Both the position numbers and the translations under genes were made by a program. DNA of 64,000 nucleotides from Betaproteobacteria bacterium (GTDB lineage Bacteria; Pseudomonadota; Gammaproteobacteria; Burkholderiales; Ga0077523), in the NCBI GenBank assembly GCA_025350245.1, contig JANXYG010000052.1, positions 12,265 through 76,264 on the forward strand. Direction: 5' to 3'. The first letter of the stretch is position 1, and each line of letters starts with the position of its first letter. The notes below the pieces were generated by a model. That model saw only the letters and a program-made list of their open reading frames with translations. It was not told where the DNA came from and did no database searches. Positions 1 through 64,000 of the stretch are shown piece after piece.

Positions 1-618
1 GAGGACCGCATCCTTGACGCTCTCGAACGACAGCTTTCCGGGCGGAAACAGCAAGGCCAGCTTGCGCACTTCCTGATGGGCGGCGAGCAGGTTGCCCTCG
101 ACGCGCGTAGCCATGAAATCGAGCGTCTGGTGATCGGCCTGATGGCCCTGTGCGGCAAGGCGTCCGGCCAGCCACGCCGGCAGCCGGGCGAGCGTGACCT
201 TTTGCGCCTGGACCACGACCGCCACCGCGGCCAGCGCCGCGAACCATTTTGCCGACTGTTGCTTGCGCTCCAGGCGCGGTAGTGTGACCAGCGAGACCGC
301 ATCATCGGGCAGCCGCGCCGCGAAGCCGGCCAGTGCGTCGCTGCCGTCGTTGCCGGGCGCGCCGGACGGGATGCGAAGGTCGATGATGCGTCGATCGCCG
401 AACAGCGACAGGCTGTTGGCCGCCGCGTGCAACTGGCTCCAGTCGAAGCCCTTCTCGGCCGTCAGGACCTCGCGGGTCGAATAGCCGGCCGCCGCTGCCG
501 CCGCCCGGATCCGGTCGGTGGCCTCGAGCACCAGGAGGGGCTCGTCGCCGAACACCACGTAGCAAGGCGCGACCTTGCGTTCGAGGTGCTTCGGCAGTGC
601 CTCGGTGTCGATCTCCAT
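1..618 (-). CDS. holA: DNA polymerase III subunit delta (HolA), N-terminal part; the 3' end lies beyond the window start
   Basis: Not in the ORF track because it is open at the window edge. Manual minus-strand translation from ATG 618-616 gives MEIDTEALPKHLERKVAPCYVVFGDEPLLVLEATDRIR..SLSLFGDRRIIDLR..KQQSAKWFAALA..LPAWLAGRL..EGNLLAAHQEVRKLALLFPPGKLSFESVKDAVL. This collinear pattern matches the HolA N-terminal domains. Confidence 0.8.
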   Translation of the reverse strand, partial: MEIDTEALPKHLERKVAPCYVVFGDEPLLVLEATDRIRAAAAAAGYSTREVLTAEKGFDWSQLHAAANSLSLFGDRRIIDLRIPSGAPGNDGSDALAGFAARLPDDAVSLVTLPRLERKQQSAKWFAALAAVAVVVQAQKVTLARLPAWLAGRLAAQGHQADHQTLDFMATRVEGNLLAAHQEVRKLALLFPPGKLSFESVKDAVL

Positions 619-650
619 CCGGTTCACTTTTGGAGGTAACGATGGTTGCT

Positions 651-749
651 GCCAAGCGAAGGGGCAACATCCGCAGGGTTCCCCGAGGAATGTTGCGCCC
701 CCTGGAGGGGGAAGGCGGAGCGTAGCAAAGCCTGGGGGTGGGCGTCACC
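651..749 (-). repeat. Structured intergenic repeat, family A, distal copy of a tandem pair (sense strand is minus)
   Basis: Sense read: GACGCCCACCCCCAGGCTTTGCTACGCTCCGCCTTCCCCCTCCAGGGGGCGCAACATTCCTCGGGGAACCCTGCGGATGTTGCCCCTTCGCTTGGC. Hairpin 1 is CCCCCTCCAGGGGG; hairpin 2 stem is GCAACAT/ATGTTGC. Confidence 0.9.
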
Positions 750-836
750 TGGGGCAACATCCGCAGGGTTCCCCGAGGAATGTTGCGCCCCCTGGAGGGG
801 GAAGGCGAAGCGCAGCGCAGCCTGGGGGTGGGTCAC
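750..836 (-). repeat. Structured intergenic repeat, family A, proximal copy of a tandem pair; starts 2-3 nt after the ptsI stop
   Basis: Near-identical to 651-749, with the same two hairpins. Preceded on the sense strand by TGAATGTGAC (ptsI stop codon plus leader). Confidence 0.9.
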
Positions 837-838
837 AT

Positions 839-2563
839 TCAGCCTGCGTTGAGTTTTTCGAGCAGGGCGTACATCTTGTCGGGCTCATCGGTGCGCAGCA
901 TGCGCCTGGCGATCTGGGCGACCTCATCGAGATCGGATTTGAGCACCACGCGCTTCACCGACAACACGTTGGCCGGATGCATCGAGAACTGGCGCAGGCC
1001 GAACCCGAGCAGCAGACGCGTGAGCGTGGGGTCGCCGGCCATTTCGCCACACACTGCCACCGGCTTGCCGGCCTTGGCGCCAGCCTGGATGATGCCGGCG
1101 ATCAGCTGCAGGACGGCCGGGTGCAGCGGGTCGTAGAGATGCGCCACGGCGTCATCGGTGCGGTCGATCGCGAGCGTGTACTGGATCAGGTCGTTGGTGC
1201 CGATCGACAGGAAGTCGAGCTTGCGAGTGAAGATGCCGAGCGAGAGCGCCGCGGCGGGGATCTCGATCATGCCGCCGACCGGGATCGCCGGATCGAAGGC
1301 GATCTCGTCGTCCTCGAGGCTGCGTTTCGCCTCGGCAATGGCCTGCAGGGTCTGGTTCAGCTCGTGCAGCGACGACAGCATCGGCACCAGCAGCCTGACC
1401 TTGCCGAAGGCCGACGCCCGCAGGATCGCGCGCAGTTGCCGCTGGAACATCTGCGGTTCGGCTAGGCATAGCCGGATCGCGCGGAGGCCCAGCGCGGGAT
1501 TCGCCGACACCCGTTCGGTGCCGTGCAGTTCCTTGTCGGCGCCCAGATCGAAGGTGCGGATGGTGACCGGCAACCCGTCCATCTCGGTCACGACCTTGCG
1601 ATAGGCCTCGAACTGCTCGTCCTCGTCCGGCAGGCCGCGCCGGTTCAGGTACAGGAATTCAGTCCGGAACAGGCCGATACCGGCTGCGCCCGCGGTGCGC
1701 ACCTGGTCGACGTCGCCGGGCAGCTCGATGTTCGCGTGCAGTTCGATGCGGGTACCGTCGAGCGTGGCCGCGCGGGTGGTCTTGAGGCGTTGCAGCTTCT
1801 GCCGGTCGAGATCCCATTCGTCCTGGCGCAGCCGATATTCGGCCAGCGTGGTTTCGTCCGGGTTGACGATGACCACGCCATGGCCGCCATCGACGATCAG
1901 CAATTCGTCTTCGCGCACCAGCTTGCGCGCGTGGTGCAGGGCGACGATGGACGGGATGCCCAGACTGCGCGCGACGATTGCGGTGTGCGACGTGGTGCCG
2001 CCCAGGTCGGTGATGAAGCTCGCGAACCGGTGCTGCTTGAACAGGATGACATCGGCGGGCGAAAGATCGCGGGCAACCAGGATGCTGCCGTCCTCCGGCG
2101 AGGCGATGGCGGCGCTGGTGGTGTCGAGTATGAGCGCCGCGAGCACGCGCTCGACCACCTGGCGCACATCGGTCTTGCGCTCGCGCAGGTAGGGGTCGTC
2201 GATGCGATCGAACTGCTCAAGCAGCGCCTCCATCTGTTGCTTGAGCGCCCACTCGGCATTGCACAGTTGCGCGGCGATCATGGCCTTCGGTGCCGCCGCG
2301 ATCATCTCGTCGCCCAGGATCATCAGGTGGACGTTGAGAAACGCGCCGAACTCGGCCGGCGCGTTGTGCGGGATGTGGCTCGCCAGTTGTGACAACTCGC
2401 CCCGCACCCGGCCGATCGCCGATTCGAAGCGCGCCTGCTCCTGCGCGACATCGGCCTCGGTGATCTCGAGGTGCGGCACCTCGAGCTGGGCGTGGGTGAC
2501 CAGGTGCGCCCGGCCGATGGCGATGCCGCTGGAGACGCCGATGCCGTGGAGAGTGAAGCTCAT
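839..2563 (-). CDS. ptsI: Phosphoenolpyruvate-protein phosphotransferase (PTS enzyme I)
   Basis: ORF 839..2605. MSFTLHGIGVSSGIAIGRAHLV is a typical EI N-terminus, with phospho-His region GGTTSHTAIVARSLGIP and C-terminal PEP-utilising domain FLSIGTNDLIQYTLA. Start set at ATG 2563; the track's 2605 start is a TTG. Start uncertain. Confidence 0.9.
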   Translation of the reverse strand: MSFTLHGIGVSSGIAIGRAHLVTHAQLEVPHLEITEADVAQEQARFESAIGRVRGELSQLASHIPHNAPAEFGAFLNVHLMILGDEMIAAAPKAMIAAQLCNAEWALKQQMEALLEQFDRIDDPYLRERKTDVRQVVERVLAALILDTTSAAIASPEDGSILVARDLSPADVILFKQHRFASFITDLGGTTSHTAIVARSLGIPSIVALHHARKLVREDELLIVDGGHGVVIVNPDETTLAEYRLRQDEWDLDRQKLQRLKTTRAATLDGTRIELHANIELPGDVDQVRTAGAAGIGLFRTEFLYLNRRGLPDEDEQFEAYRKVVTEMDGLPVTIRTFDLGADKELHGTERVSANPALGLRAIRLCLAEPQMFQRQLRAILRASAFGKVRLLVPMLSSLHELNQTLQAIAEAKRSLEDDEIAFDPAIPVGGMIEIPAAALSLGIFTRKLDFLSIGTNDLIQYTLAIDRTDDAVAHLYDPLHPAVLQLIAGIIQAGAKAGKPVAVCGEMAGDPTLTRLLLGFGLRQFSMHPANVLSVKRVVLKSDLDEVAQIARRMLRTDEPDKMYALLEKLNAG

Positions 2564-2621
2564 GTGTGGCGGTGCCGGTTTCGGGGTCGGATCAACGCGA
2601 TTCAAGCGCTGCGCAGGGACG

Positions 2622-2891
2622 CTACTCGCCCTCCCCGAACCGGGCCGCGATCAATTCCATCAGGGCCTGCATCGCTTCGGCTTCGTCGGGTCCGTCGGTT
2701 TCAACGGCCACCTTGGTTCCCTTGGCCGCGGCCAGCATCATCACGCCCATGATGCTCTTGGCGTTCACCCGGCGGCCATTGCGGGTGAGCCACACTTCGC
2801 ACTGATACTTTGCGGCGAGTTGCGTGAGCTTGGCGGACGCACGCGCGTGCAGCCCCAGCTTGTTGACGATATCAACGTCCCGTTGCTGCAT
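2622..2891 (-). CDS. ptsH: HPr-family phosphocarrier protein
   Basis: 89 aa from the internal Met of ORF 2622..3020: MQQRDVDIVNKLGLHARASAKL, with the active-site His in GLHARAS. Lies between the EIIA and EI genes. Confidence 0.9.
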   Translation of the reverse strand: MQQRDVDIVNKLGLHARASAKLTQLAAKYQCEVWLTRNGRRVNAKSIMGVMMLAAAKGTKVAVETDGPDEAEAMQALMELIAARFGEGE

Positions 2892-3285
2892 TCTGGATCG
2901 CCACCGGCATGCGGATGACGCCATCGATGCCACCGGAGATGGCCTTGGCGATGACGACATCCAGGGGTTCGTTGCGATAGGTGAGCGCCCGCACCAGCAT
3001 CGGCAGGTTGACCCCGGCAACGCCCTCGACGTGCTCGGATGTCAGCAGGCGGGCGGCGATGTTGCCCGGCGTCGCGCCGTAGACATCGGTGAGGACGAGT
3101 ACGCCCTGGCCCTGGTCGAGTTGCCTGACCAGGCGCAAGGCCTGCGGAAAGACCAGCGCCGGATCGTCGTGCGTGGTGATGCCGATCTGCATCAGTTGCG
3201 CGGGGCGCGCGCCCATCACGTGACTGGCGCAGTGGATCAGGCTCTCGCCCAGTGTTCCATGCGCCACGATGAGAATACCGACCAT
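2872..3285 (-). CDS. PTS EIIA component, mannose/fructose family
   Basis: 137 aa. MVGILIVAHGTLGESL matches the EIIA(Man)-type N-terminus with the phospho-His. Overlaps the HPr start by 20 nt. The gshB-EIIA-HPr-EI order is a conserved betaproteobacterial arrangement. Confidence 0.8.
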   Translation of the reverse strand: MVGILIVAHGTLGESLIHCASHVMGARPAQLMQIGITTHDDPALVFPQALRLVRQLDQGQGVLVLTDVYGATPGNIAARLLTSEHVEGVAGVNLPMLVRALTYRNEPLDVVIAKAISGGIDGVIRMPVAIQNAATGR

Positions 3286-3317
3286 GCGAGGTCCGCCGAA
3301 ACCGGAAGCTCCGGATT

Positions 3318-4268
3318 CTACGCTGCGCGCGGGCGCGCTTCGAGGGCGTCGATCACCATGCCGGGGATGTCGAACCCGGTCTGGTCGAGAATCTCGCGCA
3401 TGCAGGTCGGGCTGGTGACATTGACCTCCGTGAGGTGGTCGCCGATGATGTCCAGGCCGACGATGAGCAGGCCGTGTTCACGGGCGACCGGGCCGACGAC
3501 CGCCGCGATCTCGTGGTCGCGCGGACTCAGCGGTTGCGCCACACCGGTCCCGCCGGCGGCGAGATTGCCGCGACTCTCGCCCGGCTTCGGAATCCGCGCC
3601 AGCGCATAGGGGGCGGCCACGCCATCGATCAGCAGCACGCGCTTGTCGCCCTTGGCGATGTCGGGCAGGTAGCGTTGGGCCATGACGGTACGGGTACCGT
3701 CGGCGGTGATGGTTTCGAGAATCACGCTGGTATTCGGATCGTGCCGACCGAGACGGAACACCGACGATCCGCCCATGCCGTCGAGCGGCTTGACCACGAT
3801 CTCGCCGTGTTCGGTGAGAAAGGCGCGGATCGAGGTCTGATCACGGGTCACCAGTGTTGGTGCGGTGAACTGCGGGAAGCGCGCGATCGACAGCTTCTCG
3901 TTGAAATTGCGCAGGCTCGCGGGCCGGTTGTAGACGCGGGCGCCGTGCGCCTCGGCGAGCTCGAGCAGGTATGTGGTGTAGACGTATTCCAGGTCGAACG
4001 GCGGGTCCTTGCGCATCAGCACGGCGTCGAAGCGCGAGAGTTCGCATTCGTCTGCGTCGGCGACGACATACCAGGGCTCGTCGACATGCAGTGCGATCTC
4101 GAGGCGCCGCACCCGGGCGAAGACTCGACCGGCGCGCCACGACAGGTCTTCGGGATGGAGGGCGTAAACCCCGTGTCCGCGCGCGGTGGCGGCACGCATC
4201 ATCGCGATCGACGAATCCTTGTACGGCTTCAGCGCCGCTAGCGGATCGAGGACGAAAGCGATGTCCAC
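3318..4268 (-). CDS. gshB: Glutathione synthetase
   Basis: 316 aa from GTG 4268 within ORF 3318..4460. VDIAFVLDPLAALKPYKDSSIAMM.., ATP-grasp motifs KPLDGMGGSSVF and EVNVTSPT. The start lies 8 nt after the gshA stop. Confidence 0.9.
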   Translation of the reverse strand: MDIAFVLDPLAALKPYKDSSIAMMRAATARGHGVYALHPEDLSWRAGRVFARVRRLEIALHVDEPWYVVADADECELSRFDAVLMRKDPPFDLEYVYTTYLLELAEAHGARVYNRPASLRNFNEKLSIARFPQFTAPTLVTRDQTSIRAFLTEHGEIVVKPLDGMGGSSVFRLGRHDPNTSVILETITADGTRTVMAQRYLPDIAKGDKRVLLIDGVAAPYALARIPKPGESRGNLAAGGTGVAQPLSPRDHEIAAVVGPVAREHGLLIVGLDIIGDHLTEVNVTSPTCMREILDQTGFDIPGMVIDALEARPRAA

Positions 4269-4275
4269 GCGGCGC

Positions 4276-5568
4276 TCAGGCGGTGACGGCGAAGGCCGGT
4301 TCGGTGCGTTCGAGTTCGAGCGCGGCTGCCACCAGTGCCAGGCGGGCGACCACACCGTAGGCGTAGAAGCGGTTGGGCGGGGCATGCGGATTGCCGTCGA
4401 GGTCGGGCTGCGTGCAGCACGAATCGAAGGCGAGCGGCACGAACTGCATGCCGGGTGCATTCAGGTTCTGGTCGATGCCGCGCTCGGTGTGCACGCGGTA
4501 GAACCCGCCCACGACAAAGTGATCGATCATGTAGACCACCGGTTCAGCCACGGCGTCGTTGACGATCTCGAACGTCGGCACGCCTTCCTGCACCATCACG
4601 TGCGATACCTCCAGGCCTTCCTTGACCACCGCCATCTTGTTGCGCTGCTTGCGGTTCAGGCCGCGCACCTCGTCCGGCGACCGGACCGACATGATGCCCA
4701 TGCCATAAGTGCCGGCGTCGGCCTTGACGATCGCGAATGGCTGTTGATCGATGCCGTATTCGCGATACTTGGTGGCGGTCCGGGCGAGGATATCTTCGAC
4801 CCAGCCCGCCAGGCAATCCTCACCGGTACGCTCCTGGAAATCGATCTCGCCGCAAACCCCGAAGTAGGGATTGATGAACCAGGGGTCGATGCCGATCAGG
4901 GCGGCGAACTCGGTGGCGACCTCATCGTAGGCGGCGAAGTGATTCGACTTCCGGCGCGATGCCCAGCCGGCATGCAGCGGCGGGATCACCGTCTGTTCGA
5001 GGTTGCGCAATATTGCGGGGACACCGGCGGACATGTCGTTGTTGAGCAGGACCGTGCACGGGTCGAAATTCGCCAGGCCGATGCGGTTGCCTTTGCGCAC
5101 CAGCGGTTCGAGCAGCAGTTTCGAGCCGTTGGGCAGGTCGAGCGGCGTCGGCACGGTGATTTCCGGGATGAGCGTGCCGATTCGTACCTTCATGCCGGCC
5201 TGCCGAAGAATCGATTGCAGCGATGCCACGTTCTGCAGATAGAACGCATTGCGCGTGTGGTTTTCGGGGATCAGCAGCACGCCACGGGCGTCGGGGCAGA
5301 TTTTTTCCACCGCCACCATGATCGCCTGCACGCACAACGGCATGAACTCGGGGGCGAGATTGTTGAAACCGCCCGGAAACAGGTTGGTGTCGACCGGCGC
5401 CAGTTTGTAGCCGGCGTTGCGCAGGTCGACCGAGGCGTAGAAGGGCGAGGTGTGTTCCTGCCACTTGCCGCGCAGCCAGTGCTCGATGCTCGGTTGCGAC
5501 AGCAGGATCTGGCTTTCGAGTTCCAGGATCGGGCCGGTGAGGGAGGTAACCAGGTGCGGGACGGTCAT
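4276..5568 (-). CDS. gshA: Glutamate-cysteine ligase (about 430 aa proteobacterial type)
   Basis: 430 aa from the internal Met of ORF 4276..5727: MTVPHLVTSLTGPILELESQILLSQPSIEHWLR... Sits immediately upstream of gshB. Family assignment from recall of this GshA type. Confidence 0.8.
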   Translation of the reverse strand: MTVPHLVTSLTGPILELESQILLSQPSIEHWLRGKWQEHTSPFYASVDLRNAGYKLAPVDTNLFPGGFNNLAPEFMPLCVQAIMVAVEKICPDARGVLLIPENHTRNAFYLQNVASLQSILRQAGMKVRIGTLIPEITVPTPLDLPNGSKLLLEPLVRKGNRIGLANFDPCTVLLNNDMSAGVPAILRNLEQTVIPPLHAGWASRRKSNHFAAYDEVATEFAALIGIDPWFINPYFGVCGEIDFQERTGEDCLAGWVEDILARTATKYREYGIDQQPFAIVKADAGTYGMGIMSVRSPDEVRGLNRKQRNKMAVVKEGLEVSHVMVQEGVPTFEIVNDAVAEPVVYMIDHFVVGGFYRVHTERGIDQNLNAPGMQFVPLAFDSCCTQPDLDGNPHAPPNRFYAYGVVARLALVAAALELERTEPAFAVTA

Positions 5569-5865
5569 CGGGCAGCGTTCATTCGGGTGGCCGTGGCGCT
5601 CAGGCTGAACCTTGGCATTCGCCCGGGCAAAATTCGGACGCGGAGTATAGCCCACGGTCTGCGCTGCCCAAGTCCCGGCCCGGCACCGGTGGCGCGCTGC
5701 GGGCCTGCTGACCGCGGCATCGCGCAACCGGATTTCGTCGATGTTCCCGCTTGCCCGGAACTGCTGCGTCGAGATTGACTTGAGTACTGCCGAGCATTCA
5801 TCATATGAAGCAATTATTCATCGCAAGAACATTTCGAGCGACCCCGCGCCTCCGATCGCCAGCCA

Positions 5866-7107
5866 ATGCCTTATCAGCTACTCCGCTTCGCGTTCTCGTC
5901 GAAGCATCCCGAACCCCGCATGTTCCGCGAGCCGGATCGGCTCAAGGACACGTACGACGCCGTTATCATCGGCGCCGGCGGGCATGGCCTTGCAAGTGCC
6001 TACTATCTGGCGCGCGACCATGGAATGACGAATGTAGCGGTGCTCGACCGCGGCTATCTCGGCGGCGGCAACACCGGGCGCAACACCGCGATCATCCGGT
6101 CGAACTACCTCACGCCCGAGGGTGTTGCCTTCTACGATCAGTCGGTGCGTCTGTGGCAGGACCTCGCCCAGGACTTCGACCTCAACCTTTTCTACTCCAC
6201 GCGCGGCCACTTCACGCTCGCCCACACTGATTCTGCGGTGCGGACCATGCGCTGGCGGGCCGAGGTCAACAAGCACTTCGGCATCGACAGCGAACTGGTT
6301 GGCCCCGACGCCGTCGGCAAGGCCTGTCCGCAGATGGATCTGAGCTGCGGCGGTCACGCGCCGATCATGGGGGCCCTCTACCATGCGCCCGGCGCGATCG
6401 CCCGACATGATGCCGTTGCCTGGGGCTATGGGCGCGGCGCCGACCAGCGCGGCGTCGAGATCCATCAGCAGACCGAAGTGCTCGGCATCGATGTCGAGGC
6501 CGGGCAGGTCAAGGGCGTTCGGACCTCGAAGGGCTACATTTCCACGCGCAAGGTCCTGTGCGCCGTGGCCGGGTTCACCCCGCGCGTGTGCGACATGGTC
6601 GGGCTGCGCACGCCGATCTACATTCATCCGTTGCAGGCCATGGTGACCGAACCGCAGAAGCCGTGGCTCGATCCCATCCTGGTGTCGGGCAGCCTGCATA
6701 TCTATGTGAGCCAGTCCGCGCGGGGCGAACTGGTCATGGGCGCCTCGCTCGACCCCTACGAACTGCATTCGACCCGGTCCACGCTCGACTTCGTGGAGGG
6801 GCTCTCGGCACACATGCTGGACCTGTTCCCGTTCCTGTCGAACGCCCGCATCAACCGGCAATGGGCCGGCATGGCGGACATGACCCCTGACTTCGCGCCG
6901 ATCATGGGCAAGACGCCGGTGACCGGGTTCTACCTCGATTCGGGCTGGGGCACCTGGGGTTTCAAGGCAACGCCGGTGTGCGGCAAGACCATGTCGTACA
7001 CGCTGGCCAATGACCGCAACCATCCTCTGATCGAAGGGTTCGGCCTGGCGCGCTTCGAGCGCTACGAGCTCACCGGCGAGAAGGGTGCCGCCAGCGTGGG
7101 GCATTGA
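5866..7107 (+). CDS. mgdA: N-methylglutamate dehydrogenase / heterotetrameric sarcosine-oxidase family, beta subunit (FAD)
   Basis: 413 aa. DAVIIGAGGHGLASAYYLA dinucleotide fold; GGNTGRNTAIIRSNY is typical of SoxB. Followed by the delta, alpha and gamma subunits. Confidence 0.85.
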   Translation: MPYQLLRFAFSSKHPEPRMFREPDRLKDTYDAVIIGAGGHGLASAYYLARDHGMTNVAVLDRGYLGGGNTGRNTAIIRSNYLTPEGVAFYDQSVRLWQDLAQDFDLNLFYSTRGHFTLAHTDSAVRTMRWRAEVNKHFGIDSELVGPDAVGKACPQMDLSCGGHAPIMGALYHAPGAIARHDAVAWGYGRGADQRGVEIHQQTEVLGIDVEAGQVKGVRTSKGYISTRKVLCAVAGFTPRVCDMVGLRTPIYIHPLQAMVTEPQKPWLDPILVSGSLHIYVSQSARGELVMGASLDPYELHSTRSTLDFVEGLSAHMLDLFPFLSNARINRQWAGMADMTPDFAPIMGKTPVTGFYLDSGWGTWGFKATPVCGKTMSYTLANDRNHPLIEGFGLARFERYELTGEKGAASVGH

Positions 7108-7225
7108 AATGAAACGCCCACCCCCAGGCTGCGCTGCGCTGCGCCTTCCCCCTCGAGGGGGCGCCCCGTTCCTCGGGGGACCCTGCGGACGGGGCCCCTT
7201 CGCTTCGGGTATGCCCTTCGTTCAC
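7108..7225 (+). repeat. Structured intergenic repeat, family A, full-length copy
   Basis: The 12-mer TGAAATGAAACG (7105-7116, including the mgdA stop) is followed by CCCACCCCCAGGCTGCGCTGCGCTGCGCCTTCCCCCTCGAGGGGGCGCCCCGTTCCTCGGGGGACCCTGCGGACGGGGCCCCTTCGCTTCGGGTATGCCCTTCGTTCAC. Confidence 0.9.
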
Positions 7226-7296
7226 CTGGCGGGCTCGCAGGGCCTCGCGGGTCGCGCGCCGAGGTCGGCGCCCCACGGGGCCGAGGCGGGACGCAC

Positions 7297-7575
7297 ATGA
7301 AGCTGCTGCGCTGCCCGGTAAACGGGGTTCGCCCGGTATCCGAGTTCGCCTACGGCGGCGAGATCCGGTCGATGCCGGCCGACACCTGCTCCGATATCGA
7401 GTGGGCACACTATGTATTCAACCGCAGCGGGGTTCCCGGCGTGAAGGTGGAGTGGTGGTATCACATCGCCAGCGGCACCTGGTTTCACGCCGAGCGCGAT
7501 ACCGTGACCGACCGTGTGCTGCGCACCTGGCTCCCCGGCGACCTGCCGCCGGCGGCGGACGGTAAGGCGGCATGA
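7297..7575 (+). CDS. mgdB: Sarcosine-oxidase-family delta subunit
   Basis: 92 aa. MKLLRCPVNGVRPVSEFAYGGE...WWYH is the typical SoxD zinc-ribbon-like N-terminus. ATGA overlap with the next gene. Confidence 0.85.
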   Translation: MKLLRCPVNGVRPVSEFAYGGEIRSMPADTCSDIEWAHYVFNRSGVPGVKVEWWYHIASGTWFHAERDTVTDRVLRTWLPGDLPPAADGKAA

Positions 7576-10535
7576 CCTTCTCCACCCAGCGCCCGGTTAC
7601 GGCGGGCGCACCGGACATCGGGGCGAGCACCACCCCGGCACCGCCCGGACGTCTGCCTGTCATCGCTGGCGAATGGATCGACCGGACCAGGCGGCTCGCT
7701 TTCACCTTCGAAGGCAAGGCCTTTTCCGGATTCGACGGCGACACACCATCGAGCGCACTGTGGGCCGCCGGCGTGCGTATTCTCGGTCGCAGCTTCAAGT
7801 ACCACCGCCCGCGCGGTCTGTTGTCGATGGCCAATCACGATATCAACGCGCTGATGCAGGCGGGCCCACGGCTCAATTTGCGGGCCGACGTGGAGCCGCT
7901 CGAGGCCGCGCTGAATCTCACCGCGGTCAACACCCACGGCGGGGTCGACGTCGATCGCGCACGCCTGCTCGGCTGGTTCGGCGGGTTGTTGCCGGTGGGC
8001 TTCTATTACAAGGCGTTCCACAAGCCGAAGGCACTGTTTCCGTTCTGGGAGCGGCTGTTTCGCCGCATCACCGGCCTGGGCCGGGTGGAGTTCGACGCGC
8101 CGCACGTGCGCACCCCGAAGCGCTATGACTTCGCCGACCTGCTGGTGGTGGGAGCAGGGCCTGCCGGCTTGATGGCGGCACTGACCGCTGCGCGCGCTGG
8201 CGCGAAAGTCGTGCTGGTCGACGAGAACGCGCGCATCGGCGGCTCGCTCGGCTACCAGCGCGGCGGCAACGACGACACGCTGGCGCGGCTGCGAGCGCTC
8301 GAATCGCAGTTGGCCGAATTGCCGAATGTCTCGGTACGGACCAGCACTCTCGCTGCAGGGTGGTACGCCGATCACTGGGTGCCGCTGGTCGATGCGAAGC
8401 GCATGACCAAACTCCGCACGCGCGCCGTGCTGGTGGCTGGTGGCGCCTACGAACAGCCGGCCGTATTCCGTAACAACGACCTTCCCGGGGTCATGCTCGC
8501 GTCGGCCGCGCAGCGTCTCATCTACCGCTACGGCGTCAAGCCGATGGACAACGCGGTGGTGCTGACGGCAAATGCCGATGGCTACGTGGCGGCGCTGGAT
8601 CTGCTGGCCCAGGGCATCGGGGTTCCCGCCATCGTCGATCTGCGCCCCGAGGGCGACGCCTCCGACCTGCCGACCCGCGCCAGGCAGCTCGGCATCCAGG
8701 TGCTCGAAGGCCATTGCGTGTTCGAGGCCGAGGGGGGCAATCGCCTGGCCGCGGTGGTGGTGTGCCCGACCGATGCCGATGGCAGGCCGCAGACCTCGGC
8801 ACCGCAGCGCATCGCGTGCGATGGCCTGCTCATGAGCGTGGGCTGGGCGCCGGCCGCACCGCTGCTGTATCAGGCCGGGACCCGCATGGGTTTCGACACG
8901 ACGGTGCAGCAGTTTGTACCCCGCGAACTGCCGGCAGGCATGTTCGCGGCGGGCCGGGTCAACGGCGTGTTTGCGCTCGAAGCCAAGCTGCTCGATGGCG
9001 AACGCGCCGGGGCCGAGGCGGCGCGCTTTCTCGGGTTCGCCGCCACCTCGCGCATCACCGATCGCCCCACTGAAACCACGTCGCCGTCGCACCCGTGGCC
9101 GATCGTGGAACACGCCTCGGGCAAGAATTTCATCGACTTCGACGAAGACCTGCAGTTGCGCGACTTCTACAACGCCGCGCAGGAAGGCTTCGACAATATC
9201 GAGCTGATGAAGCGCTACACGACGGTGGGCATGGGGGCGTCGCAGGGCAAGCACTCGAACATGAACGCCATCCGGATTCTCGCGCGCATCCGTGGCCGCA
9301 CCCCGGGCGACATCGGGACCACCACCGCGCGCCCGTTCTTCCACCCGGTGCCGATGTCGCACCTGGCCGGACGCGGCTTCAGCCCGCATCGCGAGACCCC
9401 GCTGCATTCCCGGCACGAGGCCTTGCGCGCGGTCTGGATGCAAGCCGGCATCTGGCTTCGTCCCGAGTACTACGCCGCGCCGGACAAGACCCGTATCGAA
9501 CTGGTGCGCGAGGAAGCCGCCGCGGTGCGCAAGGCGGTCGGCCTCATCGACGTCGGCACGCTCGGCAAGATGGAGTTGTTCGGTCCCGATGCCGGCGAGT
9601 TCCTCGAGCGTGTCTACACCGCGCGCTTCGCCAACCTGAAGGTCGGCATGACCCGCTATGCGGTGATGCTCGACGAAGCCGGCGTGGTCATCGACGACGG
9701 CGTGGTTGCCCGGCTGGCGCCCGAGCACTTCTATTTCACCACCACGACCACCGGCGCGGCCACGGTCTATCGTGAGCTCCAGCGCCTGAATGCCATGTGG
9801 GGCCTGCGCATCGGCATCGTCAATGCCACCGGCGCCTTCGCGGCGATGAATCTGGCCGGGCCGGGTTCGCGCGCGGTGCTTGCGGGACTCACCGCCCTCG
9901 ATCTTGCAGACGCGGCGTTCCCCTATCTTGCGGTGCGCATCGGCGAAGTCGCCGGTGTCACCTGCCGCCTCATGCGGGTCGGGTTCGTCGGCGAACTCGG
10001 CTACGAGATCCACGTGCCGGCCGATCAGGCGGCAAGGGTCTGGGACGCCATCATGGCTGCCGACGCCGGTGTGCGGCCTTTCGGTGTCGAGGCGCAGCGC
10101 CTGTTGCGTCTGGAAAAGGGCCACATCATCGTCGGCCAGGATACCGACGGTCTGACGCAGCCCGACCAGGCAGGTCTGACCTGGGCGGTCAAGACCGACA
10201 AGCCGTTTTTCGTCGGCAAGCGCAGCGTCGAGATCGTGCGCAAGGGCGCGGTCCGGCAACGTCTGGTGGGATTCGATCTCACGGTCGCACCAGGCGGCCC
10301 CGTGCCCAAGGAATGTCACCTCGTCATCCGCGACGGCAACATCGCGGGCCGGGTCACCAGCATCGCCTGGAGCGACGCCCTTCAGCGTCATATCGGCCTT
10401 GCCTTCGTCGAGCCCGATCTTGCCGTGGACGCCACGCCTTTTTTCATCCGCGCCGACGGTGGCCTGATGGTGCAGGCCAAGGTGGCTCCGACCCCGTTCT
10501 ACGATCCGGCTGGCGCACGCCAGAAGCTGGCATGA
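7572..10535 (+). CDS. mgdC: Sarcosine-oxidase-family alpha subunit
   Basis: 987 aa. LLVVGAGPAGLMAALTAARAG nucleotide-binding fold, and a C-terminal aminomethyltransferase (GcvT-like) folate-binding domain. Confidence 0.9.
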   Translation: MTFSTQRPVTAGAPDIGASTTPAPPGRLPVIAGEWIDRTRRLAFTFEGKAFSGFDGDTPSSALWAAGVRILGRSFKYHRPRGLLSMANHDINALMQAGPRLNLRADVEPLEAALNLTAVNTHGGVDVDRARLLGWFGGLLPVGFYYKAFHKPKALFPFWERLFRRITGLGRVEFDAPHVRTPKRYDFADLLVVGAGPAGLMAALTAARAGAKVVLVDENARIGGSLGYQRGGNDDTLARLRALESQLAELPNVSVRTSTLAAGWYADHWVPLVDAKRMTKLRTRAVLVAGGAYEQPAVFRNNDLPGVMLASAAQRLIYRYGVKPMDNAVVLTANADGYVAALDLLAQGIGVPAIVDLRPEGDASDLPTRARQLGIQVLEGHCVFEAEGGNRLAAVVVCPTDADGRPQTSAPQRIACDGLLMSVGWAPAAPLLYQAGTRMGFDTTVQQFVPRELPAGMFAAGRVNGVFALEAKLLDGERAGAEAARFLGFAATSRITDRPTETTSPSHPWPIVEHASGKNFIDFDEDLQLRDFYNAAQEGFDNIELMKRYTTVGMGASQGKHSNMNAIRILARIRGRTPGDIGTTTARPFFHPVPMSHLAGRGFSPHRETPLHSRHEALRAVWMQAGIWLRPEYYAAPDKTRIELVREEAAAVRKAVGLIDVGTLGKMELFGPDAGEFLERVYTARFANLKVGMTRYAVMLDEAGVVIDDGVVARLAPEHFYFTTTTTGAATVYRELQRLNAMWGLRIGIVNATGAFAAMNLAGPGSRAVLAGLTALDLADAAFPYLAVRIGEVAGVTCRLMRVGFVGELGYEIHVPADQAARVWDAIMAADAGVRPFGVEAQRLLRLEKGHIIVGQDTDGLTQPDQAGLTWAVKTDKPFFVGKRSVEIVRKGAVRQRLVGFDLTVAPGGPVPKECHLVIRDGNIAGRVTSIAWSDALQRHIGLAFVEPDLAVDATPFFIRADGGLMVQAKVAPTPFYDPAGARQKLA

Positions 10536-11200
10536 CCGCCACGATGCGCACGAGTCCGCTCGCCGTTGCGGTTGCCGGTCGCAAGCCCGAACTGCGCGAG
10601 GTGCACGGCATGCCGGTGCCCGCGCGGTTCCCGGGTGAACGCGACACCTGGAAGGCAACGATCGGCATCTGCGACGTGTCGGCGCTGGTGCGTGCCGGCC
10701 TGAAAGGGCCCGGTGCCGAAGCCTGGCTCGCGGCTCGCAACGTGCCGGTCCCGGCGGCGGCCAACAGTTGGACCCATGCCGGCGGCGGACTGGTCGCACG
10801 GCTCGCCCGCACCGAGTTCCTGATCGAAGACGGCTGCGACGACGTCGCGGCCGCGCGACTGCGAGCCGAGCTGCAGGCGGGCGAGCCCGGCGTCTATCCG
10901 GTGATACGCCAGGACTGCGCGCTGGCGCTGGCGGGGGCCGCCGTGAACGAACTCCTGGTGCAGACCTGCAACGCCGACTTCGCCTCGCAATCGGCGGCCG
11001 ATTCCATCGTGACTCTCACCCAGATGGTCGGCGTGTCGGTGACGGTGCTGCGCGACGATCGCGGCACCGTGCCGTGCTACCGCGTCTGGTGCGACGGCAC
11101 CATGGGTCCGTATTTCTGGGAAACGCTCATCGGCATCGCCGAGGAACTCGGCGGTGGTCCGGTCGGCATCGCCAGCTTGTTCGCCGATACCGCCACCTGA
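10532..11200 (+). CDS. mgdD: Sarcosine-oxidase-family gamma subunit
   Basis: 222 aa from ATG 10532 (ATGA overlap with the alpha stop), in the frame of ORF 9797..11200. Size and position fit SoxG. Confidence 0.75.
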   Translation: MTATMRTSPLAVAVAGRKPELREVHGMPVPARFPGERDTWKATIGICDVSALVRAGLKGPGAEAWLAARNVPVPAAANSWTHAGGGLVARLARTEFLIEDGCDDVAAARLRAELQAGEPGVYPVIRQDCALALAGAAVNELLVQTCNADFASQSAADSIVTLTQMVGVSVTVLRDDRGTVPCYRVWCDGTMGPYFWETLIGIAEELGGGPVGIASLFADTAT

Positions 11201-11236
11201 TCCACCCACCACTGCAATCGCGAGGGGAAGCCGCCG

Positions 11237-12571
11237 ATGACACCCGCACAGGCCAGGAAGTTCTTCAAGGACAACGAGATCCGCTACATCCTCGCGCAGT
11301 TCGTGGACATCCACGGCACGGCGAAGGCCAAGGCGGTGCCGGTCGAGCACCTCGACATGGTCCTCGAGAACGGCGCCGGTTTCGCCGGCTTCGCGCTCTG
11401 GGGCTTCGGCATGGGCCCGCACGGCCCGGACTACATGGCGAAGGGCGACCTCACCACGTTGCAGGCGATGCCCTGGATGCCGGGCTTCGCGCGCATGGCG
11501 ACCTATGGCTACACCAACAACAAACCGTACGCGTACGACTCGCGGTACGCGCTCAAGCTGCAGCTCGACCAGCTCACGGCCAAGGGCCTCACGCTCTTCA
11601 CCGGTATCGAACCCGAGTTCATGCTGCTCAAGCGCGCGCCCGATGGCAGCATCGCGCCGTGCGATGACACCGATACCCTCGAGAAGCCCTGCTACGACTA
11701 CAAGGGGTTGGCGCGCAGCGCCGCGTTTCTCGACAAGTTCACGCAGTCGCTGCGCGCGGTGGGCATCGACGTGTACCAGATCGATCACGAAGACGCGAAC
11801 GGCCAGTTCGAGGTGAACTTCACCTACTCGGACGCGCTGACCTCGGCGGACCGCATCATCTTCCTCAAGATGGCAGCGTCGGAAATCGCCCACCAGATGG
11901 GCCTGATCGTGACCTTCATGCCCAAGCCGTTCTCGAATCGCACCGGCACCGGTTCGCACTTCCATCTGTCGATGGGCGACGGCAAGACCGCGAACCTGTT
12001 CCACGACGACAAGGACAAGCAGGGCCTCGGGCTGTCGAAGATGGCGTACCAGTTCCTGGGCGGCCTGCTGGCACACGCGCCCGGCCTGACCGCGCTGTGC
12101 GCACCGACGGTCAACTCGTACAAGCGGCTCGTGGTCGGCCGCGCGCTGTCGGGCGCGACCTGGGCGCCGGCCTACATCGCCTACGGCGACAACAACCGCA
12201 CCTGCATGGTCCGGGTGCCGTACGGGCGCCTGGAACTGCGCCTGCCGGATGGCGCGATCAATCCCTACCTGGTGACGGCCGCAGTGATCGGCGCCGGCAT
12301 GGACGGCATCGCGAACAAGGTCGATCCGGGTGCGCCGGTCAACGAAAACCTCTACGAGTGGTCGCCGAAGCAACTGGCCGACGCCGGCATCAAGGTCCTG
12401 CCGCAGAACCTCAGCGAGGCCCTGGATGCACTCGAAGCGGACGACGTCCTGTGCACAGCGCTCGGTCGCGATCTGGCGGCAGAGTTCATCCGGCTCAAGC
12501 GCATGGAATGGGTGGAGTACTCGCGCCATGTGTCGGCGTGGGAGGTCGAGCGGTACCTTGAATTCTTCTGA
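11237..12571 (+). CDS. gmaS: Glutamine-synthetase-family enzyme, predicted gamma-glutamylmethylamide synthetase
   Basis: 444 aa type-III-like GS fold ([28 protein letters not shown]). Sits between the mgd and mgs genes, as in described NMG clusters. Confidence 0.8.
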
Positions 12572-12665
12572 AATGAAACGTCCACCCCCAGGCTCCGCTG
12601 CGCTACGCCTTCCTCCTCGAGGGGGCCGGTGTCCTCGGGGGGGCCGGTTGTGGGCACCGTGGGAG
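12569..12665 (+). repeat. Structured intergenic repeat, family A (diverged 3' half)
   Basis: The same 12-mer TGAAATGAAACG contains the gmaS stop. It is followed by TCCACCCCCAGGCTCCGCTGCGCTACGCCTTCCTCCTCGAGGGGGCCGGTGTCCTCGGGGGGGCCGGTTGTGGGCACCG. Hairpin 2 stem is CGGTG/CACCG. Confidence 0.85.
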
Positions 12666-12672
12666 ACATGAC

Positions 12673-13569
12673 ATGTGCGGAATCGTAGGACTTCTGATCA
12701 AGAACCCGGCGCTGCGGCCCCGGCTCGGCGAGTTGATGACGCCCATCCTCGATGAGATGGCGGCGCGCGGGCCCGAGTCGGCCGGTCTGGCCGTGTTCAC
12801 CGACCAGCTCAGTGGAGTGCAGCGCAAGTACAGCATCCACGCGCCGATATGGGGCTACGACTGGTCGGGATTCGAGGCGAGATTCATCGAGCGCTTCGGC
12901 ACCGAAGCGCAACTGGCGGTGACGGGCAATCATGCCGTGCTGGTGTGCGACGAGGCGCCCGCCGCGGTCAAGAAATGGACGCAGGAGCACTTCGGGCAAT
13001 TGCACGTGCTCTCCGCCGGCCGTGTGATCGATGTCTACAAGGATATCGGCCACCCGAGCGAGATCGCGCTGCGCTACGACTTTCGCAAGCTGTCTGGCAC
13101 CCACGTCGTCGGGCACACGCGCATGGCTACCGAATCGGCGGTCACGCCGGATCGTGCCCATCCGTTCACCGCGGGCGAGGATTTCTGCCTGGTGCACAAC
13201 GGCACGATCTCGAATCCGTACATGATCCGGCGCAAGCTGGAGCATCGCGGCATCGTGTTCGAGACCGACAACGACACCGAGGCCGCAACCCGGTTCCTCG
13301 AGTGGCGCATGCGCGAAGGCGATTCGCTCGAGGACGCGCTGCGCCAGGGCTTTCGCGAGCTCGACGGCTTCTACACGTTCCTCATCGGGACCGACACCGA
13401 ACTCGCGCTGGTGCGCGATGCCTTCGCCTGCAAACCCGCGATCGTTGCCGAGACTGACGATTACGTCGCCATCGCCTCGGAGTTCCGCGGGCTCGCGCAT
13501 CTGCCGGGCGTCAACAATGCCCACCTCTTCGAACCGATGCCGGAGGAGCTCTACGTATGGAAAGTGTGA
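12673..13569 (+). CDS. mgsA: N-methylglutamate synthase subunit A (class-II glutamine amidotransferase, GltB N-domain-like)
   Basis: 298 aa beginning MCGIVGL (Ntn-type catalytic Cys2). Confidence 0.85.
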   Translation: MCGIVGLLIKNPALRPRLGELMTPILDEMAARGPESAGLAVFTDQLSGVQRKYSIHAPIWGYDWSGFEARFIERFGTEAQLAVTGNHAVLVCDEAPAAVKKWTQEHFGQLHVLSAGRVIDVYKDIGHPSEIALRYDFRKLSGTHVVGHTRMATESAVTPDRAHPFTAGEDFCLVHNGTISNPYMIRRKLEHRGIVFETDNDTEAATRFLEWRMREGDSLEDALRQGFRELDGFYTFLIGTDTELALVRDAFACKPAIVAETDDYVAIASEFRGLAHLPGVNNAHLFEPMPEELYVWKV

Positions 13570-14276
13570 TGCTCGACCGCTCGCCGGCGACCACCCGCAC
13601 CTTCGATCTCGAAGGCGGTTCGACGCGCGAGCTGAACCAGTTTCTGCACACTGACCTGGCGGCGAGCGGCGTGCGGCGGGTCGAGGTTCTCAACCCCAAG
13701 GGGGCCCACAGCATCGCGGTCGGCGTGAACCATCCGGTCGAGATCGACGTGCAGGGCCATGGCGGCTACTACCTCGGCGGCATGAACAAGCACGCCTCGA
13801 TCACGGTTCACGGCAACGTGGGCTGGGGTGTGGCCGAGAACATGATGTCGGGCATGGTGCGGGTGAAGGGCTTCGCGTCCGAATCCGCCGGGGCAACCGG
13901 CCACGGCGGACTGCTGGTGATCGAAGGCAATGCCAGCCTGCGTTGCGGTATCTCGATGAAGGGTATCGACATCGTGGTCGGCGGCGGCGTCGGCAACTAC
14001 TCCGCCTTCATGGCGCAGGCTGGCAGGCTCGTGGTCTGCGGCGACGCCGGCGATGCGCTCGGCGATTCGCTCTACGAGGCTGTTCTGTACGTGCGGGGAC
14101 GGATCAAGTCGCTGGGCGCGGATGCTCGCGAAGAGCCGATGGGCGCCGCCGATATTGCCGGTGTCGGTGACCTGCTGCGGCGGGCGGGCCTCGCCTACGA
14201 CCCGGCAGAGTTCAAACGCGTTGCGTCGGCACGCCAGTTGTATCACTGGAACGCCGATGCCAACCAGGAATACTGA
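13557..14276 (+). CDS. mgsB: N-methylglutamate synthase subunit B (GXGXG-motif, GltB C-domain-like)
   Basis: 239 aa with repeated G-rich beta-helix motifs (GHGGYYLGGMN, GNVGWGVAENM, GGGVGNYSAFM). 13-nt overlap with mgsA. Confidence 0.8.
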   Translation: MESVMLDRSPATTRTFDLEGGSTRELNQFLHTDLAASGVRRVEVLNPKGAHSIAVGVNHPVEIDVQGHGGYYLGGMNKHASITVHGNVGWGVAENMMSGMVRVKGFASESAGATGHGGLLVIEGNASLRCGISMKGIDIVVGGGVGNYSAFMAQAGRLVVCGDAGDALGDSLYEAVLYVRGRIKSLGADAREEPMGAADIAGVGDLLRRAGLAYDPAEFKRVASARQLYHWNADANQEY

Positions 14277-14310
14277 TCCGTACGCGCCGACCCAACCCCT
14301 GAGTGACCAC

Positions 14311-15681
14311 ATGAACAAGCCATTCGATCCCGTTTCCGCCAGCGCTGCGCACCGCATCCAGCGCGAGGAGTCCGCCGGCTACGATCGCCGGGTCATCGAC
14401 TACATCCATCACGCGGCCGCGAGCGGCCTGTACGAGATCCGCGGTCTAGGTGCGAAGCGTCATCTGCCGAGCTTCGACGACCTGGTGTTCCTGGCCGGCT
14501 CCGCCTCGCGGTATCCGCTCGAGGGGTATCGCGAACGATGCACGACCAAGACGGTGCTGGGCACGCGCTTCGCGAAGAAGCCGGTCGAGCTCGATATCCC
14601 GATCACCTTTGCCGGCATGAGCTTCGGGTCGCTCTCTGCGCGGGTGAAGCAGGCGCTCGGTCGTGCGGCGACGGCGCTGGGCACGTCGACGACCACCGGG
14701 GATGGCGGCATGACCCAGGAAGAACGCGAGTCGTCGAAGACGCTGGTCTACCAATGCCTGCCGTCGCGCTACGGCTTCAATCCGGACGACGTGCGCCGCG
14801 CCGACGCCATCGAGCTGGTGATCGGGCAGGGCGCCAAGCCTGGCGGCGGCGGGATGTTGCTGGGGCAGAAGGTCAATCCGCGCGTGGCCAAGATGCGCAC
14901 CCTACCGGAAGGCATCGACCAGCGCTCGGCCTGTCGGCATCCGGACTGGACCGGCCCCGACGACCTCGTGATCAAGCTCAACGAACTGCGCGAGATCACC
15001 GACTGGCAGATACCGATCTACGTGAAGATAGGCGCGACCCGTGTCTACCACGACGTGAAGCTCGCCGTGCACGCGGGTGCGGATGTGGTCGTGGTCGACG
15101 GCATGCAGGGTGGAACCGCTGCGACCCAGACCGTGTTCATCGAGAACGTGGGCATCCCGACGCTCGCGGCATTGCGCCAGGCGGTCGAAGCGCTCGAGGA
15201 AATGGACATGCGTGGCAAGGTGCAACTGGTGATCTCCGGCGGTATCCGTACCGGCGCCGACGTTGCCAAGGCGCTGGCGATGGGCGCGGATGCTGTCTCG
15301 GTCGGCCAGGGCGCGCTCATCGCGATGGGTTGCAACCACGACAGCTGGTTCGGCGATGGCGTGGCGCACTCGGCTGAAAGCGATTATGCGGTGCTCGGCA
15401 CCGCGCCCGGCTTCTGCCATCACTGCCATACCGGGCGGTGTCCGGTCGGCATCACCACCCAGGATGCGCTGCTGGAACAGCGTCTCGAGCCCGCAGTTGC
15501 CGCCAAGCGCCTGAAGAATTACTTCAAGACCATGAACATGGAGCTGACCACCATCGCCCGGGCGTGCGGCAAGTCGAACGTGCACAACCTGGAACGCGAG
15601 GATCTCGTCGCGCTGACGATCGAGGCGGCGGCGATGGCCAACTTGCCGCTTGCCGGCACGAACTGGATTCCAGGAGCCTGA
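14311..15681 (+). CDS. mgsC: N-methylglutamate synthase subunit C (FMN-dependent glutamate-synthase domain)
   Basis: 456 aa from the internal Met (MNKPFDP) of ORF 14053..15681. Motifs GQGAKPGGGG and DGMQGGTAA, and Cys-rich CHHCHTGRCPVGITTQD, are typical of GltB FMN-domain homologs. Confidence 0.85.
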   Translation: MNKPFDPVSASAAHRIQREESAGYDRRVIDYIHHAAASGLYEIRGLGAKRHLPSFDDLVFLAGSASRYPLEGYRERCTTKTVLGTRFAKKPVELDIPITFAGMSFGSLSARVKQALGRAATALGTSTTTGDGGMTQEERESSKTLVYQCLPSRYGFNPDDVRRADAIELVIGQGAKPGGGGMLLGQKVNPRVAKMRTLPEGIDQRSACRHPDWTGPDDLVIKLNELREITDWQIPIYVKIGATRVYHDVKLAVHAGADVVVVDGMQGGTAATQTVFIENVGIPTLAALRQAVEALEEMDMRGKVQLVISGGIRTGADVAKALAMGADAVSVGQGALIAMGCNHDSWFGDGVAHSAESDYAVLGTAPGFCHHCHTGRCPVGITTQDALLEQRLEPAVAAKRLKNYFKTMNMELTTIARACGKSNVHNLEREDLVALTIEAAAMANLPLAGTNWIPGA

Positions 15682-15712
15682 CCAACCGAGGTTCCGAACC
15701 GGAGAACACACC

Positions 15713-16306
15713 ATGTCCGCGAACGAAGCGCAGCTCTACCGATTTCTCGGTACCCGGGTCCGCGAACTCAGGCTCAAGAACGATTTGACCCTGGGCGAGA
15801 CCGCGACTCAGGCGGGCATCAGCCAGGGCATGTTGTCGAAGATCGAGAACGGGCAGGTGGCGATGAGCCTCGATACGCTGGGCAAGGTGGGGCGGGCGCT
15901 CGGCGTGCCGGTGGGAGATCTGTTCCGCGATTTCGATCTGCCGGAGGGCGGTGCGAAGTTCGTCAAGAATGGTGAGGGCATCGAGGTCGTGCGCCGGGGC
16001 ACCCGCAGCGGCCACACCTATCACCTGCTGTCGTACGATAAGGGTCCGCGCCGCAGTTTCGAGCCGTTCCTGGTGACGATCAACGATGCCTCGGAGGTTT
16101 TTCCGAGTTTCGAGCACCCTGGTACCGAGTTCATCTATGTGCTCAAGGGACGCATCGAGTATCGCCATGGCCAGCAGACGTACCTGCTGGAGCGTGGCGA
16201 TGTCCTGACCTTTCGCGGTGATGTGCCCCACGGCCCGGAGAAGCTGCTCGAAACGCCCATCGAGTTGCTGTCGGTCATCGTGTACGGCACGAGTGACTCA
16301 CCGTAG
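15713..16306 (+). CDS. XRE-family HTH plus cupin-domain transcriptional regulator (paralog 1)
   Basis: 197 aa from the internal Met of ORF 15650..16306. The HTH is LTLGETATQAGISQGMLSKIENG; the C-terminal cupin is HPGTEFIYVLKGRIEYRHG..GDVPHG. Architecture resembles PuuR-type amine regulators. Confidence 0.8.
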   Translation: MSANEAQLYRFLGTRVRELRLKNDLTLGETATQAGISQGMLSKIENGQVAMSLDTLGKVGRALGVPVGDLFRDFDLPEGGAKFVKNGEGIEVVRRGTRSGHTYHLLSYDKGPRRSFEPFLVTINDASEVFPSFEHPGTEFIYVLKGRIEYRHGQQTYLLERGDVLTFRGDVPHGPEKLLETPIELLSVIVYGTSDSP

Positions 16307-16334
16307 GGTCGGCGCGTAGCTCGGTGCTATTCGG

Positions 16335-16982
16335 TTAGGACGCCCTGGCCGGGTCCGCGACGCGCCTGCCGAGGAACCCGCCGAGACGCGCCTGGGCCGC
16401 CTGCTTCTCCTCCAGCGACATCTGTTCCTGCACCGGCTCCAGGGCGTTCAGGGCGTGCCCCGCCCCGTGATTCGCGGCGAGCGTCAGCCAGACGAAGGCC
16501 TCGATCCGGTTCTTGGGAACGTCATCGTTGCCGCAGTAGAGATAGCCGAGTCGCGCCTGCGATGGCGTGTGCCCCAGTTCTGCCGCCCGCCGGTACCACG
16601 ATAGCGCGATGTCGACGTTGCGGTCGACGCCCTGCCCCTTCATGTGAAAGACCGCAAGATTGAACATCGCATGCGTGTCGCCCTGTTCGGCGGCCTTCGC
16701 CAGCCACTTGGCGGCGTCCGCAAAACTCTGGTCCACACCCTTCCCGAGCCCGTACATCGCGCCGACGTTGTTCTGCGCGAGCCGGTTGCCGGCCTGGGCC
16801 GAGCGCAGGTACCACTCGAACGCCTTCGCGTCGGAGACCTCCACGCCGAGACCGCCTTCGTAGAGTGTCCCGATCCACGCCTGGCTGTCTGCGTCGCCGT
16901 TCTCGGCCAGCGGCAGCCAGTGCTCCAGCGCCGCCGGGTAGTTGCCCTGGCGATAGTTCTCGAGTGCATGGTCCATGCTCAT
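16335..16982 (-). CDS. Sel1-like (SLR/TPR-type) repeat protein, no signal peptide
   Basis: 215 aa from the internal Met (MSMDHALENY) of ORF 16335..17198. At least four A-x-x-W-(Y/L)-x-x-A-A-x-x-G repeats, e.g. AFEWYLRSAQAGN, AAKWLAKAAEQGD, ALSWYRRAAELGH. GAGG RBS. Confidence 0.75.
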   Translation of the reverse strand: MSMDHALENYRQGNYPAALEHWLPLAENGDADSQAWIGTLYEGGLGVEVSDAKAFEWYLRSAQAGNRLAQNNVGAMYGLGKGVDQSFADAAKWLAKAAEQGDTHAMFNLAVFHMKGQGVDRNVDIALSWYRRAAELGHTPSQARLGYLYCGNDDVPKNRIEAFVWLTLAANHGAGHALNALEPVQEQMSLEEKQAAQARLGGFLGRRVADPARAS

Positions 16983-17016
16983 GTGTTTGCCTCGCTTGAG
17001 TTGGTCTTGTGGTGAA

Positions 17017-17035
17017 CCGGTGCCAATGGCACCGG
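17017..17035. repeat. Perfect 19-nt palindrome (CCGGTGCCAATGGCACCGG) in the intercistronic gap between the RHO-like and Sel1 genes
   Basis: Read directly: 9-bp arms around a single central base. Confidence 0.7.
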
Positions 17036-17065
17036 AGGATTCGATCGCCTGTGCGGCCCGCGACG

Positions 17066-18334
17066 TCAACCCGCGCCCGCGTTGACGCTGGCGTTGAGCG
17101 AGCGACCGGGATTCGTGTAGAGCGGTCGCGACACATACTCGTGGCGCGCGAGCAGTCGCTCGACGACAAATCGCTGGAGATCGAGAGCCATCTCGCACGT
17201 TTCGAAGGTCGCGGGTTGGTCGTCAATCCGCTGCGACAGGAACGGTGACGGATTGTCGTTGCCGGCGATGTCGCGCTGGGCGCGTGCGGCCCGACCGGAC
17301 CACAGGTCGATCGCCGCGACCGCGGCGCTCATGGTTTCGTCGGGTACCCCGGTCGCCTCGGCGCCGGCGCCATGATCGCGTTGAAAGACGTCGACCTGGA
17401 GCAGGGTTTCGGTCAATCCGATCGGCTGCACGATCACCGTCGACATCCAGCGGTCATGCAGCTGCAGCAGCAGGTTGGGGTAGATCCAGATGACGTGGGA
17501 GCCCGGTCCCCGGTCGAGCGCCGGAAGCCGGGCATCGTGCAGTTCCAGGGGACGGGTCTGTTCGTCGGCCGCATCGAAGGAGATCCCCCAGAAGGCCTCC
17601 GTCGGGGGCGCCGATGCAGCGTGCGATGCAGCCGTGTCCGATGGCGGCATGGTCGTGGCGCTGACCGGTTCGAGCACGCTGCGCGGGAACAGCTTCCAGT
17701 TGAAATCGCCGACGCGCTGGAAGCGGCCGACGCGATTTATGCCGGACGCGAGATAGTGGCGCAGGGGCGAGGCCAGGCTTCCCAGCTGGTCTCCGAGATC
17801 CTGTCGGTCGACATCGAGATTGGCGAATGCCAGCGTGCCCAGCGCGGCAATCTGCACCGGGATCAGCTTGTCGGGATTGTTGCCGAGGTACATGTACATC
17901 TCCGGCGTCTCGACACCGCCCGGTTCGGCGTGCATCACATCGCGGTCGCGCGAGTGTCCGCAGGAGGTGAAGGAGCAGGTCGTCTTCCTGCCGGTCTGGC
18001 ACTGGCGCGGCACGAAGCGGCACCCGCCGTGCTGCGCGAAATTGAAATGACCCTCAAGGCCCAGGTCTGCGCGGCGGCGAAGGTGAACACCATGGCTTCC
18101 GATCGTGAACGGCAGGATGTCGCCGACATCGGGGATCCGGTCCTGGTGTCCCATGCAGACCCAGGCGCGCGTCCAGATCTTCTCGTCCTCGAGTTCGGCG
18201 AACGCCTTCGAGCGATAGGCAAGTGGCGGGAGCGTGGTGCCGAGGCCGAACGGCTTCAGCGCTGAATCGTAGAAAGCACGACCGGTCAGATCGTGTCCCT
18301 GGTCGTAGTAACCAAGCAAGGGTTGGAGTGCCAT
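17066..18334 (-). CDS. Rieske-oxygenase alpha-subunit-like protein with non-canonical or degenerate metal-ligand motifs
   Basis: 422 aa from the Met of ORF 17066..18361. The N-terminal region AFAELEDEKIWTRAWVCMGHQDRIPDVGDILPFTIGSHGVHLRRR..GHFN has a RHO-alpha-like layout, with a C-terminal FNWKL motif. In place of CxH..CxxH it has FAQHGGCRFVPRQCQTGRKTTCSFTSCGHS, and no DxxHxxxxH follows NWK. Confidence 0.6.
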   Translation of the reverse strand: MALQPLLGYYDQGHDLTGRAFYDSALKPFGLGTTLPPLAYRSKAFAELEDEKIWTRAWVCMGHQDRIPDVGDILPFTIGSHGVHLRRRADLGLEGHFNFAQHGGCRFVPRQCQTGRKTTCSFTSCGHSRDRDVMHAEPGGVETPEMYMYLGNNPDKLIPVQIAALGTLAFANLDVDRQDLGDQLGSLASPLRHYLASGINRVGRFQRVGDFNWKLFPRSVLEPVSATTMPPSDTAASHAASAPPTEAFWGISFDAADEQTRPLELHDARLPALDRGPGSHVIWIYPNLLLQLHDRWMSTVIVQPIGLTETLLQVDVFQRDHGAGAEATGVPDETMSAAVAAIDLWSGRAARAQRDIAGNDNPSPFLSQRIDDQPATFETCEMALDLQRFVVERLLARHEYVSRPLYTNPGRSLNASVNAGAG

Positions 18335-18436
18335 GCGTTCCTCGCTGTCGGTAGGACACACAGGCGCGAGCGCGCCAGTGTGTCTTGCTTCCGGATTCCT
18401 TCGTCGGCCCGGGTGGTGCCCGGACCGGCGTCGGGC

Positions 18437-20848
18437 TCAACCGCCCCGGGAACTCGAGACCTTGTTGCCGGGCGGATCGTAGTCGGCGCGCCCGCGATGC
18501 TTGAAGGCATCCTGGGGTGGCGGCGGCAACGGGCCGTCCTTCATGAAGCGATCGAGCACGTTCTTGACCAGGCGAGAGATATTGTTCTTCGCCGGGTCAC
18601 CGTTGTTCCAGGGAAGCGATCCGCAGAATGCAATGGAACTGAACGCGAAGCAGCCGCCGCCATTCGGGGTCTCGTGATAGGCGATGTCCGAGCGCACGCG
18701 AGGATGCTGCGTTCCGTCCAGGCCTTGCTGGTTGAAGCCGAAATCCTCCATGACGAGCAGGTAGCCTTCGGTGTGCCTGCCAGCCGACGTTGCCACCACC
18801 AGGGTATGCGGAGGAGACCCGAGCATGGTGTCGACGATATCCAGTTCGGTGCCGGCTGCGCCGCCACCCACGAGGCCGAAGTTACCCAGCTTCTCGTCGT
18901 AACCGATACCTTCGAATGCCCACGCGACGCGCGCGTCGTTGCTCTCCGGTGTCCGGCTGTAGTAGGTCGAGATGTCGAAACCTTCGGAAGACATGCCCGT
19001 GCCCGCGACGGTGTGCAGGTATCGGCCACGATAGCGCCACATCCCGCCGAGTTCGCCGGTCGATTGGTGGTAGTACTCGCCGGGGTCGGCGCGCCAGGTG
19101 CGGATGCCGGACTCGCAGCGACGCATCTCGGTGATCACGCCGCGGCCCAGATGGTCGTATCCAGGGTGATAGGAATGCACCCAGTACCAGCCGTCGGCGC
19201 CCATGTACATGAACCGGCCGCCTTGCTGCGTGTAGTTGTGCAAGGCATCGAGCTGCGGCCCGGTGTTGTGCTCCGGGTGGGAGCCGCTGATCACGACGTT
19301 GTAGCCCTTGATCCGGGCGAGGCCGTCGTAGTTCACGTCCTCGTCGGTGATCACGTCGTAGTTGTAGCCGTTGACCTCCAGCCAGTAGATCAGGTGCAGG
19401 TCCGCCGGATACTGCCACGGCGACTGGCTCAGGAAGTGGTCGTATTTGGGGCGCACGCTCAGGATCGGGCGCAGACGCGACGACAGGCAAAGGCCGCTGC
19501 CGTCGGTGTGCGTGTCGTAGATCGATCCGCCGTACTCACGGTGCTCCGACAGGAACATGTTCTGGTGCTGCATGATCGGCACGCGGTACACCAGCAACTC
19601 GGCGCCGCCCGCATTGTTGGCGAGGTGCTCGTTCGCGTAGGCCATGTAGCTGATCGTGGGCATCATGACGGCGATCTTCGCCGTCTCCTGCCCGACATGC
19701 GGCACCACGAAGAACGGAACATAGTCCTCGTCGCCTTCGTTGGTGGTGAGCTTCGCGGCATAGCACGCGCTCTTCAGGTCCTTGGGGACCTCCCATTCGA
19801 AATCCACATCCCAGCGGGCATCGTCCACGTCGTCGTCATGGAAGTGGATCGCGCCGTACTGGCCGGCCGCATGCTTCCAGTCGAATTCATGGCCGGACCA
19901 GTTGTAGCCGGTCATCGCGCGCGTCGGGCAGTTGACGATGCTGGCGTGATGCAGGTACGGCCCCTTGTCCGCGGCGACGATCGTGTTGATGCCGACGCTG
20001 AAATCCCACGCGGCGACGATGCACTCGGAGAGCTTCGGGGTGGGGCCGCTGCCACGGCGCTCGTCCAGGCCGGTCTGTGCGCCGAGCTTCATGGTCTCGA
20101 TCTCGAGCCGGGACAGCGCCCGGTTGCAGACGCGGGGGCTGTCGATCTTGCCGTTGTAGTGACCGGAGATCACGATTCCCTTCGGCACCGAGGACGCGGC
20201 CTTCACGCCGCCGGCACTGTCACCGACAAAGCCGGCGATGACGCACGGGATGCCGCTGTTCCTGACCTTCTCCTTGATGGTGGTCGTCACCGGCGCAATC
20301 TCGGGATCGAGCGCATAGGTGATCTGGGGCTCGTGATACAGAATCGCCTCGCCGGTCTTCGCATCGAAGGTGGCCGCGAGAAAATGCCAGGCGTGATCGC
20401 GCAGCGGCGCGCTGGTGGCCAGCTTGACGCCATTCACGCGCAGCTCGGCACAGCCGGCCTCGTTGATAAACAGCCCGTAGCCGCCTTCGGCCGCGGACCA
20501 CTTCGTGACCAGTCCCTGCGGGCCGTGCTTCCAGTACTTCGGGTGCGTCTTCGGCGTCGTCGGCCAGATCCAGCACTGGAGCGTGAAGCTGTCGAGCTTG
20601 AAACGGATGTTGTCGAGCACATAGCCATACGAGCCGCTGTGAACGACCTGCTTGCGCCCGGTGTATTCGGCGTTCACCGAGACGCTGATCGGCTTCTCGA
20701 TGAAGCCCGGCCCGCGCGGATTGGTGTCACCGTTGATCATCTTGACGATCTCGGCCTTGTACTTCTTCGGGCCGTCGCAGTTCACGAAGAACTTGATCTT
20801 GTCCCCTGGATGGACGCCGAACTTGTCGGCATAACCTGTGAGTCGCAT
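18437..20848 (-). CDS. dmfA2: N,N-dimethylformamidase large (beta) subunit family protein
   Basis: 803 aa from the internal Met (MRLTGYADKFGVHPGDKIKFFV) of ORF 18437..20962, with an AAGGAGA RBS. It has an N-terminal beta-sandwich, a LamG-like segment (LQCWIWP..HAWHFLAATFDAKTGEAILY) and a C-terminal region (AVMMPTISYMAYANEH.., VISGSHPEH). I recall this layout from DMFase large subunits. Not confirmed by search. Confidence 0.7.
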   Translation of the reverse strand: MRLTGYADKFGVHPGDKIKFFVNCDGPKKYKAEIVKMINGDTNPRGPGFIEKPISVSVNAEYTGRKQVVHSGSYGYVLDNIRFKLDSFTLQCWIWPTTPKTHPKYWKHGPQGLVTKWSAAEGGYGLFINEAGCAELRVNGVKLATSAPLRDHAWHFLAATFDAKTGEAILYHEPQITYALDPEIAPVTTTIKEKVRNSGIPCVIAGFVGDSAGGVKAASSVPKGIVISGHYNGKIDSPRVCNRALSRLEIETMKLGAQTGLDERRGSGPTPKLSECIVAAWDFSVGINTIVAADKGPYLHHASIVNCPTRAMTGYNWSGHEFDWKHAAGQYGAIHFHDDDVDDARWDVDFEWEVPKDLKSACYAAKLTTNEGDEDYVPFFVVPHVGQETAKIAVMMPTISYMAYANEHLANNAGGAELLVYRVPIMQHQNMFLSEHREYGGSIYDTHTDGSGLCLSSRLRPILSVRPKYDHFLSQSPWQYPADLHLIYWLEVNGYNYDVITDEDVNYDGLARIKGYNVVISGSHPEHNTGPQLDALHNYTQQGGRFMYMGADGWYWVHSYHPGYDHLGRGVITEMRRCESGIRTWRADPGEYYHQSTGELGGMWRYRGRYLHTVAGTGMSSEGFDISTYYSRTPESNDARVAWAFEGIGYDEKLGNFGLVGGGAAGTELDIVDTMLGSPPHTLVVATSAGRHTEGYLLVMEDFGFNQQGLDGTQHPRVRSDIAYHETPNGGGCFAFSSIAFCGSLPWNNGDPAKNNISRLVKNVLDRFMKDGPLPPPPQDAFKHRGRADYDPPGNKVSSSRGG

Positions 20849-20897
20849 GTTGTGGTCTCCTTCTGTTTGCGATGTGGTCGCGAGTGGGATCGGTCGA

Positions 20898-21338
20898 TCA
20901 GGTGGCGGTCCAGTTGTCGGAGCGACGCTTCCAGCCTTCGTGGAAGTGCTCCGGCATGCCATCGAATTCGGCCATCTCCTCCAGTCGCATCAGGAAGATC
21001 GCGTGTTGCACCTCCTGCTCGTCGGAGAACACGCGTTCGTCCACCAGTTCCGGCGGCACGCCGCGGATGCCGGACAGCCTGCCGATGCGCCATTCCTTCT
21101 CGAGCTTGGTGCAGATCACCACCAGCTTGTTCTTGGCGGGCAGGGTCCGCATGCGCAGCAGGACGCGATTCAGGAGCAGATCCTCGTGGATGCCGCCCGT
21201 GACCACGGTCGTGTCGCCCGGTGTCTCGCACATCAGCACGGAGCAACCCGCAACACCCTTCATGGACTTCATGCACGCCTCGTGTTCTGCCACGAGCCGG
21301 TCGTACTCCGGTGTGCCCTTCCTTGGAATCCGAATCAT
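20898..21338 (-). CDS. dmfA1: Putative N,N-dimethylformamidase small (alpha) subunit
   Basis: 146 aa (MIRIPRKGTPEYDRL..) with a strong RBS (GAGGAGACTCGAATG), 49 nt upstream of the large subunit. Assigned only by size and synteny with described dmfA1-dmfA2 pairs. Confidence 0.5.
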   Translation of the reverse strand: MIRIPRKGTPEYDRLVAEHEACMKSMKGVAGCSVLMCETPGDTTVVTGGIHEDLLLNRVLLRMRTLPAKNKLVVICTKLEKEWRIGRLSGIRGVPPELVDERVFSDEQEVQHAIFLMRLEEMAEFDGMPEHFHEGWKRRSDNWTAT

Positions 21339-21478
21339 TCGAGTCTCCTCATGAGATGGGTAAGCCACGTTTGAACATCGATGCAGGGCCGTCGTGGTAT
21401 CGGTGCGCCCGCTGATCCAGCTGCGCGACGGCGCGTCGACTGGTGTCTCTCTCCTGCATGTCGTACCTGGCCACTGGT

Positions 21479-22174
21479 CTAGATGGTCAGGTGCTGCTCG
21501 ATCAGGTCGTCACTCAGATCCTCCACCGGGCCCTTGGCCGCGATGGCCCCCTTGTCCATGATCACGAAGCGGGTCGCGGCGTTCTTGGCGAACTCCACGT
21601 TCTGTTCGATCAGGATCACGGTGATGCCGAGCTGGCGGTTCAGGCTGATGACGAGTTGCTGGATCTGCTCGACGATGTTGGGCTGGATTCCCTCGGTGGG
21701 CTCGTCGAGGATCAGGAGGCTCGGATCCGTGGCCAGCGCGCGCGCGATGGCGAGTTGCTGGGCCTGGCCGCCCGACAGGATGCCGGCGCTCTTGTCGAGG
21801 TTGTCGGCGAGATAGGGAAACAGATCGAGGACCTTCGCGGGCACTTCGGCATTGCCATCCTTGCGCGCGAAGGTGCCCAGCAGGATGTTCTCCCGGACCG
21901 AGAATTTCGGCAGGATCCCGCGGCCCTGGGGGATGTAGCCGATGCCCGCCGCCGCACGCCGATGGGTGGGCAACTGGGCAACTTCCTGACCGTTGATCCG
22001 GATGGATCCGGTGACGCGCGTGGTCAGGCCCAGGATGGTTCGTGCGAGGGTGGTTTTGCCGACCCCGTTGCGACCGATCACCGACAGCAGGTCGCCTTTC
22101 GCGAGATCGAGCGACAAGCCCTGGATGATCGGGGTCGACCCGTAATAGGAGGTGACGTCGCGCAGCTCAAGCAT
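21479..22174 (-). CDS. ABC transporter ATP-binding protein (UrtE/LivF-like; urea/short-chain-amide importer family)
   Basis: 231 aa from the Met of ORF 21479..22198. Walker A GRNGVGKTT, signature LSGGQAQQL, Walker B LLILDEPTEG. 8-nt overlap with the upstream ATPase gene. Confidence 0.85.
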   Translation of the reverse strand: MLELRDVTSYYGSTPIIQGLSLDLAKGDLLSVIGRNGVGKTTLARTILGLTTRVTGSIRINGQEVAQLPTHRRAAAGIGYIPQGRGILPKFSVRENILLGTFARKDGNAEVPAKVLDLFPYLADNLDKSAGILSGGQAQQLAIARALATDPSLLILDEPTEGIQPNIVEQIQQLVISLNRQLGITVILIEQNVEFAKNAATRFVIMDKGAIAAKGPVEDLSDDLIEQHLTI

Positions 22175-22919
22175 GGGAGGCCTTGCCTTCCTTGCCAAGA
22201 TAGACGCGCCGGACTTCGCTGTCGTTCTCGATCTCCGCGATGGTCCCCTCGGCGAGAAACCGGCCCATGTGCATCACGGTTACGCGCTCGGCGATCTGGC
22301 GCACGAACCCCATGTCGTGCTCGACGACCAGCAGCGTGTGCGAGCCCTTCAGGCTGTTGAAGATCTCGCCGGTCTTGTAGGTCTCCTGCGCGGTCATGCC
22401 GGCCGTGGGCTCGTCCATCAGCAGGACCTGGGGGTTCTGGATCAGCACCATGCCGATCTCAAGCCACTGCGTCTCGCCGTGGGAGAGCTCCTCGGCCTTG
22501 TCCCGCAGGCGCCGCGCCAGACCGACCTGTGTCGCAACCTGCCGCACGCGCGTCTGCGCGGCGCCGTCGCGCAGGACGAACATGTTGCGGATCGGACTCG
22601 TGGTCCGGTTGTGGGCGACCGTGAGGTTTTGCTGCACGGTCAGGCCCTTGAACACCGCCGGCACCTGGAACTTGCGACCCAGACCGTGACGCACCCGCAG
22701 ATGCTCGGGCCAGTGGGTGATGACAGTGTCGTTGAGCGAGATGATTCCCGAGGTTGCCTTCTGCCGTCCGGTGATGAGGTCGAGCGTCGTGGTCTTGCCG
22801 GCGCCGTTGGGGCCAAGGAGGCAGCGCAGTTCACCTTGATGGACCTTCAGGTCGAAGGTGTCGACCACTTTCAACTGGTCGTATGCCTTGGTCAGGCCCT
22901 TGACTTCGAGCAGCGCCAT
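22167..22919 (-). CDS. ABC transporter ATP-binding protein (UrtD/LivG-like)
   Basis: 250 aa. Walker A GPNGAGKTT, signature-like LSHGETQWL, Walker B LLMDEPTAG. Confidence 0.85.
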   Translation of the reverse strand: MALLEVKGLTKAYDQLKVVDTFDLKVHQGELRCLLGPNGAGKTTTLDLITGRQKATSGIISLNDTVITHWPEHLRVRHGLGRKFQVPAVFKGLTVQQNLTVAHNRTTSPIRNMFVLRDGAAQTRVRQVATQVGLARRLRDKAEELSHGETQWLEIGMVLIQNPQVLLMDEPTAGMTAQETYKTGEIFNSLKGSHTLLVVEHDMGFVRQIAERVTVMHMGRFLAEGTIAEIENDSEVRRVYLGKEGKASHA

Positions 22920-24043
22920 CAGACCTGACTCCGCGGTGCGGCAGAGGCCGCGACTGGTGGCGTCCCGGGCTCGGCGTCGGGTCCGGGGGCCTTCGAACGT
23001 CCGATGCGGGCAAGCGCCATTTCGAGGAGACCCGCGAGGCCGTTCGGCAGGAAGCGCACGATGACGATGAACAGGCCCCCGAGCACCAGCAGGAAGCCGT
23101 ACAGCAGTTCGTCACCGAGATAGCTCTGGATGCCATTGACGAAGAACGCGCCGATGATCGCCCCCAGCAGGGACATGCGTCCGCCGACCGCCGCCCAGAT
23201 CACCATACTCACGCTGAACTGGACCTCGAGCGCGGTCGGGGAAACGTACTGCACGATCATCACCCACAGGACGCCGGCGACCGCGGCGATGAATCCGGAG
23301 ATCGTGAAGATCGTGACCTGGTATCCCGCCACGCTGTAGCCGAGGAAGCGGGCGCGTTCCGGATCGTCGCGGATCGCCTGCACCACCAAGCCGAACTTGG
23401 TGCTGAGCAGGAGCTTCATCCCGAGCGTCAGCGCGGCGAGGAACGCCAGGACGATCCAGTACGCCTCGTGGCTGTACGGATCGATGGCGTGACCGGCGAT
23501 GTTCAGGGGGGCCGGCGGCGAGATGCCGTTGAAGCCGGCGGTGTAGGGCTGCATGTCGAACGCCATGCTGTACCAGGCCGAGAGCATCGCCAGGGTGACG
23601 ATCGCCACGAACACGCCCACCAGGCGCGCCTGGAACATCATGGCGCCGAACACGCCGAAGAAGATGGTCGGCACGATCAAGGCCAGGGCGATACCCGTCG
23701 GGGTGTGCCAGAAGGGGATCCACAGCGCCGGCAGTTCGGTCAGCTCATTGGTCAGCATGAAGCTCGGGATCGGCGCGTTGACCGGATCCTGCGACTGCAT
23801 CTGCATGGTCATGCCCATGCCGTAGGCGGCGAGGCCGAACGCGATGCCCTGACCGAGGCTCAGGATCCCGCCGAAGCCCCAGACCACGCTGACCGACAGC
23901 GCCAGCATGCCGAGCACGATGAACCGGGAGAACAGATTGGTCGTGAAGGCGTTCTCGATGAACATCGGCAGCACGGCCAGGACCGCGAAGAACACGAAGT
24001 AGACGATCCACTGCAGGGTGCGGTTGTCGTAGAGGGAATTCAT
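22919..24043 (-). CDS. ABC transporter permease (UrtC/LivM-like)
   Basis: 374 aa from the internal Met (MNSLYDNRTLQWIVYFVFF) of ORF 22919..24154; polytopic and hydrophobic. Start uncertain: there is no clear RBS, and the track start is a TTG at 24154. Confidence 0.75.
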   Translation of the reverse strand: MNSLYDNRTLQWIVYFVFFAVLAVLPMFIENAFTTNLFSRFIVLGMLALSVSVVWGFGGILSLGQGIAFGLAAYGMGMTMQMQSQDPVNAPIPSFMLTNELTELPALWIPFWHTPTGIALALIVPTIFFGVFGAMMFQARLVGVFVAIVTLAMLSAWYSMAFDMQPYTAGFNGISPPAPLNIAGHAIDPYSHEAYWIVLAFLAALTLGMKLLLSTKFGLVVQAIRDDPERARFLGYSVAGYQVTIFTISGFIAAVAGVLWVMIVQYVSPTALEVQFSVSMVIWAAVGGRMSLLGAIIGAFFVNGIQSYLGDELLYGFLLVLGGLFIVIVRFLPNGLAGLLEMALARIGRSKAPGPDAEPGTPPVAASAAPRSQV

Positions 24044-24128
24044 CGTTGCGTGTGGTCGGGCATGGTGTCGGCTGCAAGGCAGCGAGCTGCGCAGACTGGA
24101 AACCGCGGGAACCGGGTGGTCACGGGCA

Positions 24129-25034
24129 TCACCTGCGACCCAGCGATTCGGCAAACAGGCCCTGGGGCCTGAATCGAAGGAACACGACCACCAGCAGGAA
24201 GAGCCAGAACTTGGCGAAGGTACCGTTGGTGAAGTAGGCGAACACCGAATAGATTTCGCCCAGCCCGACTGCGCTGACGAGACTGCCGATCAGCGAACCG
24301 ACGCCGCCGACCACGACGACCAGGAATGCCTCGACGATGTAGCCGCTGCCCATGTCGGGGAAGACGTTCTTGATGGCACCGAACATCGCGCCTGCCAGAC
24401 CGGCGAGACCGGCACCGTAGGCGAAGGTGAGCGTGTAGACCCGGCCTGTATCGATGCCGTGGGCGGAGGCGATCTCCTTGTTCTGCATGACGGCGCGCAC
24501 CATCAGGCCCACCCGCGTGCGATGCATGAGCCACCATGTGCCCGCGAAGGTTGCCAGCGTGACCGCGATGACGAAGAGCCTGAACAGGGAAAGTGAGAAC
24601 ACCCAGAACTGCACGGAGGAGTTCAGGAATTCCGGGCTGGCGATGTTCTTGGGTTCAGGTCCGAGTATCAGCCGGACCGTCTGGATCAGCACCAGCGACA
24701 ATCCCCAGGTTGCCAGCAACGTGTCGAGCGGGCGACGATAGAGATAGCGGACGAGGCCGAGTTCGATCACGGCGCCGATGGCCGCGACGATGACGAATGC
24801 GCATGGAATGCACGCGAGGAACGGGACGCCGAGGTAGCGCTCGAGCACGAACGCGGAGTAGGCGCCGAGCATGACGAATTCGCCGTGCGCCATGTTGATC
24901 ACGCCCATGGTGCCGTAGACGATCGCGAGGCCGAGCGCGGCGATCAACCAGATGCTGGCGACGCTGAGTCCGATCAGCAGCGCGTTCATGAACGGACCGA
25001 ACGCGAAGGCTGTCCAGAAGTGGTCAACGCTCAT
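24129..25034 (-). CDS. ABC transporter permease (UrtB/LivH-like)
   Basis: 301 aa polytopic membrane protein (GVINMAHGEFVMLGAY is typical of the LivH family). Confidence 0.85.
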   Translation of the reverse strand: MSVDHFWTAFAFGPFMNALLIGLSVASIWLIAALGLAIVYGTMGVINMAHGEFVMLGAYSAFVLERYLGVPFLACIPCAFVIVAAIGAVIELGLVRYLYRRPLDTLLATWGLSLVLIQTVRLILGPEPKNIASPEFLNSSVQFWVFSLSLFRLFVIAVTLATFAGTWWLMHRTRVGLMVRAVMQNKEIASAHGIDTGRVYTLTFAYGAGLAGLAGAMFGAIKNVFPDMGSGYIVEAFLVVVVGGVGSLIGSLVSAVGLGEIYSVFAYFTNGTFAKFWLFLLVVVFLRFRPQGLFAESLGRR

Positions 25035-25129
25035 CGAGCAGCTCCGTGCTGATGGAGTCGACCGGTGGCAATCGGTGGCAGAGGCGTGGATCCGGATTCA
25101 ATTGCGGTGGCCGCGGTGGTCCGACAGAG

Positions 25130-25196
25130 AAAAAAAGGCGTCACGTGAAGAGGAGAGGTCTTCGTGCAGGGCAAAGGATCCTGCGCGTGACGCCTT
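25130..25196 (-). terminator. Intra-operon hairpin plus U-tract after the binding-protein gene (putative partial terminator or attenuator)
   Basis: Sense strand: AAGGCGTCACG..(inner GCAGG/CCTGC hairpin)..CGTGACGCCTT followed by TTTTTTT. Starts 9 nt after the SBP stop. Confidence 0.45.
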
Positions 25197-25204
25197 GCCG
25201 TGCA

Positions 25205-26530
25205 CTACAGGACGTTCTTCAGGACCTTGCCGTCCTTGGTGTGAAGCCCGTCGAACTTGCAGACGCCGCGCTCGGGGTAGATCACGAACGGATCGGGAGC
25301 GATGTGGGCGTCGGCCGCCTTGACGATCTTGAACTGGCCGTTGGCCTGGCACTGACCGATCTTGGGTTTCATGTAGAGGTGGCAGGTCTCGTCGAAATAG
25401 ACCAGGCCTTCGGGCGACACGTCGTCCTCGATGCGGATGCCGGGGGTGACGTCGCGGATCATGCGCGGCGTGATGGCCTCGACGCTGCCGGCCTTGGCCA
25501 GTGCCTTTTCGAACGCGTACTTGAAGGCCCAGACCGACAGGTAGGTCTCTTCCATGTTGTAGTGGGTCACGCCGCCCTTGCCGTACTTGCTGGCGAGGTA
25601 TTCCTCGACGAACTTCTTGTTGGTCGGCGTATCCAGGGTCTGGAAGTACGGTGCCGACAGGAAGTGACCGGCACCGAACTCGGCACCCATGGCGCGGGTT
25701 TCGATTTCACCGGTGGTCAGCGCGGCGATCGGCATCTTGTCGACCTTGAAGCCTTCCTGCTTGAACTGCTTGTGCAGGGCGATATCCGAGTCGCCGACCA
25801 CGGTGGAGAAGATGAAGTCGGGCTTGGTCTGGCGGATCTTGTTGAAGATGGACGAGAAGTCGGAGCCGCCGAGCTCGACGTACTCTTCTCCGAGCAGCTC
25901 GCCGCCGACCTTCTCCAGCCAGACCTTCGCATTCTTGTTCGATTCCTTCGGCCAGATGTAGTTGGAGCCGACGAAGTAGGTCTTCTTGCCGAAGCTCTTG
26001 ACCATGAACGGGATCAGGTCCTGCGAGTGCTGGTTCGCCAGCGGACCGGTGTTGACGATGTTCTGCGTGCACTCGCGACCTTCGTAGCAGGTCGGGTAGT
26101 ACAGCAGGTGGTCACGTGCCATCACGACCGGCGCCATCGCGCGGCGGCTCGCCGACGTGTAGCCGCCGAAGGTGGCGATCACGCGATCCTTCAGGATCAG
26201 CTGGCTGATCTTCTCGGAGAACACCTTGATGTCCGACTTGGCGTCGATGATCACCGGCTCGACCTGCATGCCGGCGATGCCGCCCGCCTTGTTGATCTTG
26301 TCGATCGCGAACTGAACAACCTGGTTCGAGTCGGTCTCGACCACGGCAAGGGCGCCGGTGAGGGAGAACAGCACGCCGACCTTGATCTTGTCGCCTTTCT
26401 TCACCCAGGGCGTCGACTGCGCCCCCGCGTCCTTCACGAAGAAGTACGGGAACCCTCCTAGTGATCCTGCGCCAGCGGTAGTGGCGATGGCGGTGCTGGT
26501 TTTGAGAAAGGTTCTCCGTTTTCCGTCCAT
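25205..26530 (-). CDS. Periplasmic substrate-binding protein of a urea/short-chain-amide ABC transporter (UrtA/FmdD-like), Tat-type signal
   Basis: 441 aa from the internal Met of ORF 25205..26581. MDGKRRTFLKTSTAIATTAGAG has a twin-Arg-like signal. Type-I PBP (Leu/Ile/Val-binding fold) pattern KIKVGVLFSLTGALA. AGGAGAG RBS. Confidence 0.8.
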   Translation of the reverse strand: MDGKRRTFLKTSTAIATTAGAGSLGGFPYFFVKDAGAQSTPWVKKGDKIKVGVLFSLTGALAVVETDSNQVVQFAIDKINKAGGIAGMQVEPVIIDAKSDIKVFSEKISQLILKDRVIATFGGYTSASRRAMAPVVMARDHLLYYPTCYEGRECTQNIVNTGPLANQHSQDLIPFMVKSFGKKTYFVGSNYIWPKESNKNAKVWLEKVGGELLGEEYVELGGSDFSSIFNKIRQTKPDFIFSTVVGDSDIALHKQFKQEGFKVDKMPIAALTTGEIETRAMGAEFGAGHFLSAPYFQTLDTPTNKKFVEEYLASKYGKGGVTHYNMEETYLSVWAFKYAFEKALAKAGSVEAITPRMIRDVTPGIRIEDDVSPEGLVYFDETCHLYMKPKIGQCQANGQFKIVKAADAHIAPDPFVIYPERGVCKFDGLHTKDGKVLKNVL

Positions 26531-26865
26531 GGTGGTGTCTCTCCTGAATAGGGTGTGGGAAGCGTGTTTCTTGCAGTGCACGCTTGTTTAACTAACGGCA
26601 ACTCGCATACCAACCACTGCCAGGAGGTAGAAACGAATAAATACAAAGACATAAGTTCCTATCTGCCCCCATCCCTTGCACTTGAACGGTGCGCGGCTCT
26701 ATTTTATGCACAAAAGTTTCCCCATAGGCAATATCTGTGTCCATAAAGAGCATCATGATGTTCGTGTAGAGAAACTTACGACCGCAGTGCTGCGTGACGT
26801 GACCTGGTTTCGGGTCTCGCCCGTTGCCAGCATTGCGTCGTGAGCCGTCGATCCAGGAGCGGGAA
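26531..26865. promoter_or_regulatory. AT-rich divergent control region between the amide-ABC/DMFase operon (-) and the hypothetical gene/regulator (+)
   Basis: The GC drop is visible by eye (e.g. aaacgaataaatacaaagacataagttcct). Contains a perfect 10-bp palindrome CATCATGATG (26751-26760), CGCAGCACTGCG (26783-26794), and a 5'-UTR inverted repeat AAGCGTG..CACGCTT (26560-26585). No promoter hexamers assigned with confidence. Confidence 0.5.
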
Positions 26866-27201
26866 ATGGTCTTCAGCGTGCAACAGATCAAGTACGAGTT
26901 CCTCGGCTACATCAAGGGCCTGGGTGGGCGGTTCGAGGACTGGTACGTGGGCGTCACGGACGATCCGGAGCAGGCGTTGTTTGCGCTCCACGGGATCGAG
27001 CGAAGTACCGATCCCTGGATCTACAAGCCGGCCCTGACGGCAAGGGCGAGTGCAACGGTGCTGAAGTACTTCAGGGAGATATTGAAGACCGATGGTGCTG
27101 ACCCGGGCCTCGTGCCCGACGAGGCGACCATCGTGTTTCTCTTCCGGAAGGGCGCCGGGACCATGCCGCCCATGTCGCCATCGGCCCGGCCAGTCGAGTG
27201 A
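26866..27201 (+). CDS. Hypothetical small protein (111 aa)
   Basis: Internal Met (MVFSVQQIKYEFLGYIKGLGG) of ORF 26824..27201, preceded by GGAGCGGGAA. WYVGVTDDPEQALFALHG faintly resembles a GIY-YIG 'YVGxT..H' core. Weak; no function assigned. Confidence 0.45.
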   Translation: MVFSVQQIKYEFLGYIKGLGGRFEDWYVGVTDDPEQALFALHGIERSTDPWIYKPALTARASATVLKYFREILKTDGADPGLVPDEATIVFLFRKGAGTMPPMSPSARPVE

Positions 27202-27469
27202 CGCCGGTATTCAGGCAGGTCGAAGATTGGCGCCATCAGTCCGCATGACGCATGGTGGTCATGCGCAGGCATCGAGTCGCTCTGGCGTAAGCTGGCTGGT
27301 CGGTGCGCTTGTGAGCCGGCTTCCGCTGGCCCTGAATGCCTCGCAGGTCCGATGTATCATGAAGTTTCCCGCGTTCGCTCCCAGTCGAGAGTCGGCCGAG
27401 CGGCATCATGCCGTTCGATGTGCGGGACCCTGAACCCGCTCCGTACGCAACTGCCCGCTCTCGAATTTC

Positions 27470-28150
27470 ATGACTGAGAATCCATCCCGCTCCGGCACCG
27501 CGAACAGTGCCGGGTCACGAGAGGCACCGAAAGTCGACACTCCCTCGGTCCCGCCTACTCGGGAAGGCAGCACCGGCTTGGAGCGCCATATCGGCCACGT
27601 GCTCAAGTCGCTGCGGCTGCAGCAGAAACTCACCATCGCCGACGTCGCGGCAGAAGCCCGCATCAGCCGGGGCATGCTCTCGAAGATCGAGAACGGCCAG
27701 TCCTCCGCCAGTCTGGAGACGCTCGCCAAGCTGTGCGACGTGCTGGGCGTTTCGCTCGGCCACCTGTTCAGGAACTACGACCGACCCGATGGCGGTGCCC
27801 AGCTGGTAAAGGACGATGCCGGCATGGAGGTCGTACGCCGGGGCACCAAGCGCGGCCACACCTATCAATTGCTCGCCTACGACAAGGGGCCGCGCAAGAG
27901 TTTCGAGCCGTTCCTCATCTCGATGGATGACAGCAGCGAGATCTTCCAGAGCTTCGAGCACCCCGGCACGGAGTTCATCTACATGCTCACCGGCAGGATC
28001 GACTATCGCCATGGGCAGCACACCTATGTGCTCGAACCGGGCGATGCGCTCACGTTCCGTGGCGAGGTCCCACACGGACCAGAGAAGCTCCTGGAAGTCC
28101 CGATCAGGTTCCTGTCCGTGATCGTCTACAGCGAGCCGGGCGACGGCTGA
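27470..28150 (+). CDS. XRE-family HTH plus cupin-domain transcriptional regulator (paralog 2, with an about 35 aa N-terminal extension)
   Basis: 226 aa. The HTH is LTIADVAAEARISRGMLSKIENG; the cupin is HPGTEFIYMLTGRIDYRHG..GEVPHGPEKLLEVPI. Collinear with the 15713..16306 product. Confidence 0.8.
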   Translation: MTENPSRSGTANSAGSREAPKVDTPSVPPTREGSTGLERHIGHVLKSLRLQQKLTIADVAAEARISRGMLSKIENGQSSASLETLAKLCDVLGVSLGHLFRNYDRPDGGAQLVKDDAGMEVVRRGTKRGHTYQLLAYDKGPRKSFEPFLISMDDSSEIFQSFEHPGTEFIYMLTGRIDYRHGQHTYVLEPGDALTFRGEVPHGPEKLLEVPIRFLSVIVYSEPGDG

Positions 28151-28240
28151 GCGGACACCCACCCCCAGCCAGAGCGCGTTCGGATTCCACACCTTGGCGC
28201 GGGTGGCGCTCGGGACTGACCTGCGCCGCAACCACAAAGG

Positions 28241-28271
28241 AAAACGGGCGCCGCGAGGCGCCCGTTTTTTT
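28241..28271. terminator. Bidirectional intrinsic terminator between regulator 2 (+) and amtB (-)
   Basis: AAAACGGGCGCC-GCGA-GGCGCCCGTTTTTTT: a 9-bp GC stem and a tetraloop, with an A-tract upstream and a 7-T tract downstream. Confidence 0.85.
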
Positions 28272-28317
28272 GCCCCCGAGTACCGCCCCGGAAGGCGGCA
28301 TCGAGTTCGATCTTCGA

Positions 28318-29832
28318 CTACATGTGATACGCGGTTTCGCCGTGCTCGGTGACATCGAGACCTTCGCGTTCCTTCTCTTCGGTCACCCGCAGGCCGACCA
28401 CCAGATCGGTGATCTTGTACGCGATGAACGCGACCACGCCCGACCAGATCAGCGTGGTGCCGACTCCCCAGGCCTGGGACACAAGCTGCGTTGCCATCGA
28501 GAAGTCCGGATCGTACTTGTTCGCGACATAGTCGTACACGCCGGTGCCGCCGAGTGACGGCGAGCAAAACACGCCAGTGAGCATGGCGCCCAGGATGCCG
28601 CCGGTGCAGTGCACACCGAAGACGTCGAGCGAGTCGTCGTAGCCGAACATCCGCTTGAGCGACGTGACCGACCAGAGGCAGACCAGGCCAGCGAGGATCC
28701 CGATCACGATCGAGCCCATCGGGCCGACGTAACCGCAGGCCGGCGTGATGGCGACCAGACCGGCAACCGCACCGGAAGCGATGCCGAGCATCGACGGCTT
28801 GCCCTTCAGGCCCCACTCGGCAAACATCCACGCCAGCGCCGCCGCAGCGGTAGCGAGCATGGTGTTGACGAACACCATCGCGGCGAAGCCCGTGGACTCG
28901 AGGTTGGAACCGACGTTGAAGCCGAACCAGCCCACCCACAGCAGGGACGCGCCGATCATGGTCATGGTCAGCGAGTGCGGCGGCATCGGCTCCTTGCCGA
29001 AGCCGATGCGCTTGCCGATCAGGAGACAGCCCACCAGGCCCGCGATACCGGCATTGATGTGCACCACCGTTCCGCCCGCGAAGTCGAGCGCACCCTTCTG
29101 CGAGAGGAAGCCGGCAGTGGCGATTGCCGCTTTGGCAGCCTTGGCATCGGTGAAGGCATCCGGACCCGCCCAGTACCACACCATGTGCGCGATCGGCAGG
29201 TAGGAGAACGTGAACCACAGCACCATGAACATCAGCACTGCCGAAAACTTCACGCGCTCGGCAAAAGCGCCGATGATCAGCGCTGGCGTGATCGCGGCAA
29301 AGGTCAGCTGGAACGCGATGTAGATGTACTCCGGGATCACGACGCCCTTGCTGAAGGTCGCGACATTGGAGTCAGGTGTGACACCAGCCAGGAACGCCCG
29401 CGAGAATCCGCCGAAGAACGCGTTGCCTTCCGTGAATGCCAATGAATAGCCGTAGATCGCCCACAGGATCGCGAGCAGCGAGAAGGTGGCGAATACCTGC
29501 ATCAGCACCGACAGCATATTCTTGGTGCGCACCATGCCGCCATAGAACAGCGCCAGCCCGGGAATCGTCATCAGGATGACCAGCACCGTGGCGACGATCA
29601 TCCATGCGGTGTCACCCTTGTTGGGCACGGGCGCCGGTGCGGCTGCAGGCGCTGCGGCCGCGGGAGCTGCCGCAGCCGGCGCAGCATCCGCGGGTATCGC
29701 CGCGTCGGCGGCGGGAGCGGTAGCTGGAGCTGTGACCGCAGCTCCAGCTGTCGGCTTGTCGTCCGCGAACCCCGGCGTGCCGAAACCGAAGGCCGCCAGC
29801 AGCGCGAACAAAGTCAGGATTTTCTTCATCAA
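28318..29832 (-). CDS. amtB: Ammonium transporter
   Basis: 504 aa. Signal peptide plus an Ala/Pro-rich linker, then the Amt core (DFAGGTVVHINAGIAGL, GVHCTGGILG). Directly downstream of glnK. Confidence 0.95.
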   Translation of the reverse strand: MMKKILTLFALLAAFGFGTPGFADDKPTAGAAVTAPATAPAADAAIPADAAPAAAAPAAAAPAAAPAPVPNKGDTAWMIVATVLVILMTIPGLALFYGGMVRTKNMLSVLMQVFATFSLLAILWAIYGYSLAFTEGNAFFGGFSRAFLAGVTPDSNVATFSKGVVIPEYIYIAFQLTFAAITPALIIGAFAERVKFSAVLMFMVLWFTFSYLPIAHMVWYWAGPDAFTDAKAAKAAIATAGFLSQKGALDFAGGTVVHINAGIAGLVGCLLIGKRIGFGKEPMPPHSLTMTMIGASLLWVGWFGFNVGSNLESTGFAAMVFVNTMLATAAAALAWMFAEWGLKGKPSMLGIASGAVAGLVAITPACGYVGPMGSIVIGILAGLVCLWSVTSLKRMFGYDDSLDVFGVHCTGGILGAMLTGVFCSPSLGGTGVYDYVANKYDPDFSMATQLVSQAWGVGTTLIWSGVVAFIAYKITDLVVGLRVTEEKEREGLDVTEHGETAYHM

Positions 29833-29843
29833 GTTCCCCTTGG

Positions 29844-30254
<411 letters not shown>

Positions 30255-31157
30255 TCAGAACGCTTTGGTGGCGGAGACGAAAAACACGTTGTCGCCGACA
30301 TTGCTGCCGAACTTGTTGCCCCAGACGGCGGTGGTGAGGCCGGTGCTGCCTACGACGGTCTTGTCGGCGGTACTGCCCCAGTAATAGGCGCCGAAGGTGA
30401 AGCCGAGCCAGTCCTTGGTGATGCCGATCTTGTAGTCGACGGCGTCGTACATGTCGTTCTTCTGGCCTACACCGCCGTTGGCGGTCTTCAGGTAATCGGC
30501 CGTGCCGCTCCATTTCCAGGTGCCGACGCCGCCGACGATGCTGAAACCCGTGTCGCCGATCGGCACGGTGGCGCCGAGGTTGAAGTAGTACGAGCCGCGC
30601 GCATCGGGGATCATGAACACGCCTTCGGAGATGGCGTAATACAGCTTGGCGGTGATCCACTTCCAGCCGACGGCGCCGTAGATTTCAGCGGTGTTGCCGC
30701 TCTTCAGTCCGCGCGTTGCCTGAAGCTTGTACTCCCCAGGATACCAGTAGTAGACCGCGCCGACATCATAGGAAAAGTCTTCCATGAACTTATTGCGGAA
30801 GCCGGCGTAGAGGTCGATCTCGAGGCTGGCGCTGATGGTGTTGCCGCCGCCGTATACCGCCGGATTGACGCCCGGAGCTGCCGCTTCCCAGGCATCACTC
30901 AGCCAGCTCACATTGGAGCCGAACAGGCCCGCATAGAAACCACTGTTGTGGCCGAACTCGACGGTGCCCTGGATGGCGGGCTTGTTATTCGTCTGGGTGA
31001 GGCCACGAACAACGTAATCGCTGAGAAAAGTCACGTTGCCGGCAATGGTGTACGGCGACGCGGGAGCCGCCGCCGGTGCGGTGTCGTCCGCGAACGCAGC
31101 TGCGGCAGCCAGTCCGAGGCTTGCAAGCGCAGCGGTCAGGACGTTCGGGTTCAACAT
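30255..31157 (-). CDS. Putative outer-membrane beta-barrel porin (TorF/TIGR02001-like), first gene of the glnK-amtB operon
   Basis: 300 aa from the internal Met of ORF 30255..31337. Signal peptide MLNPNVLTAALASLGLAAAAAFA, alternating aromatic/Gly strands and a C-terminal ..SATKAF. Confidence 0.6.
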   Translation of the reverse strand: MLNPNVLTAALASLGLAAAAAFADDTAPAAAPASPYTIAGNVTFLSDYVVRGLTQTNNKPAIQGTVEFGHNSGFYAGLFGSNVSWLSDAWEAAAPGVNPAVYGGGNTISASLEIDLYAGFRNKFMEDFSYDVGAVYYWYPGEYKLQATRGLKSGNTAEIYGAVGWKWITAKLYYAISEGVFMIPDARGSYYFNLGATVPIGDTGFSIVGGVGTWKWSGTADYLKTANGGVGQKNDMYDAVDYKIGITKDWLGFTFGAYYWGSTADKTVVGSTGLTTAVWGNKFGSNVGDNVFFVSATKAF

Positions 31158-31224
31158 GGTGGGTGTCCTCTCTGAAGGGCGGTTGGAAGAAGCACGGAGA
31201 AGAGAAACTCTGCAAACGCCAGTC

Positions 31225-31240
31225 TGCAATTTAAGTGCCA
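31225..31240 (-). promoter_or_regulatory. Sigma54 (-24/-12) promoter for porin-glnK-amtB
   Basis: The sense strand reads TGGCACTTAAATTGCA, an exact fit to TGGCAC-N5-TTGCA, about 68 nt upstream of the porin ATG. The nitrogen-regulated context fits. Confidence 0.8.
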
Positions 31241-31412
31241 TAAGTAATAAACATTTGAAACAATAACTTACGGTACATTTTTTGGAGCGAAGACAGCTTT
31301 CTGCACCACAACCGGGCGGGTGATGGAGGTGACGCACTCAATAGGGGCGCGGCTCTTCCTGAGCGCGCCTTTGCTACACTTGCCGCATCGAAGGTTCGGG
31401 AGGAATGCAGCC

Positions 31413-31658
31413 ATGTCGCCATCGTCCATGCTCGATGATCTTGCCAGTCGTCTGCGTGCCTTCGCCGCCGATTCACCGGCGGCGGACTTCGAGCGCAATG
31501 CCCGCGCAATGCTGGGCAACATGTTCAGCCGGCTCGATCTGGTCACGCGCGAGGAGTTCGATGCCCAGGCGCGGGTGCTCGCGCAGACCCGGTCACAGCT
31601 CGATCGGCTCGAACAGCGCCTCGCCGCTCTCGAAGCGCCGCCCGATCCCGGCGTCTGA
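31413..31658 (+). CDS. ubiK: UbiK/YqiC (BMFP) family accessory factor
   Basis: 81 aa from the internal Met of ORF 31320..31658, with a GGGAGG RBS. Coiled-coil LDLVTREEFDAQARVLAQTRSQLDRLEQRLAALE is typical of the family. Confidence 0.6.
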   Translation: MSPSSMLDDLASRLRAFAADSPAADFERNARAMLGNMFSRLDLVTREEFDAQARVLAQTRSQLDRLEQRLAALEAPPDPGV

Positions 31659-31686
31659 TCCCCGGGCGGTTGCAGGCTGCCGGCCG

Positions 31687-33210
31687 ATGAGCGTTGCGGT
31701 AGTACGCAGTCGTGCTCTTGCGGGCATGGACGCACCCGAGGTCGAAGTCGAGGTTCATCTCTCCAACGGACTGCCGAGCTTCACCATCGTCGGTCTGCCC
31801 GAAACCGAGGTCAAGGAGGCCAAAGACCGGGTCCGCGCCGCGATCATCAACTGCCGGTTCGAGTTTCCGGCGCGCCGCATCACCGTCAACCTTGCCCCGG
31901 CCGATCTGCCCAAGGAAAGCGGGCGTTTCGACCTCCCGATCGCCATCGGCATCCTCGCGGCATCCCGTCAGGTCTCGGGCAATCTCCTTCCCACCATGGA
32001 GTTCGCCGGTGAGTTGGCGCTCACCGGAATGCTGCGCCCGGTTCGTGGGGCGCTGGCGATGACCTACCAGGCCCATGCCGGCGGGCGTGCTTTTGTCGTG
32101 CCGATGGAGAGCGTAGCCGAGGCCGCGCTGGTCAGTGGCGCCGAGGTGTTCGGCGCCGCCAACCTCCTCGAAGTCTGTGCACACCTCAATGGCGACGTGC
32201 CGCTCGCCCGTGCGCCGGGTTGCCCTGAACCTGAATCGCCGCGCTATCCCGATTTGACCGACGTCAAGGGCCAGGCACAGGCACGCCGGGCCCTGGAGGT
32301 TGCCGCAGCTGGCGGCCACAGCCTGTTGATGATGGGTCCGCCGGGCACCGGCAAGACCATGCTGGCCGAGCGGTTCCCGGGCATCCTGCCGAGCATGAGT
32401 GCGGACGAAGCGCTCGCGTCGGCGGCAATGCAGTCGCTGGCCCATGGTGGCTTTGACGTTCGGCGCTGGAAGCAGCGGCCCTATCGGGCGCCTCATCACA
32501 CGGCCTCGGCGGTCGCCCTGGTCGGGGGCGGCAGCATTCCCCGTCCCGGAGAAATCTCGATGGCCATGCATGGCGTGTTGTTCCTCGATGAGCTGCCGGA
32601 GTTCGACCGGCATGTTCTCGAAGTCCTGCGGGAGCCCCTGGAGTCGGGGCGCATCAGCGTGTCGCGTGCGGCGCGACAAGTCGAATTTCCGGCACGGTTC
32701 CAGTTGGTGGCGGCAATGAACCCTTGTCCGTGCGGCTATCTCGGTCATCCGGCCAATCGCTGCCAGTGCACCCCCGATCAGGTTGCCCGCTATCGCAATC
32801 GCGTTTCCGGACCTTTGCTCGATCGTATCGATATCCAGATCGAGGTCCCGGCGGTGCCGGAGGAAGACCTCGTTGGCCGAACGTCGGCCGCGGAATCGAG
32901 CGCCGCGGTGCGCAATCGGGTCGAGGCAGCGGCGCGAGTCCAGATCGAGCGCCAAGGCATGAGCAATGCGCGCCTCGATCCCGGAGCGGTTGACGAAATC
33001 TGTGCGCCGGATGCCGCCGCCCAGGCCCTGCTTCGCGCCGCGATCGGGCGATTGGGTCTTTCGGCCCGGGCCTACCATCGAATCCTCAAGGTCGCCCGGA
33101 CCATTGCCGATCTTGCAGGAGTGTCGCGGGTCCAATCCGCACAGGTGGCCGAGGCCATTCAATACCGGCGGCTCACCGGTATGCGGCCTGCGATGTCGGC
33201 CCGCGATTGA
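31687..33210 (+). CDS. yifB: YifB/ComM family Mg-chelatase-like AAA+ ATPase
   Basis: 507 aa from the internal Met (MSVAVVRSRALAG) of ORF 31405..33210. Walker A GPPGTGKTMLA, Walker B VLFLDELPEF, and Cys cluster NPCPCGYLGHPANRCQC. Confidence 0.9.
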   Translation: MSVAVVRSRALAGMDAPEVEVEVHLSNGLPSFTIVGLPETEVKEAKDRVRAAIINCRFEFPARRITVNLAPADLPKESGRFDLPIAIGILAASRQVSGNLLPTMEFAGELALTGMLRPVRGALAMTYQAHAGGRAFVVPMESVAEAALVSGAEVFGAANLLEVCAHLNGDVPLARAPGCPEPESPRYPDLTDVKGQAQARRALEVAAAGGHSLLMMGPPGTGKTMLAERFPGILPSMSADEALASAAMQSLAHGGFDVRRWKQRPYRAPHHTASAVALVGGGSIPRPGEISMAMHGVLFLDELPEFDRHVLEVLREPLESGRISVSRAARQVEFPARFQLVAAMNPCPCGYLGHPANRCQCTPDQVARYRNRVSGPLLDRIDIQIEVPAVPEEDLVGRTSAAESSAAVRNRVEAAARVQIERQGMSNARLDPGAVDEICAPDAAAQALLRAAIGRLGLSARAYHRILKVARTIADLAGVSRVQSAQVAEAIQYRRLTGMRPAMSARD

Positions 33211-33302
33211 CACGTAACAGGCGCCTCGGTACCTTCCTTGCTTTCCGCGCCGTTTTGACCGCAGCTTGCGGGCGCGTAACAAATACCGCTAAAGCGCTCG
33301 GA

Positions 33303-33340
33303 AACCCGACCGCTTTCAGCGCCCCGGGTTTTTTCTTTTC
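33303..33340 (+). terminator. Possible weak terminator after yifB
   Basis: AAACCCG..16-nt loop..CGGGTTT followed by TTTTCTTTTC. The large loop makes it only a weak candidate. Confidence 0.3.
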
Positions 33341-33354
33341 AGGGACCACATTCC

Positions 33355-37104
<3,750 letters not shown>

Positions 37105-37219
37105 GTTGACGCCCACCCCCAGGCTGCGCTGCGCTGCGCCTTCCCCCTCGAGGGGGCGCCCCGTCCTCGGGGGGGCCCTGTGGGCGGGGTCCCTTCGTTT
37201 CGGATGTTTCCTTCGTTCA
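37105..37219 (+). repeat. Structured intergenic repeat, family A, first of a tandem pair
   Basis: The metH stop and leader TGAGTTGAC are followed by GCCCACCCCCAGGCTGCGCTGCGCTGCGCCTTCCCCCTCGAGGGGGCGCCCCGTCCTCGGGGGGGCCCTGTGGGCGGGGTCCCTTCGTTTCGGATGTTTCCTTCGTTCA. Confidence 0.9.
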
Positions 37220-37330
37220 GCGCCCCCAGGCTGCGCTGCGCTGCGCCTTCCCCCTCGAGGGGGCGCCCCGTCCTCGGGGGGGCCCTGTGGACGGGGGCCC
37301 TCCGCTTGCCAGAGTTCCCGCCTTGGCTGG
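37220..37330 (+). repeat. Structured intergenic repeat, family A, second of a tandem pair
   Basis: GCGCCCCCAGGCTGCGCTGCGCTGCGCCTTCCCCCTCGAGGGGGCGCCCCGTCCTCGGGGGGGCCCTGTGGACGGGGGCCCTCCGCTTGCC..; a head-to-tail direct repeat of the previous copy. Confidence 0.9.
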
Positions 37331-37486
37331 TCCGGCCGCTCACCGGGTCTGGAGGCTGCCGCAACCGGGATCGTGAATCGGAGGTACTGGTCGATGATGA
37401 TGATCGCATGGGTCGATTCGGCGTCGATTGCAACTGTCGACGGACGCCGCGGTCACAGCCGGCATGACCGGCCGGCCACCGCTGCG

Positions 37487-38956
37487 ATGAACCTCTCCCG
37501 TTTCCTGCTTCCCGTGCTGTTGCCCGTCTGCACGAGCTTGTTCGCGGCCGATCGCATCCATCGCTACGAGGTGACGGTAGACCCGCAACTGCGCCAGCTC
37601 GATGTCCACGCCTGCTTCGCCGGGCGGCCGCCCGCCGAGCTGTCGGCCGAATCGCTTGATGCATCCGGCGCGTTCGTCGACGGCCGTGTCGCCGACCGGC
37701 GCCAGAGCATCGTCCCGAACGGGACCGACATGAAGCTCAAGGACCTGCCCGACAACGGCTGCATCCGCTACAGCGTCGACATCGCCCACCTGCCCAGCAT
37801 GAACGACGCGTTTGGCGCCGGTAACCAGCGCGTCGGGCGCGATCTGCTGACATCGACCGGTGTCTGGTTCTGGCGGCCGGCCGAAATGGGTGCCGATGAA
37901 GACATCGAAGTCGCCTTTCATCTACCGCCGGGCATGAGCGTGTCGGCGCCCTGGCCACCGGTCACGCCCGCGCGCGATATGCCCACTTTCAAGGTCGGGC
38001 GCGGCGCCTTCGACCGGCCGTCGAACGTGGCCTTCGGCCGATTCGAAGAGGTGGCGATCGAAGTGCCCGGTGCCGTTCTCCGGGTCGCGATCCTCGATGG
38101 CAGTCCGCCGATGAGCGTCGAGTCCGCCCGTCGGTGGCTGCACGATGCCGCCAGTTCCGTGGCGTCGATCTACGGGCGGTTTCCGGTGCGCTCGCCGCAG
38201 GTTCTGGTGCTCCCGGGTGCCCGGGCCGCGGAGCCGGCGCCATGGGCATTCGTATCGCGCGGGGGCGCCGCAGCGGTTCACTTCGACGTCAATCAGCGGC
38301 GCCCGTTGCGCGAATTCGTCGACGACTGGACTGCAGCGCACGAGATGTCGCACCTGCTCCTGCCCTACGTCTCCCTCAACGAATCGTGGCTGTCCGAAGG
38401 GATCGCGTCGTACTACCAGAACATCGCGCGGGCGCGAAGCGGCGCGGTGACACCCGAAGAAGCGTGGCAGCGCATGCATTCGAGTTTCCGGCGGGCCGCC
38501 GAATGGGCCGCTCGCACGCCGACCATCACGCTTGCCCAGGCCGCTGCCCGCATGTATCGCGACGGTGGCTACATGCGGGTCTACTGGTCGGGAGCCGCCA
38601 TCCTGATGCTGGCCGATATCCAGCTGCGTGAACAATCGGCCGGATCGCAATCCCTCGACAGCGTGCTCGGCAGGTTCGCCGACTGCTGTCTCGATCCCGA
38701 CCCCGAATGGACCACGCGACAGGTATTCGCCAAATGGGATGAGCTGTCGGGCACCGGCATCTTCCGCGCGCTATACGACCAGTACGTCGATGCCGGCGGT
38801 TTTCCCGATCTGGTGCCGGTCTATGCGCGCATCGGGCTCGAGTCGCTCGGCGGCAAGATCGGGCTGCTGGATGCGGCACCGCAAATCGCGGTTCGCGACG
38901 CCATCATGGCCCGCGGCAACTACACGACACCGGCCGAACTGCTCGATCGTCGCTGA
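37487..38956 (+). CDS. Secreted putative zinc metallopeptidase (gluzincin-like; HEMSH ... WLSEG)
   Basis: 489 aa from the internal Met of ORF 37058..38956. Signal peptide MNLSRFLLPVLLPVCTSLFA. HExxH (AAHEMSHLLL) is followed 15 residues later by WLSEGIASYY, as in the M1/MA clan. Confidence 0.55.
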   Translation: MNLSRFLLPVLLPVCTSLFAADRIHRYEVTVDPQLRQLDVHACFAGRPPAELSAESLDASGAFVDGRVADRRQSIVPNGTDMKLKDLPDNGCIRYSVDIAHLPSMNDAFGAGNQRVGRDLLTSTGVWFWRPAEMGADEDIEVAFHLPPGMSVSAPWPPVTPARDMPTFKVGRGAFDRPSNVAFGRFEEVAIEVPGAVLRVAILDGSPPMSVESARRWLHDAASSVASIYGRFPVRSPQVLVLPGARAAEPAPWAFVSRGGAAAVHFDVNQRRPLREFVDDWTAAHEMSHLLLPYVSLNESWLSEGIASYYQNIARARSGAVTPEEAWQRMHSSFRRAAEWAARTPTITLAQAAARMYRDGGYMRVYWSGAAILMLADIQLREQSAGSQSLDSVLGRFADCCLDPDPEWTTRQVFAKWDELSGTGIFRALYDQYVDAGGFPDLVPVYARIGLESLGGKIGLLDAAPQIAVRDAIMARGNYTTPAELLDRR

Positions 38957-38989
38957 CCGCGGGCGGGTCCGGCGGTTATCATCGCTGAC

Positions 38990-39439
38990 ATGGAACCGTT
39001 GTTTGCTTGGCTGCATTTCGTGGCGATGCTCGCGCTCGGTTCGACCCTCGTGGCCGAACTGGTGCTGTGCACGGCGTCGTTGCGGGCGGCCCAGCTCGCC
39101 GCATTGCTTCGGGTCGACTCGCTCTATCTGCTGGCCGCGGTGGCCGTCCTGGCAACCGGTCTTGCGCGCCTGATCTGGTTCGCCAAAGGCCCCGGCTTCT
39201 ATCTGTCCAATCCGTCGTTCCAGATCAAGATCGGCTTGTTCATCGCGATCGGCCTGCTATCGTTGTCACCGACTCGGCACTATGTGCGCTGGCGCCGCGC
39301 GGCCCGCGATGGTCGCGGTGATCCGCCGCCCGCCGAGATTGCGCGCGTGCACCGCTACCTGGTGGCCGAACTCGTACTGTTGGCCGCGATGCCCTTGATG
39401 GCGTCACTCATGGCGCGCGGCATCGCTGTCTGGAACTGA
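38990..39439 (+). CDS. Small integral membrane protein (DUF2214-like)
   Basis: 149 aa with four hydrophobic segments. Family name from memory only. Confidence 0.5.
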   Translation: MEPLFAWLHFVAMLALGSTLVAELVLCTASLRAAQLAALLRVDSLYLLAAVAVLATGLARLIWFAKGPGFYLSNPSFQIKIGLFIAIGLLSLSPTRHYVRWRRAARDGRGDPPPAEIARVHRYLVAELVLLAAMPLMASLMARGIAVWN

Positions 39440-39559
39440 AAATGAGGACCACCCCCCCAGGCTGCGCTTGTGCTCCGCCTTCCCCCCTCGAGGGGGCGCA
39501 GCGTTCCTCGGGAAACCCAGCGGAGGCTGCCCCTTCGCTTCAGAGTTTCCCTTCGTTCA
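39437..39559 (+). repeat. Structured intergenic repeat, family A, full-length
   Basis: TGAAAATGAGGA (includes the stop) is followed by CCACCCCCCCAGGCTGCGCTTGTGCTCCGCCTTCCCCCCTCGAGGGGGCGCAGCGTTCCTCGGGAAACCCAGCGGAGGCTGCCCCTTCGCTTCAGAGTTTCCCTTCGTTCA. Confidence 0.9.
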
Positions 39560-39649
39560 GCATTCTCGGGGGATGCTGCGGACATGACCGATTGATTCAG
39601 AATCCTCTGATCTCCATTCGTTCCCCATCCTGAAACGGTACTGTCCTTC

Positions 39650-41059
39650 ATGAACCACGACATCGTTTGGCGCGACGCCATCGATCTCACGCGCCTCATC
39701 CAGGCGCGTGAAGTTTCCGCCGTCGAGGTGGCGCGAGCGCACATCGCGCAGATCGAGCGCGTGAACCCGGTCATCAACGCGTTCGTCACCATGACTTTCG
39801 ATGCGGCGTTGATCGACGCCGCCGACATCGATGCGCGCATCGGTCGTGGCGAACCGCCGGGCCCGCTCGCCGGCGTTCCCGTCGGCCACAAGGATCTCGC
39901 CGTCACCAGAGGCGTGCGTACCACTTTCGGTTCGCCCATCTTCCGTGATTTCGTGCCGAACGAGGACGCGCTCATCGTCGAACGTCTGAAGGCGGCCGGC
40001 GCGGTGACGCTCGGCAAGACCAACACGCCTGAATTCGGTGCCGGCTCGCAGACCTTCAATACCGTCTTCGGCGCGACCCGCAATCCGTGGGACCCGATGA
40101 AGACACCGGGCGGCTCCAGCGGTGGCGCCGCGGCGGCGCTCGCGACCGGCATGGTCCCGATCGCCGACGGCAGCGATCTCGGGGGATCGTTGCGCAATCC
40201 CGCGAGCTTCTGCAATGTGGTCGGCCTGCGTCCGTCTCCCGGCCGGGTGCCCAATTGGCCGAGCCCGAACGCCTGGTTTTCGCTTGGCGTGGTGGGGCCG
40301 ATGGCGCGCACGGTGGGCGATGTCGCACTGATGCTGTCCGCGATCGCCGGACCGGATCCGCGATCGCCGGTTGCCTACGATGAAGCGGGCGCGGGCTTCG
40401 CACGGCCGCTGGGGCGCGATTTCGCCGGCGTGCGGGTCGCCTGGACTGCCGATTTCGGCGGGCTGCCAATGGAGCCCGAAGTCCGGGAGGTGCTGGCAGC
40501 GAGCCGGGCCACCCTCGCGGCGCTGGGCTGCATCGTCGAGGACGCGCTTCCCGATCTCGCCGGTGCGGACGAGATCTTTCAGGTCCTGCGGGCCTGGAGC
40601 TTCGAATCCACCCACGGCACCTTGCTGGCGAAGCATCGCGGTCAGATGAAGCACACGGTGATCTGGAACATCGAGGAAGGGCAGCGTCTGACCGGCGCCG
40701 ATGTCGGGCGCGCGGAATGCCTGCGCACCGGGCTTTTTCATCGGCTGCGGGCGTTCTTCGAGCGCTACGATTTCATTGCCGGGCCGGTGGCGCAGGTACT
40801 CCCGTTCGATGTCTCGATCGAGTATCCATCGGCGATCGACGGCGTGCCGATGGGAAACTACATCGAGTGGATGAAGTCCTGTTATCTCGTGTCGGCCACC
40901 GGATTGCCGGCGCTGTCGGTGCCGGCGGGTTTCAGCCGTGGCGGACTGCCGGTCGGGCTGCAACTGATCGGCGGCCACCGCGATGATTTCGGCCTGCTGC
41001 AACTCGGGCATGCCTTCGAACAGGCCACCGGCGCCAGCCGGCGCCGACCGCCAATCTAG
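39650..41059 (+). CDS. Amidase (amidase-signature family)
   Basis: 469 aa. GKTNTPEFG and GGSSGGAAAALA amidase-signature motifs. Confidence 0.85.
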   Translation: MNHDIVWRDAIDLTRLIQAREVSAVEVARAHIAQIERVNPVINAFVTMTFDAALIDAADIDARIGRGEPPGPLAGVPVGHKDLAVTRGVRTTFGSPIFRDFVPNEDALIVERLKAAGAVTLGKTNTPEFGAGSQTFNTVFGATRNPWDPMKTPGGSSGGAAAALATGMVPIADGSDLGGSLRNPASFCNVVGLRPSPGRVPNWPSPNAWFSLGVVGPMARTVGDVALMLSAIAGPDPRSPVAYDEAGAGFARPLGRDFAGVRVAWTADFGGLPMEPEVREVLAASRATLAALGCIVEDALPDLAGADEIFQVLRAWSFESTHGTLLAKHRGQMKHTVIWNIEEGQRLTGADVGRAECLRTGLFHRLRAFFERYDFIAGPVAQVLPFDVSIEYPSAIDGVPMGNYIEWMKSCYLVSATGLPALSVPAGFSRGGLPVGLQLIGGHRDDFGLLQLGHAFEQATGASRRRPPI

Positions 41060-41158
41060 GCGGTCTGCAACGCTCGAACGCGGGTATCATCGCGCGACTT
41101 CGCGGCCAGGGTGCCCGCACCCGCGCTGTCCTTCACCCCCACACATCCGCGAGATCCC

Positions 41159-42019
41159 ATGACCCACGCAATGCATCGTTGTCTTGCCCTTGCTCTGGTG
41201 GCGGCCGTTGCCTGCTGCAATGCAATGGCCCAAACCGAGGCCACTCGCAAATCCAACCAGCCGGAACGCCCCAAGTCCGCGAAGCAGATCAACCGCGTCT
41301 TCGTGAAGGATATCGAGGGCCTGTGGATCACTGCCGACTACGCAAGCGCACTGCGCGCGACGCGCATGCCGCATCAGGCAGCGCGCAAGGCGCGCCCCGT
41401 GGTCGTCAACATCCAGAAAGAGGGGCGCAGCTATCCGATCCTTCGCACCGACTTCGACAAGGCGGTCATGCAGCGTGTTCTCGACATCGAGCCCGACAAG
41501 GCGCCCAACACCAACCGCATCGTCGCTGCCAACAGTGACACCGAAGCGGTTGCCGCGAGCGAAGCCACTTACATTCCGTTTCGCGGGCAGAAAGGGGTGC
41601 AAGGCCGTTTCGACACGCTATCCATGGCCGAGCCGCAGTTCTCTCGTGGCAAGTTCCGCACCTACATCCGGTTGGTCGACAGCAGCCTGGTCGGCTTCAT
41701 CAATGGCGTCGTCCTGGCGGGCAGATACACCGACGAACAGGGCCGCGGGTACCAGTTCACCGAAACCGGCGAGGCGACGTTTCCGGATACCTCGTTCCCC
41801 TATGAAGTGTCGCTGGCCGCGCTCGGCGCCACCTGCGAATACTTCGAGACCCCGGACGATAAGGTGGCCGGCGGCAAGCGCCGCACCGGCTTCGCCTGGG
41901 TCGGCGGCAAGCTGCAGTTGTTTGAGGCAACCGGTGATTCGCCGGCCAAGGTCCGGTGCCGCAAGAAGCCCTTCGCCGTGCTGACGCCGCAACCGGCCGA
42001 AAGCGCGGGCAAGACCTAG
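41159..42019 (+). CDS. Hypothetical exported protein
   Basis: 286 aa from the internal Met of ORF 41111..42019. Signal peptide MTHAMHRCLALALVAAVACCNAMA-Q. No recognisable domain. Confidence 0.5.
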   Translation: MTHAMHRCLALALVAAVACCNAMAQTEATRKSNQPERPKSAKQINRVFVKDIEGLWITADYASALRATRMPHQAARKARPVVVNIQKEGRSYPILRTDFDKAVMQRVLDIEPDKAPNTNRIVAANSDTEAVAASEATYIPFRGQKGVQGRFDTLSMAEPQFSRGKFRTYIRLVDSSLVGFINGVVLAGRYTDEQGRGYQFTETGEATFPDTSFPYEVSLAALGATCEYFETPDDKVAGGKRRTGFAWVGGKLQLFEATGDSPAKVRCRKKPFAVLTPQPAESAGKT

Positions 42020-42074
42020 CAGCCGGCGGTCCGCCCGCCCCTGCTCCCGGGCGGTGCGCCTGACACCGATTTTT

Positions 42075-42096
42075 CGTGGCGTCGCGCGACGCCACG
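42075..42096. repeat. Perfect 22-bp palindrome upstream of mgtE
   Basis: CGTGGCGTCGCGCGACGCCACG, flanked by TTTTT (5') and AAA (3'). 52 nt before the mgtE ATG. Confidence 0.7.
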
Positions 42097-42147
42097 AAAC
42101 TACAATCCGGGGCTGACCCGAATCGCAGGTGCCACGGACTGCCCGTC

Positions 42148-43593
42148 ATGTCTGAAGTGCAAGAGACTCGCCCTCGACCGGAGACTTTGCGGGAGCACCT
42201 GAAACAGGTTCAGGACATGCTTCGGAAACACCGGCTCGTCGAGCACCTGGTGCACAGCCAGGACATGCCGCGGCACGAGCTGGTGGAGTCGCTCGTCCAC
42301 AAGCAGAACCTCGCCGAACTGCGCAAGAAGCTCGACGTGCTGCACCCGGCCGACGTCGCCTACATTCTTGAATCGGTGCCGCTGGCCGAACGGCGGGTGG
42401 TGTGGGATCTGGTCAAGGCGGATCGCGATGGCGAGATCCTGCTCGAAGTGTCGGATGCGGTGCGCGAATCGCTCATCGCGAGCATGGCACCGCAGGAACT
42501 GGTCGCGGCGGCCGAGCATCTCGACACCGATGAACTCGCCGACCTCGCCCCCGATCTTCCCGGCAATGTTCTCGAGGACGTCTTTCGTTCGTTGTCGGTG
42601 GAGGAGCGCCAGCAGTTGCGCGCCGCCATGTCATATCCGGAGGATTCGGTCGGCGCCCTCATGGATTTCGACATGGTAACGGTGCGCGAGGACGTCACGC
42701 TCGAAGTCGTGCTGCGCTATCTGCGGCGGCTCGACGAGCTGCCGGACCACACCGACCAGTTGTTCGTGGTCGATCGTGACGAAAAGCTCAAGGGTCGTCT
42801 GCCGGTCAACCGGCTGCTGGTGAGCGATCCCGAGCGGCTGGTCGGCGAACTGATGGATACCGATGTCGTGCGCTTCACGCCGCAGCAGAATGCGGACGAG
42901 GCGGCCCAGGCATTCGAGCGCTATGACCTCGTCTCCGCCCCGGTGGTCGACGCCAGCGAGGCGCTGGTCGGCCGGGTCACGGTCGATGTGATGGTCGACT
43001 TCATCCGTTCAGAGTCCGAAACCGAAGTGCTCAATCTCGCCGGCCTGCGCGAAGAGGAGGACATCTTCGCCTCGGTCTGGAAATCGGCGAAGAACCGCTG
43101 GACCTGGCTCGCCATCAATCTCGTCACCGCCTTCGTCGCTTCGCGGGTGATCGGTCTGTTCGAGGGCAGCATCGAGAAGCTGGTGGCGCTGGCGGCGCTG
43201 ATGCCGATCGTCGCCGGTATCGGTGGCAACTCCGGCAACCAGACCATCACCATGATCGTCCGCGCCATGGCGCTCGGACAGATCACCCCGCGCAACGCCC
43301 GTGGCCTGCTCAAGAAAGAGCTCGTGATCAGCCTGCTCAACGGCCTGGTATGGGGATCGATCTTCGGCGTGTTCGCGACTGTCCTGTATCACAGCATTCC
43401 GCTCGGCCTGGTGATGATGTCGGCCATGGCGCTCAATCTGATCGTGGCGGCCAGCTTCGGTGTGTTCATCCCGATGCTCCTGCATCGGTTCGGGCGCGAC
43501 CCGGCGGTCGGGTCGAGCGTGCTGATCACAGCCATCACCGACAGTGGCGGGTTCTTCATCTTTCTCGGACTGGCAACGCTATTCCTGGTGTGA
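42148..43593 (+). CDS. mgtE: Magnesium transporter MgtE
   Basis: 481 aa from the internal Met of ORF 42076..43593. N-domain, CBS pair and TM domain, with GIGGNSGNQ and ITDSGGFF motifs. Confidence 0.9.
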   Translation: MSEVQETRPRPETLREHLKQVQDMLRKHRLVEHLVHSQDMPRHELVESLVHKQNLAELRKKLDVLHPADVAYILESVPLAERRVVWDLVKADRDGEILLEVSDAVRESLIASMAPQELVAAAEHLDTDELADLAPDLPGNVLEDVFRSLSVEERQQLRAAMSYPEDSVGALMDFDMVTVREDVTLEVVLRYLRRLDELPDHTDQLFVVDRDEKLKGRLPVNRLLVSDPERLVGELMDTDVVRFTPQQNADEAAQAFERYDLVSAPVVDASEALVGRVTVDVMVDFIRSESETEVLNLAGLREEEDIFASVWKSAKNRWTWLAINLVTAFVASRVIGLFEGSIEKLVALAALMPIVAGIGGNSGNQTITMIVRAMALGQITPRNARGLLKKELVISLLNGLVWGSIFGVFATVLYHSIPLGLVMMSAMALNLIVAASFGVFIPMLLHRFGRDPAVGSSVLITAITDSGGFFIFLGLATLFLV

Positions 43594-43700
43594 GGTGACA
43601 GGTGACGCCCACCCCCAGGCTGCGCTGCGCTGCGCCTTCCCCCTCAAAAGGGGGCGCAGCATCCTCGGGGAACCCTGTGGTGCTGCCCGTACGATTCGGG
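43591..43700 (+). repeat. Structured intergenic repeat, family A
   Basis: TGAGGTGACAGGTGAC is followed by GCCCACCCCCAGGCTGCGCTGCGCTGCGCCTTCCCCCTCAAAAGGGGGCGCAGCATCCTCGGGGAACCCTGTGGTGCTGCCCG. Hairpin 1 loop is changed to CAAA; hairpin 2 stem is GCAGCA/TGCTGC. Confidence 0.9.
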
Positions 43701-43766
43701 CCGGTCCTGCATCCGCAGCGCGCCTGCTCGCGTATCGTCCGGCTCCTCACCCATCGATCGCTGCAC

Positions 43767-44630
43767 ATGGCCTTGAAGCATTCTCTTGCCCTGATCGGCG
43801 TCGCGGGCGTCGCGTTGGCGGTAGTCGCCGCCTGCTTGCCGCTGAAACTGATCAACGCCGTATCCCACGCACAGGGCGTGGAGCGCACCGGGAACATCGC
43901 CTATGGCACCGATCCGCGCCAGCGGCTCGATGTCTACCGTCCCGCTGGCGCGCGTGAACTGCGGCCACTGGTGGTGTTCTTCTACGGCGGTTCCTGGCAG
44001 GGCGGAAAGCGCCAGGACTATCGCTTCGTCGGCGAAGCGCTGGCCGAACGCGGCTTCGTTGCCGTGGTGGCCGACTACCGCGTGCATCCGCAAGTGCTGT
44101 ATCCGGAGTTCCTCAGGGATTCGGCAGCGGTTGTGGCCTGGTGCCGCGGGCATGCGGCAGAGTTCGGTGGCGACGACCGCCGCCTGTTCCTGATGGGCCA
44201 CTCGGCCGGCGCCTACAACGTGGCCATGCTGGCGCTCGACCGGCGCTGGCTCGATGGCGTCGGCCTCGATGCGCGGCGCGATGTGCGTGGCTGGATCGGC
44301 ATCTCCGGTCCGTACGATTTTCTGCCGATCAAGGACCCGGTCGTCCAGGAGATCTTCGGCCCGAAGCAGAACTGGCCCGACACCCAGCCGATCAATCACG
44401 CGAGCGCCGGGGCGCCGCCCGCGCTGCTGCTCACCGGCGATGCCGACGACAAGGTGTCCCCACGCAACACCCGCAACCTGACGCAGAAACTGCAAGGGCT
44501 GGGCGTCGGCGTCGAGAAGGTGCTGTTCCCCGGCGTGGGGCACGTGCGCACCGTGGTGTCGTTCGCCGGGCCCTTCCGGGATGGTGTCCCGGTGCTCGAG
44601 GAAGCCGCTCGCTTCATCGATGCGCATTGA
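43767..44630 (+). CDS. Alpha/beta hydrolase (esterase/lipase-like)
   Basis: 287 aa from the internal Met of ORF 43602..44630. N-terminal anchor, oxyanion region VVFFYGGSW and nucleophile elbow GHSAG. Confidence 0.8.
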   Translation: MALKHSLALIGVAGVALAVVAACLPLKLINAVSHAQGVERTGNIAYGTDPRQRLDVYRPAGARELRPLVVFFYGGSWQGGKRQDYRFVGEALAERGFVAVVADYRVHPQVLYPEFLRDSAAVVAWCRGHAAEFGGDDRRLFLMGHSAGAYNVAMLALDRRWLDGVGLDARRDVRGWIGISGPYDFLPIKDPVVQEIFGPKQNWPDTQPINHASAGAPPALLLTGDADDKVSPRNTRNLTQKLQGLGVGVEKVLFPGVGHVRTVVSFAGPFRDGVPVLEEAARFIDAH

Positions 44631-44732
44631 ATCTGCGGTGGTGGCGCCTGCGTAGAATCGGCATCGCGGCCCGAACCCTCCGGCGCCCCGATGTTCACAG
44701 CGTCGTCGCTGCAGTCCAACCAGGAGTCGTCC

Positions 44733-45689
44733 ATGCTCATCCGGCGTCCGTCCGATATCGCCCCCTCCGAGATCACCCCACGCGCGCTGTTTGAAGACCG
44801 GCGGCAATTCATCCGTGATGCCGGGCTGTTCGCCGCGGCCGCCGGGCTGGCTGTCACGGGGGTGCATCCACGATCCGCGCGCGCCCAGACCGGCAAGGGG
44901 TTTCCAAACCTGAAGAAGGGGGCCTATCCGATCGGCGAAGCATCGACGCCGTTCAAGGACGTCACCTCGTACAACAACTTCTACGAGTTCGGCACCGGCA
45001 AGGAAGATCCCGCCGAGAATGCGGGCACGCTCAAGCCACGGCCGTGGTCGGTGTCGGTCGAGGGCGAATGTGCCAAGCCAAGGCGCTGGGATCTCGATGA
45101 ACTGCTGAAACTCGCCGCGCTCGAGGAGCGCATCTACCGCCTGCGCTGCGTCGAAGGCTGGTCGATGGTGATTCCCTGGGTGGGTTACCCGCTGGCAGAG
45201 CTGATCAAGCGGGCCGAGCCGGCGTCCAAGGCGAAGTATGTCGAGTTCACCACGCTCATGGACCCGAAGCAGATGCCCGGTCAGCGCATGGCCGTACTCG
45301 ACTGGCCCTACGTCGAAGGCCTGCGCATCGACGAGGCCATGAATCCGCTCACCTTGCTGACGCTCGGTCTCTATGGCGACGTGCTCCCGAACCAGAACGG
45401 TGCCCCGGTGCGCGTGGTCGTGCCGTGGAAATACGGCTTCAAGAGCGCCAAGTCGATCGTGCGCATCCGCTTCACCGAGCAGGAACCGCGCACCGCCTGG
45501 AACAAGGCGATCGCCAGCGAGTACGGGTTCTACTCCAACGTCAATCCGCAGGTCGATCATCCGCGCTGGAGCCAGGCGCGCGAGCGGCGCATCGGTGAAT
45601 TCACCAAGCGTCCGACCCTGATGTTCAACGGCTACGGCGAGCAGGTCGCAAGCCTGTATACCGGCATGGATCCGAAGAAGTTCTTTTGA
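44733..45689 (+). CDS. msrP: Protein-methionine-sulfoxide reductase catalytic subunit MsrP (molybdopterin)
   Basis: 318 aa from the internal Met of ORF 44691..45689, with a CAGGAG RBS. Tat signal [16 protein letters not shown]; YNNFYEFG motif. Confidence 0.9.
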
Positions 45690-46369
45690 TCCCGAGCTGG
45701 CGTCCCGACGCCGGGCAGGCGCGGTGGCTCAAGGTCGCCTTGTTTCTGCTGTGCCTTGCGCCTTTCGTGCGCCTGGGGTGGCTGGCCTGGCACCACGGTC
45801 TGGGCGCCAACCCGATCGAGCACATCACCCGCGCCACCGGCTGGTGGACACTGACCTTCCTGATGATCACGCTCACAGTCACGCCGGCGCGCAAGCTGCT
45901 GTCGCAACCATGGCTGCTGCGCCTGCGGCGCATGCTCGGCCTGTTTGCGTTTTTCTACGGGAGCCTGCACTTCACCACCTACCTCTGGCTCGACCAGTTC
46001 TTCGATGTCGGCGCGATCATCAAGGATGTGATCAAGCGGCCCTTCATCACGCTTGGCTTCAGCGCCTTCGTGCTGCTGATTCCGCTGGCGGCGACCTCCA
46101 CCAATGCCATGGTCAGGCGTCTCGGCGCAAGACGTTGGCAATGGCTGCACCAGGCGGTCTTCGTGATCGGCACGCTCGGCGTCATCCACTTCTGGTGGCT
46201 GGTGAAGAAGGACATCACCGAGCCGCTGATCTTCGCGGCGATTCTGTCGGTGTTGCTGGGTACGCGCGTGGTCTATCGCCTGCGCGATACCCGGCCCGAA
46301 GCCCGAAACCGGAGCGTTGTCCGGCCTTACCCCCGAGGACGGGGCGCCCCCTCGAGGGGGAAGGCGTAG
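45686..46369 (+). CDS. msrQ: Protein-methionine-sulfoxide reductase heme-binding subunit MsrQ; last about 15 codons lie inside a repeat element
   Basis: 227 aa with an ATGA overlap with msrP. Ferric-reductase-like TM domain (His in LHFTTYLW and LGVIHFWW). The C-terminal tail ..[15 protein letters not shown] is encoded by the antisense of the repeat at 46326-46388. Confidence 0.85.
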
Positions 46370-46388
46370 CGCGCAGCCTGGAGGGCTA
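46326..46388 (-). repeat. Structured intergenic repeat, family A, 3'-truncated copy (sense is minus)
   Basis: Sense read: TAG (stop of 46386..47000) CCCTCCAGGCTGCGCGCTACGCCTTCCCCCTCGAGGGGGCGCCCCGTCCTCGGGGG. Only the first hairpin and the start of the second are present. Confidence 0.8.
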
Positions 46389-47000
46389 CACCTTTACCCA
46401 CGTTTCCGCGAAGGCGAGATGGGCGGTCGAGCTGTCTTTTTTTCCGGCGAACTCGCGGGGAAAAGGGCGACCCGGCAGTGCCTTGCCGTTGATGTGCCCG
46501 GCGATCTCGTGCACGTCCACGAACATCGAGAACATCTCGTGCTTGCCGGTGACCGAGCGCTCCTTCGACATCTCGACCATGAAGCGGTCGCCCCAGCCCT
46601 TCCACACCAGTTGCACCTCGCCGATGGCGGAACGGAAGCCTTCGGTATGCTGGGTGCCGCCATCGCCGGCAGGCGCGAAATCCCAACCCGGAACCATCCT
46701 CGCCCCCGCCAGCGCCTGGTTGCCCCGGAACGCCAGGAAGTTGGCGACGAAGTTGTCGCGCAGGTAGGCTGCCAGCGGTTCGTTGTCGGTGATGCAGACA
46801 TTGGGCCGTTCCGGATCGTGGCCATCACCATGCGGATCGAGCAGCATGAACGCCGCGTGCCCGGCACCGTGTGCCGAAACCACCACGCGGAAGAAACTGA
46901 TCAGGGTGATGAAGGGGCCGTCGGCCTGGTGGCGCAGATACATGCCGGGGTTTTCGCCGGCCCATTCCACGGTGCCGGGGTTGACGAGAGGGCGGGTCAT
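46386..47000 (-). CDS. Hypothetical protein (204 aa)
   Basis: Internal Met (MTRPLVNPGTVEW) of ORF 46386..47030 with an AGGAGA RBS. No recognisable motifs. Confidence 0.55.
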   Translation of the reverse strand: MTRPLVNPGTVEWAGENPGMYLRHQADGPFITLISFFRVVVSAHGAGHAAFMLLDPHGDGHDPERPNVCITDNEPLAAYLRDNFVANFLAFRGNQALAGARMVPGWDFAPAGDGGTQHTEGFRSAIGEVQLVWKGWGDRFMVEMSKERSVTGKHEMFSMFVDVHEIAGHINGKALPGRPFPREFAGKKDSSTAHLAFAETWVKV

Positions 47001-47063
47001 GGATCGTCTCCTGTGTGGGTTCGCGGGCAAGCGTTGCCGTCGATGGCGGCGCAGTATCGAAGA

Positions 47064-47549
47064 CTACCCTGTCGCCTCGGGCGCTAGGCGTCTGACATCA
47101 TGCCCGAGCCGGATCGCGGCTTCCCGGCCGCGGTAGTAGCCTGGCATCAGGAACAGCTCGTGGTAGCCCAGGGCCGCATAGAAGCGCCGCGCGGCGGTGT
47201 TCGAGGCGCGCGCCTCCAGATAGACCGTGCCGATACCGGCGGTGCGGGCGCTGTCTTCGAGCCAGGTAACCAGCGCGCGCCCAAGGCCCCGGCCATGCCA
47301 GGCGGGGTCGATCGCCAGCAGTGAAAGATGCGCGTGCTCATCGTGGAACTCCATGATGGCGAAGCCGGCACGGGCATCGCCCGCCTCGGCGACGATGGTG
47401 CAGGTGGCGAGGTCGGCAATGGCGCGGGCAACCCGGTGTCCCGTCCAGCGCCAGCCCAGGCCCGACTCGATCAGGTCTCGCGACCAGCTGGCAATGCGGG
47501 GCGCGTCGTCGATGCTTGCCAAGCGGATGACGGGTGGTGGCATCACCAC
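47064..47549 (-). CDS. GNAT-family N-acetyltransferase
   Basis: 161 aa. Acetyl-CoA pocket HGRGLGRALV; ..ARRFYAALGY. The start is either GTG 47549 or ATG 47543. Confidence 0.8.
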   Translation of the reverse strand: MVMPPPVIRLASIDDAPRIASWSRDLIESGLGWRWTGHRVARAIADLATCTIVAEAGDARAGFAIMEFHDEHAHLSLLAIDPAWHGRGLGRALVTWLEDSARTAGIGTVYLEARASNTAARRFYAALGYHELFLMPGYYRGREAAIRLGHDVRRLAPEATG

Positions 47550-47550
47550 G

Positions 47551-47636
47551 GCGCCCGCCCGGCCGCCCCGAAGGGCGCCGGCCCCCCATCGGGGGGTAGC
47601 GACCGAAGGAAGCTTGGGGGGGAGGTCAACTCAGCG
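47551..47636 (-). repeat. Structured intergenic repeat, subfamily B (sense is minus)
   Basis: Sense read: (lysA stop) TGACGCTGAGTTGAC CTCCCCCCCAAGCTTCCTTCGGTCGCTACCCCCCGATGGGGGGCCGGCGCCCTTCGGGGCGGCC. Hairpins are CCCCCCGATGGGGGG and GCCCTTCGGGGC. Confidence 0.8.
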
Positions 47637-48884
47637 TCAGGCGGGGAGTCGGTGTTCCAGCGCGAACAGCCCGCGCGTCGATTCGCGTTCACGAACGAGG
47701 TGCAGGTCGGCACCGTCCACCATCACCTCCGCCGCCCGCCCGCGGCTGTTGTAGTTGGATGCCTGCGCCATGCCATAGGCGCCGGCCGAGAGCACCGCCA
47801 GCAGGTCACCTTCGGCCACTGCGAGCGTCCGGTCGCGGCCGAGAAAATCGCCACTCTCGCAGACCGGTCCGACGACATCGTAGGTGACCGCCTCGGCCCG
47901 ACCCGGCGTCACCGGCACGATCTCGTGATGGGCGTCGTAGAGAGCGGGCCGGATGAGATCGTTCATCGCGGCATCGACGATGGCGAAGTTCTTCGCGTCG
48001 CCGCGCTTGAGATACTCCACCCGCGTGAGCAGCAGGCCGGCGTTGCCCACCAGGTTGCGGCCCGGCTCGAAAATCAGCTTCTGCGGGCGCTCGTGCAGGC
48101 GCGCCAGCAAGGCGTCGATGTAGGCGCGAGGCGGCGGCGGTGTTTCGTCGCGGTAGCGGATGCCCAGACCGCCACCGACGTCGATGTGCTCGAGCGCGAT
48201 GCCGTCCCGCGCCAAAACATCCACCAGGCCGAGGACCCGGTCGAGCGCGTCCACGAACGGGGCGACGTCGGTGATCTGCGACCCGATGTGGCAGTCGATG
48301 CCGGTGACGCGGATGCCGGGGAGGGCTGCGGCCTCGCGATACAGAGCCGGCGCATCCTCGAAGGCAACGCCGAACTTGTTCTCGCGCAGGCCGGTGGAAA
48401 TGTAGGGGTGCGTGCCGGCGTCGACATCCGGATTGACGCGCAGGCTCACCGGCGCGGTGCGGCCGAGCGCTCTCGCCACCGCCGACAGCCGCCGCAGTTC
48501 GCCCGCCGATTCGACGTTGAAGCACAGGATGCCGGCGGCCAGCGCCTGGCGCATCTCGGCCTCGGTCTTGCCCACCCCGGAGAAGACCACTTTGCGGGGA
48601 TCGCCCCCGGCCGCGATCACCCGCTCCAGCTCGCCGCCCGACACGATGTCGAAGCCGCTGCCGAGACGCGCGAACAGATCGAGGATCGCGAGATTCGGGT
48701 TCGCCTTCATGGCATAGCACACGAGGTGCGAGCGATTGCCCAATGCGTGTTCGAAGGCCAGAAAGGCCGCGGTCAGTGCCGCGCGCGAATACACATAGCA
48801 CGGCGTGCCGAAGCGCGCGGCGATCTCGGTCAGCGGTACCTGTTCGACCCGCATCACGCCGCCGGGCTCGACGAGGTTGTTCAC
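47637..48884 (-). CDS. lysA: Diaminopimelate decarboxylase
   Basis: 415 aa. PLP-dependent fold-III decarboxylase (YAMKANPN with the PLP Lys; CESGDFL). GTG start, overlapping the upstream small-gene stop (GTGA). Confidence 0.9.
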   Translation of the reverse strand: MNNLVEPGGVMRVEQVPLTEIAARFGTPCYVYSRAALTAAFLAFEHALGNRSHLVCYAMKANPNLAILDLFARLGSGFDIVSGGELERVIAAGGDPRKVVFSGVGKTEAEMRQALAAGILCFNVESAGELRRLSAVARALGRTAPVSLRVNPDVDAGTHPYISTGLRENKFGVAFEDAPALYREAAALPGIRVTGIDCHIGSQITDVAPFVDALDRVLGLVDVLARDGIALEHIDVGGGLGIRYRDETPPPPRAYIDALLARLHERPQKLIFEPGRNLVGNAGLLLTRVEYLKRGDAKNFAIVDAAMNDLIRPALYDAHHEIVPVTPGRAEAVTYDVVGPVCESGDFLGRDRTLAVAEGDLLAVLSAGAYGMAQASNYNSRGRAAEVMVDGADLHLVRERESTRGLFALEHRLPA

Positions 48885-49012
48885 TGCTTCCGGTCCGGCG
48901 GTTTCGATGCCGCCGGGTCGTCCTTGGGCAGCACCAACGGGCCCTTGTTGCCGCAGGCACAGAGCAGCAGCGCTGCGATCACGGCGACCGCGAAGAACCG
49001 GGCGATTTTCAT
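48881..49012 (-). CDS. lptM: Small lipoprotein, LptM/YifL family (43 aa)
   Basis: Below the ORF-track size cut-off. Manual translation: MKIARFFAVAVIAALLLCACGNKGPLVLPKDDPAASKPPDRKQ*. It has a lipobox Cys followed by GxKGPLxLP, and sits in the conserved position just upstream of lysA. Confidence 0.65.
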   Translation of the reverse strand: MKIARFFAVAVIAALLLCACGNKGPLVLPKDDPAASKPPDRKQ

Positions 49013-49758
49013 AGCGACATGAAATGCCGGCTCATCGCCGACAATTCCGCGCGCGCCGCTTCGTAGTCGGGGTAGATGCGCCCGACGGCGCGCCAGAAGC
49101 AGCGCGAGTGATCGAGGTGCACCAGGTGCGCCAACTCGTGCGCGACGACGTAATCCACTAGGGGTGCCGGCGCCTGCATCAGTCGCCAGTTCAGGCGCAC
49201 CTCGCGCTTGATGTTGCAGCTACCCCAGCGGGTCGAGGCGTCGGTCAGGAACACCTTGGGCTTGTCGACGCCGAGCAAGTTGGCAAAGTGGTCGATGCGC
49301 TCCGGGAAATGATGCTCGGCGTGGCGGCGATACCACTTGACCACCGCGATGCGCACCGCCGCCTGGTCATCGGGTTGCGGCAGCCGCACTGACAGCACGC
49401 CGGTATCGGCATCGAGCTGCGTGAGCGTGATGTGGGCATCGTGCTCCACCGCCAGCGACAGGGGGCGCCCCAGGTAGTCGAGGGCGTCGCCCGCCGACCA
49501 TGAGCGGGGCCGGCTCGGCGAACGGCTCGACCAGTCGTCGAGCTGGTGGAGTATCCAGTGGGCGGCGTCATGGATGGCCTGTTCGACGGCCTGGTCCGGC
49601 GCGCGCCACGGGGCATGCACCGAAAGCCCATGGTCGTCGACCAGAAACGCGATGCGCCGACGGCGCTGGCTACGCTTGAGCAGGAACGGCACCTGGCGTC
49701 CGCGCAGGGCGACACTGCGCGGCTGCTCGACTGACACCACCGGAAACAGGTCGTCCAT
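49009..49758 (-). CDS. YgjP-like (DUF45 / M48-type) HExxH metal-dependent hydrolase
   Basis: 249 aa from the internal Met (MDDLFPVV) of ORF 49009..49914. WGSC.. and VVAHELAHLVHLDHS motifs. ATGA overlaps at both ends. Confidence 0.75.
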   Translation of the reverse strand: MDDLFPVVSVEQPRSVALRGRQVPFLLKRSQRRRRIAFLVDDHGLSVHAPWRAPDQAVEQAIHDAAHWILHQLDDWSSRSPSRPRSWSAGDALDYLGRPLSLAVEHDAHITLTQLDADTGVLSVRLPQPDDQAAVRIAVVKWYRRHAEHHFPERIDHFANLLGVDKPKVFLTDASTRWGSCNIKREVRLNWRLMQAPAPLVDYVVAHELAHLVHLDHSRCFWRAVGRIYPDYEAARAELSAMSRHFMSL

Positions 49759-50471
49759 CAGATCCGGGCCGATCCGAGCCGTTCGACTTCTGCCTCGATC
49801 CATGCTTCGACCTGGCGATTGAGCGCATCGGGTTTGAGGCCGGCGGGGTCGATGACGGGGCCGATGCTCAGGGTCACCATGCCGGGGTATTTCAGGAATG
49901 CGTGCTTGGGCCACACCGTGCCGGCATTATGGGCCACCGGCACGACCGGCGCACCGGTGTGCGTGGCGAGCCATGCGCCGCCGATCTGGTAGGGGCGCCG
50001 CTCGCCCGGTGCGACCCGCGTGCCTTCCGGGAACACCACGATCCAGAAGCCGGCCCGCAACCGGGCCGCGCCCTGCTGCTGCAACTGCTGCAACGCGCGG
50101 CGCCCCGCGCTGCGGTCGATCGCGATCGGACTCATCATCGCCAGCCCCCAGCCGAAGAAAGGCACCCGCAGGAGTTCACGCTTGAGTACCCAGACCTGCG
50201 GCGGAAACACGCTCTGTAGCGCCAGTGTCTCCCAGGCCGACTGATGCTTCGACAGCACGATGCCGGCGCGATCGGGAATGCGCTCCGCACCGATGACTCG
50301 CCAATGCACGCCGCACACGTGCTGTGCCAGCCACAGCACCGCGCGCGACCACTGGGTGATGACCCGGTAGCGGGTGAAGGGGTGGAACGGAAACGTCAGC
50401 AGCGCCGCGATCGAGAACACTACCGTGAGCGCGCTCTGCGCCACCATGAATACCAGCGAACGGATGAACAT
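49758..50471 (-). CDS. plsC: 1-acyl-sn-glycerol-3-phosphate acyltransferase
   Basis: 237 aa from the internal Met (MFIRSLVFMVAQ) of ORF 49758..51071. Motifs KHQSAWET and FPEGTR. Confidence 0.85.
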   Translation of the reverse strand: MFIRSLVFMVAQSALTVVFSIAALLTFPFHPFTRYRVITQWSRAVLWLAQHVCGVHWRVIGAERIPDRAGIVLSKHQSAWETLALQSVFPPQVWVLKRELLRVPFFGWGLAMMSPIAIDRSAGRRALQQLQQQGAARLRAGFWIVVFPEGTRVAPGERRPYQIGGAWLATHTGAPVVPVAHNAGTVWPKHAFLKYPGMVTLSIGPVIDPAGLKPDALNRQVEAWIEAEVERLGSARI

Positions 50472-50494
50472 CGTCGATCGGCTGGTCTGGCTGA

Positions 50495-51028
50495 TTACTG
50501 GACGATGTGGCGGACAGCTTCCGCGAGGTCGGCGAACACGCGCGTGCCCTCCGGGAATCCGCCGGCGGCCATGGTCTTCACGCCCTTGCCGGTGAGCACC
50601 AGCATGGGTTGCGCGCCACCGGTGTGCGCCGCCTGCAGGTCGCGCAACGAATCGCCGACGCCGGGCACCCCGGCAAGGCTGATGCCGAAGCGTTGCGCGA
50701 TCTCGAGGAACATGCCGGGTTGGGGCTTGCGGCACTCGCAGTTGTGATCCGCCGCGCAAGGGCAATAGAACACCGCATCGATGCGACCGCCCACCTGACC
50801 GAGCATGCGGAACATCTTGTCGTGGATGGCGTTGAGCATGGCCATGTCGAACAGTCCGCGCCCGATGCCGGACTGGTTGGTGGCGACCACCACATGGAGA
50901 CCGGTGTGGTTGAGACGGGCGATCGCTTCGAGACTGCCCGGGATCGGCTTCCACTCCTCGGGAGACTTGATGAAGTGGTCGCTGTCGACGTTGATCACGC
51001 CGTCGCGGTCGAGTATGACGAGCTTCAC
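50495..51028 (-). CDS. gmhB: D-glycero-beta-D-manno-heptose-1,7-bisphosphate 7-phosphatase
   Basis: 177 aa. HAD motif ILDRDGVIN; Zn-binding CPCAADHNCECRKP. GTGA overlap with the glyS stop. Confidence 0.85.
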   Translation of the reverse strand: MKLVILDRDGVINVDSDHFIKSPEEWKPIPGSLEAIARLNHTGLHVVVATNQSGIGRGLFDMAMLNAIHDKMFRMLGQVGGRIDAVFYCPCAADHNCECRKPQPGMFLEIAQRFGISLAGVPGVGDSLRDLQAAHTGGAQPMLVLTGKGVKTMAAGGFPEGTRVFADLAEAVRHIVQ

Positions 51029-53127
51029 GAGGCGCCTCCGGATGCCAACTTCGAGATGTCCGCCACGGCATTCATCAGCCGGTCGAGCCGGCTGAGCAGA
51101 CCCAGGCGATTCATGCGGATGCTGTGCTCGTCGGCCATGACCATGACCTGATCGAAGAAGGCGTCGACCGGCGCGCGCGCACCGGCCAGCAGCTTGAGCG
51201 CTTCGGTGTAGTCCTCGCCCCGCACCAGAGACGCGACCCTGGGTGCGAGTTGGTCGACGGTGGCGAGCAGCGCCTTTTCGGCGGGCTCCCGCATGAGCGC
51301 GAGGTCGGGGTCGGGCGCCTGGATGTCGGCCTTCTTGAGGATGTTGCGGATGCGCTTGTTGGCTGCGGCCAGGCTCTCGGCTTCGGGCAGTCGCGCGAAT
51401 GCGCGGACCGCCTCCAGACGCGGCAGAACCAGATCGATGCGCCCCGGCCGCTGGGTGACGACGGCGTCGACGGCGTCGACTTCGAAACCGCGCTCGCGCA
51501 GATAGCCGCGAAGCCGCTCGAGCATGAAGCCGTACAGCTCGAGTGCGACGCCCGGCGCCACGGTCTCATCCGAGAACTGGCCGCGCGCCAGATCGAGCAG
51601 GTGCGGCAGATCGAGGGGCAGCCGGCTCTCGGCGAGGATGCGCAGCACGCCGAGCGCGGCGCGCCGTAGCCCGAAGGGATCCTTGTCGCCGGTGGGAACC
51701 AGACCGACGCCATAGATGCCTGTCAAGATGTCGAGCTTGTCGGCGAGCGCCACGGCCGCGGCGATATTGCCTGCGGGGAGGGTGTCGTTGGCGAAGCGCG
51801 GGCGATAGTGATCTTCGATGGCTCGTGCGACGGATTCGTCCTCGCCGTCGTGGCGTGCGTAATGCATGCCCATCGTGCCCTGGAGTTCGGGAAACTCGCC
51901 GACCATATCGGTGACCAGATCGGCCTTTGCAAGCCGACCCGCGCGCTCGGCCTTGCCGACATCCGCGCCCAGGAGCCCGGCGATGGCGCCGGCGAGTTTC
52001 GTGAGCCGCTCCACTCGCCGCAGTTGCGTGCCGAGCTTGTTGTGATAAACCACCGAGCCGAGCTTGTCGACGCGCGAAGCCAGCGTGTGCCGGCGATCCT
52101 GATCGAAGAAGAATCGTGCGTCCGCGAGGCGTGCCCGCAGCACCCGTTCATTGCCGCGCACGATGTTCACCGGGTCGTCGGTCTGGATGTTCGAGACGAT
52201 CAGGAACTGCGGCAGCAGCTGGCCGGCGGCATCGACCAGCGGGAAGTATTTCTGATGCTGCTTCATCGACAGGATCAGGCATTCCTGCGGCACCGCGAGA
52301 AATGCCGCGTCGAAACGGCCACCGTACACCACCGGAAACTCCACCAGGGCGGTCACCTCGTCGAGCAGCGCCCCGGCGTCGGCGAGCCGAGCCTGCCGGG
52401 TTTCTGCAGCAGCGTGCAACGCCGTCGCGATAGCGGCATGCCGCAGGGCGAACTCGCCCAGCACCCGTCCTTCATCGTGCAACTGGCGCTGGTAGGAATC
52501 GGCCGAGTCGATGCGAATCGGGCCCTTGCTCATGAACCGGTGGCCTTGCGTTTCGCGTCCGGCGGCGAGCCCGAGCGCAGTCACCGGCACGACATGGCTG
52601 CCGTGCAGGGCTACCAGCGCATGCACCGGCCGGACGAACTGCACGTCTTCGCCGGCCGGTGTCTGATAGCGCATCACCTTCGGAATCGGCAACTGCGCCA
52701 GCGCTTCGGTGAGCGCCTGCTGCAGGCCGTCCGCGAGGGCGATGCCGGCGGCGACGAAGCTGCGGTACAACGTGTCCTGCTTGCCGTCGGAAGCGCGTTC
52801 GAGTTGATCGAGCGTGACGTGCGCGGCGTTCATCGCGGCCAACTTCCTGGTCAGGGCCTGGGTCGGCAGGCCGTCGGTACCGATGGCGACCGAGACCGGC
52901 AGAACCTTGTCGCGTCGCGGCTGGTCGGGTGCCCGTGCGAGCACCGACTCGATGGTGACGCCCAGGTGCCGCGGCGTCGCCACGATCCGATGCGCCGCGT
53001 CGGGTGCGACCAGGCCGCGCTTTGCCAAGCCGTTGAGGATGCCGGCGGCGAATGCGTTGCCGATGGCATCGAGCGCTTTCGGCGGCAGCTCTTCGGTGAA
53101 CAGCTCAACCAACAAGGTGGCGTTCAT
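51025..53127 (-). CDS. glyS: Glycine-tRNA ligase beta subunit
   Basis: 700 aa from the internal Met (MNATLLVELFTEELPPKAL) of ORF 51025..53157. Confidence 0.95.
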   Translation of the reverse strand: MNATLLVELFTEELPPKALDAIGNAFAAGILNGLAKRGLVAPDAAHRIVATPRHLGVTIESVLARAPDQPRRDKVLPVSVAIGTDGLPTQALTRKLAAMNAAHVTLDQLERASDGKQDTLYRSFVAAGIALADGLQQALTEALAQLPIPKVMRYQTPAGEDVQFVRPVHALVALHGSHVVPVTALGLAAGRETQGHRFMSKGPIRIDSADSYQRQLHDEGRVLGEFALRHAAIATALHAAAETRQARLADAGALLDEVTALVEFPVVYGGRFDAAFLAVPQECLILSMKQHQKYFPLVDAAGQLLPQFLIVSNIQTDDPVNIVRGNERVLRARLADARFFFDQDRRHTLASRVDKLGSVVYHNKLGTQLRRVERLTKLAGAIAGLLGADVGKAERAGRLAKADLVTDMVGEFPELQGTMGMHYARHDGEDESVARAIEDHYRPRFANDTLPAGNIAAAVALADKLDILTGIYGVGLVPTGDKDPFGLRRAALGVLRILAESRLPLDLPHLLDLARGQFSDETVAPGVALELYGFMLERLRGYLRERGFEVDAVDAVVTQRPGRIDLVLPRLEAVRAFARLPEAESLAAANKRIRNILKKADIQAPDPDLALMREPAEKALLATVDQLAPRVASLVRGEDYTEALKLLAGARAPVDAFFDQVMVMADEHSIRMNRLGLLSRLDRLMNAVADISKLASGGAS

Positions 53128-53227
53128 GACAGTCCGGAGCGAAGGGGCAGCGCCCACAGGGCTCCCCGAGGACGCTGCGCCCCCTCGGGGGGAAGGCGAA
53201 GCGCAGCGCAGCCTGGGGGGGGCGTTC
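53128..53227 (-). repeat. Structured intergenic repeat, family A, filling the entire glyQ-glyS spacer (sense is minus)
   Basis: Sense read: TGAGAACGCCCCCCCCAGGCTGCGCTGCGCTTCGCCTTCCCCCCGAGGGGGCGCAGCGTCCTCGGGGAGCCCTGTGGGCGCTGCCCCTTCGCTCCGGACTGTC followed directly by ATG (glyS). Confidence 0.9.
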
Positions 53228-54112
53228 TCATGCTGCCCTCTGGTTCGCGGCGAGCATCGGAAAGCCCAGTCGCTCGCGCGACTGGTAGTAGGCCTGCGCC
53301 ACCGCCCGGGCGAGCGTGCGGATGCGCCCGATGTACCCGGCCCGCTCGGTCACGGAGATGGCTCCCCGTGCGTCGAGCATGTTGAAGGTGTGCGCGCTCT
53401 TGAGCACCATCTCGTAGGCGGGAAGTGCCAGTCCGACGCCGATCAGGCGCTTCGCCTCGCCCTCGAAGTCGTTGAACTGCCGCAACAGCCAGTCGGCATT
53501 CGAGTGCTCGAAGTTGTAGGCCGACTGCTCGACTTCGTTCTGGTGGAATACGTCGCGGTAGGTGATGCCCGGCGTCCACACCAGGTCGAACACGTTCTCG
53601 ACGCCCTGCAGATACATGCACAGGCGTTCGAGGCCGTAGGTGATCTCGCCCAGCACCGGCTTGCAGTCGATGCCGCCGACCTGCTGGAAATAGGTGAACT
53701 GTGTCACTTCCATGCCGTTGAGCCAGACCTCCCAGCCCAGCCCCCAGGCGCCGAGCGTGGGATTCTCCCAGTCGTCCTCGACCAGGCGGATGTCGTTGAT
53801 CGTCGGGTCGATGCCGATGGCTTCGAGCGAACCGAGATACAGGTCGAGGATGTCCTGCGGCGCGGGTTTCAGAACCACCTGGAACTGGTAGTAGTGCTGC
53901 AGCCGGTTCGGGTTGTCGCCGTAGCGACCGTCTTTCGGGCGGCGCGAGGGTTGCACGTAGGCCGCACGCCAGGGCTCCGGCCCCAGGGCGCGCAGGAACG
54001 TCGCGGTGTGCGAGGTTCCTGCGCCGACCTCCATGTCGTAGGGTTGCACCAGCGCACAGCCGCGCATGCCCCAATAGTTCTGGAGCGTGAGAATGAGGTC
54101 CTGGAAATGCAT
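53228..54112 (-). CDS. glyQ: Glycine-tRNA ligase alpha subunit
   Basis: 294 aa from the internal Met ([14 protein letters not shown]) of ORF 53228..54244. Confidence 0.95.
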
Positions 54113-54277
54113 TCGCCGTGATTGGAGTTTTTGCCGCGACGCAGTGCCCGTGCCCGTGTCGCTCGAGCGGCGAGTGTAACTGCTGTCAGGACGCGGCGGG
54201 ATCAACGCCGGCAACCCCGGCGCGATTCGATGCCCCGACCGCACGGTGCCGCCGGGTTGTGCCGTTGGTCGGGGCCG

Positions 54278-55288
54278 CTACTTGCGAGCGCGCAGTTGCT
54301 CGATCTGCCCTTCGAGAATTTCGATCCGCCCCTGCAACTGGTTGAGCAGATTGTTGACGCGGCCGACGTTGAAGTACGAGACGCTCTCGGCCGGCGCGTC
54401 GATCTGATTGCCATAGCCGAGCCAGGACGAGTCGTATACCTTGACCTTGTCGAAACCGAGCGTCTGCAACACCGCCGCGGTGTTCGATGCCCTGACGCCG
54501 CTCTGGCAATAGACGATGGTCTCCTTGGTGCGATCGAGCTTCGCGTACAGTCTCAGGAGTTGTTCCTCGGACTTGAGATCGAAGCCGTCCTTGTTCGCGA
54601 CCAGCTTGCGTTGCAACTTGCGTGGGGTATCGGGGTCGGCCCAGTTGGCCTCGTACGGGATGTTGATCGCGCCGGGGATGTGGCCGCCGCGCAATGCCCG
54701 CACGTCGTCGCCGGCGAATTCCTTCGCCGTGCGGGCATCGACGATCTGCACGTCGGGCTGGTCGAGGCTGGCGATCATCTCCCGGGTGGACACCAGCGTG
54801 CCGGCGTTCGGTCGCAGAGCGAGGGCGATCGTCGGCAGGCGCGTGGGGTCGGTCGCGGTCGGTTTACCGGCGGCCTTCCAGTCGTCGATGCCGCCGTGAT
54901 AGACGCTGGCGCGATTGCCGCCCAACCACTGCATGGTGATGAGGCCGAAGTAAGGACTGGTGGCCGCCTTGGCGCCATAGAGCACGATCTCCCGCGCCGG
55001 ATCGATGCCGGCATCACCGAGCAACTGTTGTAGTTGCGCGACTGGCAGATAGTCTTCGGTCCTGGCGTCGCGTAGCTGGACCAGCACATCGTCGATGTTG
55101 ACCGCGCCCGGAATGTGACCCTGGCGATAGTCTTCCTCGGCGCGGACGTCCCAGATCAACGCGCCGCGAGCGCGGGCGGCCTCGACCTCATCGGTGCCCA
55201 CGATCGGGGCTGCAATGGCACTCGCCGCAGTCGCGAGCGCGGCGACGAGCAACAGACACAAGGACAAGGGCTTGGCGGGGTTGGTCAT
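54278..55288 (-). CDS. Periplasmic tandem-rhodanese sulfurtransferase with a C-terminal coiled coil
   Basis: 336 aa from the internal Met of ORF 54278..55681, with an AGGAGA RBS. Signal peptide, two rhodanese domains and active-site loop CQSGVRAS. Confidence 0.75.
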   Translation of the reverse strand: MTNPAKPLSLCLLLVAALATAASAIAAPIVGTDEVEAARARGALIWDVRAEEDYRQGHIPGAVNIDDVLVQLRDARTEDYLPVAQLQQLLGDAGIDPAREIVLYGAKAATSPYFGLITMQWLGGNRASVYHGGIDDWKAAGKPTATDPTRLPTIALALRPNAGTLVSTREMIASLDQPDVQIVDARTAKEFAGDDVRALRGGHIPGAINIPYEANWADPDTPRKLQRKLVANKDGFDLKSEEQLLRLYAKLDRTKETIVYCQSGVRASNTAAVLQTLGFDKVKVYDSSWLGYGNQIDAPAESVSYFNVGRVNNLLNQLQGRIEILEGQIEQLRARK

Positions 55289-55401
55289 CGGGGATCTCCT
55301 GGGGCGCGCCGTGAGGGCGACTTCGGTTATAACGCGGCGCATCCGGGGTCGCAACGCCGCCTGCGCGCCGCCCCCGACGGCAGTCGGGGAGAATCGGCGC
55401 C

Positions 55402-56883
55402 TCAGCCGCGGCGCATCGCGATCAGCAGCGCGGTGAGCGCCAGCACGATCACCGGCGTGTTGCCGAAGCGCACGAACGGCGTTGCGCCGCTTCGACCGGT
55501 CACCACCTGGGTCAGCACAGTCTGCTCGAATTCGGGCATGACGTTCAGCACGCGGCCGCGGTGGTCGATGGCGGCGGTGCGGCCGGTGTTGGTCGCGCGC
55601 AGCATGGTCCGGCCGGTTTCGAGCGCCCGGGTCTGCGACATCTGCAAATGCTGCTCCGATGCCCACGACTCGCCGTACCACGCGTCGTTGGTCAGGTTGA
55701 CCAGCATCGTGGCGGCCGGCAACTGGCGGATGATCTCCTCGCCGAACGCGTCTTCGTAGCAGATGTCGATGGCGACCTTCTGGCCGGCGACATCGATTGG
55801 TTGCTGGTTCTCCGTGCCCCGCGTCTGGTCCGAGAGCGGAATCCGGAGCACCTCGTTGATGAACGGCGCCAGCAGCGGCTTCAGCGGGATGAACTCGCCG
55901 AACGGCACCAGGTGGACCTTGCGGTAGTGCTGCCGGGGCGAGACGCCGAGCGAGATCGCGGCGTTGAAGTAGCGATCGCTGCCGACCGGGTCGTTCTCGA
56001 ACACCCCGGCGATGAGATCGCCGTTGCGGCGCTGCATCCGCGCGGCCAGGTTGTCGAGGTAGTCGCGCGGCATGTCATCGAGCAGCATCGGAAACGCCGT
56101 TTCCGGCAGGATCACCAGCGGACTGCGGGTCTCGCTCACCAGCCGATCGAACAGGCGCAGGGTTTCGGTGAGGCTTTCGGCACGGAACTTCGCTTCCTGC
56201 GCGATGTTTCCCTGGATCAGGCTGACCTCGATCGGCTGCCCGGTCGTCTGCGTCCACGGCACCCACCCGAGCGCACCGCCACCGCCGATCAGCGCCACGA
56301 GCGCGACCAGGCTGTTCCTGCGTGACCTTCCGGTGACCAATCCGGCCAGCGCCGCGCCGGTCGCGGCAGTGGCCAGGGTGACGCCGTAAACCCCGAGCAC
56401 CGGTGCATAGCCGGCGAGCGGGCTCCATGGGGTCTGCGAGTAGCCCATCGCGAGCCAGGGAAAGCCGGTGAACACCCAGCCGCGCAGCCATTCGGTGAGT
56501 GTCCAGGTAGCGGCGAAGGCGATGCTCCAGGAAGCCGGCGCCAGGCGCTTGGCGCTGTAGAGCGCGAGTGCCGGGTAGAGCGCCAGGAACCCCGCGAAGA
56601 TCGCGGTGGCGAGCACGGCCAGGGCCGGCGGCATGCCGCCGAACACATGCAGCGCGATGTAGATCCACGGGATGCCGAAGGTGAACAGGCCCGCGCCGAA
56701 GCCGTATCCCGCGTAGCCGGCGGCGCGTGCCGACGGCGACTCGTGCCCGAGCCACGCCAGCACCGCCAATGCGGCGAGCGTCAGCGGCGCGAAACCGAGT
56801 GGCGCGAAGCCCGCCACCGCGACGCCGCCAGCCACGAAACCGGTGCTGGCGAGCGACCACGCGCGCTGCGGCGCCGCAATCAT
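55402..56883 (-). CDS. lnt: Apolipoprotein N-acyltransferase
   Basis: 493 aa. N-terminal polytopic TM domain plus a C-terminal nitrilase-like domain (ICYEDAF with the catalytic Cys). Confidence 0.9.
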   Translation of the reverse strand: MIAAPQRAWSLASTGFVAGGVAVAGFAPLGFAPLTLAALAVLAWLGHESPSARAAGYAGYGFGAGLFTFGIPWIYIALHVFGGMPPALAVLATAIFAGFLALYPALALYSAKRLAPASWSIAFAATWTLTEWLRGWVFTGFPWLAMGYSQTPWSPLAGYAPVLGVYGVTLATAATGAALAGLVTGRSRRNSLVALVALIGGGGALGWVPWTQTTGQPIEVSLIQGNIAQEAKFRAESLTETLRLFDRLVSETRSPLVILPETAFPMLLDDMPRDYLDNLAARMQRRNGDLIAGVFENDPVGSDRYFNAAISLGVSPRQHYRKVHLVPFGEFIPLKPLLAPFINEVLRIPLSDQTRGTENQQPIDVAGQKVAIDICYEDAFGEEIIRQLPAATMLVNLTNDAWYGESWASEQHLQMSQTRALETGRTMLRATNTGRTAAIDHRGRVLNVMPEFEQTVLTQVVTGRSGATPFVRFGNTPVIVLALTALLIAMRRG

Positions 56884-56886
56884 CGA

Positions 56887-57762
56887 TTACTTGGGCACCG
56901 CGGCCTTTTCCACGAGCAGCAAGTGGACCCGGCGGCTGTCGGCGCGCAGCACCTTGAAACGCAGGTCGCCGATGGCGATCTCCTCGCCCCGCTTGGGGAC
57001 GCGGCCGACCCGGGCCATCACGATGCCGCCGATGGTGTCCTGATCCTCGTCGCTGAACAGGGTGTGGAAGGCGGCGTTGAAGTCAGCGATCTCGGTCGTG
57101 GCCTTGACGCGGAACCTGCCGCCGGGCTGCGAAACGATGTTGTCCTCGGTTTCGTCGAAGTCGAACTCGTCTTCGATGTCACCGACGATCTGTTCGAGCA
57201 CGTCCTCGATCGTCACCAGACCCGACACGCCGCCGTATTCGTCGGCGACGATCGCGATGTGATTGCGGTTGGCACGAAACTCCTTGAGCAGGACGTTCAG
57301 ACGCTTCGATTCGGGAATGAACACCGCCGGGCGCAGCATGTCGCGCATGTCGAACTCCTCGCCCGCGTAATACCGCAGCAGGTCTTTCGCGAGGAGGATC
57401 CCGATGACCTTGTCCTTGGTTTTCTCGATGACCGGAAAGCGCGAATGCGCGGTCTCGATGACCGTGGGGATGAATTTCTCGGGCGGATCGCCGATCTCGA
57501 TCACGTCCATCTGCGCCCGCGGCACCATGATGTCGCGCGCCTGCATCTCGGACACCTGGAGCACGCCTTCTATCATCGCCAGGGCGTCGGCATCCATCAG
57601 TTGCCGCTCGTATGACGAGTGCAACAATTCGAGCAATTGCTCGCGGTCTTCGGGCTCGCGCATGAGGATGGCGCCGAGCCGTTCCAGCAGAGTGGGTTTG
57701 GCGGAGTGCGAACTGTCCATGTAAACCAGTGTCGGCGGCCGGTAGCCCGCCGACGCGACCAT
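56887..57762 (-). CDS. corC: CorC/TlyC-family CBS-domain Mg/Co efflux-associated protein
   Basis: 291 aa with a CBS pair plus a CorC_HlyC C-domain. The start at 57762 gives an ATGA overlap with the ybeY stop; an alternative ATG lies at 57720. Confidence 0.85.
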   Translation of the reverse strand: MVASAGYRPPTLVYMDSSHSAKPTLLERLGAILMREPEDREQLLELLHSSYERQLMDADALAMIEGVLQVSEMQARDIMVPRAQMDVIEIGDPPEKFIPTVIETAHSRFPVIEKTKDKVIGILLAKDLLRYYAGEEFDMRDMLRPAVFIPESKRLNVLLKEFRANRNHIAIVADEYGGVSGLVTIEDVLEQIVGDIEDEFDFDETEDNIVSQPGGRFRVKATTEIADFNAAFHTLFSDEDQDTIGGIVMARVGRVPKRGEEIAIGDLRFKVLRADSRRVHLLLVEKAAVPK

Positions 57763-58211
57763 CAGGCCGCCATACGATACGGGTCAGGATACCCGAGTTC
57801 GGTCACGATCTGTGTTTCACGCGCCTCCATGCGCGCGGCGTCGGCGTCGTTGTCGTGGTCGTAGCCCTGCAAGTGCAGTACGCCGTGCACCACCAGATGC
57901 GCCCAGTGCGCCCCGACCGCCTTGCGCTGCTGCCGCGCCTCTTCGGCCACGACCGGTGCGCACAGGGCGATGTCGCCTTCGAGCACCGGATCGCCGCCAT
58001 AGTCGAAGGTGAGCACGTTGGTGGCGTAGTCGCGGCCCCGGTATTCGCGGTTCAAGGTTCGCGCTTCGTCGGTGCCGATGATGCGAATGGTCATCCGCGC
58101 GTCACGCTCCAGCGCCCTGCGCACCCAGCGGCGCAGGGTGGCGCGGTCAGGCGGTTCGGCGGACTCGTCGGCGTACTGGACGCTCAGCGACAGCCGCGGC
58201 GCCACGCTCAC
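57762..58211 (-). CDS. ybeY: rRNA maturation endoribonuclease YbeY
   Basis: 149 aa. Zinc motif HGVLHLQGYDH. GTG start overlapping the phoH stop. Confidence 0.9.
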   Translation of the reverse strand: MSVAPRLSLSVQYADESAEPPDRATLRRWVRRALERDARMTIRIIGTDEARTLNREYRGRDYATNVLTFDYGGDPVLEGDIALCAPVVAEEARQQRKAVGAHWAHLVVHGVLHLQGYDHDNDADAARMEARETQIVTELGYPDPYRMAA

Positions 58212-59173
58212 GACCCGGCGTCTTCGCGCGCCGTGCGCGCCTCGTAGGCGCTGACGATGCGCTGGACCAGCGGGTGGCGTACCACGTCCTCCACGGTGAA
58301 GTGGACGAAGGCGATGCCGCGCACGTCGACGAGCACTTCGCGTGCATCCACCAGACCGCTGCGCTGCCCTCGGGCAAGGTCGACCTGGGTCACGTCGCCG
58401 GTGAGCACGGCCTTGGAGCCGAAGCCGATGCGGGTGAGGAACATCTTCATCTGTTCCGGCGTGGTGTTCTGCGCCTCGTCGAGAATCACGAACGAATGGT
58501 TGAGCGTGCGGCCACGCATGAAAGCGAGGGGCGCGATCTCGATGGTGGCGCGTTCGAACAGCTTGCCCACCTTTTCGTATCCCATCAGGTCGTAGAGCGC
58601 GTCGTACAGCGGCCGCAGATACGGGTCGACCTTCTGGGTCAGGTCACCGGGCAGGAACCCGAGGCGTTCGCCCGCCTCCACCGCCGGGCGCACCAGCACC
58701 AGGCGTTTGACGGCGTCTCGCTCCAGCGCATCGACCGCGCAAGCCACGGCCAAGTAGGTCTTGCCGGTGCCGGCCGGGCCGATACCGAAGGTGATGTCGT
58801 GTTCCGCGATCGCCCGCAGATAGTCGCTCTGGTTGCGGGTGCGGCCGCGCAGGTCGCGCCGTTTCGTCTGCAGCACCGGTTCGTCGCCCGCGCCGTCGCT
58901 ATCGGCGTCGTCGCCGCGTCGCATCTCGATCAGGGCAAGCTGGATGTCCTCGATCCCCAGATCGGCGGTGGCGCGGCGGTAGAACATCTGCAACGCGTCG
59001 ACCGCGATCTTCTGTTGTCGCGGTTCGCCATCGACGCGGAAACGTTCGCCGCGCCGGGCGATGGTCACGTCGAGGGCATTCTCGATCTGTCGCAGGTTGC
59101 GGTCGAGCGCCCCGCAGAGCTTGGCCAGCCGCTGGTTGTCGACCGGATCGAGCGTGAATTCGGTGGTGCTCAA
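58208..59173 (-). CDS. ybeZ: PhoH-like ATPase (YbeZ)
   Basis: 321 aa. Walker [12 protein letters not shown], and ILDEAQNTT. Confidence 0.9.
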
Positions 59174-59177
59174 GCGT

Positions 59178-60518
59178 TCAGGTTACCGTATCGGCCTGCT
59201 GGACCTCGCCACGCAAGGTATGCGGGCTGGCTGCCGTGATCGTCACGTCGGTGAAGTGGCCGATCAGGCGCGGGGGGGCGGCAAAATTGACCACCCGGTT
59301 GTTGTCGGTGCGCCCGGCGAGTTCGTGCACGTCGCGCCGCGAAACGCCCTCGACCATGACGCGCTGAACGGTGCCGATCATGCCGGCGCTGACGGCGTCG
59401 GCAAGCGCATCGATGCGGATCTGCAACCGCTTCAGGCGCTCCAGCTTCACGGTCTGCGGTGTCGGGTCGTCCAGGTTGGCGGCGGGCGTGCCGGGTCGCG
59501 GGCTGTAGACGAAGCTGAAGCTGGCGTCGAAACCGACGGCGTCGATCAGGCTCATGGTGGCCTCGAAGTCCGAGTCGGTTTCGCCGGGGAACCCGACGAT
59601 GAAATCGGACGAGATCGAGATGCCTGGGCGGGTGCCGCGCAGCCGGCGCACGATCGACTTGTATTCGAGCGCGGTATAACCGCGCTTCATGGCCGTCAGG
59701 ATGCGGTCGGACCCGGACTGCACCGGCAGGTGCACATGCGAAACCAGCTTCGGCAGACGCGCGTAGCAGTCGATCAGGCGCTGGGTGAATTCGCGCGGAT
59801 GGGACGTGGTGTAGCGCAGGCGTTCCACACCGGGAACCTCGGCCGCGTATTCGAGCAGGAGCGCGAGGTCGGCGACCGCGCCATCGCCGGACGCATCGCG
59901 GTAGGCATTGACGTTCTGGCCGAGCAGCGTGATCTCGCGCACGCCCTGGTCGGCGAGGTCGGCGATCTCGGTGAGCACGTCGTCGAACGGCCGCGAGACC
60001 TCCTCGCCACGGGTGTAAGGGACGACGCAGAAGCTGCAATACTTGGAGCAGCCTTCCATGATCGACACCAACGCCTGTGCGCCCTTGACGCTCGGTGGCG
60101 GCAGGTGATCGAACTTCTCGATCTCCGGAAAGGCGATGTCGACCTGCGGGCGTCCCGATGCGCGCCGGGCGCGGATGAGCTGCGGCAACCGATGCAGGGT
60201 TTGCGGCCCGAACACCACGTCGACGTACGGCGCACGCGCCACGATGTTTGCGCCTTCCTGACTGGCGACACAACCGCCGACGCCGATCACGAGCTCGGGT
60301 TTGGCCTGCTTGAGCCGGCGCAGGCGGCCGAGATCGTGGAACACGCGCTCCTGCGCGTTCTCGCGCACCGAACAGGTGTTGAACAGGATCACATCGGCGG
60401 CCTCGACGTCGTCGGTAGGCTCCAGGCCCTCGGTGGCGCGCAGTACGTCGGCGATGCGCGCCGAGTCGTAGACGTTCATCTGGCAGCCGAAGGTGCGGAT
60501 GTAGACCTTGCCCGCCAT
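59178..60518 (-). CDS. miaB: tRNA-2-methylthio-N6-dimethylallyladenosine synthase
   Basis: 446 aa from the internal Met ([19 protein letters not shown]) of ORF 59178..60797. Radical-SAM CSKYCSFC and a TRAM domain. Confidence 0.95.
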
Positions 60519-60523
60519 GGCGC

Positions 60524-60859
60524 CTACTTGAAGCTGTAGCCGCGCGCGTAGAGCGCGTCGATTTCTTCGTTGCTGAGGATCCACAGGCTCCAGACCTGTC
60601 CGCGTGGATCGAGGGTGTAGGCGACCCACCCCGACCCCTGCACCGACCCCGGCATCACGATGCGGTTGCTCTGGTCGCGAATCTTGGCCGCCGGCGACAG
60701 CTGCAGGAGGCGTTTGCCGATGATGACCTCGCCCTGGTCGACACCCTTGAACTCGCCCACCAGGATGTCCTGCGGGAAGTTGCGCACGAAACCCCACGCG
60801 TATCCGGCCGACAGCGTCAGCGCCAGAACGACCAAAAACACCCTTGCGATACCGCGCAC
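60524..60859 (-). CDS. Hypothetical membrane-anchored or exported small protein
   Basis: 111 aa with an N-terminal hydrophobic segment ([18 protein letters not shown]). No recognisable domain. Confidence 0.4.
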
Positions 60860-60928
60860 GTGATTCGGTGGACTTTCGTGAGATCTGCTCGCTGCGACCC
60901 TCGCAGCAGGGCAGGCCGATCGTTGAAC

Positions 60929-61004
60929 TGGTGGCGAATCAGGGATTTGAACCCCGGACCAACGGATTATGATTCCGCTGCTCTAACCGCTGAGCTAATT
61001 CGCC
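60929..61004 (-). tRNA. tRNA with anticodon CAU; body resembles the lysidine-modified tRNA-Ile2 type rather than initiator or elongator Met
   Basis: Sense read: GGCGAATTAGCTCAGCGGTTAGAGCAGCGGAATCATAATCCGTTGGTCCGGGGTTCAAATCCCTGATTCGCCACCA (76 nt, encoded CCA). A cloverleaf can be drawn by hand. It lacks the 3 G-C pairs of an initiator anticodon stem and is similar to my recollection of E. coli ileX. Confidence 0.85.
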
Positions 61005-61027
61005 ATGACCCCTTCGCAGGGCCGCAG

Positions 61028-61056
61028 AATGTACTTTTCCGACCCCCCCTTGTCAA
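61028..61056 (-). promoter_or_regulatory. Sigma70-type promoter for the tRNA
   Basis: Sense read: TTGACA-17 nt-TACATT followed by a GC-rich discriminator CTGCGGCC. The -10 element ends 23 nt before the mature tRNA 5' end. Confidence 0.7.
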
Positions 61057-61060
61057 CCAA

Positions 61061-61130
61061 GTGAGACCCACCCCAGGTTGCGCTGCGCTGCGCCTTCTCC
61101 CAATGGGGCGCCGCGAGCTTGGGAGCGGCC
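61061..61130 (+). repeat. Structured intergenic repeat, short A/B-intermediate copy; the only one not behind a co-oriented stop codon
   Basis: GTGAGACCCACCCCAGGTTGCGCTGCGCTGCGCCTTCTCCCAATGGGGCGCCGCGAGCTTGGGAGCGGCC. Ends 3 nt before the ubiH-family ATG. Confidence 0.8.
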
Positions 61131-61133
61131 ACC

Positions 61134-62294
61134 ATGACTGATACCGATGTGGTGGTCATCGGTGCCGGATTGGTCGGCGCCGCCTTCGCGCTGGCGGCAA
61201 GCCGCATCGGGTTTCGGGTCGACCTGCTCTCCAACGCGGGGCCGCCGATGCCGCCGGGTCCCAACCCCGGCAGGGTTTACGCCCTGAGCCAGGGCAGCCG
61301 GGCGCTGTTGCAATCGATCGGCGTCTGGCAGCGGCTCGATCCGGCTCGCATCCAGGCCGTGGTCGGCATGCGGGTGTCAGGCGACCGCCCCGGCGCCGGG
61401 ATCGACCTCGATGCCCTCGACGGTGGCGTCGAGGCCCTCGCCTGGATCGTCGAGAGCGATGCCGTCGCCTGGGCTTTGGCGGAGCAGGTTGCCACCGATG
61501 ACGGGATCACGTGTCGGTGCCGGGCGCACCCGGTGTCGCTGCGTATCGATGCCGGCGCGGCGCATGTGGCGCTCGCGGATGGCAGTTCGTATCGGGCCGC
61601 CTTGCTGGTGGGTGCCGACGGGCGGGATTCGTGGGTACGCACCGAAGTCGGTATCCGGGTGCGGGGTCGCAACTATGCCCACCAGGGCGTGGTGGCGAAC
61701 TTCACCGCCGAGAGGGCGCACGGCGGGATCGCACGCCAATGGTTTCGCACCGATGGCGTGCTCGCGTTGCTTCCCATGCCATCGAAACAGGTGTCCATGG
61801 TGTGGTCTGCGCCCGATGCGGTGGCTGCGGACCTGATGGCGCTGGACGACGGCGCCTTGTGCGAACGGGTCATGGGCGCCACCGGCGATTGCCTCGGCAC
61901 TCTGCGGCTGGTCACACCGCCGTCATGTCTGCCGATCACACTGGGTCATGCCCGGCAGTTGGTCGGTCCGCGCCTTGCCTTGGTCGGAGACGCCGCCCAT
62001 AATCTTCATCCGCTTGCCGGACAGGGCGTCAATCTGGGTCTGCGCGATGTCGGCGCCTTGTGCCGGATTCTCGGCGCCGACGTACGCAGGGAACCCGGCG
62101 CTGTTTCGGTACTCCGACGTTACCAGCGGTCGCGCCGTGAAGACGTAGCGACCATGATCGCCCTCACCGACGGGTTGCAGCGGCTGTTTTCCAGCCGCCT
62201 TCCCGGTATCGCGTGGGCACGCAACCGCGGGCTTGATCTGGTATCCCGCCTGCCCCATCTCAAGGGACTGCTGCTGCAACACGCGTTGCGCTGA
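61134..62294 (+). CDS. UbiH/UbiF/VisC/COQ6-family FAD-dependent ubiquinone-biosynthesis hydroxylase
   Basis: 386 aa from the internal Met (MTDTDVVVIGAGLVGAAFA) of ORF 61119..62294. Signature GDAAHNLHPLAGQGVNLG. Confidence 0.85.
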   Translation: MTDTDVVVIGAGLVGAAFALAASRIGFRVDLLSNAGPPMPPGPNPGRVYALSQGSRALLQSIGVWQRLDPARIQAVVGMRVSGDRPGAGIDLDALDGGVEALAWIVESDAVAWALAEQVATDDGITCRCRAHPVSLRIDAGAAHVALADGSSYRAALLVGADGRDSWVRTEVGIRVRGRNYAHQGVVANFTAERAHGGIARQWFRTDGVLALLPMPSKQVSMVWSAPDAVAADLMALDDGALCERVMGATGDCLGTLRLVTPPSCLPITLGHARQLVGPRLALVGDAAHNLHPLAGQGVNLGLRDVGALCRILGADVRREPGAVSVLRRYQRSRREDVATMIALTDGLQRLFSSRLPGIAWARNRGLDLVSRLPHLKGLLLQHALR

Positions 62295-62332
62295 GCAGTT
62301 TCAGCTCTCCAATCCACCCTCAGGAGCCGTTC

Positions 62333-63064
62333 ATGTTGCAGCGAATCCTCGCGCGCGCCCTTTCCGCTTCCCTTTTCGTGGCCGTCGCCGCCCATGCCGA
62401 TGAAGCCTCGGTGAAGAAGGCATTTCTCGCCAAGTTCCCGAAGGCGACCGTCGATACGGTCACCAAGCTCAAGGATCTGCCCCTGTACGAGATCGTCATT
62501 CCGCGCAGCGGCGAGCCGGTGATCATCTACACCGACGAAGCCTTCAGTTTCATCATGCAAGGCAACGTGGTCGACAACAAGACCGGCGTCGATCTCACCG
62601 AGCAAAAGAAGAACAAGCTCACCGCGATCGATTTCGATTCCCTGCCTCTCGACAAGGCAATCAAGAAGGTGAAAGGCACCGGAGCGCGCAAGGTCGCGGT
62701 GTTCACCGACCCCGACTGCCCGTTCTGCAAGCGCATCGAGCAGGAATTCGAGAAGATGACCGATGTCACCATCTACCTGTTCCTGTTTCCCATCGAGCAG
62801 TTGCACCCCAAGGCGCCGCAGCGGGCAAAGGCCATCTGGTGCTCGCCGAACCGGCTCAAGGCCTGGGACGACTACGTGTTGCGGGGCGTCCTGCCCACGG
62901 CTGCGGGAGATTGCGACAACCCGATCGATGCGCTGATCGAGCTCGGACAATCCAAGGGCATCAATGCCACGCCGACACTGGTGTTTGCGGATGGCAGCAA
63001 GGTGCCAGGCGCGCTCAACTCAAGCCAGCTCGAACAGCAGCTCACGGCGGCCGGCAGAAAGTAG
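62333..63064 (+). CDS. dsbC: Thiol:disulfide interchange protein DsbC
   Basis: 243 aa. Signal peptide, dimerisation N-domain and a thioredoxin fold with CPFC. Confidence 0.85.
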   Translation: MLQRILARALSASLFVAVAAHADEASVKKAFLAKFPKATVDTVTKLKDLPLYEIVIPRSGEPVIIYTDEAFSFIMQGNVVDNKTGVDLTEQKKNKLTAIDFDSLPLDKAIKKVKGTGARKVAVFTDPDCPFCKRIEQEFEKMTDVTIYLFLFPIEQLHPKAPQRAKAIWCSPNRLKAWDDYVLRGVLPTAAGDCDNPIDALIELGQSKGINATPTLVFADGSKVPGALNSSQLEQQLTAAGRK

Positions 63065-63102
63065 ACGCAGACAGCACGCGAGGCGGGCCGGGCCCCGCGG
63101 CG

Positions 63103-63813
63103 ATGGTTGCCGGTCCCGTGATCCCGGTGAGGAGGCTCGCCTTGTTTGTCGCTGCGTCGGCGTGCATCCATGGGCTGATTCTCGCAGTGCCGGTGACCGC
63201 GATGCGATCGCCGGGTGTTCCGGGGTCTGGTTCGGCGGTGGCGACGCTGCAGTTGCGCCTGGCAACCGCGCCGGCAAAGGCGGTCCCGAAAGCCGGGACG
63301 ACGCCGAGTCCGGAGCACAAGGCCGTGATGTCGGCCGCAGTGCCGGATGCCGCACCCGTCCGGACCGAGGCAGACCGGCGCCCCGAACCGGCGCCGGTTC
63401 CTGAATCCCCGCCCGATTCCGCCGCTGCGCCGGCCGGCGACGCACCATCGGCCGAACCGGCCGCCGCGATCCCGATCCCGCAGATCGCCGATCCCGAATA
63501 CCTGCCGTCACGTCTGCTCGATGTCTATCCGAAGCCCATGGCCGAGGTGCCCATGGTCTATCCGGATGCCGCGGCATCGATCGACATGAGCGGCCGGGTC
63601 ACCCTGCTGCTGCTGATCGACGAACTCGGATCGGTGGTCGAGGCGAGCGTGGTCGAGGCGGTTCCACCCGGCTACTTCGAGCAGGCGGCCGTGGATACCT
63701 TCCGCGGCGTGCTGTTCGCGCCCGGGATGCGCGATGGCCGTCCGGTCAAGAGCCGGCTCGTGGTCGAGGTGTCGTTCGAAGCCCGAGCCGAGTCGGCCCG
63801 CGGGGCTCGCTGA
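63103..63813 (+). CDS. TonB-family protein (energy-transducer C-terminal domain)
   Basis: 236 aa from the internal Met of ORF 62839..63813. N-terminal TM anchor, a Pro/Ala-rich spacer and a C-terminal YP..A...GRVTLLLLIDELGSV..EASVVEA domain. Confidence 0.65.
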   Translation: MVAGPVIPVRRLALFVAASACIHGLILAVPVTAMRSPGVPGSGSAVATLQLRLATAPAKAVPKAGTTPSPEHKAVMSAAVPDAAPVRTEADRRPEPAPVPESPPDSAAAPAGDAPSAEPAAAIPIPQIADPEYLPSRLLDVYPKPMAEVPMVYPDAAASIDMSGRVTLLLLIDELGSVVEASVVEAVPPGYFEQAAVDTFRGVLFAPGMRDGRPVKSRLVVEVSFEARAESARGAR

Positions 63814-63885
63814 GAGTTGCCCCCCCCAAGCGTCCTTCGGTCGCTACTCCCAATGCGGGGCCAGTTCCCTTGTGGAGTGAGGCCA
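63811..63885 (+). repeat. Structured intergenic repeat, subfamily B
   Basis: TGAGAGTTG (includes the stop) is followed by CCCCCCCCAAGCGTCCTTCGGTCGCTACTCCCAATGCGGGGCCAGTTCCCTTGTGGAGTGAGGCC. Collinear with 47551-47636. Confidence 0.8.
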
Positions 63886-64000
63886 GACCCTCACGGCTTC
63901 GGCGACATGCCTCGCGGCAGGAGGACCCACATCCGCAACGGCTGCCGCATCCGGCCTGCCAGCTCGCCGGCCTCGTCGCCGAACCCGAAGAAGAAGTCGG

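Follow-up and report, generated by a model that had tools for sequence, protein, structure and literature searches.

A Rieske-oxygenase-like protein with four conserved cysteines is a candidate accessory protein of a DMFase-family amidase clade

The gene at positions 17066–18334 of the window, by which we mean the whole analysed stretch of 64,000 nucleotides, codes for a protein with the fold of a Rieske-oxygenase (RHO) alpha subunit, in which the usual cluster ligands have been exchanged and four cysteines are conserved. This Rieske-like protein may well be a non-catalytic Cys4 accessory protein that serves a single clade of the DMFase-family Fe(III) amidases, perhaps in assembly or activation. 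Its position directly behind the amidase gene is constant in every genome examined, and therefore it is most likely a helper of the amidase and not an oxygenase. That it is simply a third, structural subunit is almost as likely as a role in assembly or activation. In the window the gene belongs to a strictly conserved cassette which also holds genes for an UrtA-like ABC transporter, the DMFase-like alpha and beta subunits, a protein of about 100 aa and a Sel1-repeat protein. The features are as follows.

16335–16982, minus strand: Sel1-repeat protein, 215 aa, obligate downstream partner gene (Pfam PF08238, four repeats, E=1.8e-36)
17066–18334, minus strand: Rieske-oxygenase-alpha-like protein with Cys4 motif, predicted to be dead as an oxygenase (ORF, translation, phmmer/profile, AlphaFold2, Foldseek)
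17135–17794, minus strand: putatively vestigial catalytic (SRPBCC-like) domain, residues 181–400, NWK and PN motifs kept, iron ligands missing
17495–17674, minus strand: hypervariable segment, residues 221–280, the site of the two iron-binding His of RHOs (gap fraction 25–36%)
17795–18232, minus strand: N-terminal Rieske-fold domain, residues 35–180, the conserved and presumably functional core (61% mean identity)
17945–18043, minus strand: rewired cluster-binding loops N98–D130, NFAQHGGCRFVPRQCQTGRKTTCSFTSCGHSRD (translation; conservation across 157 loci)
18437–20848, minus strand: DMFase-family large (beta) subunit, 803 aa (PF20254, E=5e-90; PDB 6LVB, E=3e-158)
20898–21338, minus strand: DMFase-family small (alpha) subunit, 146 aa (the identical gene in locus L002 carries a precomputed PF26354 DMF_alpha match)
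21479–26581, minus strand: UrtA-like (urea/short-amide type) ABC transporter with two ATPases, two permeases and a substrate-binding protein (Pfam PF13433/PF13458; gene calls taken from locus L002)
26866–27201, plus strand: conserved protein of about 100 aa, no family match, fifth cassette member (tblastn), here displaced upstream of the transporter genes

The open reading frame encodes 422 aa, is intact, and has a GAGGAA Shine-Dalgarno sequence 5 nt ahead of its ATG. A protein identical to it (P0001) is recorded on 10–11 contigs, the frame is uninterrupted at every locus examined, and at least 30 positions are invariant in a family spanning alpha-, beta- and gammaproteobacteria. Between the cassette genes no convincing terminator was found. 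An Rfam search gave no match either, and the idea of a riboswitch for the operon was dropped. A plasmid origin of the window was also considered and rejected: a homologue is located on the P. aminophilus chromid pAMI5 only, and the window itself looks chromosomal (ptsP, gshAB, metH, glyS).

A sequence-only reading of this DNA had described the layout as that of RHO alpha subunits, and profile and structure comparisons bear this out. Searches with phmmer against the PDB and with a profile matched BphA and CntA, the latter being the closest solved relative (profile match over residues 31–382, E=1e-21). The AlphaFold2 model (pLDDT 84.4, pTM 0.88) shows the two-domain fold, Rieske plus SRPBCC-type, and the best Foldseek matches were TPADO, CntA and Stc2 (E about 1e-16, TM 0.5–0.64). 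The thresholds of the curated RHO alpha families are not reached. The search for the Rieske family PF00355, which the sequence-only reading had proposed, gave no match even at E<=10; PF00848 scored 18.5 bits against a cutoff of 24.9 bits, and the NCBIfam equivalogs HcaE and GbcA, GbcA being among the best matches, gave 33–35 bits against cutoffs of 670–830. In public records the protein is currently called "Rieske (2Fe-2S) protein", "ring-hydroxylating oxygenase subunit alpha" or "biphenyl 2,3-dioxygenase", and because of its ligand data all three names are contradicted. A literature search for a third DMFase gene or an atypical Rieske pseudo-oxygenase returned nothing relevant, and we found nothing published on the Rieske-like protein.

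The canonical CxH...CxxH ligands of a [2Fe-2S] cluster are absent. In the HMMER alignments Ala100 stands at the position of the first Rieske Cys and His102 at that of the first His, Cys120 corresponds to the second Cys, and Thr123 occupies the position of the second His. This mapping is the same against BphA and against CntA (Cys86/His88/Cys106/His109), which rules out that canonical ligands had simply been misaligned by eye and confirms the Ala noted earlier at the first Cys position. The residue numbers given in the sequence-only reading (His102, Cys105, Cys112, Cys120, Cys125, His127) are right by translation, and its placement of the motif at about 17954–18031 hit the right region, off by a few codons from the actual 17945–18043. 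The cysteines are spaced C105-x6-C112-x7-C120-x4-C125, and the window protein carries this motif together with His84, Asn98 and Asp130. Among 157 independent loci, H84, H102, C105, C112, C120 and C125 are each present in 157, while none of the loci has Cys at position 100 or His at position 123 (0/157 in both cases). Such a ligand pattern is far beyond chance. From the set of Cys and His residues pointed out before, the four cysteines are conserved and His84 was missing. His127 is variable (Tyr in 117, His in 29 and Phe in 11 of the 157 loci) and was rejected as a ligand, being Tyr in most members. In divergent relatives all four cysteines are kept in 25 of 26, the sole exception lacking Cys105, and H84, N98 and D130 are kept as well. 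His81 and His102 are lost there; the latter, invariant in the core family only, gives way to Gln, Phe, Tyr, Leu or Ala, and was rejected as a universal ligand of the extended family. The Cys4 loops are the lowest-confidence part of the AlphaFold model (pLDDT 50–69), and to our knowledge C-x6-C-x7-C-x4-C is no known cluster motif. Taken as a sequence pattern, these data strongly indicate a different metal site, Cys4 instead of 2Cys-2His, which most likely still holds metal, either as an Fe-S cluster or as a single Fe or Zn.

Conservation is unequally distributed over the protein. Compared with 95 relatives, the N-terminal domain is on average 61% identical and the C-terminal domain 25%, and in the pAMI5 homologue of P. 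aminophilus the N-terminal domain is the only recognisable part. The complete list of conserved positions in the C-terminal domain comprises E208, N212, W213, K214, W283, P286, N287, L288, Q303, P304, A349, Q353, E378, L395 and H398, with FNWKL at residues 211–215. Downstream of NWK, where the sequence-only reading had already noted the lack of a facial-triad motif, no conserved His was found among 96 members. Glu205, His208 and His213 of CntA fall opposite an unconserved and often deleted stretch: in segment 221–280 the top-residue fraction is 0.17–0.23, and the 96 members have between 4 and 67 residues there. The third iron ligand, Asp323 in CntA, corresponds to Asp315 here, which no more than 41 of 96 members retain. 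Neither the 2-His-1-carboxylate triad nor the bridging Asp/Glu is found, and divergent members are only 250–330 aa long. By these alignments the mononuclear oxygenase iron site is absent from the whole family.

The linkage to the amidase is strict in both directions. In 80 out of 80 species genomes the Rieske-like gene directly follows the beta gene, and in a reverse test with metagenome loci picked via the beta gene it was found directly downstream in 76 out of 76. In all 80 species genomes, as far as their sequence reaches, the alpha and beta genes lie directly upstream and the Sel1 gene downstream; the latter was seen at 59/59 metagenome loci that extend 2.5 kb or more beyond the Rieske-like gene and at 56/56 genome loci of at least 15 kb. 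Even divergent relatives, with 33–38% identity to the window protein in tblastn, still sit behind a beta gene. A gene family unlinked to the amidase, the other finding that would have spoken against the sequence-only reading, is rejected on the basis of these counts and of the divergent relatives. That reading had missed two obligate partners, the Sel1-repeat protein and the protein of about 100 aa. A tblastn match to the latter exists in 83 of 93 sequences, the remaining ten including short contigs and stretches which stop before this part of the cassette. Its gene is located, in loci from alpha- and gammaproteobacteria, between or after the Rieske-like and Sel1 genes. It has no Pfam or NCBIfam match and, modelled at a pLDDT of 92, no significant fold match in the PDB, the best being YjgF/RidA with E=0.25. 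At locus L012 the Rieske-like, small and Sel1 genes overlap one another by their start and stop codons.

All-against-all clustering of the ORFs from 56 neighbourhoods returned the transporter, alpha, beta, Rieske-like, small and Sel1 proteins as the only conserved families. No reductase or ferredoxin gene is conserved in them, and a hidden one nearby was therefore dismissed. DNA-binding regulators vary by lineage (XRE-cupin, GAF with Trans_reg_C, MarR/TetR) while the Rieske-like protein is constant. The transporter genes are conserved in 48–53 of 56 genome loci; the substrate-binding protein reaches 339 bits with NCBIfam UrtA, below the cutoff of 493 bits, and matches a Tat-signal domain model weakly (E 0.006). 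The layout behind DMF_alpha and DMFA2_C genes, with Sel1 and ~100-aa genes, is what we propose to call a DMFase-clade accessory cassette, a grouping made here and no curated family; the window shows it.

The alpha subunit is 62–89% identical in the related loci that reach it, and our own Pfam scan assigned the window copy to no family. The beta subunit keeps the Fe(III) 2-Tyr-1-Glu site, with Y399, Y440, H519, E521, E657 and F693 all retained. From the full catalytic set of DMFases (Y399, Y440, E521, H519, E657, N547) only N547 is changed: it is Asp in 159 of 159 loci of the clade (codon 19193–19195 in the window) and Asn in pAMI2 and DM1. In a characterised DMFase the mutant N547A had no catalytic activity against DMF, and the iron there is a redox-sensitive Fe(III) bound by two tyrosinates (PMC7686228). 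A bona fide DMFase is not supported as the partner, given about 39% identity (38–40%) to validated enzymes and the Asp. By sequence comparison the partner is a distinct clade of the DMFase family, its DMF activity being putative. Hence the sequence-only reading, which had suggested a dead scaffold or maturation partner of DMFase, stands as regards the lost iron site and the gene linkage, and has to be amended as regards the partner.

We propose that the ancestor was a CntA/GbcA-type Rieske oxygenase alpha subunit which lost its mononuclear-iron active site, and that its 2Cys-2His Rieske site was converted into an all-Cys site (Cys105, Cys112, Cys120, Cys125; His84 is also invariant). The work would be done by the N-terminal metal-binding domain, with the degenerate C-terminal domain serving as scaffold only and probably preserving an oxygenase-like oligomer. 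Jointly with the Sel1-repeat and ~100-aa proteins, the Rieske-like protein would contact and serve this amidase clade, its most likely job being to load the tyrosinate-ligated iron or to hold its oxidation state right. For the DMFase family in general a maturation factor is not evidently required, because the Paracoccus DMFase contained iron as purified and no helper protein was reported (PMC7686228). This clade might need help, as it carries Asp at the essential Asn547 and validated enzymes occur without the three accessory genes. The partnership as such is suggested by synteny, which, strict as it is, agrees equally well with a role as structural subunit or regulator, or with a pathway step of its own. 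Across classes the Rieske-like protein is 33–50% identical compared with 74–93% for the beta subunit, and would therefore be unusual for a tightly bound stoichiometric subunit.

A more specific sub-case of the accessory role, likened to XylT-type ferredoxins, is that of a strict redox partner, whose Cys4 Fe-S cluster would swap one electron with the amidase iron and so re-oxidise or re-reduce it after inactivation. The cysteines are indeed located in the ancestral cluster-binding loops, the Fe(III) with its two tyrosinates is redox-sensitive (PMC7686228), and Asp for Asn547 puts an extra carboxylate beside the amidase iron site. However, the cassette encodes no electron source or sink, and the variation of His102 and of the polar residues flanking the cysteines, as seen in divergent relatives, suggests a structural site more than one tuned for redox work; we regard this strict form as rather unlikely. 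An enzyme with new chemistry, such as one that demethylates DMF or DMA oxidatively at the nitrogen or acts in some other way on the amide or its products, appears improbable. Its active site would be the Cys4 site or one newly formed by His81, His84, Glu378 and His398, and the first, third and fourth of these are conserved to about 90% or more in the core family and the second is invariant. The closest solved relatives, CntA and Stc2, act on quaternary amines, GbcA is among the best NCBIfam matches, and the scan of window ORFs brought up no gene for DMA oxidation. Against this, no member has a facial triad, the pocket segment shrinks to as few as four residues, the shortened divergent members have lost His81 and His102, and no reductase or ferredoxin is conserved nearby. 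Furthermore, conversion of DMA to MMA cannot be the general role, since most cassettes have no methylamine-pathway genes near them. From the earlier suggestion of a different cluster with new chemistry, only the different metal site is thus retained; N-demethylation finds no support in a variable pocket without reductase.

Pseudo-enzymes and Sel1-repeat adaptors commonly have regulatory roles. The Rieske-like protein could likewise be a metal- or ligand-binding pseudo-enzyme which, with the Sel1 adaptor, tunes amidase or transporter to redox state, iron or substrate, and it would fit that its catalytic domain comes from a ligand-binding fold class and that it stays constant where DNA-binding regulators are lineage-specific. 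We consider a sensor or regulator of this kind slightly less probable still than new chemistry: the protein lacks DNA-binding and signalling domains, its ligand pocket is unconserved, and its frame overlaps with structural genes, which suggests stoichiometric production. Finally, a decaying oxygenase gene without function, carried along in the operon, might be imagined from the loss of both canonical metal sites and from a C-terminal domain that diverges fast and shrinks. Intact frames, invariant positions, the well-conserved N-domain and retention of the gene at all loci in both synteny tests already contradict such a relic, which is scarcely credible.

Solvent degradation is routinely concluded from the presence of DMFase-family genes, whose products are known from ocean metaproteomes. 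Here one large and very conserved clade always has three uncharacterised proteins alongside and a changed active-site residue. The constant accessory proteins and the Asp at position 547 make the annotation "DMFase" doubtful for this clade, and alpha and beta subunits expressed alone may not yield the native enzyme. In a wider and more tentative proposition, which we hold to be possible but doubtful, the cassette would represent a metalloenzyme system of five proteins that hydrolyses amides, has so far gone unrecognised and is widespread among methylotrophs and among proteobacteria of marine and fresh waters. A new all-Cys centre on a Rieske fold would there service the tyrosinate-iron of the amidase by electron exchange or metal delivery; the substrate of the amidase would be a natural small amide taken up via the UrtA-like transporter and not the synthetic solvent DMF. 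For metalloprotein evolution and cluster-ligand engineering, the Rieske-like protein is relevant as a natural example of an oxygenase scaffold without catalysis, its metal site apparently rebuilt by cysteines for a presumed accessory role.

Compared with the CntA/GbcA/Stc2-type alpha subunits, which are quaternary-amine monooxygenases and demethylases, the window protein shares the order of an N-terminal Rieske and an SRPBCC-like fold, colinearity with CntA over the full length, and the framework motifs E..E.IW...W, GD, NWK and FPN. It differs from them by Ala and Thr in place of the first Cys and second His, three new invariant cysteines, the missing Glu/Asp bridge, 2-His-1-carboxylate and reductase gene, and scores below the Pfam thresholds. 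The validated DMFase loci (luxR-dmfA1-dmfA2; P. aminophilus pAMI2 and Methylobacterium sp. DM1) encode the same alpha/beta family, with the Fe(III) ligands Tyr, Tyr and Glu as well as His519 and Glu657 in common. In contrast to the window, they have Asn547, lie between IS elements with a LuxR regulator, and are without Rieske-like, Sel1 and small-protein genes. XylT-type [2Fe-2S] ferredoxins have the plant-type ferredoxin fold and reactivate catechol 2,3-dioxygenase. A functional analogy is possible in that both would be non-catalytic metal-binding proteins in a catabolic operon beside a mononuclear-iron enzyme, the metal being predicted in our case; however, the folds are unrelated, there is no sequence relationship, the cluster type of XylT is known and the direction of electrons would differ. 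In nitrite reductase the small subunit, NirD, consists of one small domain with a cluster-free Rieske fold. Like the Rieske-like protein in its presumed accessory role, NirD kept this fold after loss of the 2Cys-2His site; unlike NirD, which has no replacement Cys4, the window protein combines four invariant cysteines with a degenerate catalytic domain.

The Rieske-like protein keeps the fold of an oxygenase alpha subunit, but neither of its two metal sites. The genes considered here are located as follows.

5866–15681, plus strand: apparently complete N-methylglutamate pathway for methylamine (mgdABCD-like, gmaS, mgsABC), adjoining the cassette
16335–16982, minus strand: Sel1-repeat protein, 215 aa, cytoplasmic, always after the Rieske-like gene
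17066–18334, minus strand: Rieske-like protein, intact ORF, 422 aa
18437–20848, minus strand: DMFase-like beta subunit, Asp for Asn547 at 19193–19195
25205–26581, minus strand: UrtA-like substrate-binding protein of the transporter
26866–27201, plus strand: protein of about 100 aa, here upstream of the transporter genes

A GAGGAA ribosome-binding site precedes the ATG at 18334 by 5 nt, the codon-position GC of the Rieske-like ORF is that typical of real genes (window GC 65.5%), and an identical protein is recorded on 10–11 contigs. A Pfam search gave no Rieske match even at E ≤ 10; the only match, PF00848, stayed below threshold (18.5 bits, cutoff 24.9). The NCBIfam equivalogs HcaE, GbcA and AndAc scored 26–35 bits against cutoffs of 670–830. 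With phmmer against PDB sequences biphenyl dioxygenase alpha was matched (E=1e-10), and a profile of 96 family members matched carnitine monooxygenase CntA, the closest solved relative, over its full length (E=1e-21). Ala100, His102, Cys120 and Thr123 align with the CntA Rieske ligands Cys86, His88, Cys106 and His109, respectively. The bridge and iron ligands Glu205, His208 and His213 of CntA face an unconserved stretch, and its third iron ligand, Asp323, aligns with Asp315, which is kept in 41 of the 96 members. An AlphaFold2 model from the 96-sequence alignment reached a pLDDT of 84.4 and a pTM of 0.88, its weak part being exactly residues 100–130 (pLDDT 50–69). In the PDB, Foldseek related this model to terephthalate dioxygenase, CntA and stachydrine demethylase (E about 1e-16, TM 0.5–0.64). 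The CntA alignment and these matches bear out the oxygenase-alpha layout of the sequence-only reading, and the alignment also bears out the missing iron motif. Its residue numbers for the rewired stretch were also correct, its nucleotide range was off by a few codons: the translation places NFAQHGGCRFVPRQCQTGRKTTCSFTSCGHSRD at nt 17945–18043.

Across 157 independent loci His84, His102, Cys105, Cys112, Cys120 and Cys125 are invariant and His81 is found in 156. Position 100 is Ala in 147, His in 9 and Val in 1, position 123 Thr in 146, Ala in 10 and Leu in 1, and position 127 Tyr in 117, His in 29 and Phe in 11. An exhaustive phmmer search of 1.84 billion representative proteins with the N-domain yielded 77 proteins at E ≤ 1e-30 and 113 at E ≤ 1e-10. 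The weaker matches are shorter proteins (250–330 aa) which retain Cys112, Cys120, Cys125, His84, Asn98 and Asp130. Cys105 and Pro109 are each missing from one of 26 divergent relatives, and His102 is replaced by Gln, Phe, Tyr, Leu or Ala among these. In that match list, the closest canonical oxygenases have CxH...CxxH. The deeply conserved feature, as judged from these alignments, is thus a Cys4 set, C-x6-C-x7-C-x4-C; from the mixed Cys/His list proposed before, the four cysteines survive, while His102 is not kept in divergent relatives and His127 is variable. In alignment A4 (P0334–P0348), a Cys is already present at the Cys112 position in six of the seven closest canonical Rieske oxygenases, hence at least one of the four may predate the rewiring. 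Mean identity to relatives is 61% in the N-domain (residues 35–180) and 25% in the C-domain (181–400), where only framework residues such as NWK, W283, PN and QP are conserved and the segment expected to hold the iron histidines varies from 4 to 67 residues.

In the window a DMFase-family alpha/beta pair lies upstream and the Sel1-repeat gene downstream of the Rieske-like gene, all on the minus strand; the pair was recognised by PF20254 for beta and by a DMF_alpha call on an identical gene in another locus, L002. Of 185,579 species genomes scanned by motif, 188 encode a relative. Among the best 80 of these 188, from alpha-, beta- and gammaproteobacteria, the beta gene is directly upstream in 80 of 80, and Sel1 follows wherever the contig is long enough. 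Cultured hosts include Hansschlegelia, Hyphomicrobium, Methylobacterium, Ancylobacter, Bosea, Mesorhizobium, Rhodopseudomonas and Pseudomonas. Conversely, 80 metagenome loci were chosen by the beta protein alone (73–89% identity). Of these, 76 extend 700 nt or more downstream, and every one of the 76 has the Rieske-like gene; where the downstream sequence reaches 2.5 kb or more, Sel1 occurs in 59 of 59 and the gene for the ~100-aa protein in 57 of 59. An occurrence apart from DMFase genes, which would have spoken against the earlier proposal, was therefore not seen in either direction. Of four divergent relatives inspected in full, P0298 and P0306 come after an alpha and a beta gene that are both complete, and the other two, P0311 and P0313, after beta gene fragments.

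The ORFs of 56 loci, each 15 kb or longer, were clustered without bias. The families that proved conserved were those of the transporter (substrate-binding protein, permeases and ATPases) and the alpha, beta, Rieske-like, small and Sel1 proteins, and no others. The remaining families occur in at most 24 loci each, except clusters at 33 and 41 loci that overlap with the genes for alpha and beta, probably as alternative-frame ORFs. No conserved reductase or ferredoxin appeared in these 56 neighbourhoods.

The cassette has a fifth obligate member, the ~100-aa protein (MVFSVQQIKYE...DPWIYKPA...). In most lineages its gene is found either between the Rieske-like and Sel1 genes or behind them; other copies are L012:9122–9427, where start and stop codons overlap, and L001:6562–6888 on the minus strand. 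The protein matches no family in Pfam or NCBIfam, and its confident AlphaFold model (pLDDT 92) has no significant PDB match, so the predicted fold may be undescribed. The best NCBIfam likeness of the Sel1-repeat protein is to the phenylmercury resistance protein MerG, far below cutoff. The substrate-binding protein, conserved in 48 of 56 neighbourhoods, scores 339 bits with the UrtA model (cutoff 493) and weakly matches a Tat-signal model (E 0.006). The transporter is urea-like but probably not urea-specific, suggesting that its substrate is small and resembles urea or an amide.

In the window an XRE-cupin regulator separates the cassette from the N-methylglutamate pathway, of which mgdA, mgdC, gmaS and mgsC match the expected Pfam families here and in betaproteobacterial relatives; for the other mgd and mgs genes the assignment follows ORF position only. 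This neighbour hints at methylamine, for example from N-methylformamide, as a product in this organism. It is common to the betaproteobacterial relatives but missing from most cassettes and other lineages. An N-demethylase, as had been suggested, is not supported, on four counts: the iron site is missing, the pocket decayed, no electron supply is conserved and most cassettes lack methylamine-pathway genes. The conservation also rules out a relic.

These findings agree with a non-catalytic accessory protein that putatively binds metal and is specific to this amidase clade; it would act together with the Sel1 adaptor and the ~100-aa protein. We favour a role in assembling or activating the tyrosinate-iron centre of the amidase, in which it might load iron or control the oxidation state; XylT may serve as an analogy for such a redox or activation role. 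A role as a mere structural subunit is almost equally probable, and the data do not separate the two. The public names of the family are generic and are contradicted by the predicted ligands, and a full-text literature search found no paper on it. The fold is known; the putative metal-binding motif and the genomic role appear new.

The linkage to the DMFase family holds, identity with a validated DMFase does not. The window beta subunit matches Paracoccus DMFase (6LVB, E=3e-158), but shares only 38–40% identity with the validated pAMI2 and Methylobacterium DM1 enzymes. Of the residues important by mutagenesis or structure, Y399, Y440, E521, H519, E657 and F693 are kept and N547 alone is changed; the N547A mutant of the characterised enzyme is inactive (PMC7686228). 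All 159 loci of the Rieske-linked clade have Asp at position 547, where the validated DMFases have Asn, so the substrate or metal site of this clade may differ from that of true DMFase. Between the window and L013–L172, from alpha-, beta- and gammaproteobacteria, amino-acid identity is 74–93% for the beta subunit, which is unusually high, versus 33–50% for the Rieske-like protein. This speaks for a very strong constraint on the amidase and against a recent transfer. The sole plasmid or chromid copy found, on P. aminophilus pAMI5, is 72–73% identical to the window beta subunit and has, besides the small protein, a shortened form of the Rieske-like gene under the annotation "biphenyl 2,3-dioxygenase". 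The validated loci, in contrast, lack all three accessory genes; they are luxR-dmfA1-dmfA2 units with IS transposase genes on both sides in pAMI2 (L173) and on one side of the examined pLVM1 stretch (L174). They are carried by mobilizable or conjugative plasmids, whereas the Rieske-linked cassette is mostly chromosomal and transporter-linked.

Follow-up and report, generated by a model that had tools for sequence, protein, structure and literature searches.

We find that the segment at 37105-37219 of the window (the whole 64-kb stretch of DNA analysed here) is unit 1 of two tandem repeat units of ~105 nt directly past the metH stop codon, and that it belongs to a repeat family whose second hairpin, P2, has kept its complementarity while its sequence changed. 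The best explanation, to which we assign a probability of roughly 0.6, is that the family is a transcribed mosaic repeat of the REP/BIME and MIRU sort under an RNA-level constraint on its fold.

Two repeat units follow the metH stop codon

Each unit is built in the same order: a head, hairpin P0, hairpin P1, a second-hairpin module of type B1 or B2, and an optional tail. The head has the consensus RR-NTGA-(AA)CGYCCA-C5 and contains its own TGA and a start-like NTG codon. Arrays hold 1-3 units, all in direct tandem, with periods of ~80 or ~105 nt. The initial annotation had delimited a unit at 37105-37219; a repeat is indeed present there, but its bounds are better drawn with the start at the metH stop (37102-37104) and a second unit at 37220-37326. 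The metH units, the first of which carries the B1 module, comprise the following features.

37102-37104, plus strand: TGA stop codon of metH (ORF 33355-37104, with Pfam domains Met_synt_B12, S-methyl_trans, Pterin_bind and B12-binding), with the repeat directly 3′
37105-37120, plus strand: head of unit 1, GTTGACGCCCACCCCC, which fits the head consensus
37121-37141, plus strand: P0 of unit 1, AGGC (37121-37124) and GCCT (37138-37141) with the loop TGCGCTGCGCTGC
37143-37156, plus strand: P1 of unit 1, CCCCC-TCGA-GGGGG
37158-37190, plus strand: P2 of unit 1, with the variable outer stem G-CCCCG / CGGGG-T and the conserved inner part TCCTCGGGGGGGCCCTGTGGG
37191-37222, plus strand: tail or spacer module (CCCTTCGTTTCGGATGTTTCCTTCGTTCAGCG) bridging units 1 and 2
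37223-37326, plus strand: unit 2, headless, with P0 at 37228-37248, P1 at 37250-37263, P2 at ~37266-37296 and a degenerate tail

The inner part of P2 in unit 1 includes U.G and G.U pairs and one T.T mismatch, and the P2 stem of unit 2 is CCCCGT/ACGGGG.

The window holds 13 units, a count made up of 12 significant model hits plus the two tandem units at 636-838, and there are 145 units in 514 kb when the window is combined with 68 loci of a close relative, the MAG 'Betaproteobacteria bacterium OTE_88'. Elsewhere in the window the family is represented as follows.

636-838, minus strand: two tandem units past the stop of a PEP-utilising enzyme gene (839-2605, minus), both with the P2 stem GCAACAT/ATGTTGC
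7105-7223, plus strand: unit between a soxB-like gene and soxD, P2 stem CCCCGT/ACGGGG
12569-12672, plus strand: unit between a glutamine-synthetase-like gene and a GATase gene, P2 stem CGGTG/CACCG
39437-39590, plus strand: unit 3′ of a DUF2214 gene, P2 stem GCAGCGT/AGGCTGC with one G.G mismatch
43591-43714, plus strand: single unit 3′ of mgtE, P2 stem GCAGCA/TGCTGC
46296-46388, minus strand: degenerate unit past the TAA stop of a minus-strand gene, with P2 broken after TCCTCGGGGG
47520-47640, minus strand: B2-type unit between two minus-strand genes, with the alternative second hairpin CCGGCGCCC...GGGCGCCG
53124-53231, minus strand: unit between glyQ and glyS, P2 stem GCAGCG/CGCTGC
61054-61157, plus strand: partial B2-like unit 5′ of an FAD-binding monooxygenase-like gene

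All the P2 stem pairs listed in the initial annotation are present in the sequence, the sole blemish being the G.G mismatch at 39437, which is G.T in the orthologue at locus L037. A short leftover of a second P2 core lies downstream in the 39437-39590 unit. The sequence that interrupts P2 at 46296-46388 resembles a B3 module at its start only (TAAGGCCGGAC).

The conserved core TCCTCGGGGRNCCCTGYGG that had been remarked on earlier is a genuine repeat, with 8 occurrences at up to 3 mismatches compared to 0.52 expected and none of 100 shuffles reaching 8. Searches outside these two genomes returned no relatives. With Rfam 15 the whole window yielded only tRNA and SAM_alpha at the gathering threshold and no family matching the repeat, and an E-value search of 37050-37400 gave only noise (≤19.5 bits). 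Comparison of 37100-37330 with 72,556 plasmids by blastn gave zero matches, as did a scan of viral contigs with the 5′ module pattern, and a full-text literature search with the sequence strings of the element returned nothing. A metagenome scan with the P2 core found 106 stretches with one match each, of which 4 passed a filter that asked either for ≥4 pairs in a flanking stem or for a motif resembling the 5′ module further upstream; none of these 4 carried the family 5′ module or stem and no stem types were gained, and we read the metagenome matches to the P2 core as chance or unrelated.

Compensatory changes preserve the second hairpin

The alignment comprised 97 distinct units picked by the 5′-module pattern alone, a selection blind to the hairpins. 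Its RNAalifold consensus consists of the three hairpins P0, P1 and P2, so that the P2 hairpin proposed in the initial annotation was recovered. Across the 97 units, 96.5% of cells are paired in this structure and 107 are double-change cells, compared to 31.9 ± 4.2 after shuffling (0 of 500 shuffles reached 107) and 6-26 when the pairing register was slid. The P2 outer stem occurs as ~10 sequence types, all still complementary. In alignment A2, columns 48/78 are AU in 51 units, CG in 24 and GC in 5, columns 49/77 are GC in 46, CG in 24 and AU in 12, and columns 51/75 are GC in 56 and AU in 26, with covariation also at 50/76. P0 (AGGC/GCCT) covaries at its third pair, 9/25 (GC 84 and CG 12 of the 97 units), which corresponds to G37123-C37139 in metH unit 1. 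Variation follows the structure, with minor alleles at 2.7% in paired columns that do not covary, 11.9% in unpaired columns and 28% in covarying columns.

P1 behaves as had been described for the first hairpin: a C5-6/G5-6 stem is kept while the loop differs among copies (TCGA, TCCA, TCAAAA, CGA, AAT, GAT). Its stem is invariant and shows no covariation, and its G run can pair otherwise. Because P1 and the inner part of P2 are invariant, they are uninformative for or against the fold. Within P2, column 56 never varies from T and column 70 holds either T or C; both are unpaired in the consensus, and columns 53/74 form a U.G pair in 47 units. The retained mismatch at columns 56/70 argues for a specific, imperfect structure.

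Folded by itself, 37105-37219 shows no significant gain in stability over shuffled sequences (z = −0.80), and the minimum-energy structure is not the three-hairpin consensus. The C and G runs permit competing folds. The case therefore rests on covariation and not on thermodynamics. The 3′ arm of P2 is missing from ~12-15 of the 97 units, which lie at head-type junctions within arrays, and an intact P2 is thus not needed in every unit.

The changes in the two arms are linked to each other

The initial annotation had raised an objection of its own, that stem variants might merely define clonal subfamilies. Normalised mutual information between paired P2 columns is 0.52, 0.57 and 0.61, compared to 0.02-0.20 between the P2 stem and the polymorphic columns between its arms (63, 64 and 70) and 0.01-0.17 between the stem and columns just upstream (46, 36, 22, 12 and 1). 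The arms are therefore linked to each other and nearly unlinked to sites between or beside them, and simple clonal subfamilies fail as an explanation. The number of independent compensatory events is nonetheless closer to ten than to a hundred, because the ~10 discrete stem types are common to two genomes and have been shuffled by recombination.

This last property also lends some weight to an account without selection on the fold, in which founder variants were amplified and their arms matched by quasi-palindrome correction, short-tract gene conversion or swaps of P2 modules. Discrete stem types found in both genomes and moved as modules by recombination fit such a history, as do chimeric units with unmatched arms, for example CCCCG with CGCTG. 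A templated origin is conceivable as well, in that the P0 loop CGCTGCGC is complementary to the most frequent 5′ arm, GCGCAGCG, and the CCCCG/CGGGG stem type resembles the P1 arms. Whole-module swapping alone, however, does not predict linkage of the arms without linkage to the sites between them, and templated correction should have perfected the inner helix, yet the T.T/T.C mismatch and the wobbles are kept in essentially all 97 units. The pattern of loop versus stem variation moreover holds across three hairpins, and the orientation bias described below requires some selection. A purely mutational origin by hairpin-templated repair is unlikely, and we consider an account without selection on the fold improbable as a whole. 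We conclude that compensatory changes in the P2 stem reflect a selected fold, as the initial annotation had proposed, a conclusion supported by the excess of double changes, the linkage of the arms and the pattern of variation.

Arrays change by recombination, and a unit was probably inserted at glyQ-glyS

Orthologous loci do not always hold the same number of units. Past mgtE there is 1 unit in the window, compared to 3 in the 93%-identical orthologous region (L037), and this single unit joins the P1 loop of orthologue unit 1 to the P2 of orthologue unit 3. Arrays grow, shrink and swap P2 modules through recombination between units. At glyQ-glyS, relatives with an 87-89% identical GlyQ have a spacer of 22-23 nt from which the element is absent, indicating that the element gets inserted; no target-site duplication is visible at this junction.

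Units lie in the sense direction directly after stop codons

Where the flanking genes are co-directional, 40 arrays run in the sense direction and 1 runs antisense, with gene orientation called by a crude GC3-based method; by the same calls, 80 arrays share the strand of the gene upstream and 4 lie opposite to it. The upstream stop codon falls 5-20 nt 5′ of the CCCAGGC anchor and is often the TGA of the head itself. This position, with its near-constant orientation along the direction of transcription, suggests that the element would be made within mRNA, between cistrons or as a 3′ UTR. P2 also folds asymmetrically, with a mean energy of −20.6 kcal/mol for the sense strand compared to −17.1 for the antisense strand and a more stable sense strand in 81 of 90 units. 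For the whole unit, sense and antisense strands fold to a similar stability.

Where the initial annotation left the folded form as either RNA or single-stranded DNA, we favour RNA on the strength of the 40:1 sense bias and the more stable sense-strand P2. Base-pair chemistry adds little to this choice. Single mismatches in the outer stem comprise ~3 G.U and ~5 A.C, showing no G.U excess and being too few to separate RNA from DNA, so that an RNA-specific signal comes only from the conserved wobbles of the core, which are inherited and not independent.

Structure-specific DNA recombinases read a variable stem together with conserved unpaired or wobble positions, as in attC and IS608. It is accordingly possible, though in our judgement unlikely, that P2 acts at the DNA level as a signal for a selfish mobile element, folding as single-stranded DNA and being read by shape by a transposase or recombinase, so that its covariation would reflect selection for mobility; models for this are REP/RAYT, the ends of IS200/IS605 and integron attC sites. 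P2 has the variable stem and the conserved unpaired and wobble positions of such hairpins, the family is highly repeated and lineage-specific, and the element does insert, being missing from the glyQ-glyS junction of relatives. T.G pairs are tolerated in DNA hairpins too, and the strand asymmetry of P2 would suit one specific DNA strand equally. A replication-strand bias acting through gene-strand bias, however, would fall far short of the 40:1 orientation bias. The units are direct tandems that lack terminal inverted repeats, inverted doublets and any GTAG/GTGG head outside the stem, and no target-site duplication is visible at glyQ-glyS. In an unsystematic look no transposase or integrase gene was noticed beside any copy, and the change seen between orthologous loci is unequal recombination and not transposition.

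A GC-rich sense hairpin directly 3′ of genes could also be an ordinary intrinsic (Rho-independent) terminator that happens to be repeated. This is hardly credible, since no T run follows the P2 stem (the tail is CCCCTTCGCTTC), a scan of 36500-44500 gives no terminator at the elements, and several units lie inside operons that need downstream expression (glyQ-glyS and soxB-soxD).

Bridging ORFs occur in a subset of units

Several units within operons carry an open reading frame that connects the flanking genes. The soxB-soxD unit has a 63-codon ORF (7109-7300) that opens at TGA-A-ATG and overlaps the start of soxD by ATGA, and the glyQ-glyS unit has a 35-codon ORF with an ATGA overlap at both the glyQ stop and the glyS start. 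A 32-codon ORF in the 12569 unit ends 1 nt before the ATG of the GATase gene (12673), and a 28-codon ORF in the 47520-47640 unit, read by eye from the sequence, ends in TGATG at the start of the next gene. For arrays headed by ATG, the head frame stops at the start of the next gene in 19 cases, compared to 5 for the other open frame (p = 0.0066), and such coupling is found for 19 of 37 ATG heads versus 8 of 49 GTG/TTG heads (Fisher p = 0.0009). GTG/TTG-headed units couple at chance level, and with all arrays pooled the difference is not significant (27 for the head frame and 17 for the other open frame). Many units have no downstream gene and stand at the ends of transcription units, as at metH.

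These ORFs raise the question of whether the repeat is primarily a translated linker, either a coupling ORF of the MIRU type or a small protein, with the P2 complementarity being incidental. Beyond the bridging ORFs of in-operon copies, all seven complete B2 units that have a start codon in the head and an ORF stop within 2 nt of a downstream ATG keep 27-28 codons (6 ATG and 1 GTG heads), an eighth B2 unit (L043) has a 27-codon ORF ending at the head of the next unit, and in two of these ORFs internal frameshifts are made good ahead of the stop. Constraint on coding, however, cannot yield complementary changes in arms 20 nt apart, and heads of different length (ATGAAACG versus GTGACG) shift the frame, so no peptide is conserved. 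Coupling from GTG/TTG heads is no better than chance, and the many units that end transcription units have nothing downstream to couple. We therefore regard a translated linker as very unlikely to be the basis of the family. Stalling at polyproline (PPPG) was considered and rejected because different heads place the same bases in different frames.

A possible role at gene junctions

Under the reading that we prefer, a transcribed mosaic repeat constrained as RNA, the element would occupy the gap from the stop codon to the next feature and be carried in the mRNA. P2 would have to pair, leaving the sequence of its outer stem free, while the inner core with its wobbles and internal mismatch would be fixed. 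By analogy with REP/BIME elements, the likeliest role of the hairpins would be that of a barrier in the transcript at the 3′ end of the upstream cistron, acting perhaps as an exonuclease block, as a processing site or by modulating translation termination, the last being conceivable because the hairpins sit within ~10-20 nt of the stop codon. Where an in-operon, ATG-headed unit is spanned by an ORF from the upstream stop to the downstream start, downstream translation would stay coupled in a MIRU-like way. Since translation of a bridging ORF would melt the hairpins, the barrier and coupling roles would not be exercised simultaneously on one mRNA. What the sequences show is the repeat family itself, with its covariation, orientation bias, stop-codon abutment, strand asymmetry, change in copy number and bridging ORFs; that it is transcribed, what it does as RNA and how it spreads are inferred.

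A more speculative extension, which we put forward only tentatively, is that the family is a proteobacterial equivalent of MIRUs to which an RNA layer is added: a mobile cassette that enters gene junctions, keeps the flanking genes coupled in translation by bringing its own stop and start codons, and has a structured P2 module whose freely varying stem and fixed core are read by a host or element-encoded factor. If so, the stem types would be functional alleles differing in barrier strength or specificity, and not neutral variants, and the cassette could re-tune expression ratios in essential operons such as glyQS.

If the RNA-level role holds, the family would offer a compact natural system for studying how repeats enter operons such as glyQS without breaking them, and would show 3′ hairpins and coupling ORFs setting expression ratios. 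Recognising the repeat also has a practical benefit for annotation, as it avoids false ORF calls across GC-rich repeats and mis-assembly of tandem arrays in MAGs of this lineage.

Comparison with known repeat systems

This ~100-base intergenic repeat family is a lineage-specific version of known bacterial repeat elements and not a new type of system. It shares with integron attC sites a position directly 3′ of ORFs, co-orientation with them, and a variable sequence with a conserved hairpin, which in attC is read as a structure on one strand. In contrast to attC, it has no RYYYAAC / GTTRRRY core sites, its head being RR-NTGA-CGYCCA and its tail CCCTTCGTTCAGC; its neighbours are housekeeping operon genes (metH, glyQS, sox) and not cassettes, with no integrase gene in the context; and its tandem copies have no ORFs in between. 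Readings as attC, SECIS or a leader peptide were discarded because of the sequence and of the housekeeping genes nearby.

BOX elements of Streptococcus pneumoniae and repeats of the RIME/ERIC type resemble the family in their head, body and tail modules, intergenic position and predicted stable RNA structure, but their sequences and taxa are unrelated. We know of no report of strict sense orientation or stop-codon abutment in these families.

The likeness to the REP/BIME elements of Enterobacteria and Pseudomonas is closer. Those are short, GC-rich, imperfect palindromes, highly repeated and extragenic, arranged in mosaic arrays with other motifs, and their stems tolerate compensatory change; P2 is itself a 33-nt imperfect palindrome, extragenic and present in many copies. 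REP/BIME elements often lie in operons or near stop codons, with effects on the stability of mRNA and on the termination of translation, and one passage of PMC12306157, which cites its reference 17, describes REPs at ≤15 nt from the stop codon as causing ribosome stalling and lowered translation. The differences are that the units described here stand in direct tandem, never in alternating orientation or as REPIN doublets, and are almost exclusively sense to genes; that there is no GT(A/G)G outside the stem, the only GTGG of A2 lying inside the hairpin (CCCTGTGG) and the feet being GCGC... and ...CCCC; that a unit consists of three hairpins plus head and tail modules, with no sequence similarity to REP/BIME; and that no RAYT gene was noticed in an unsystematic look at MAG fragments.

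MIRUs differ in coming from Actinobacteria as opposed to Betaproteobacteria, and homology is implausible on phylum and composition. They are not defined by covarying hairpins. Many copies of the present family are 3′-terminal without a downstream gene. The resemblance is one of arrangement. As outlined in a passage of PMC12548453, which cites Supply et al. 1997, the ORF within a MIRU is coupled to the adjacent gene. Within the features given in that outline, both are direct tandem intergenic units (40-100 nt for MIRUs) in operons, oriented as the flanking genes, and in both the number of units varies between strains (here 1 versus 3 at mgtE). In MIRUs, short ORFs whose ends reach the adjoining stop and start codons keep translation coupled; in the present family such ORFs are seen for ATG-headed and B2 units, with an excess over chance in the ATG-headed subset only. 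REP, BIME, MIRU and BOX repeats are common, and their functions and spread are poorly understood. The family described here joins traits that are usually separate, namely hairpin covariation, near-absolute sense orientation, placement at stop codons and bridging ORFs in essential operons.

Repeat units after metH and elsewhere

The segment 37105-37219 adjoins the TGA stop (37102-37104) of metH, a 1249-residue ORF identified by Pfam as a B12-dependent methionine synthase. A ~105-nt repeat is present there in two tandem copies, this segment being the first and 37220-37326 the second. Combined, a repeat finder, pattern searching and a later covariance model gave 13 units within the 64-kb window, where a unit comprises a head (its 5′ end, with its own TGA and NTG codon), hairpins P0, P1 and P2, and an optional tail.

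Repeat units in the window
636-838, minus strand: two units
7105-7223, plus strand: one unit
12569-12672, plus strand: one unit
37102-37326, plus strand: two units
39437-39590, plus strand: one unit
43591-43714, plus strand: one unit
46296-46388, minus strand: one degenerate unit
47520-47640, minus strand: one unit with a variant second hairpin (B2-type)
53124-53231, minus strand: one unit
61054-61157, plus strand: one partial unit (B2-type)

The near-invariant core described in the initial annotation was borne out by TCCTCGGGGRNCCCTGYGG, which occurs 8 times in the window at ≤3 mismatches compared with 0.52 expected by chance, and all of the stem pairs listed there were found in the sequence. 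Because a covariation test should avoid circularity, public genomes were scanned with CCCAGGCTNNGCTNCGCTNCGCCTTCC, a pattern restricted to the 5′ module that carries no information on either hairpin. At least 68 loci matched, and among the matches listed nearly all belong to a single MAG, 'Betaproteobacteria bacterium OTE_88_metabat_364', which is closely related to the window organism (MetH 97.5% identical; 87-93% DNA identity over an 8-kb syntenic block); the window matches a MAG contig, GCA_043726285.1. A relaxed search of the window and loci yielded 145 units in 514 kb, from which 97 distinct units with a TCCTCGG-type second hairpin (B1) were aligned by MAFFT alone (alignment A2).

Long spurious ORFs arise from the GC-rich, stop-poor repeats (37058-38956, plus strand, and others), an example being a 632-aa TTG ORF from the metH 3′ region that is antisense to apparent minus-strand ORFs, and automatic gene callers could be misled by them. 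A borderline SAM_alpha (SAM-II, RF00521) riboswitch match at 33237-33313, plus strand (36.7 bits; gathering score 36), sits 40 nt upstream of metH in this apparent betaproteobacterium; the family is mostly alphaproteobacterial. Two ~390-nt stretches 11.8 kb apart (15771-16165 and 27615-28009, plus strand) are 72% identical and fall in paralogous HTH/cupin-type regulator genes, with Pfam HTH_31 and Cupin_2 seen for the first copy (15771-16165) via the public locus L069.

Evidence for selection on the second hairpin

RNAalifold on A2 gave three consecutive hairpins, recovering the second hairpin of the initial annotation as P2. P0 pairs AGGC with GCCT across a 13-nt loop, P1 has a C-run/G-run stem with a variable loop, and P2 has a variable outer stem of 4-6 bp around a conserved inner helix with U·G and G·U pairs, an internal T·T or T·C mismatch and a GGA/GAA-type apical loop. 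One P0 pair switches between G-C (84 units) and C-G (12 units), and several pairings occur at each outer pair of P2.

Pairs in the P2 outer stem, by A2 columns
48/78: AU 51, CG 24, GC 5
49/77: GC 46, CG 24, AU 12
50/76: CG 86, UA 3
51/75: GC 56, AU 26

On this structure 96.5% of the A2 cells are paired and 107 carry double-side changes, compared with 31.9 ± 4.2 in column shuffles (0/500 attained the observed value) and 6-26 when registers were slid by 1-3 columns, which upholds the compensatory changes claimed for the second hairpin. P1 and the inner P2 helix are invariant, so covariation neither supports nor contradicts them.

At least five distinct stems with preserved pairing had been proposed; we counted ~10 discrete P2 stem types, common to both genomes: CAGCG/CGCTG, CCCCG/CGGGG, CCCCGT/ACGGGG, CAACAT/ATGTTG, CAGCA/TGCTG, CAGCAT/ATGCTG, CGGCG/CGCCG, CCGCAT/ATGCGG, CGGTG/CACCG and CAACA/TGTTG. 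Such grouping would fit the view, raised in the initial annotation itself, that the stem variants merely mark clonal subfamilies. However, linkage is specific to paired columns: normalized mutual information there reaches 0.52, 0.57 and 0.61 in A2, but stem columns score 0.02-0.20 against variable sites located between the arms (columns 63, 64 and 70) and 0.01-0.17 against those immediately upstream (columns 46, 36, 22, 12 and 1). Variability also tracks the fold, with the minor allele at 2.7% in paired non-covarying, 11.9% in unpaired and 28% in covarying columns of A2. Moreover, the inner helix keeps its mismatch and wobble pairs in essentially all units, and plain copying of one arm onto the other would remove them. 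Because these three observations argue against a purely clonal origin, we accept the fold as constrained; selection on P2 is supported, with about ten independent compensatory events, not a hundred.

Further complementarities connect the hairpins. The most frequent P2 5′ arm, GCGCAGCG, is exactly complementary to the P0 loop, CGCTGCGC (CAGCG-type A2 units, e.g. 53124-53231), CCCCG/CGGGG P2 arms are able to pair with P1 arms (e.g. 37158-37190), and the P1 G run with CCCC 3′ of P2, so mutually exclusive folds would be possible.

Orientation and the level of selection

Stop-free frames and GC3 served to call coding strand and frame in the flanks. Arrays (1-3 tandem units) share the strand of their upstream gene in 80 cases and oppose it in 4; where both neighboring genes run in one direction, 40 are sense and 1 is antisense. 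The CCCAGGC anchor follows the upstream stop by 5-20 nt, and the most frequent spacings correspond to one TGA of the head consensus TGA-RR-TGA-(AA)CGYCCA. This orientation bias exceeds what replication-strand bias could yield as a by-product and points to a constraint via transcription or translation. P2 is more stable in the sense strand (−20.6 vs −17.1 kcal/mol for antisense; 81/90 units) because of its conserved U·G and G·U pairs, a wobble signal that is inherited, not independent, and single mismatches in the outer stem have no G·U excess (about 3 vs 5). The selected fold had been proposed to act as RNA or as single-stranded DNA; of the two, RNA is favored. A terminator scan of 36500-44500 found none at the elements, and we rejected an intrinsic terminator since the defining T run is absent 3′ of the hairpin.

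Mosaic structure of the units

The units are mosaics, and their second hairpin takes three forms: B1, B2 (e.g. CCAGTGCGCTTGGGAGCGGCCCGGCGCACACTGA), in which the stem varies and pairing is kept, and B1 or B2 interrupted by a nested repeat, B3. B2-type units occur at 47520-47640 (minus strand) and 61054-61157 (plus strand) in the window and in public loci L012, L024, L038, L043, L051, L053, L058 and L060, with arms CAGTGCGC...GCGCACACTG, CAGCGCCC...GGGCGCTG or CGGCGCCC...GGGCGCCG. In most, the 3′ arm closes with CTGA, which leaves 0-2 nt to the next gene's ATG and no space for a separate Shine-Dalgarno site. B3 (TGAGGCCGGACACAGACAGTCCCTGCGGACTGTCTGTGCCTGCCGAACGACAGCGGCCTCCGGCCGCTGG) contains two perfect hairpins of its own and has no copy in the window at ≤3 mismatches. 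Where context was read, it is nested in the second hairpin directly after TCCTCGGGGG or after the B2 loop, a position that suggests a preferred insertion or recombination point.

B3 copies in public loci
L010: 5014-5046
L015: 4914-4946
L021: 1868-1900
L026: 532-564
L027: 1567-1599
L029: 6715-6747
L039: 967-999
L053: 5339-5371
L061: 7046-7078

Arrays are joined via the tail (period ~105 nt) or via the head (period ~80 nt), and head-type junctions lack the P2 3′ arm. After mgtE there is one unit in the window vs three in the relative; the window unit combines the rare P1 loop TCAAAA of the relative's unit 1 with the CAGCA/TGCTG P2 and flank of unit 3, and is the product of unequal recombination. 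Point changes distinguish the two genomes at 39437, and one of them converts a G·T pair to a G·G mismatch in the window. In relatives with GlyQ 87-89% identical, the glyQ-glyS spacer is 22-23 nt and element-free, which makes the copy at 53124-53231 an insertion, or at least lineage-specific; no target-site duplication was evident there. The GlyQ C-terminus is longer and different in the window (53124-53270, minus strand) compared with loci L181-L185, where relatives end in ...GFPMLKTA*, and terminates at a TGA within the repeat's head; the glyQ reading frame may have extended through its former spacer once the element was in place.

Short ORFs bridging neighboring genes

Four in-operon window units are spanned by a short ORF from the head start codon to the next gene's start.

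Bridging ORFs in the window
glyQ-glyS: 35 codons, ATGA overlap at both ends
soxB-soxD: 63 codons, opening at TGA-A-ATG and closing in an ATGA overlap
GS-like to GATase: 32 codons, stop 1 nt before ATG
47520-47640, minus strand: 28 codons, ends in TGATG, as read from the sequence

Across all arrays, the ORF of an ATG-headed unit stops at a genuine downstream start 19 times in the head frame vs 5 times in the alternative open frame (p = 0.0066). Head-frame coupling was found for 19/37 ATG heads vs 8/49 GTG/TTG heads (Fisher p = 0.0009) and was not significant with all units pooled (27 in the head frame vs 17 in the alternative frame). A 27-28 codon ORF is kept in 7/7 complete B2 units that have a head start codon (ATG in six, GTG in one) and a stop ≤2 nt from a downstream ATG, and an eighth (L043) has a 27-codon ORF ending at the next unit's head. 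Two of these ORFs carry internal frameshifts compensated before the stop, which, with the kept length, speaks for selection on frame, not peptide. For units that close a transcription unit, the metH pair among them, there is no downstream gene to couple.

Relation to known intergenic repeats

Rfam 15, a plasmid search, a viral contig scan and a full-text literature search for the sequence returned no match, and a metagenome scan no bona fide copy. An attC site was rejected since its defining motifs are absent. The closest known counterparts are REP/BIME and MIRU. Like REP/BIME, the element is an imperfect GC-rich palindrome that forms mosaic arrays in operons and near stop codons; REPs ≤15 nt from a stop codon reportedly stall ribosomes (PMC12306157). 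Unlike RAYT-type REPs, it has neither a GT(A/G)G foot nor alternating orientation, and we rejected membership in that family on both features. With MIRU it shares direct tandem units, gene-wise orientation, variable copy number and, in its ATG-headed and B2 units, coupling ORFs, and the bridging-ORF arrangement is the MIRU design as summarized in PMC12548453. By analogy, we infer that the element may serve as a 3′ barrier or termination modulator and as a coupling linker. We place it, with no sequence match found, among the intergenic mosaic repeats already known from bacteria; the case is clean and fairly rich, yet elements of this kind are familiar, and the lineage is uncultured.
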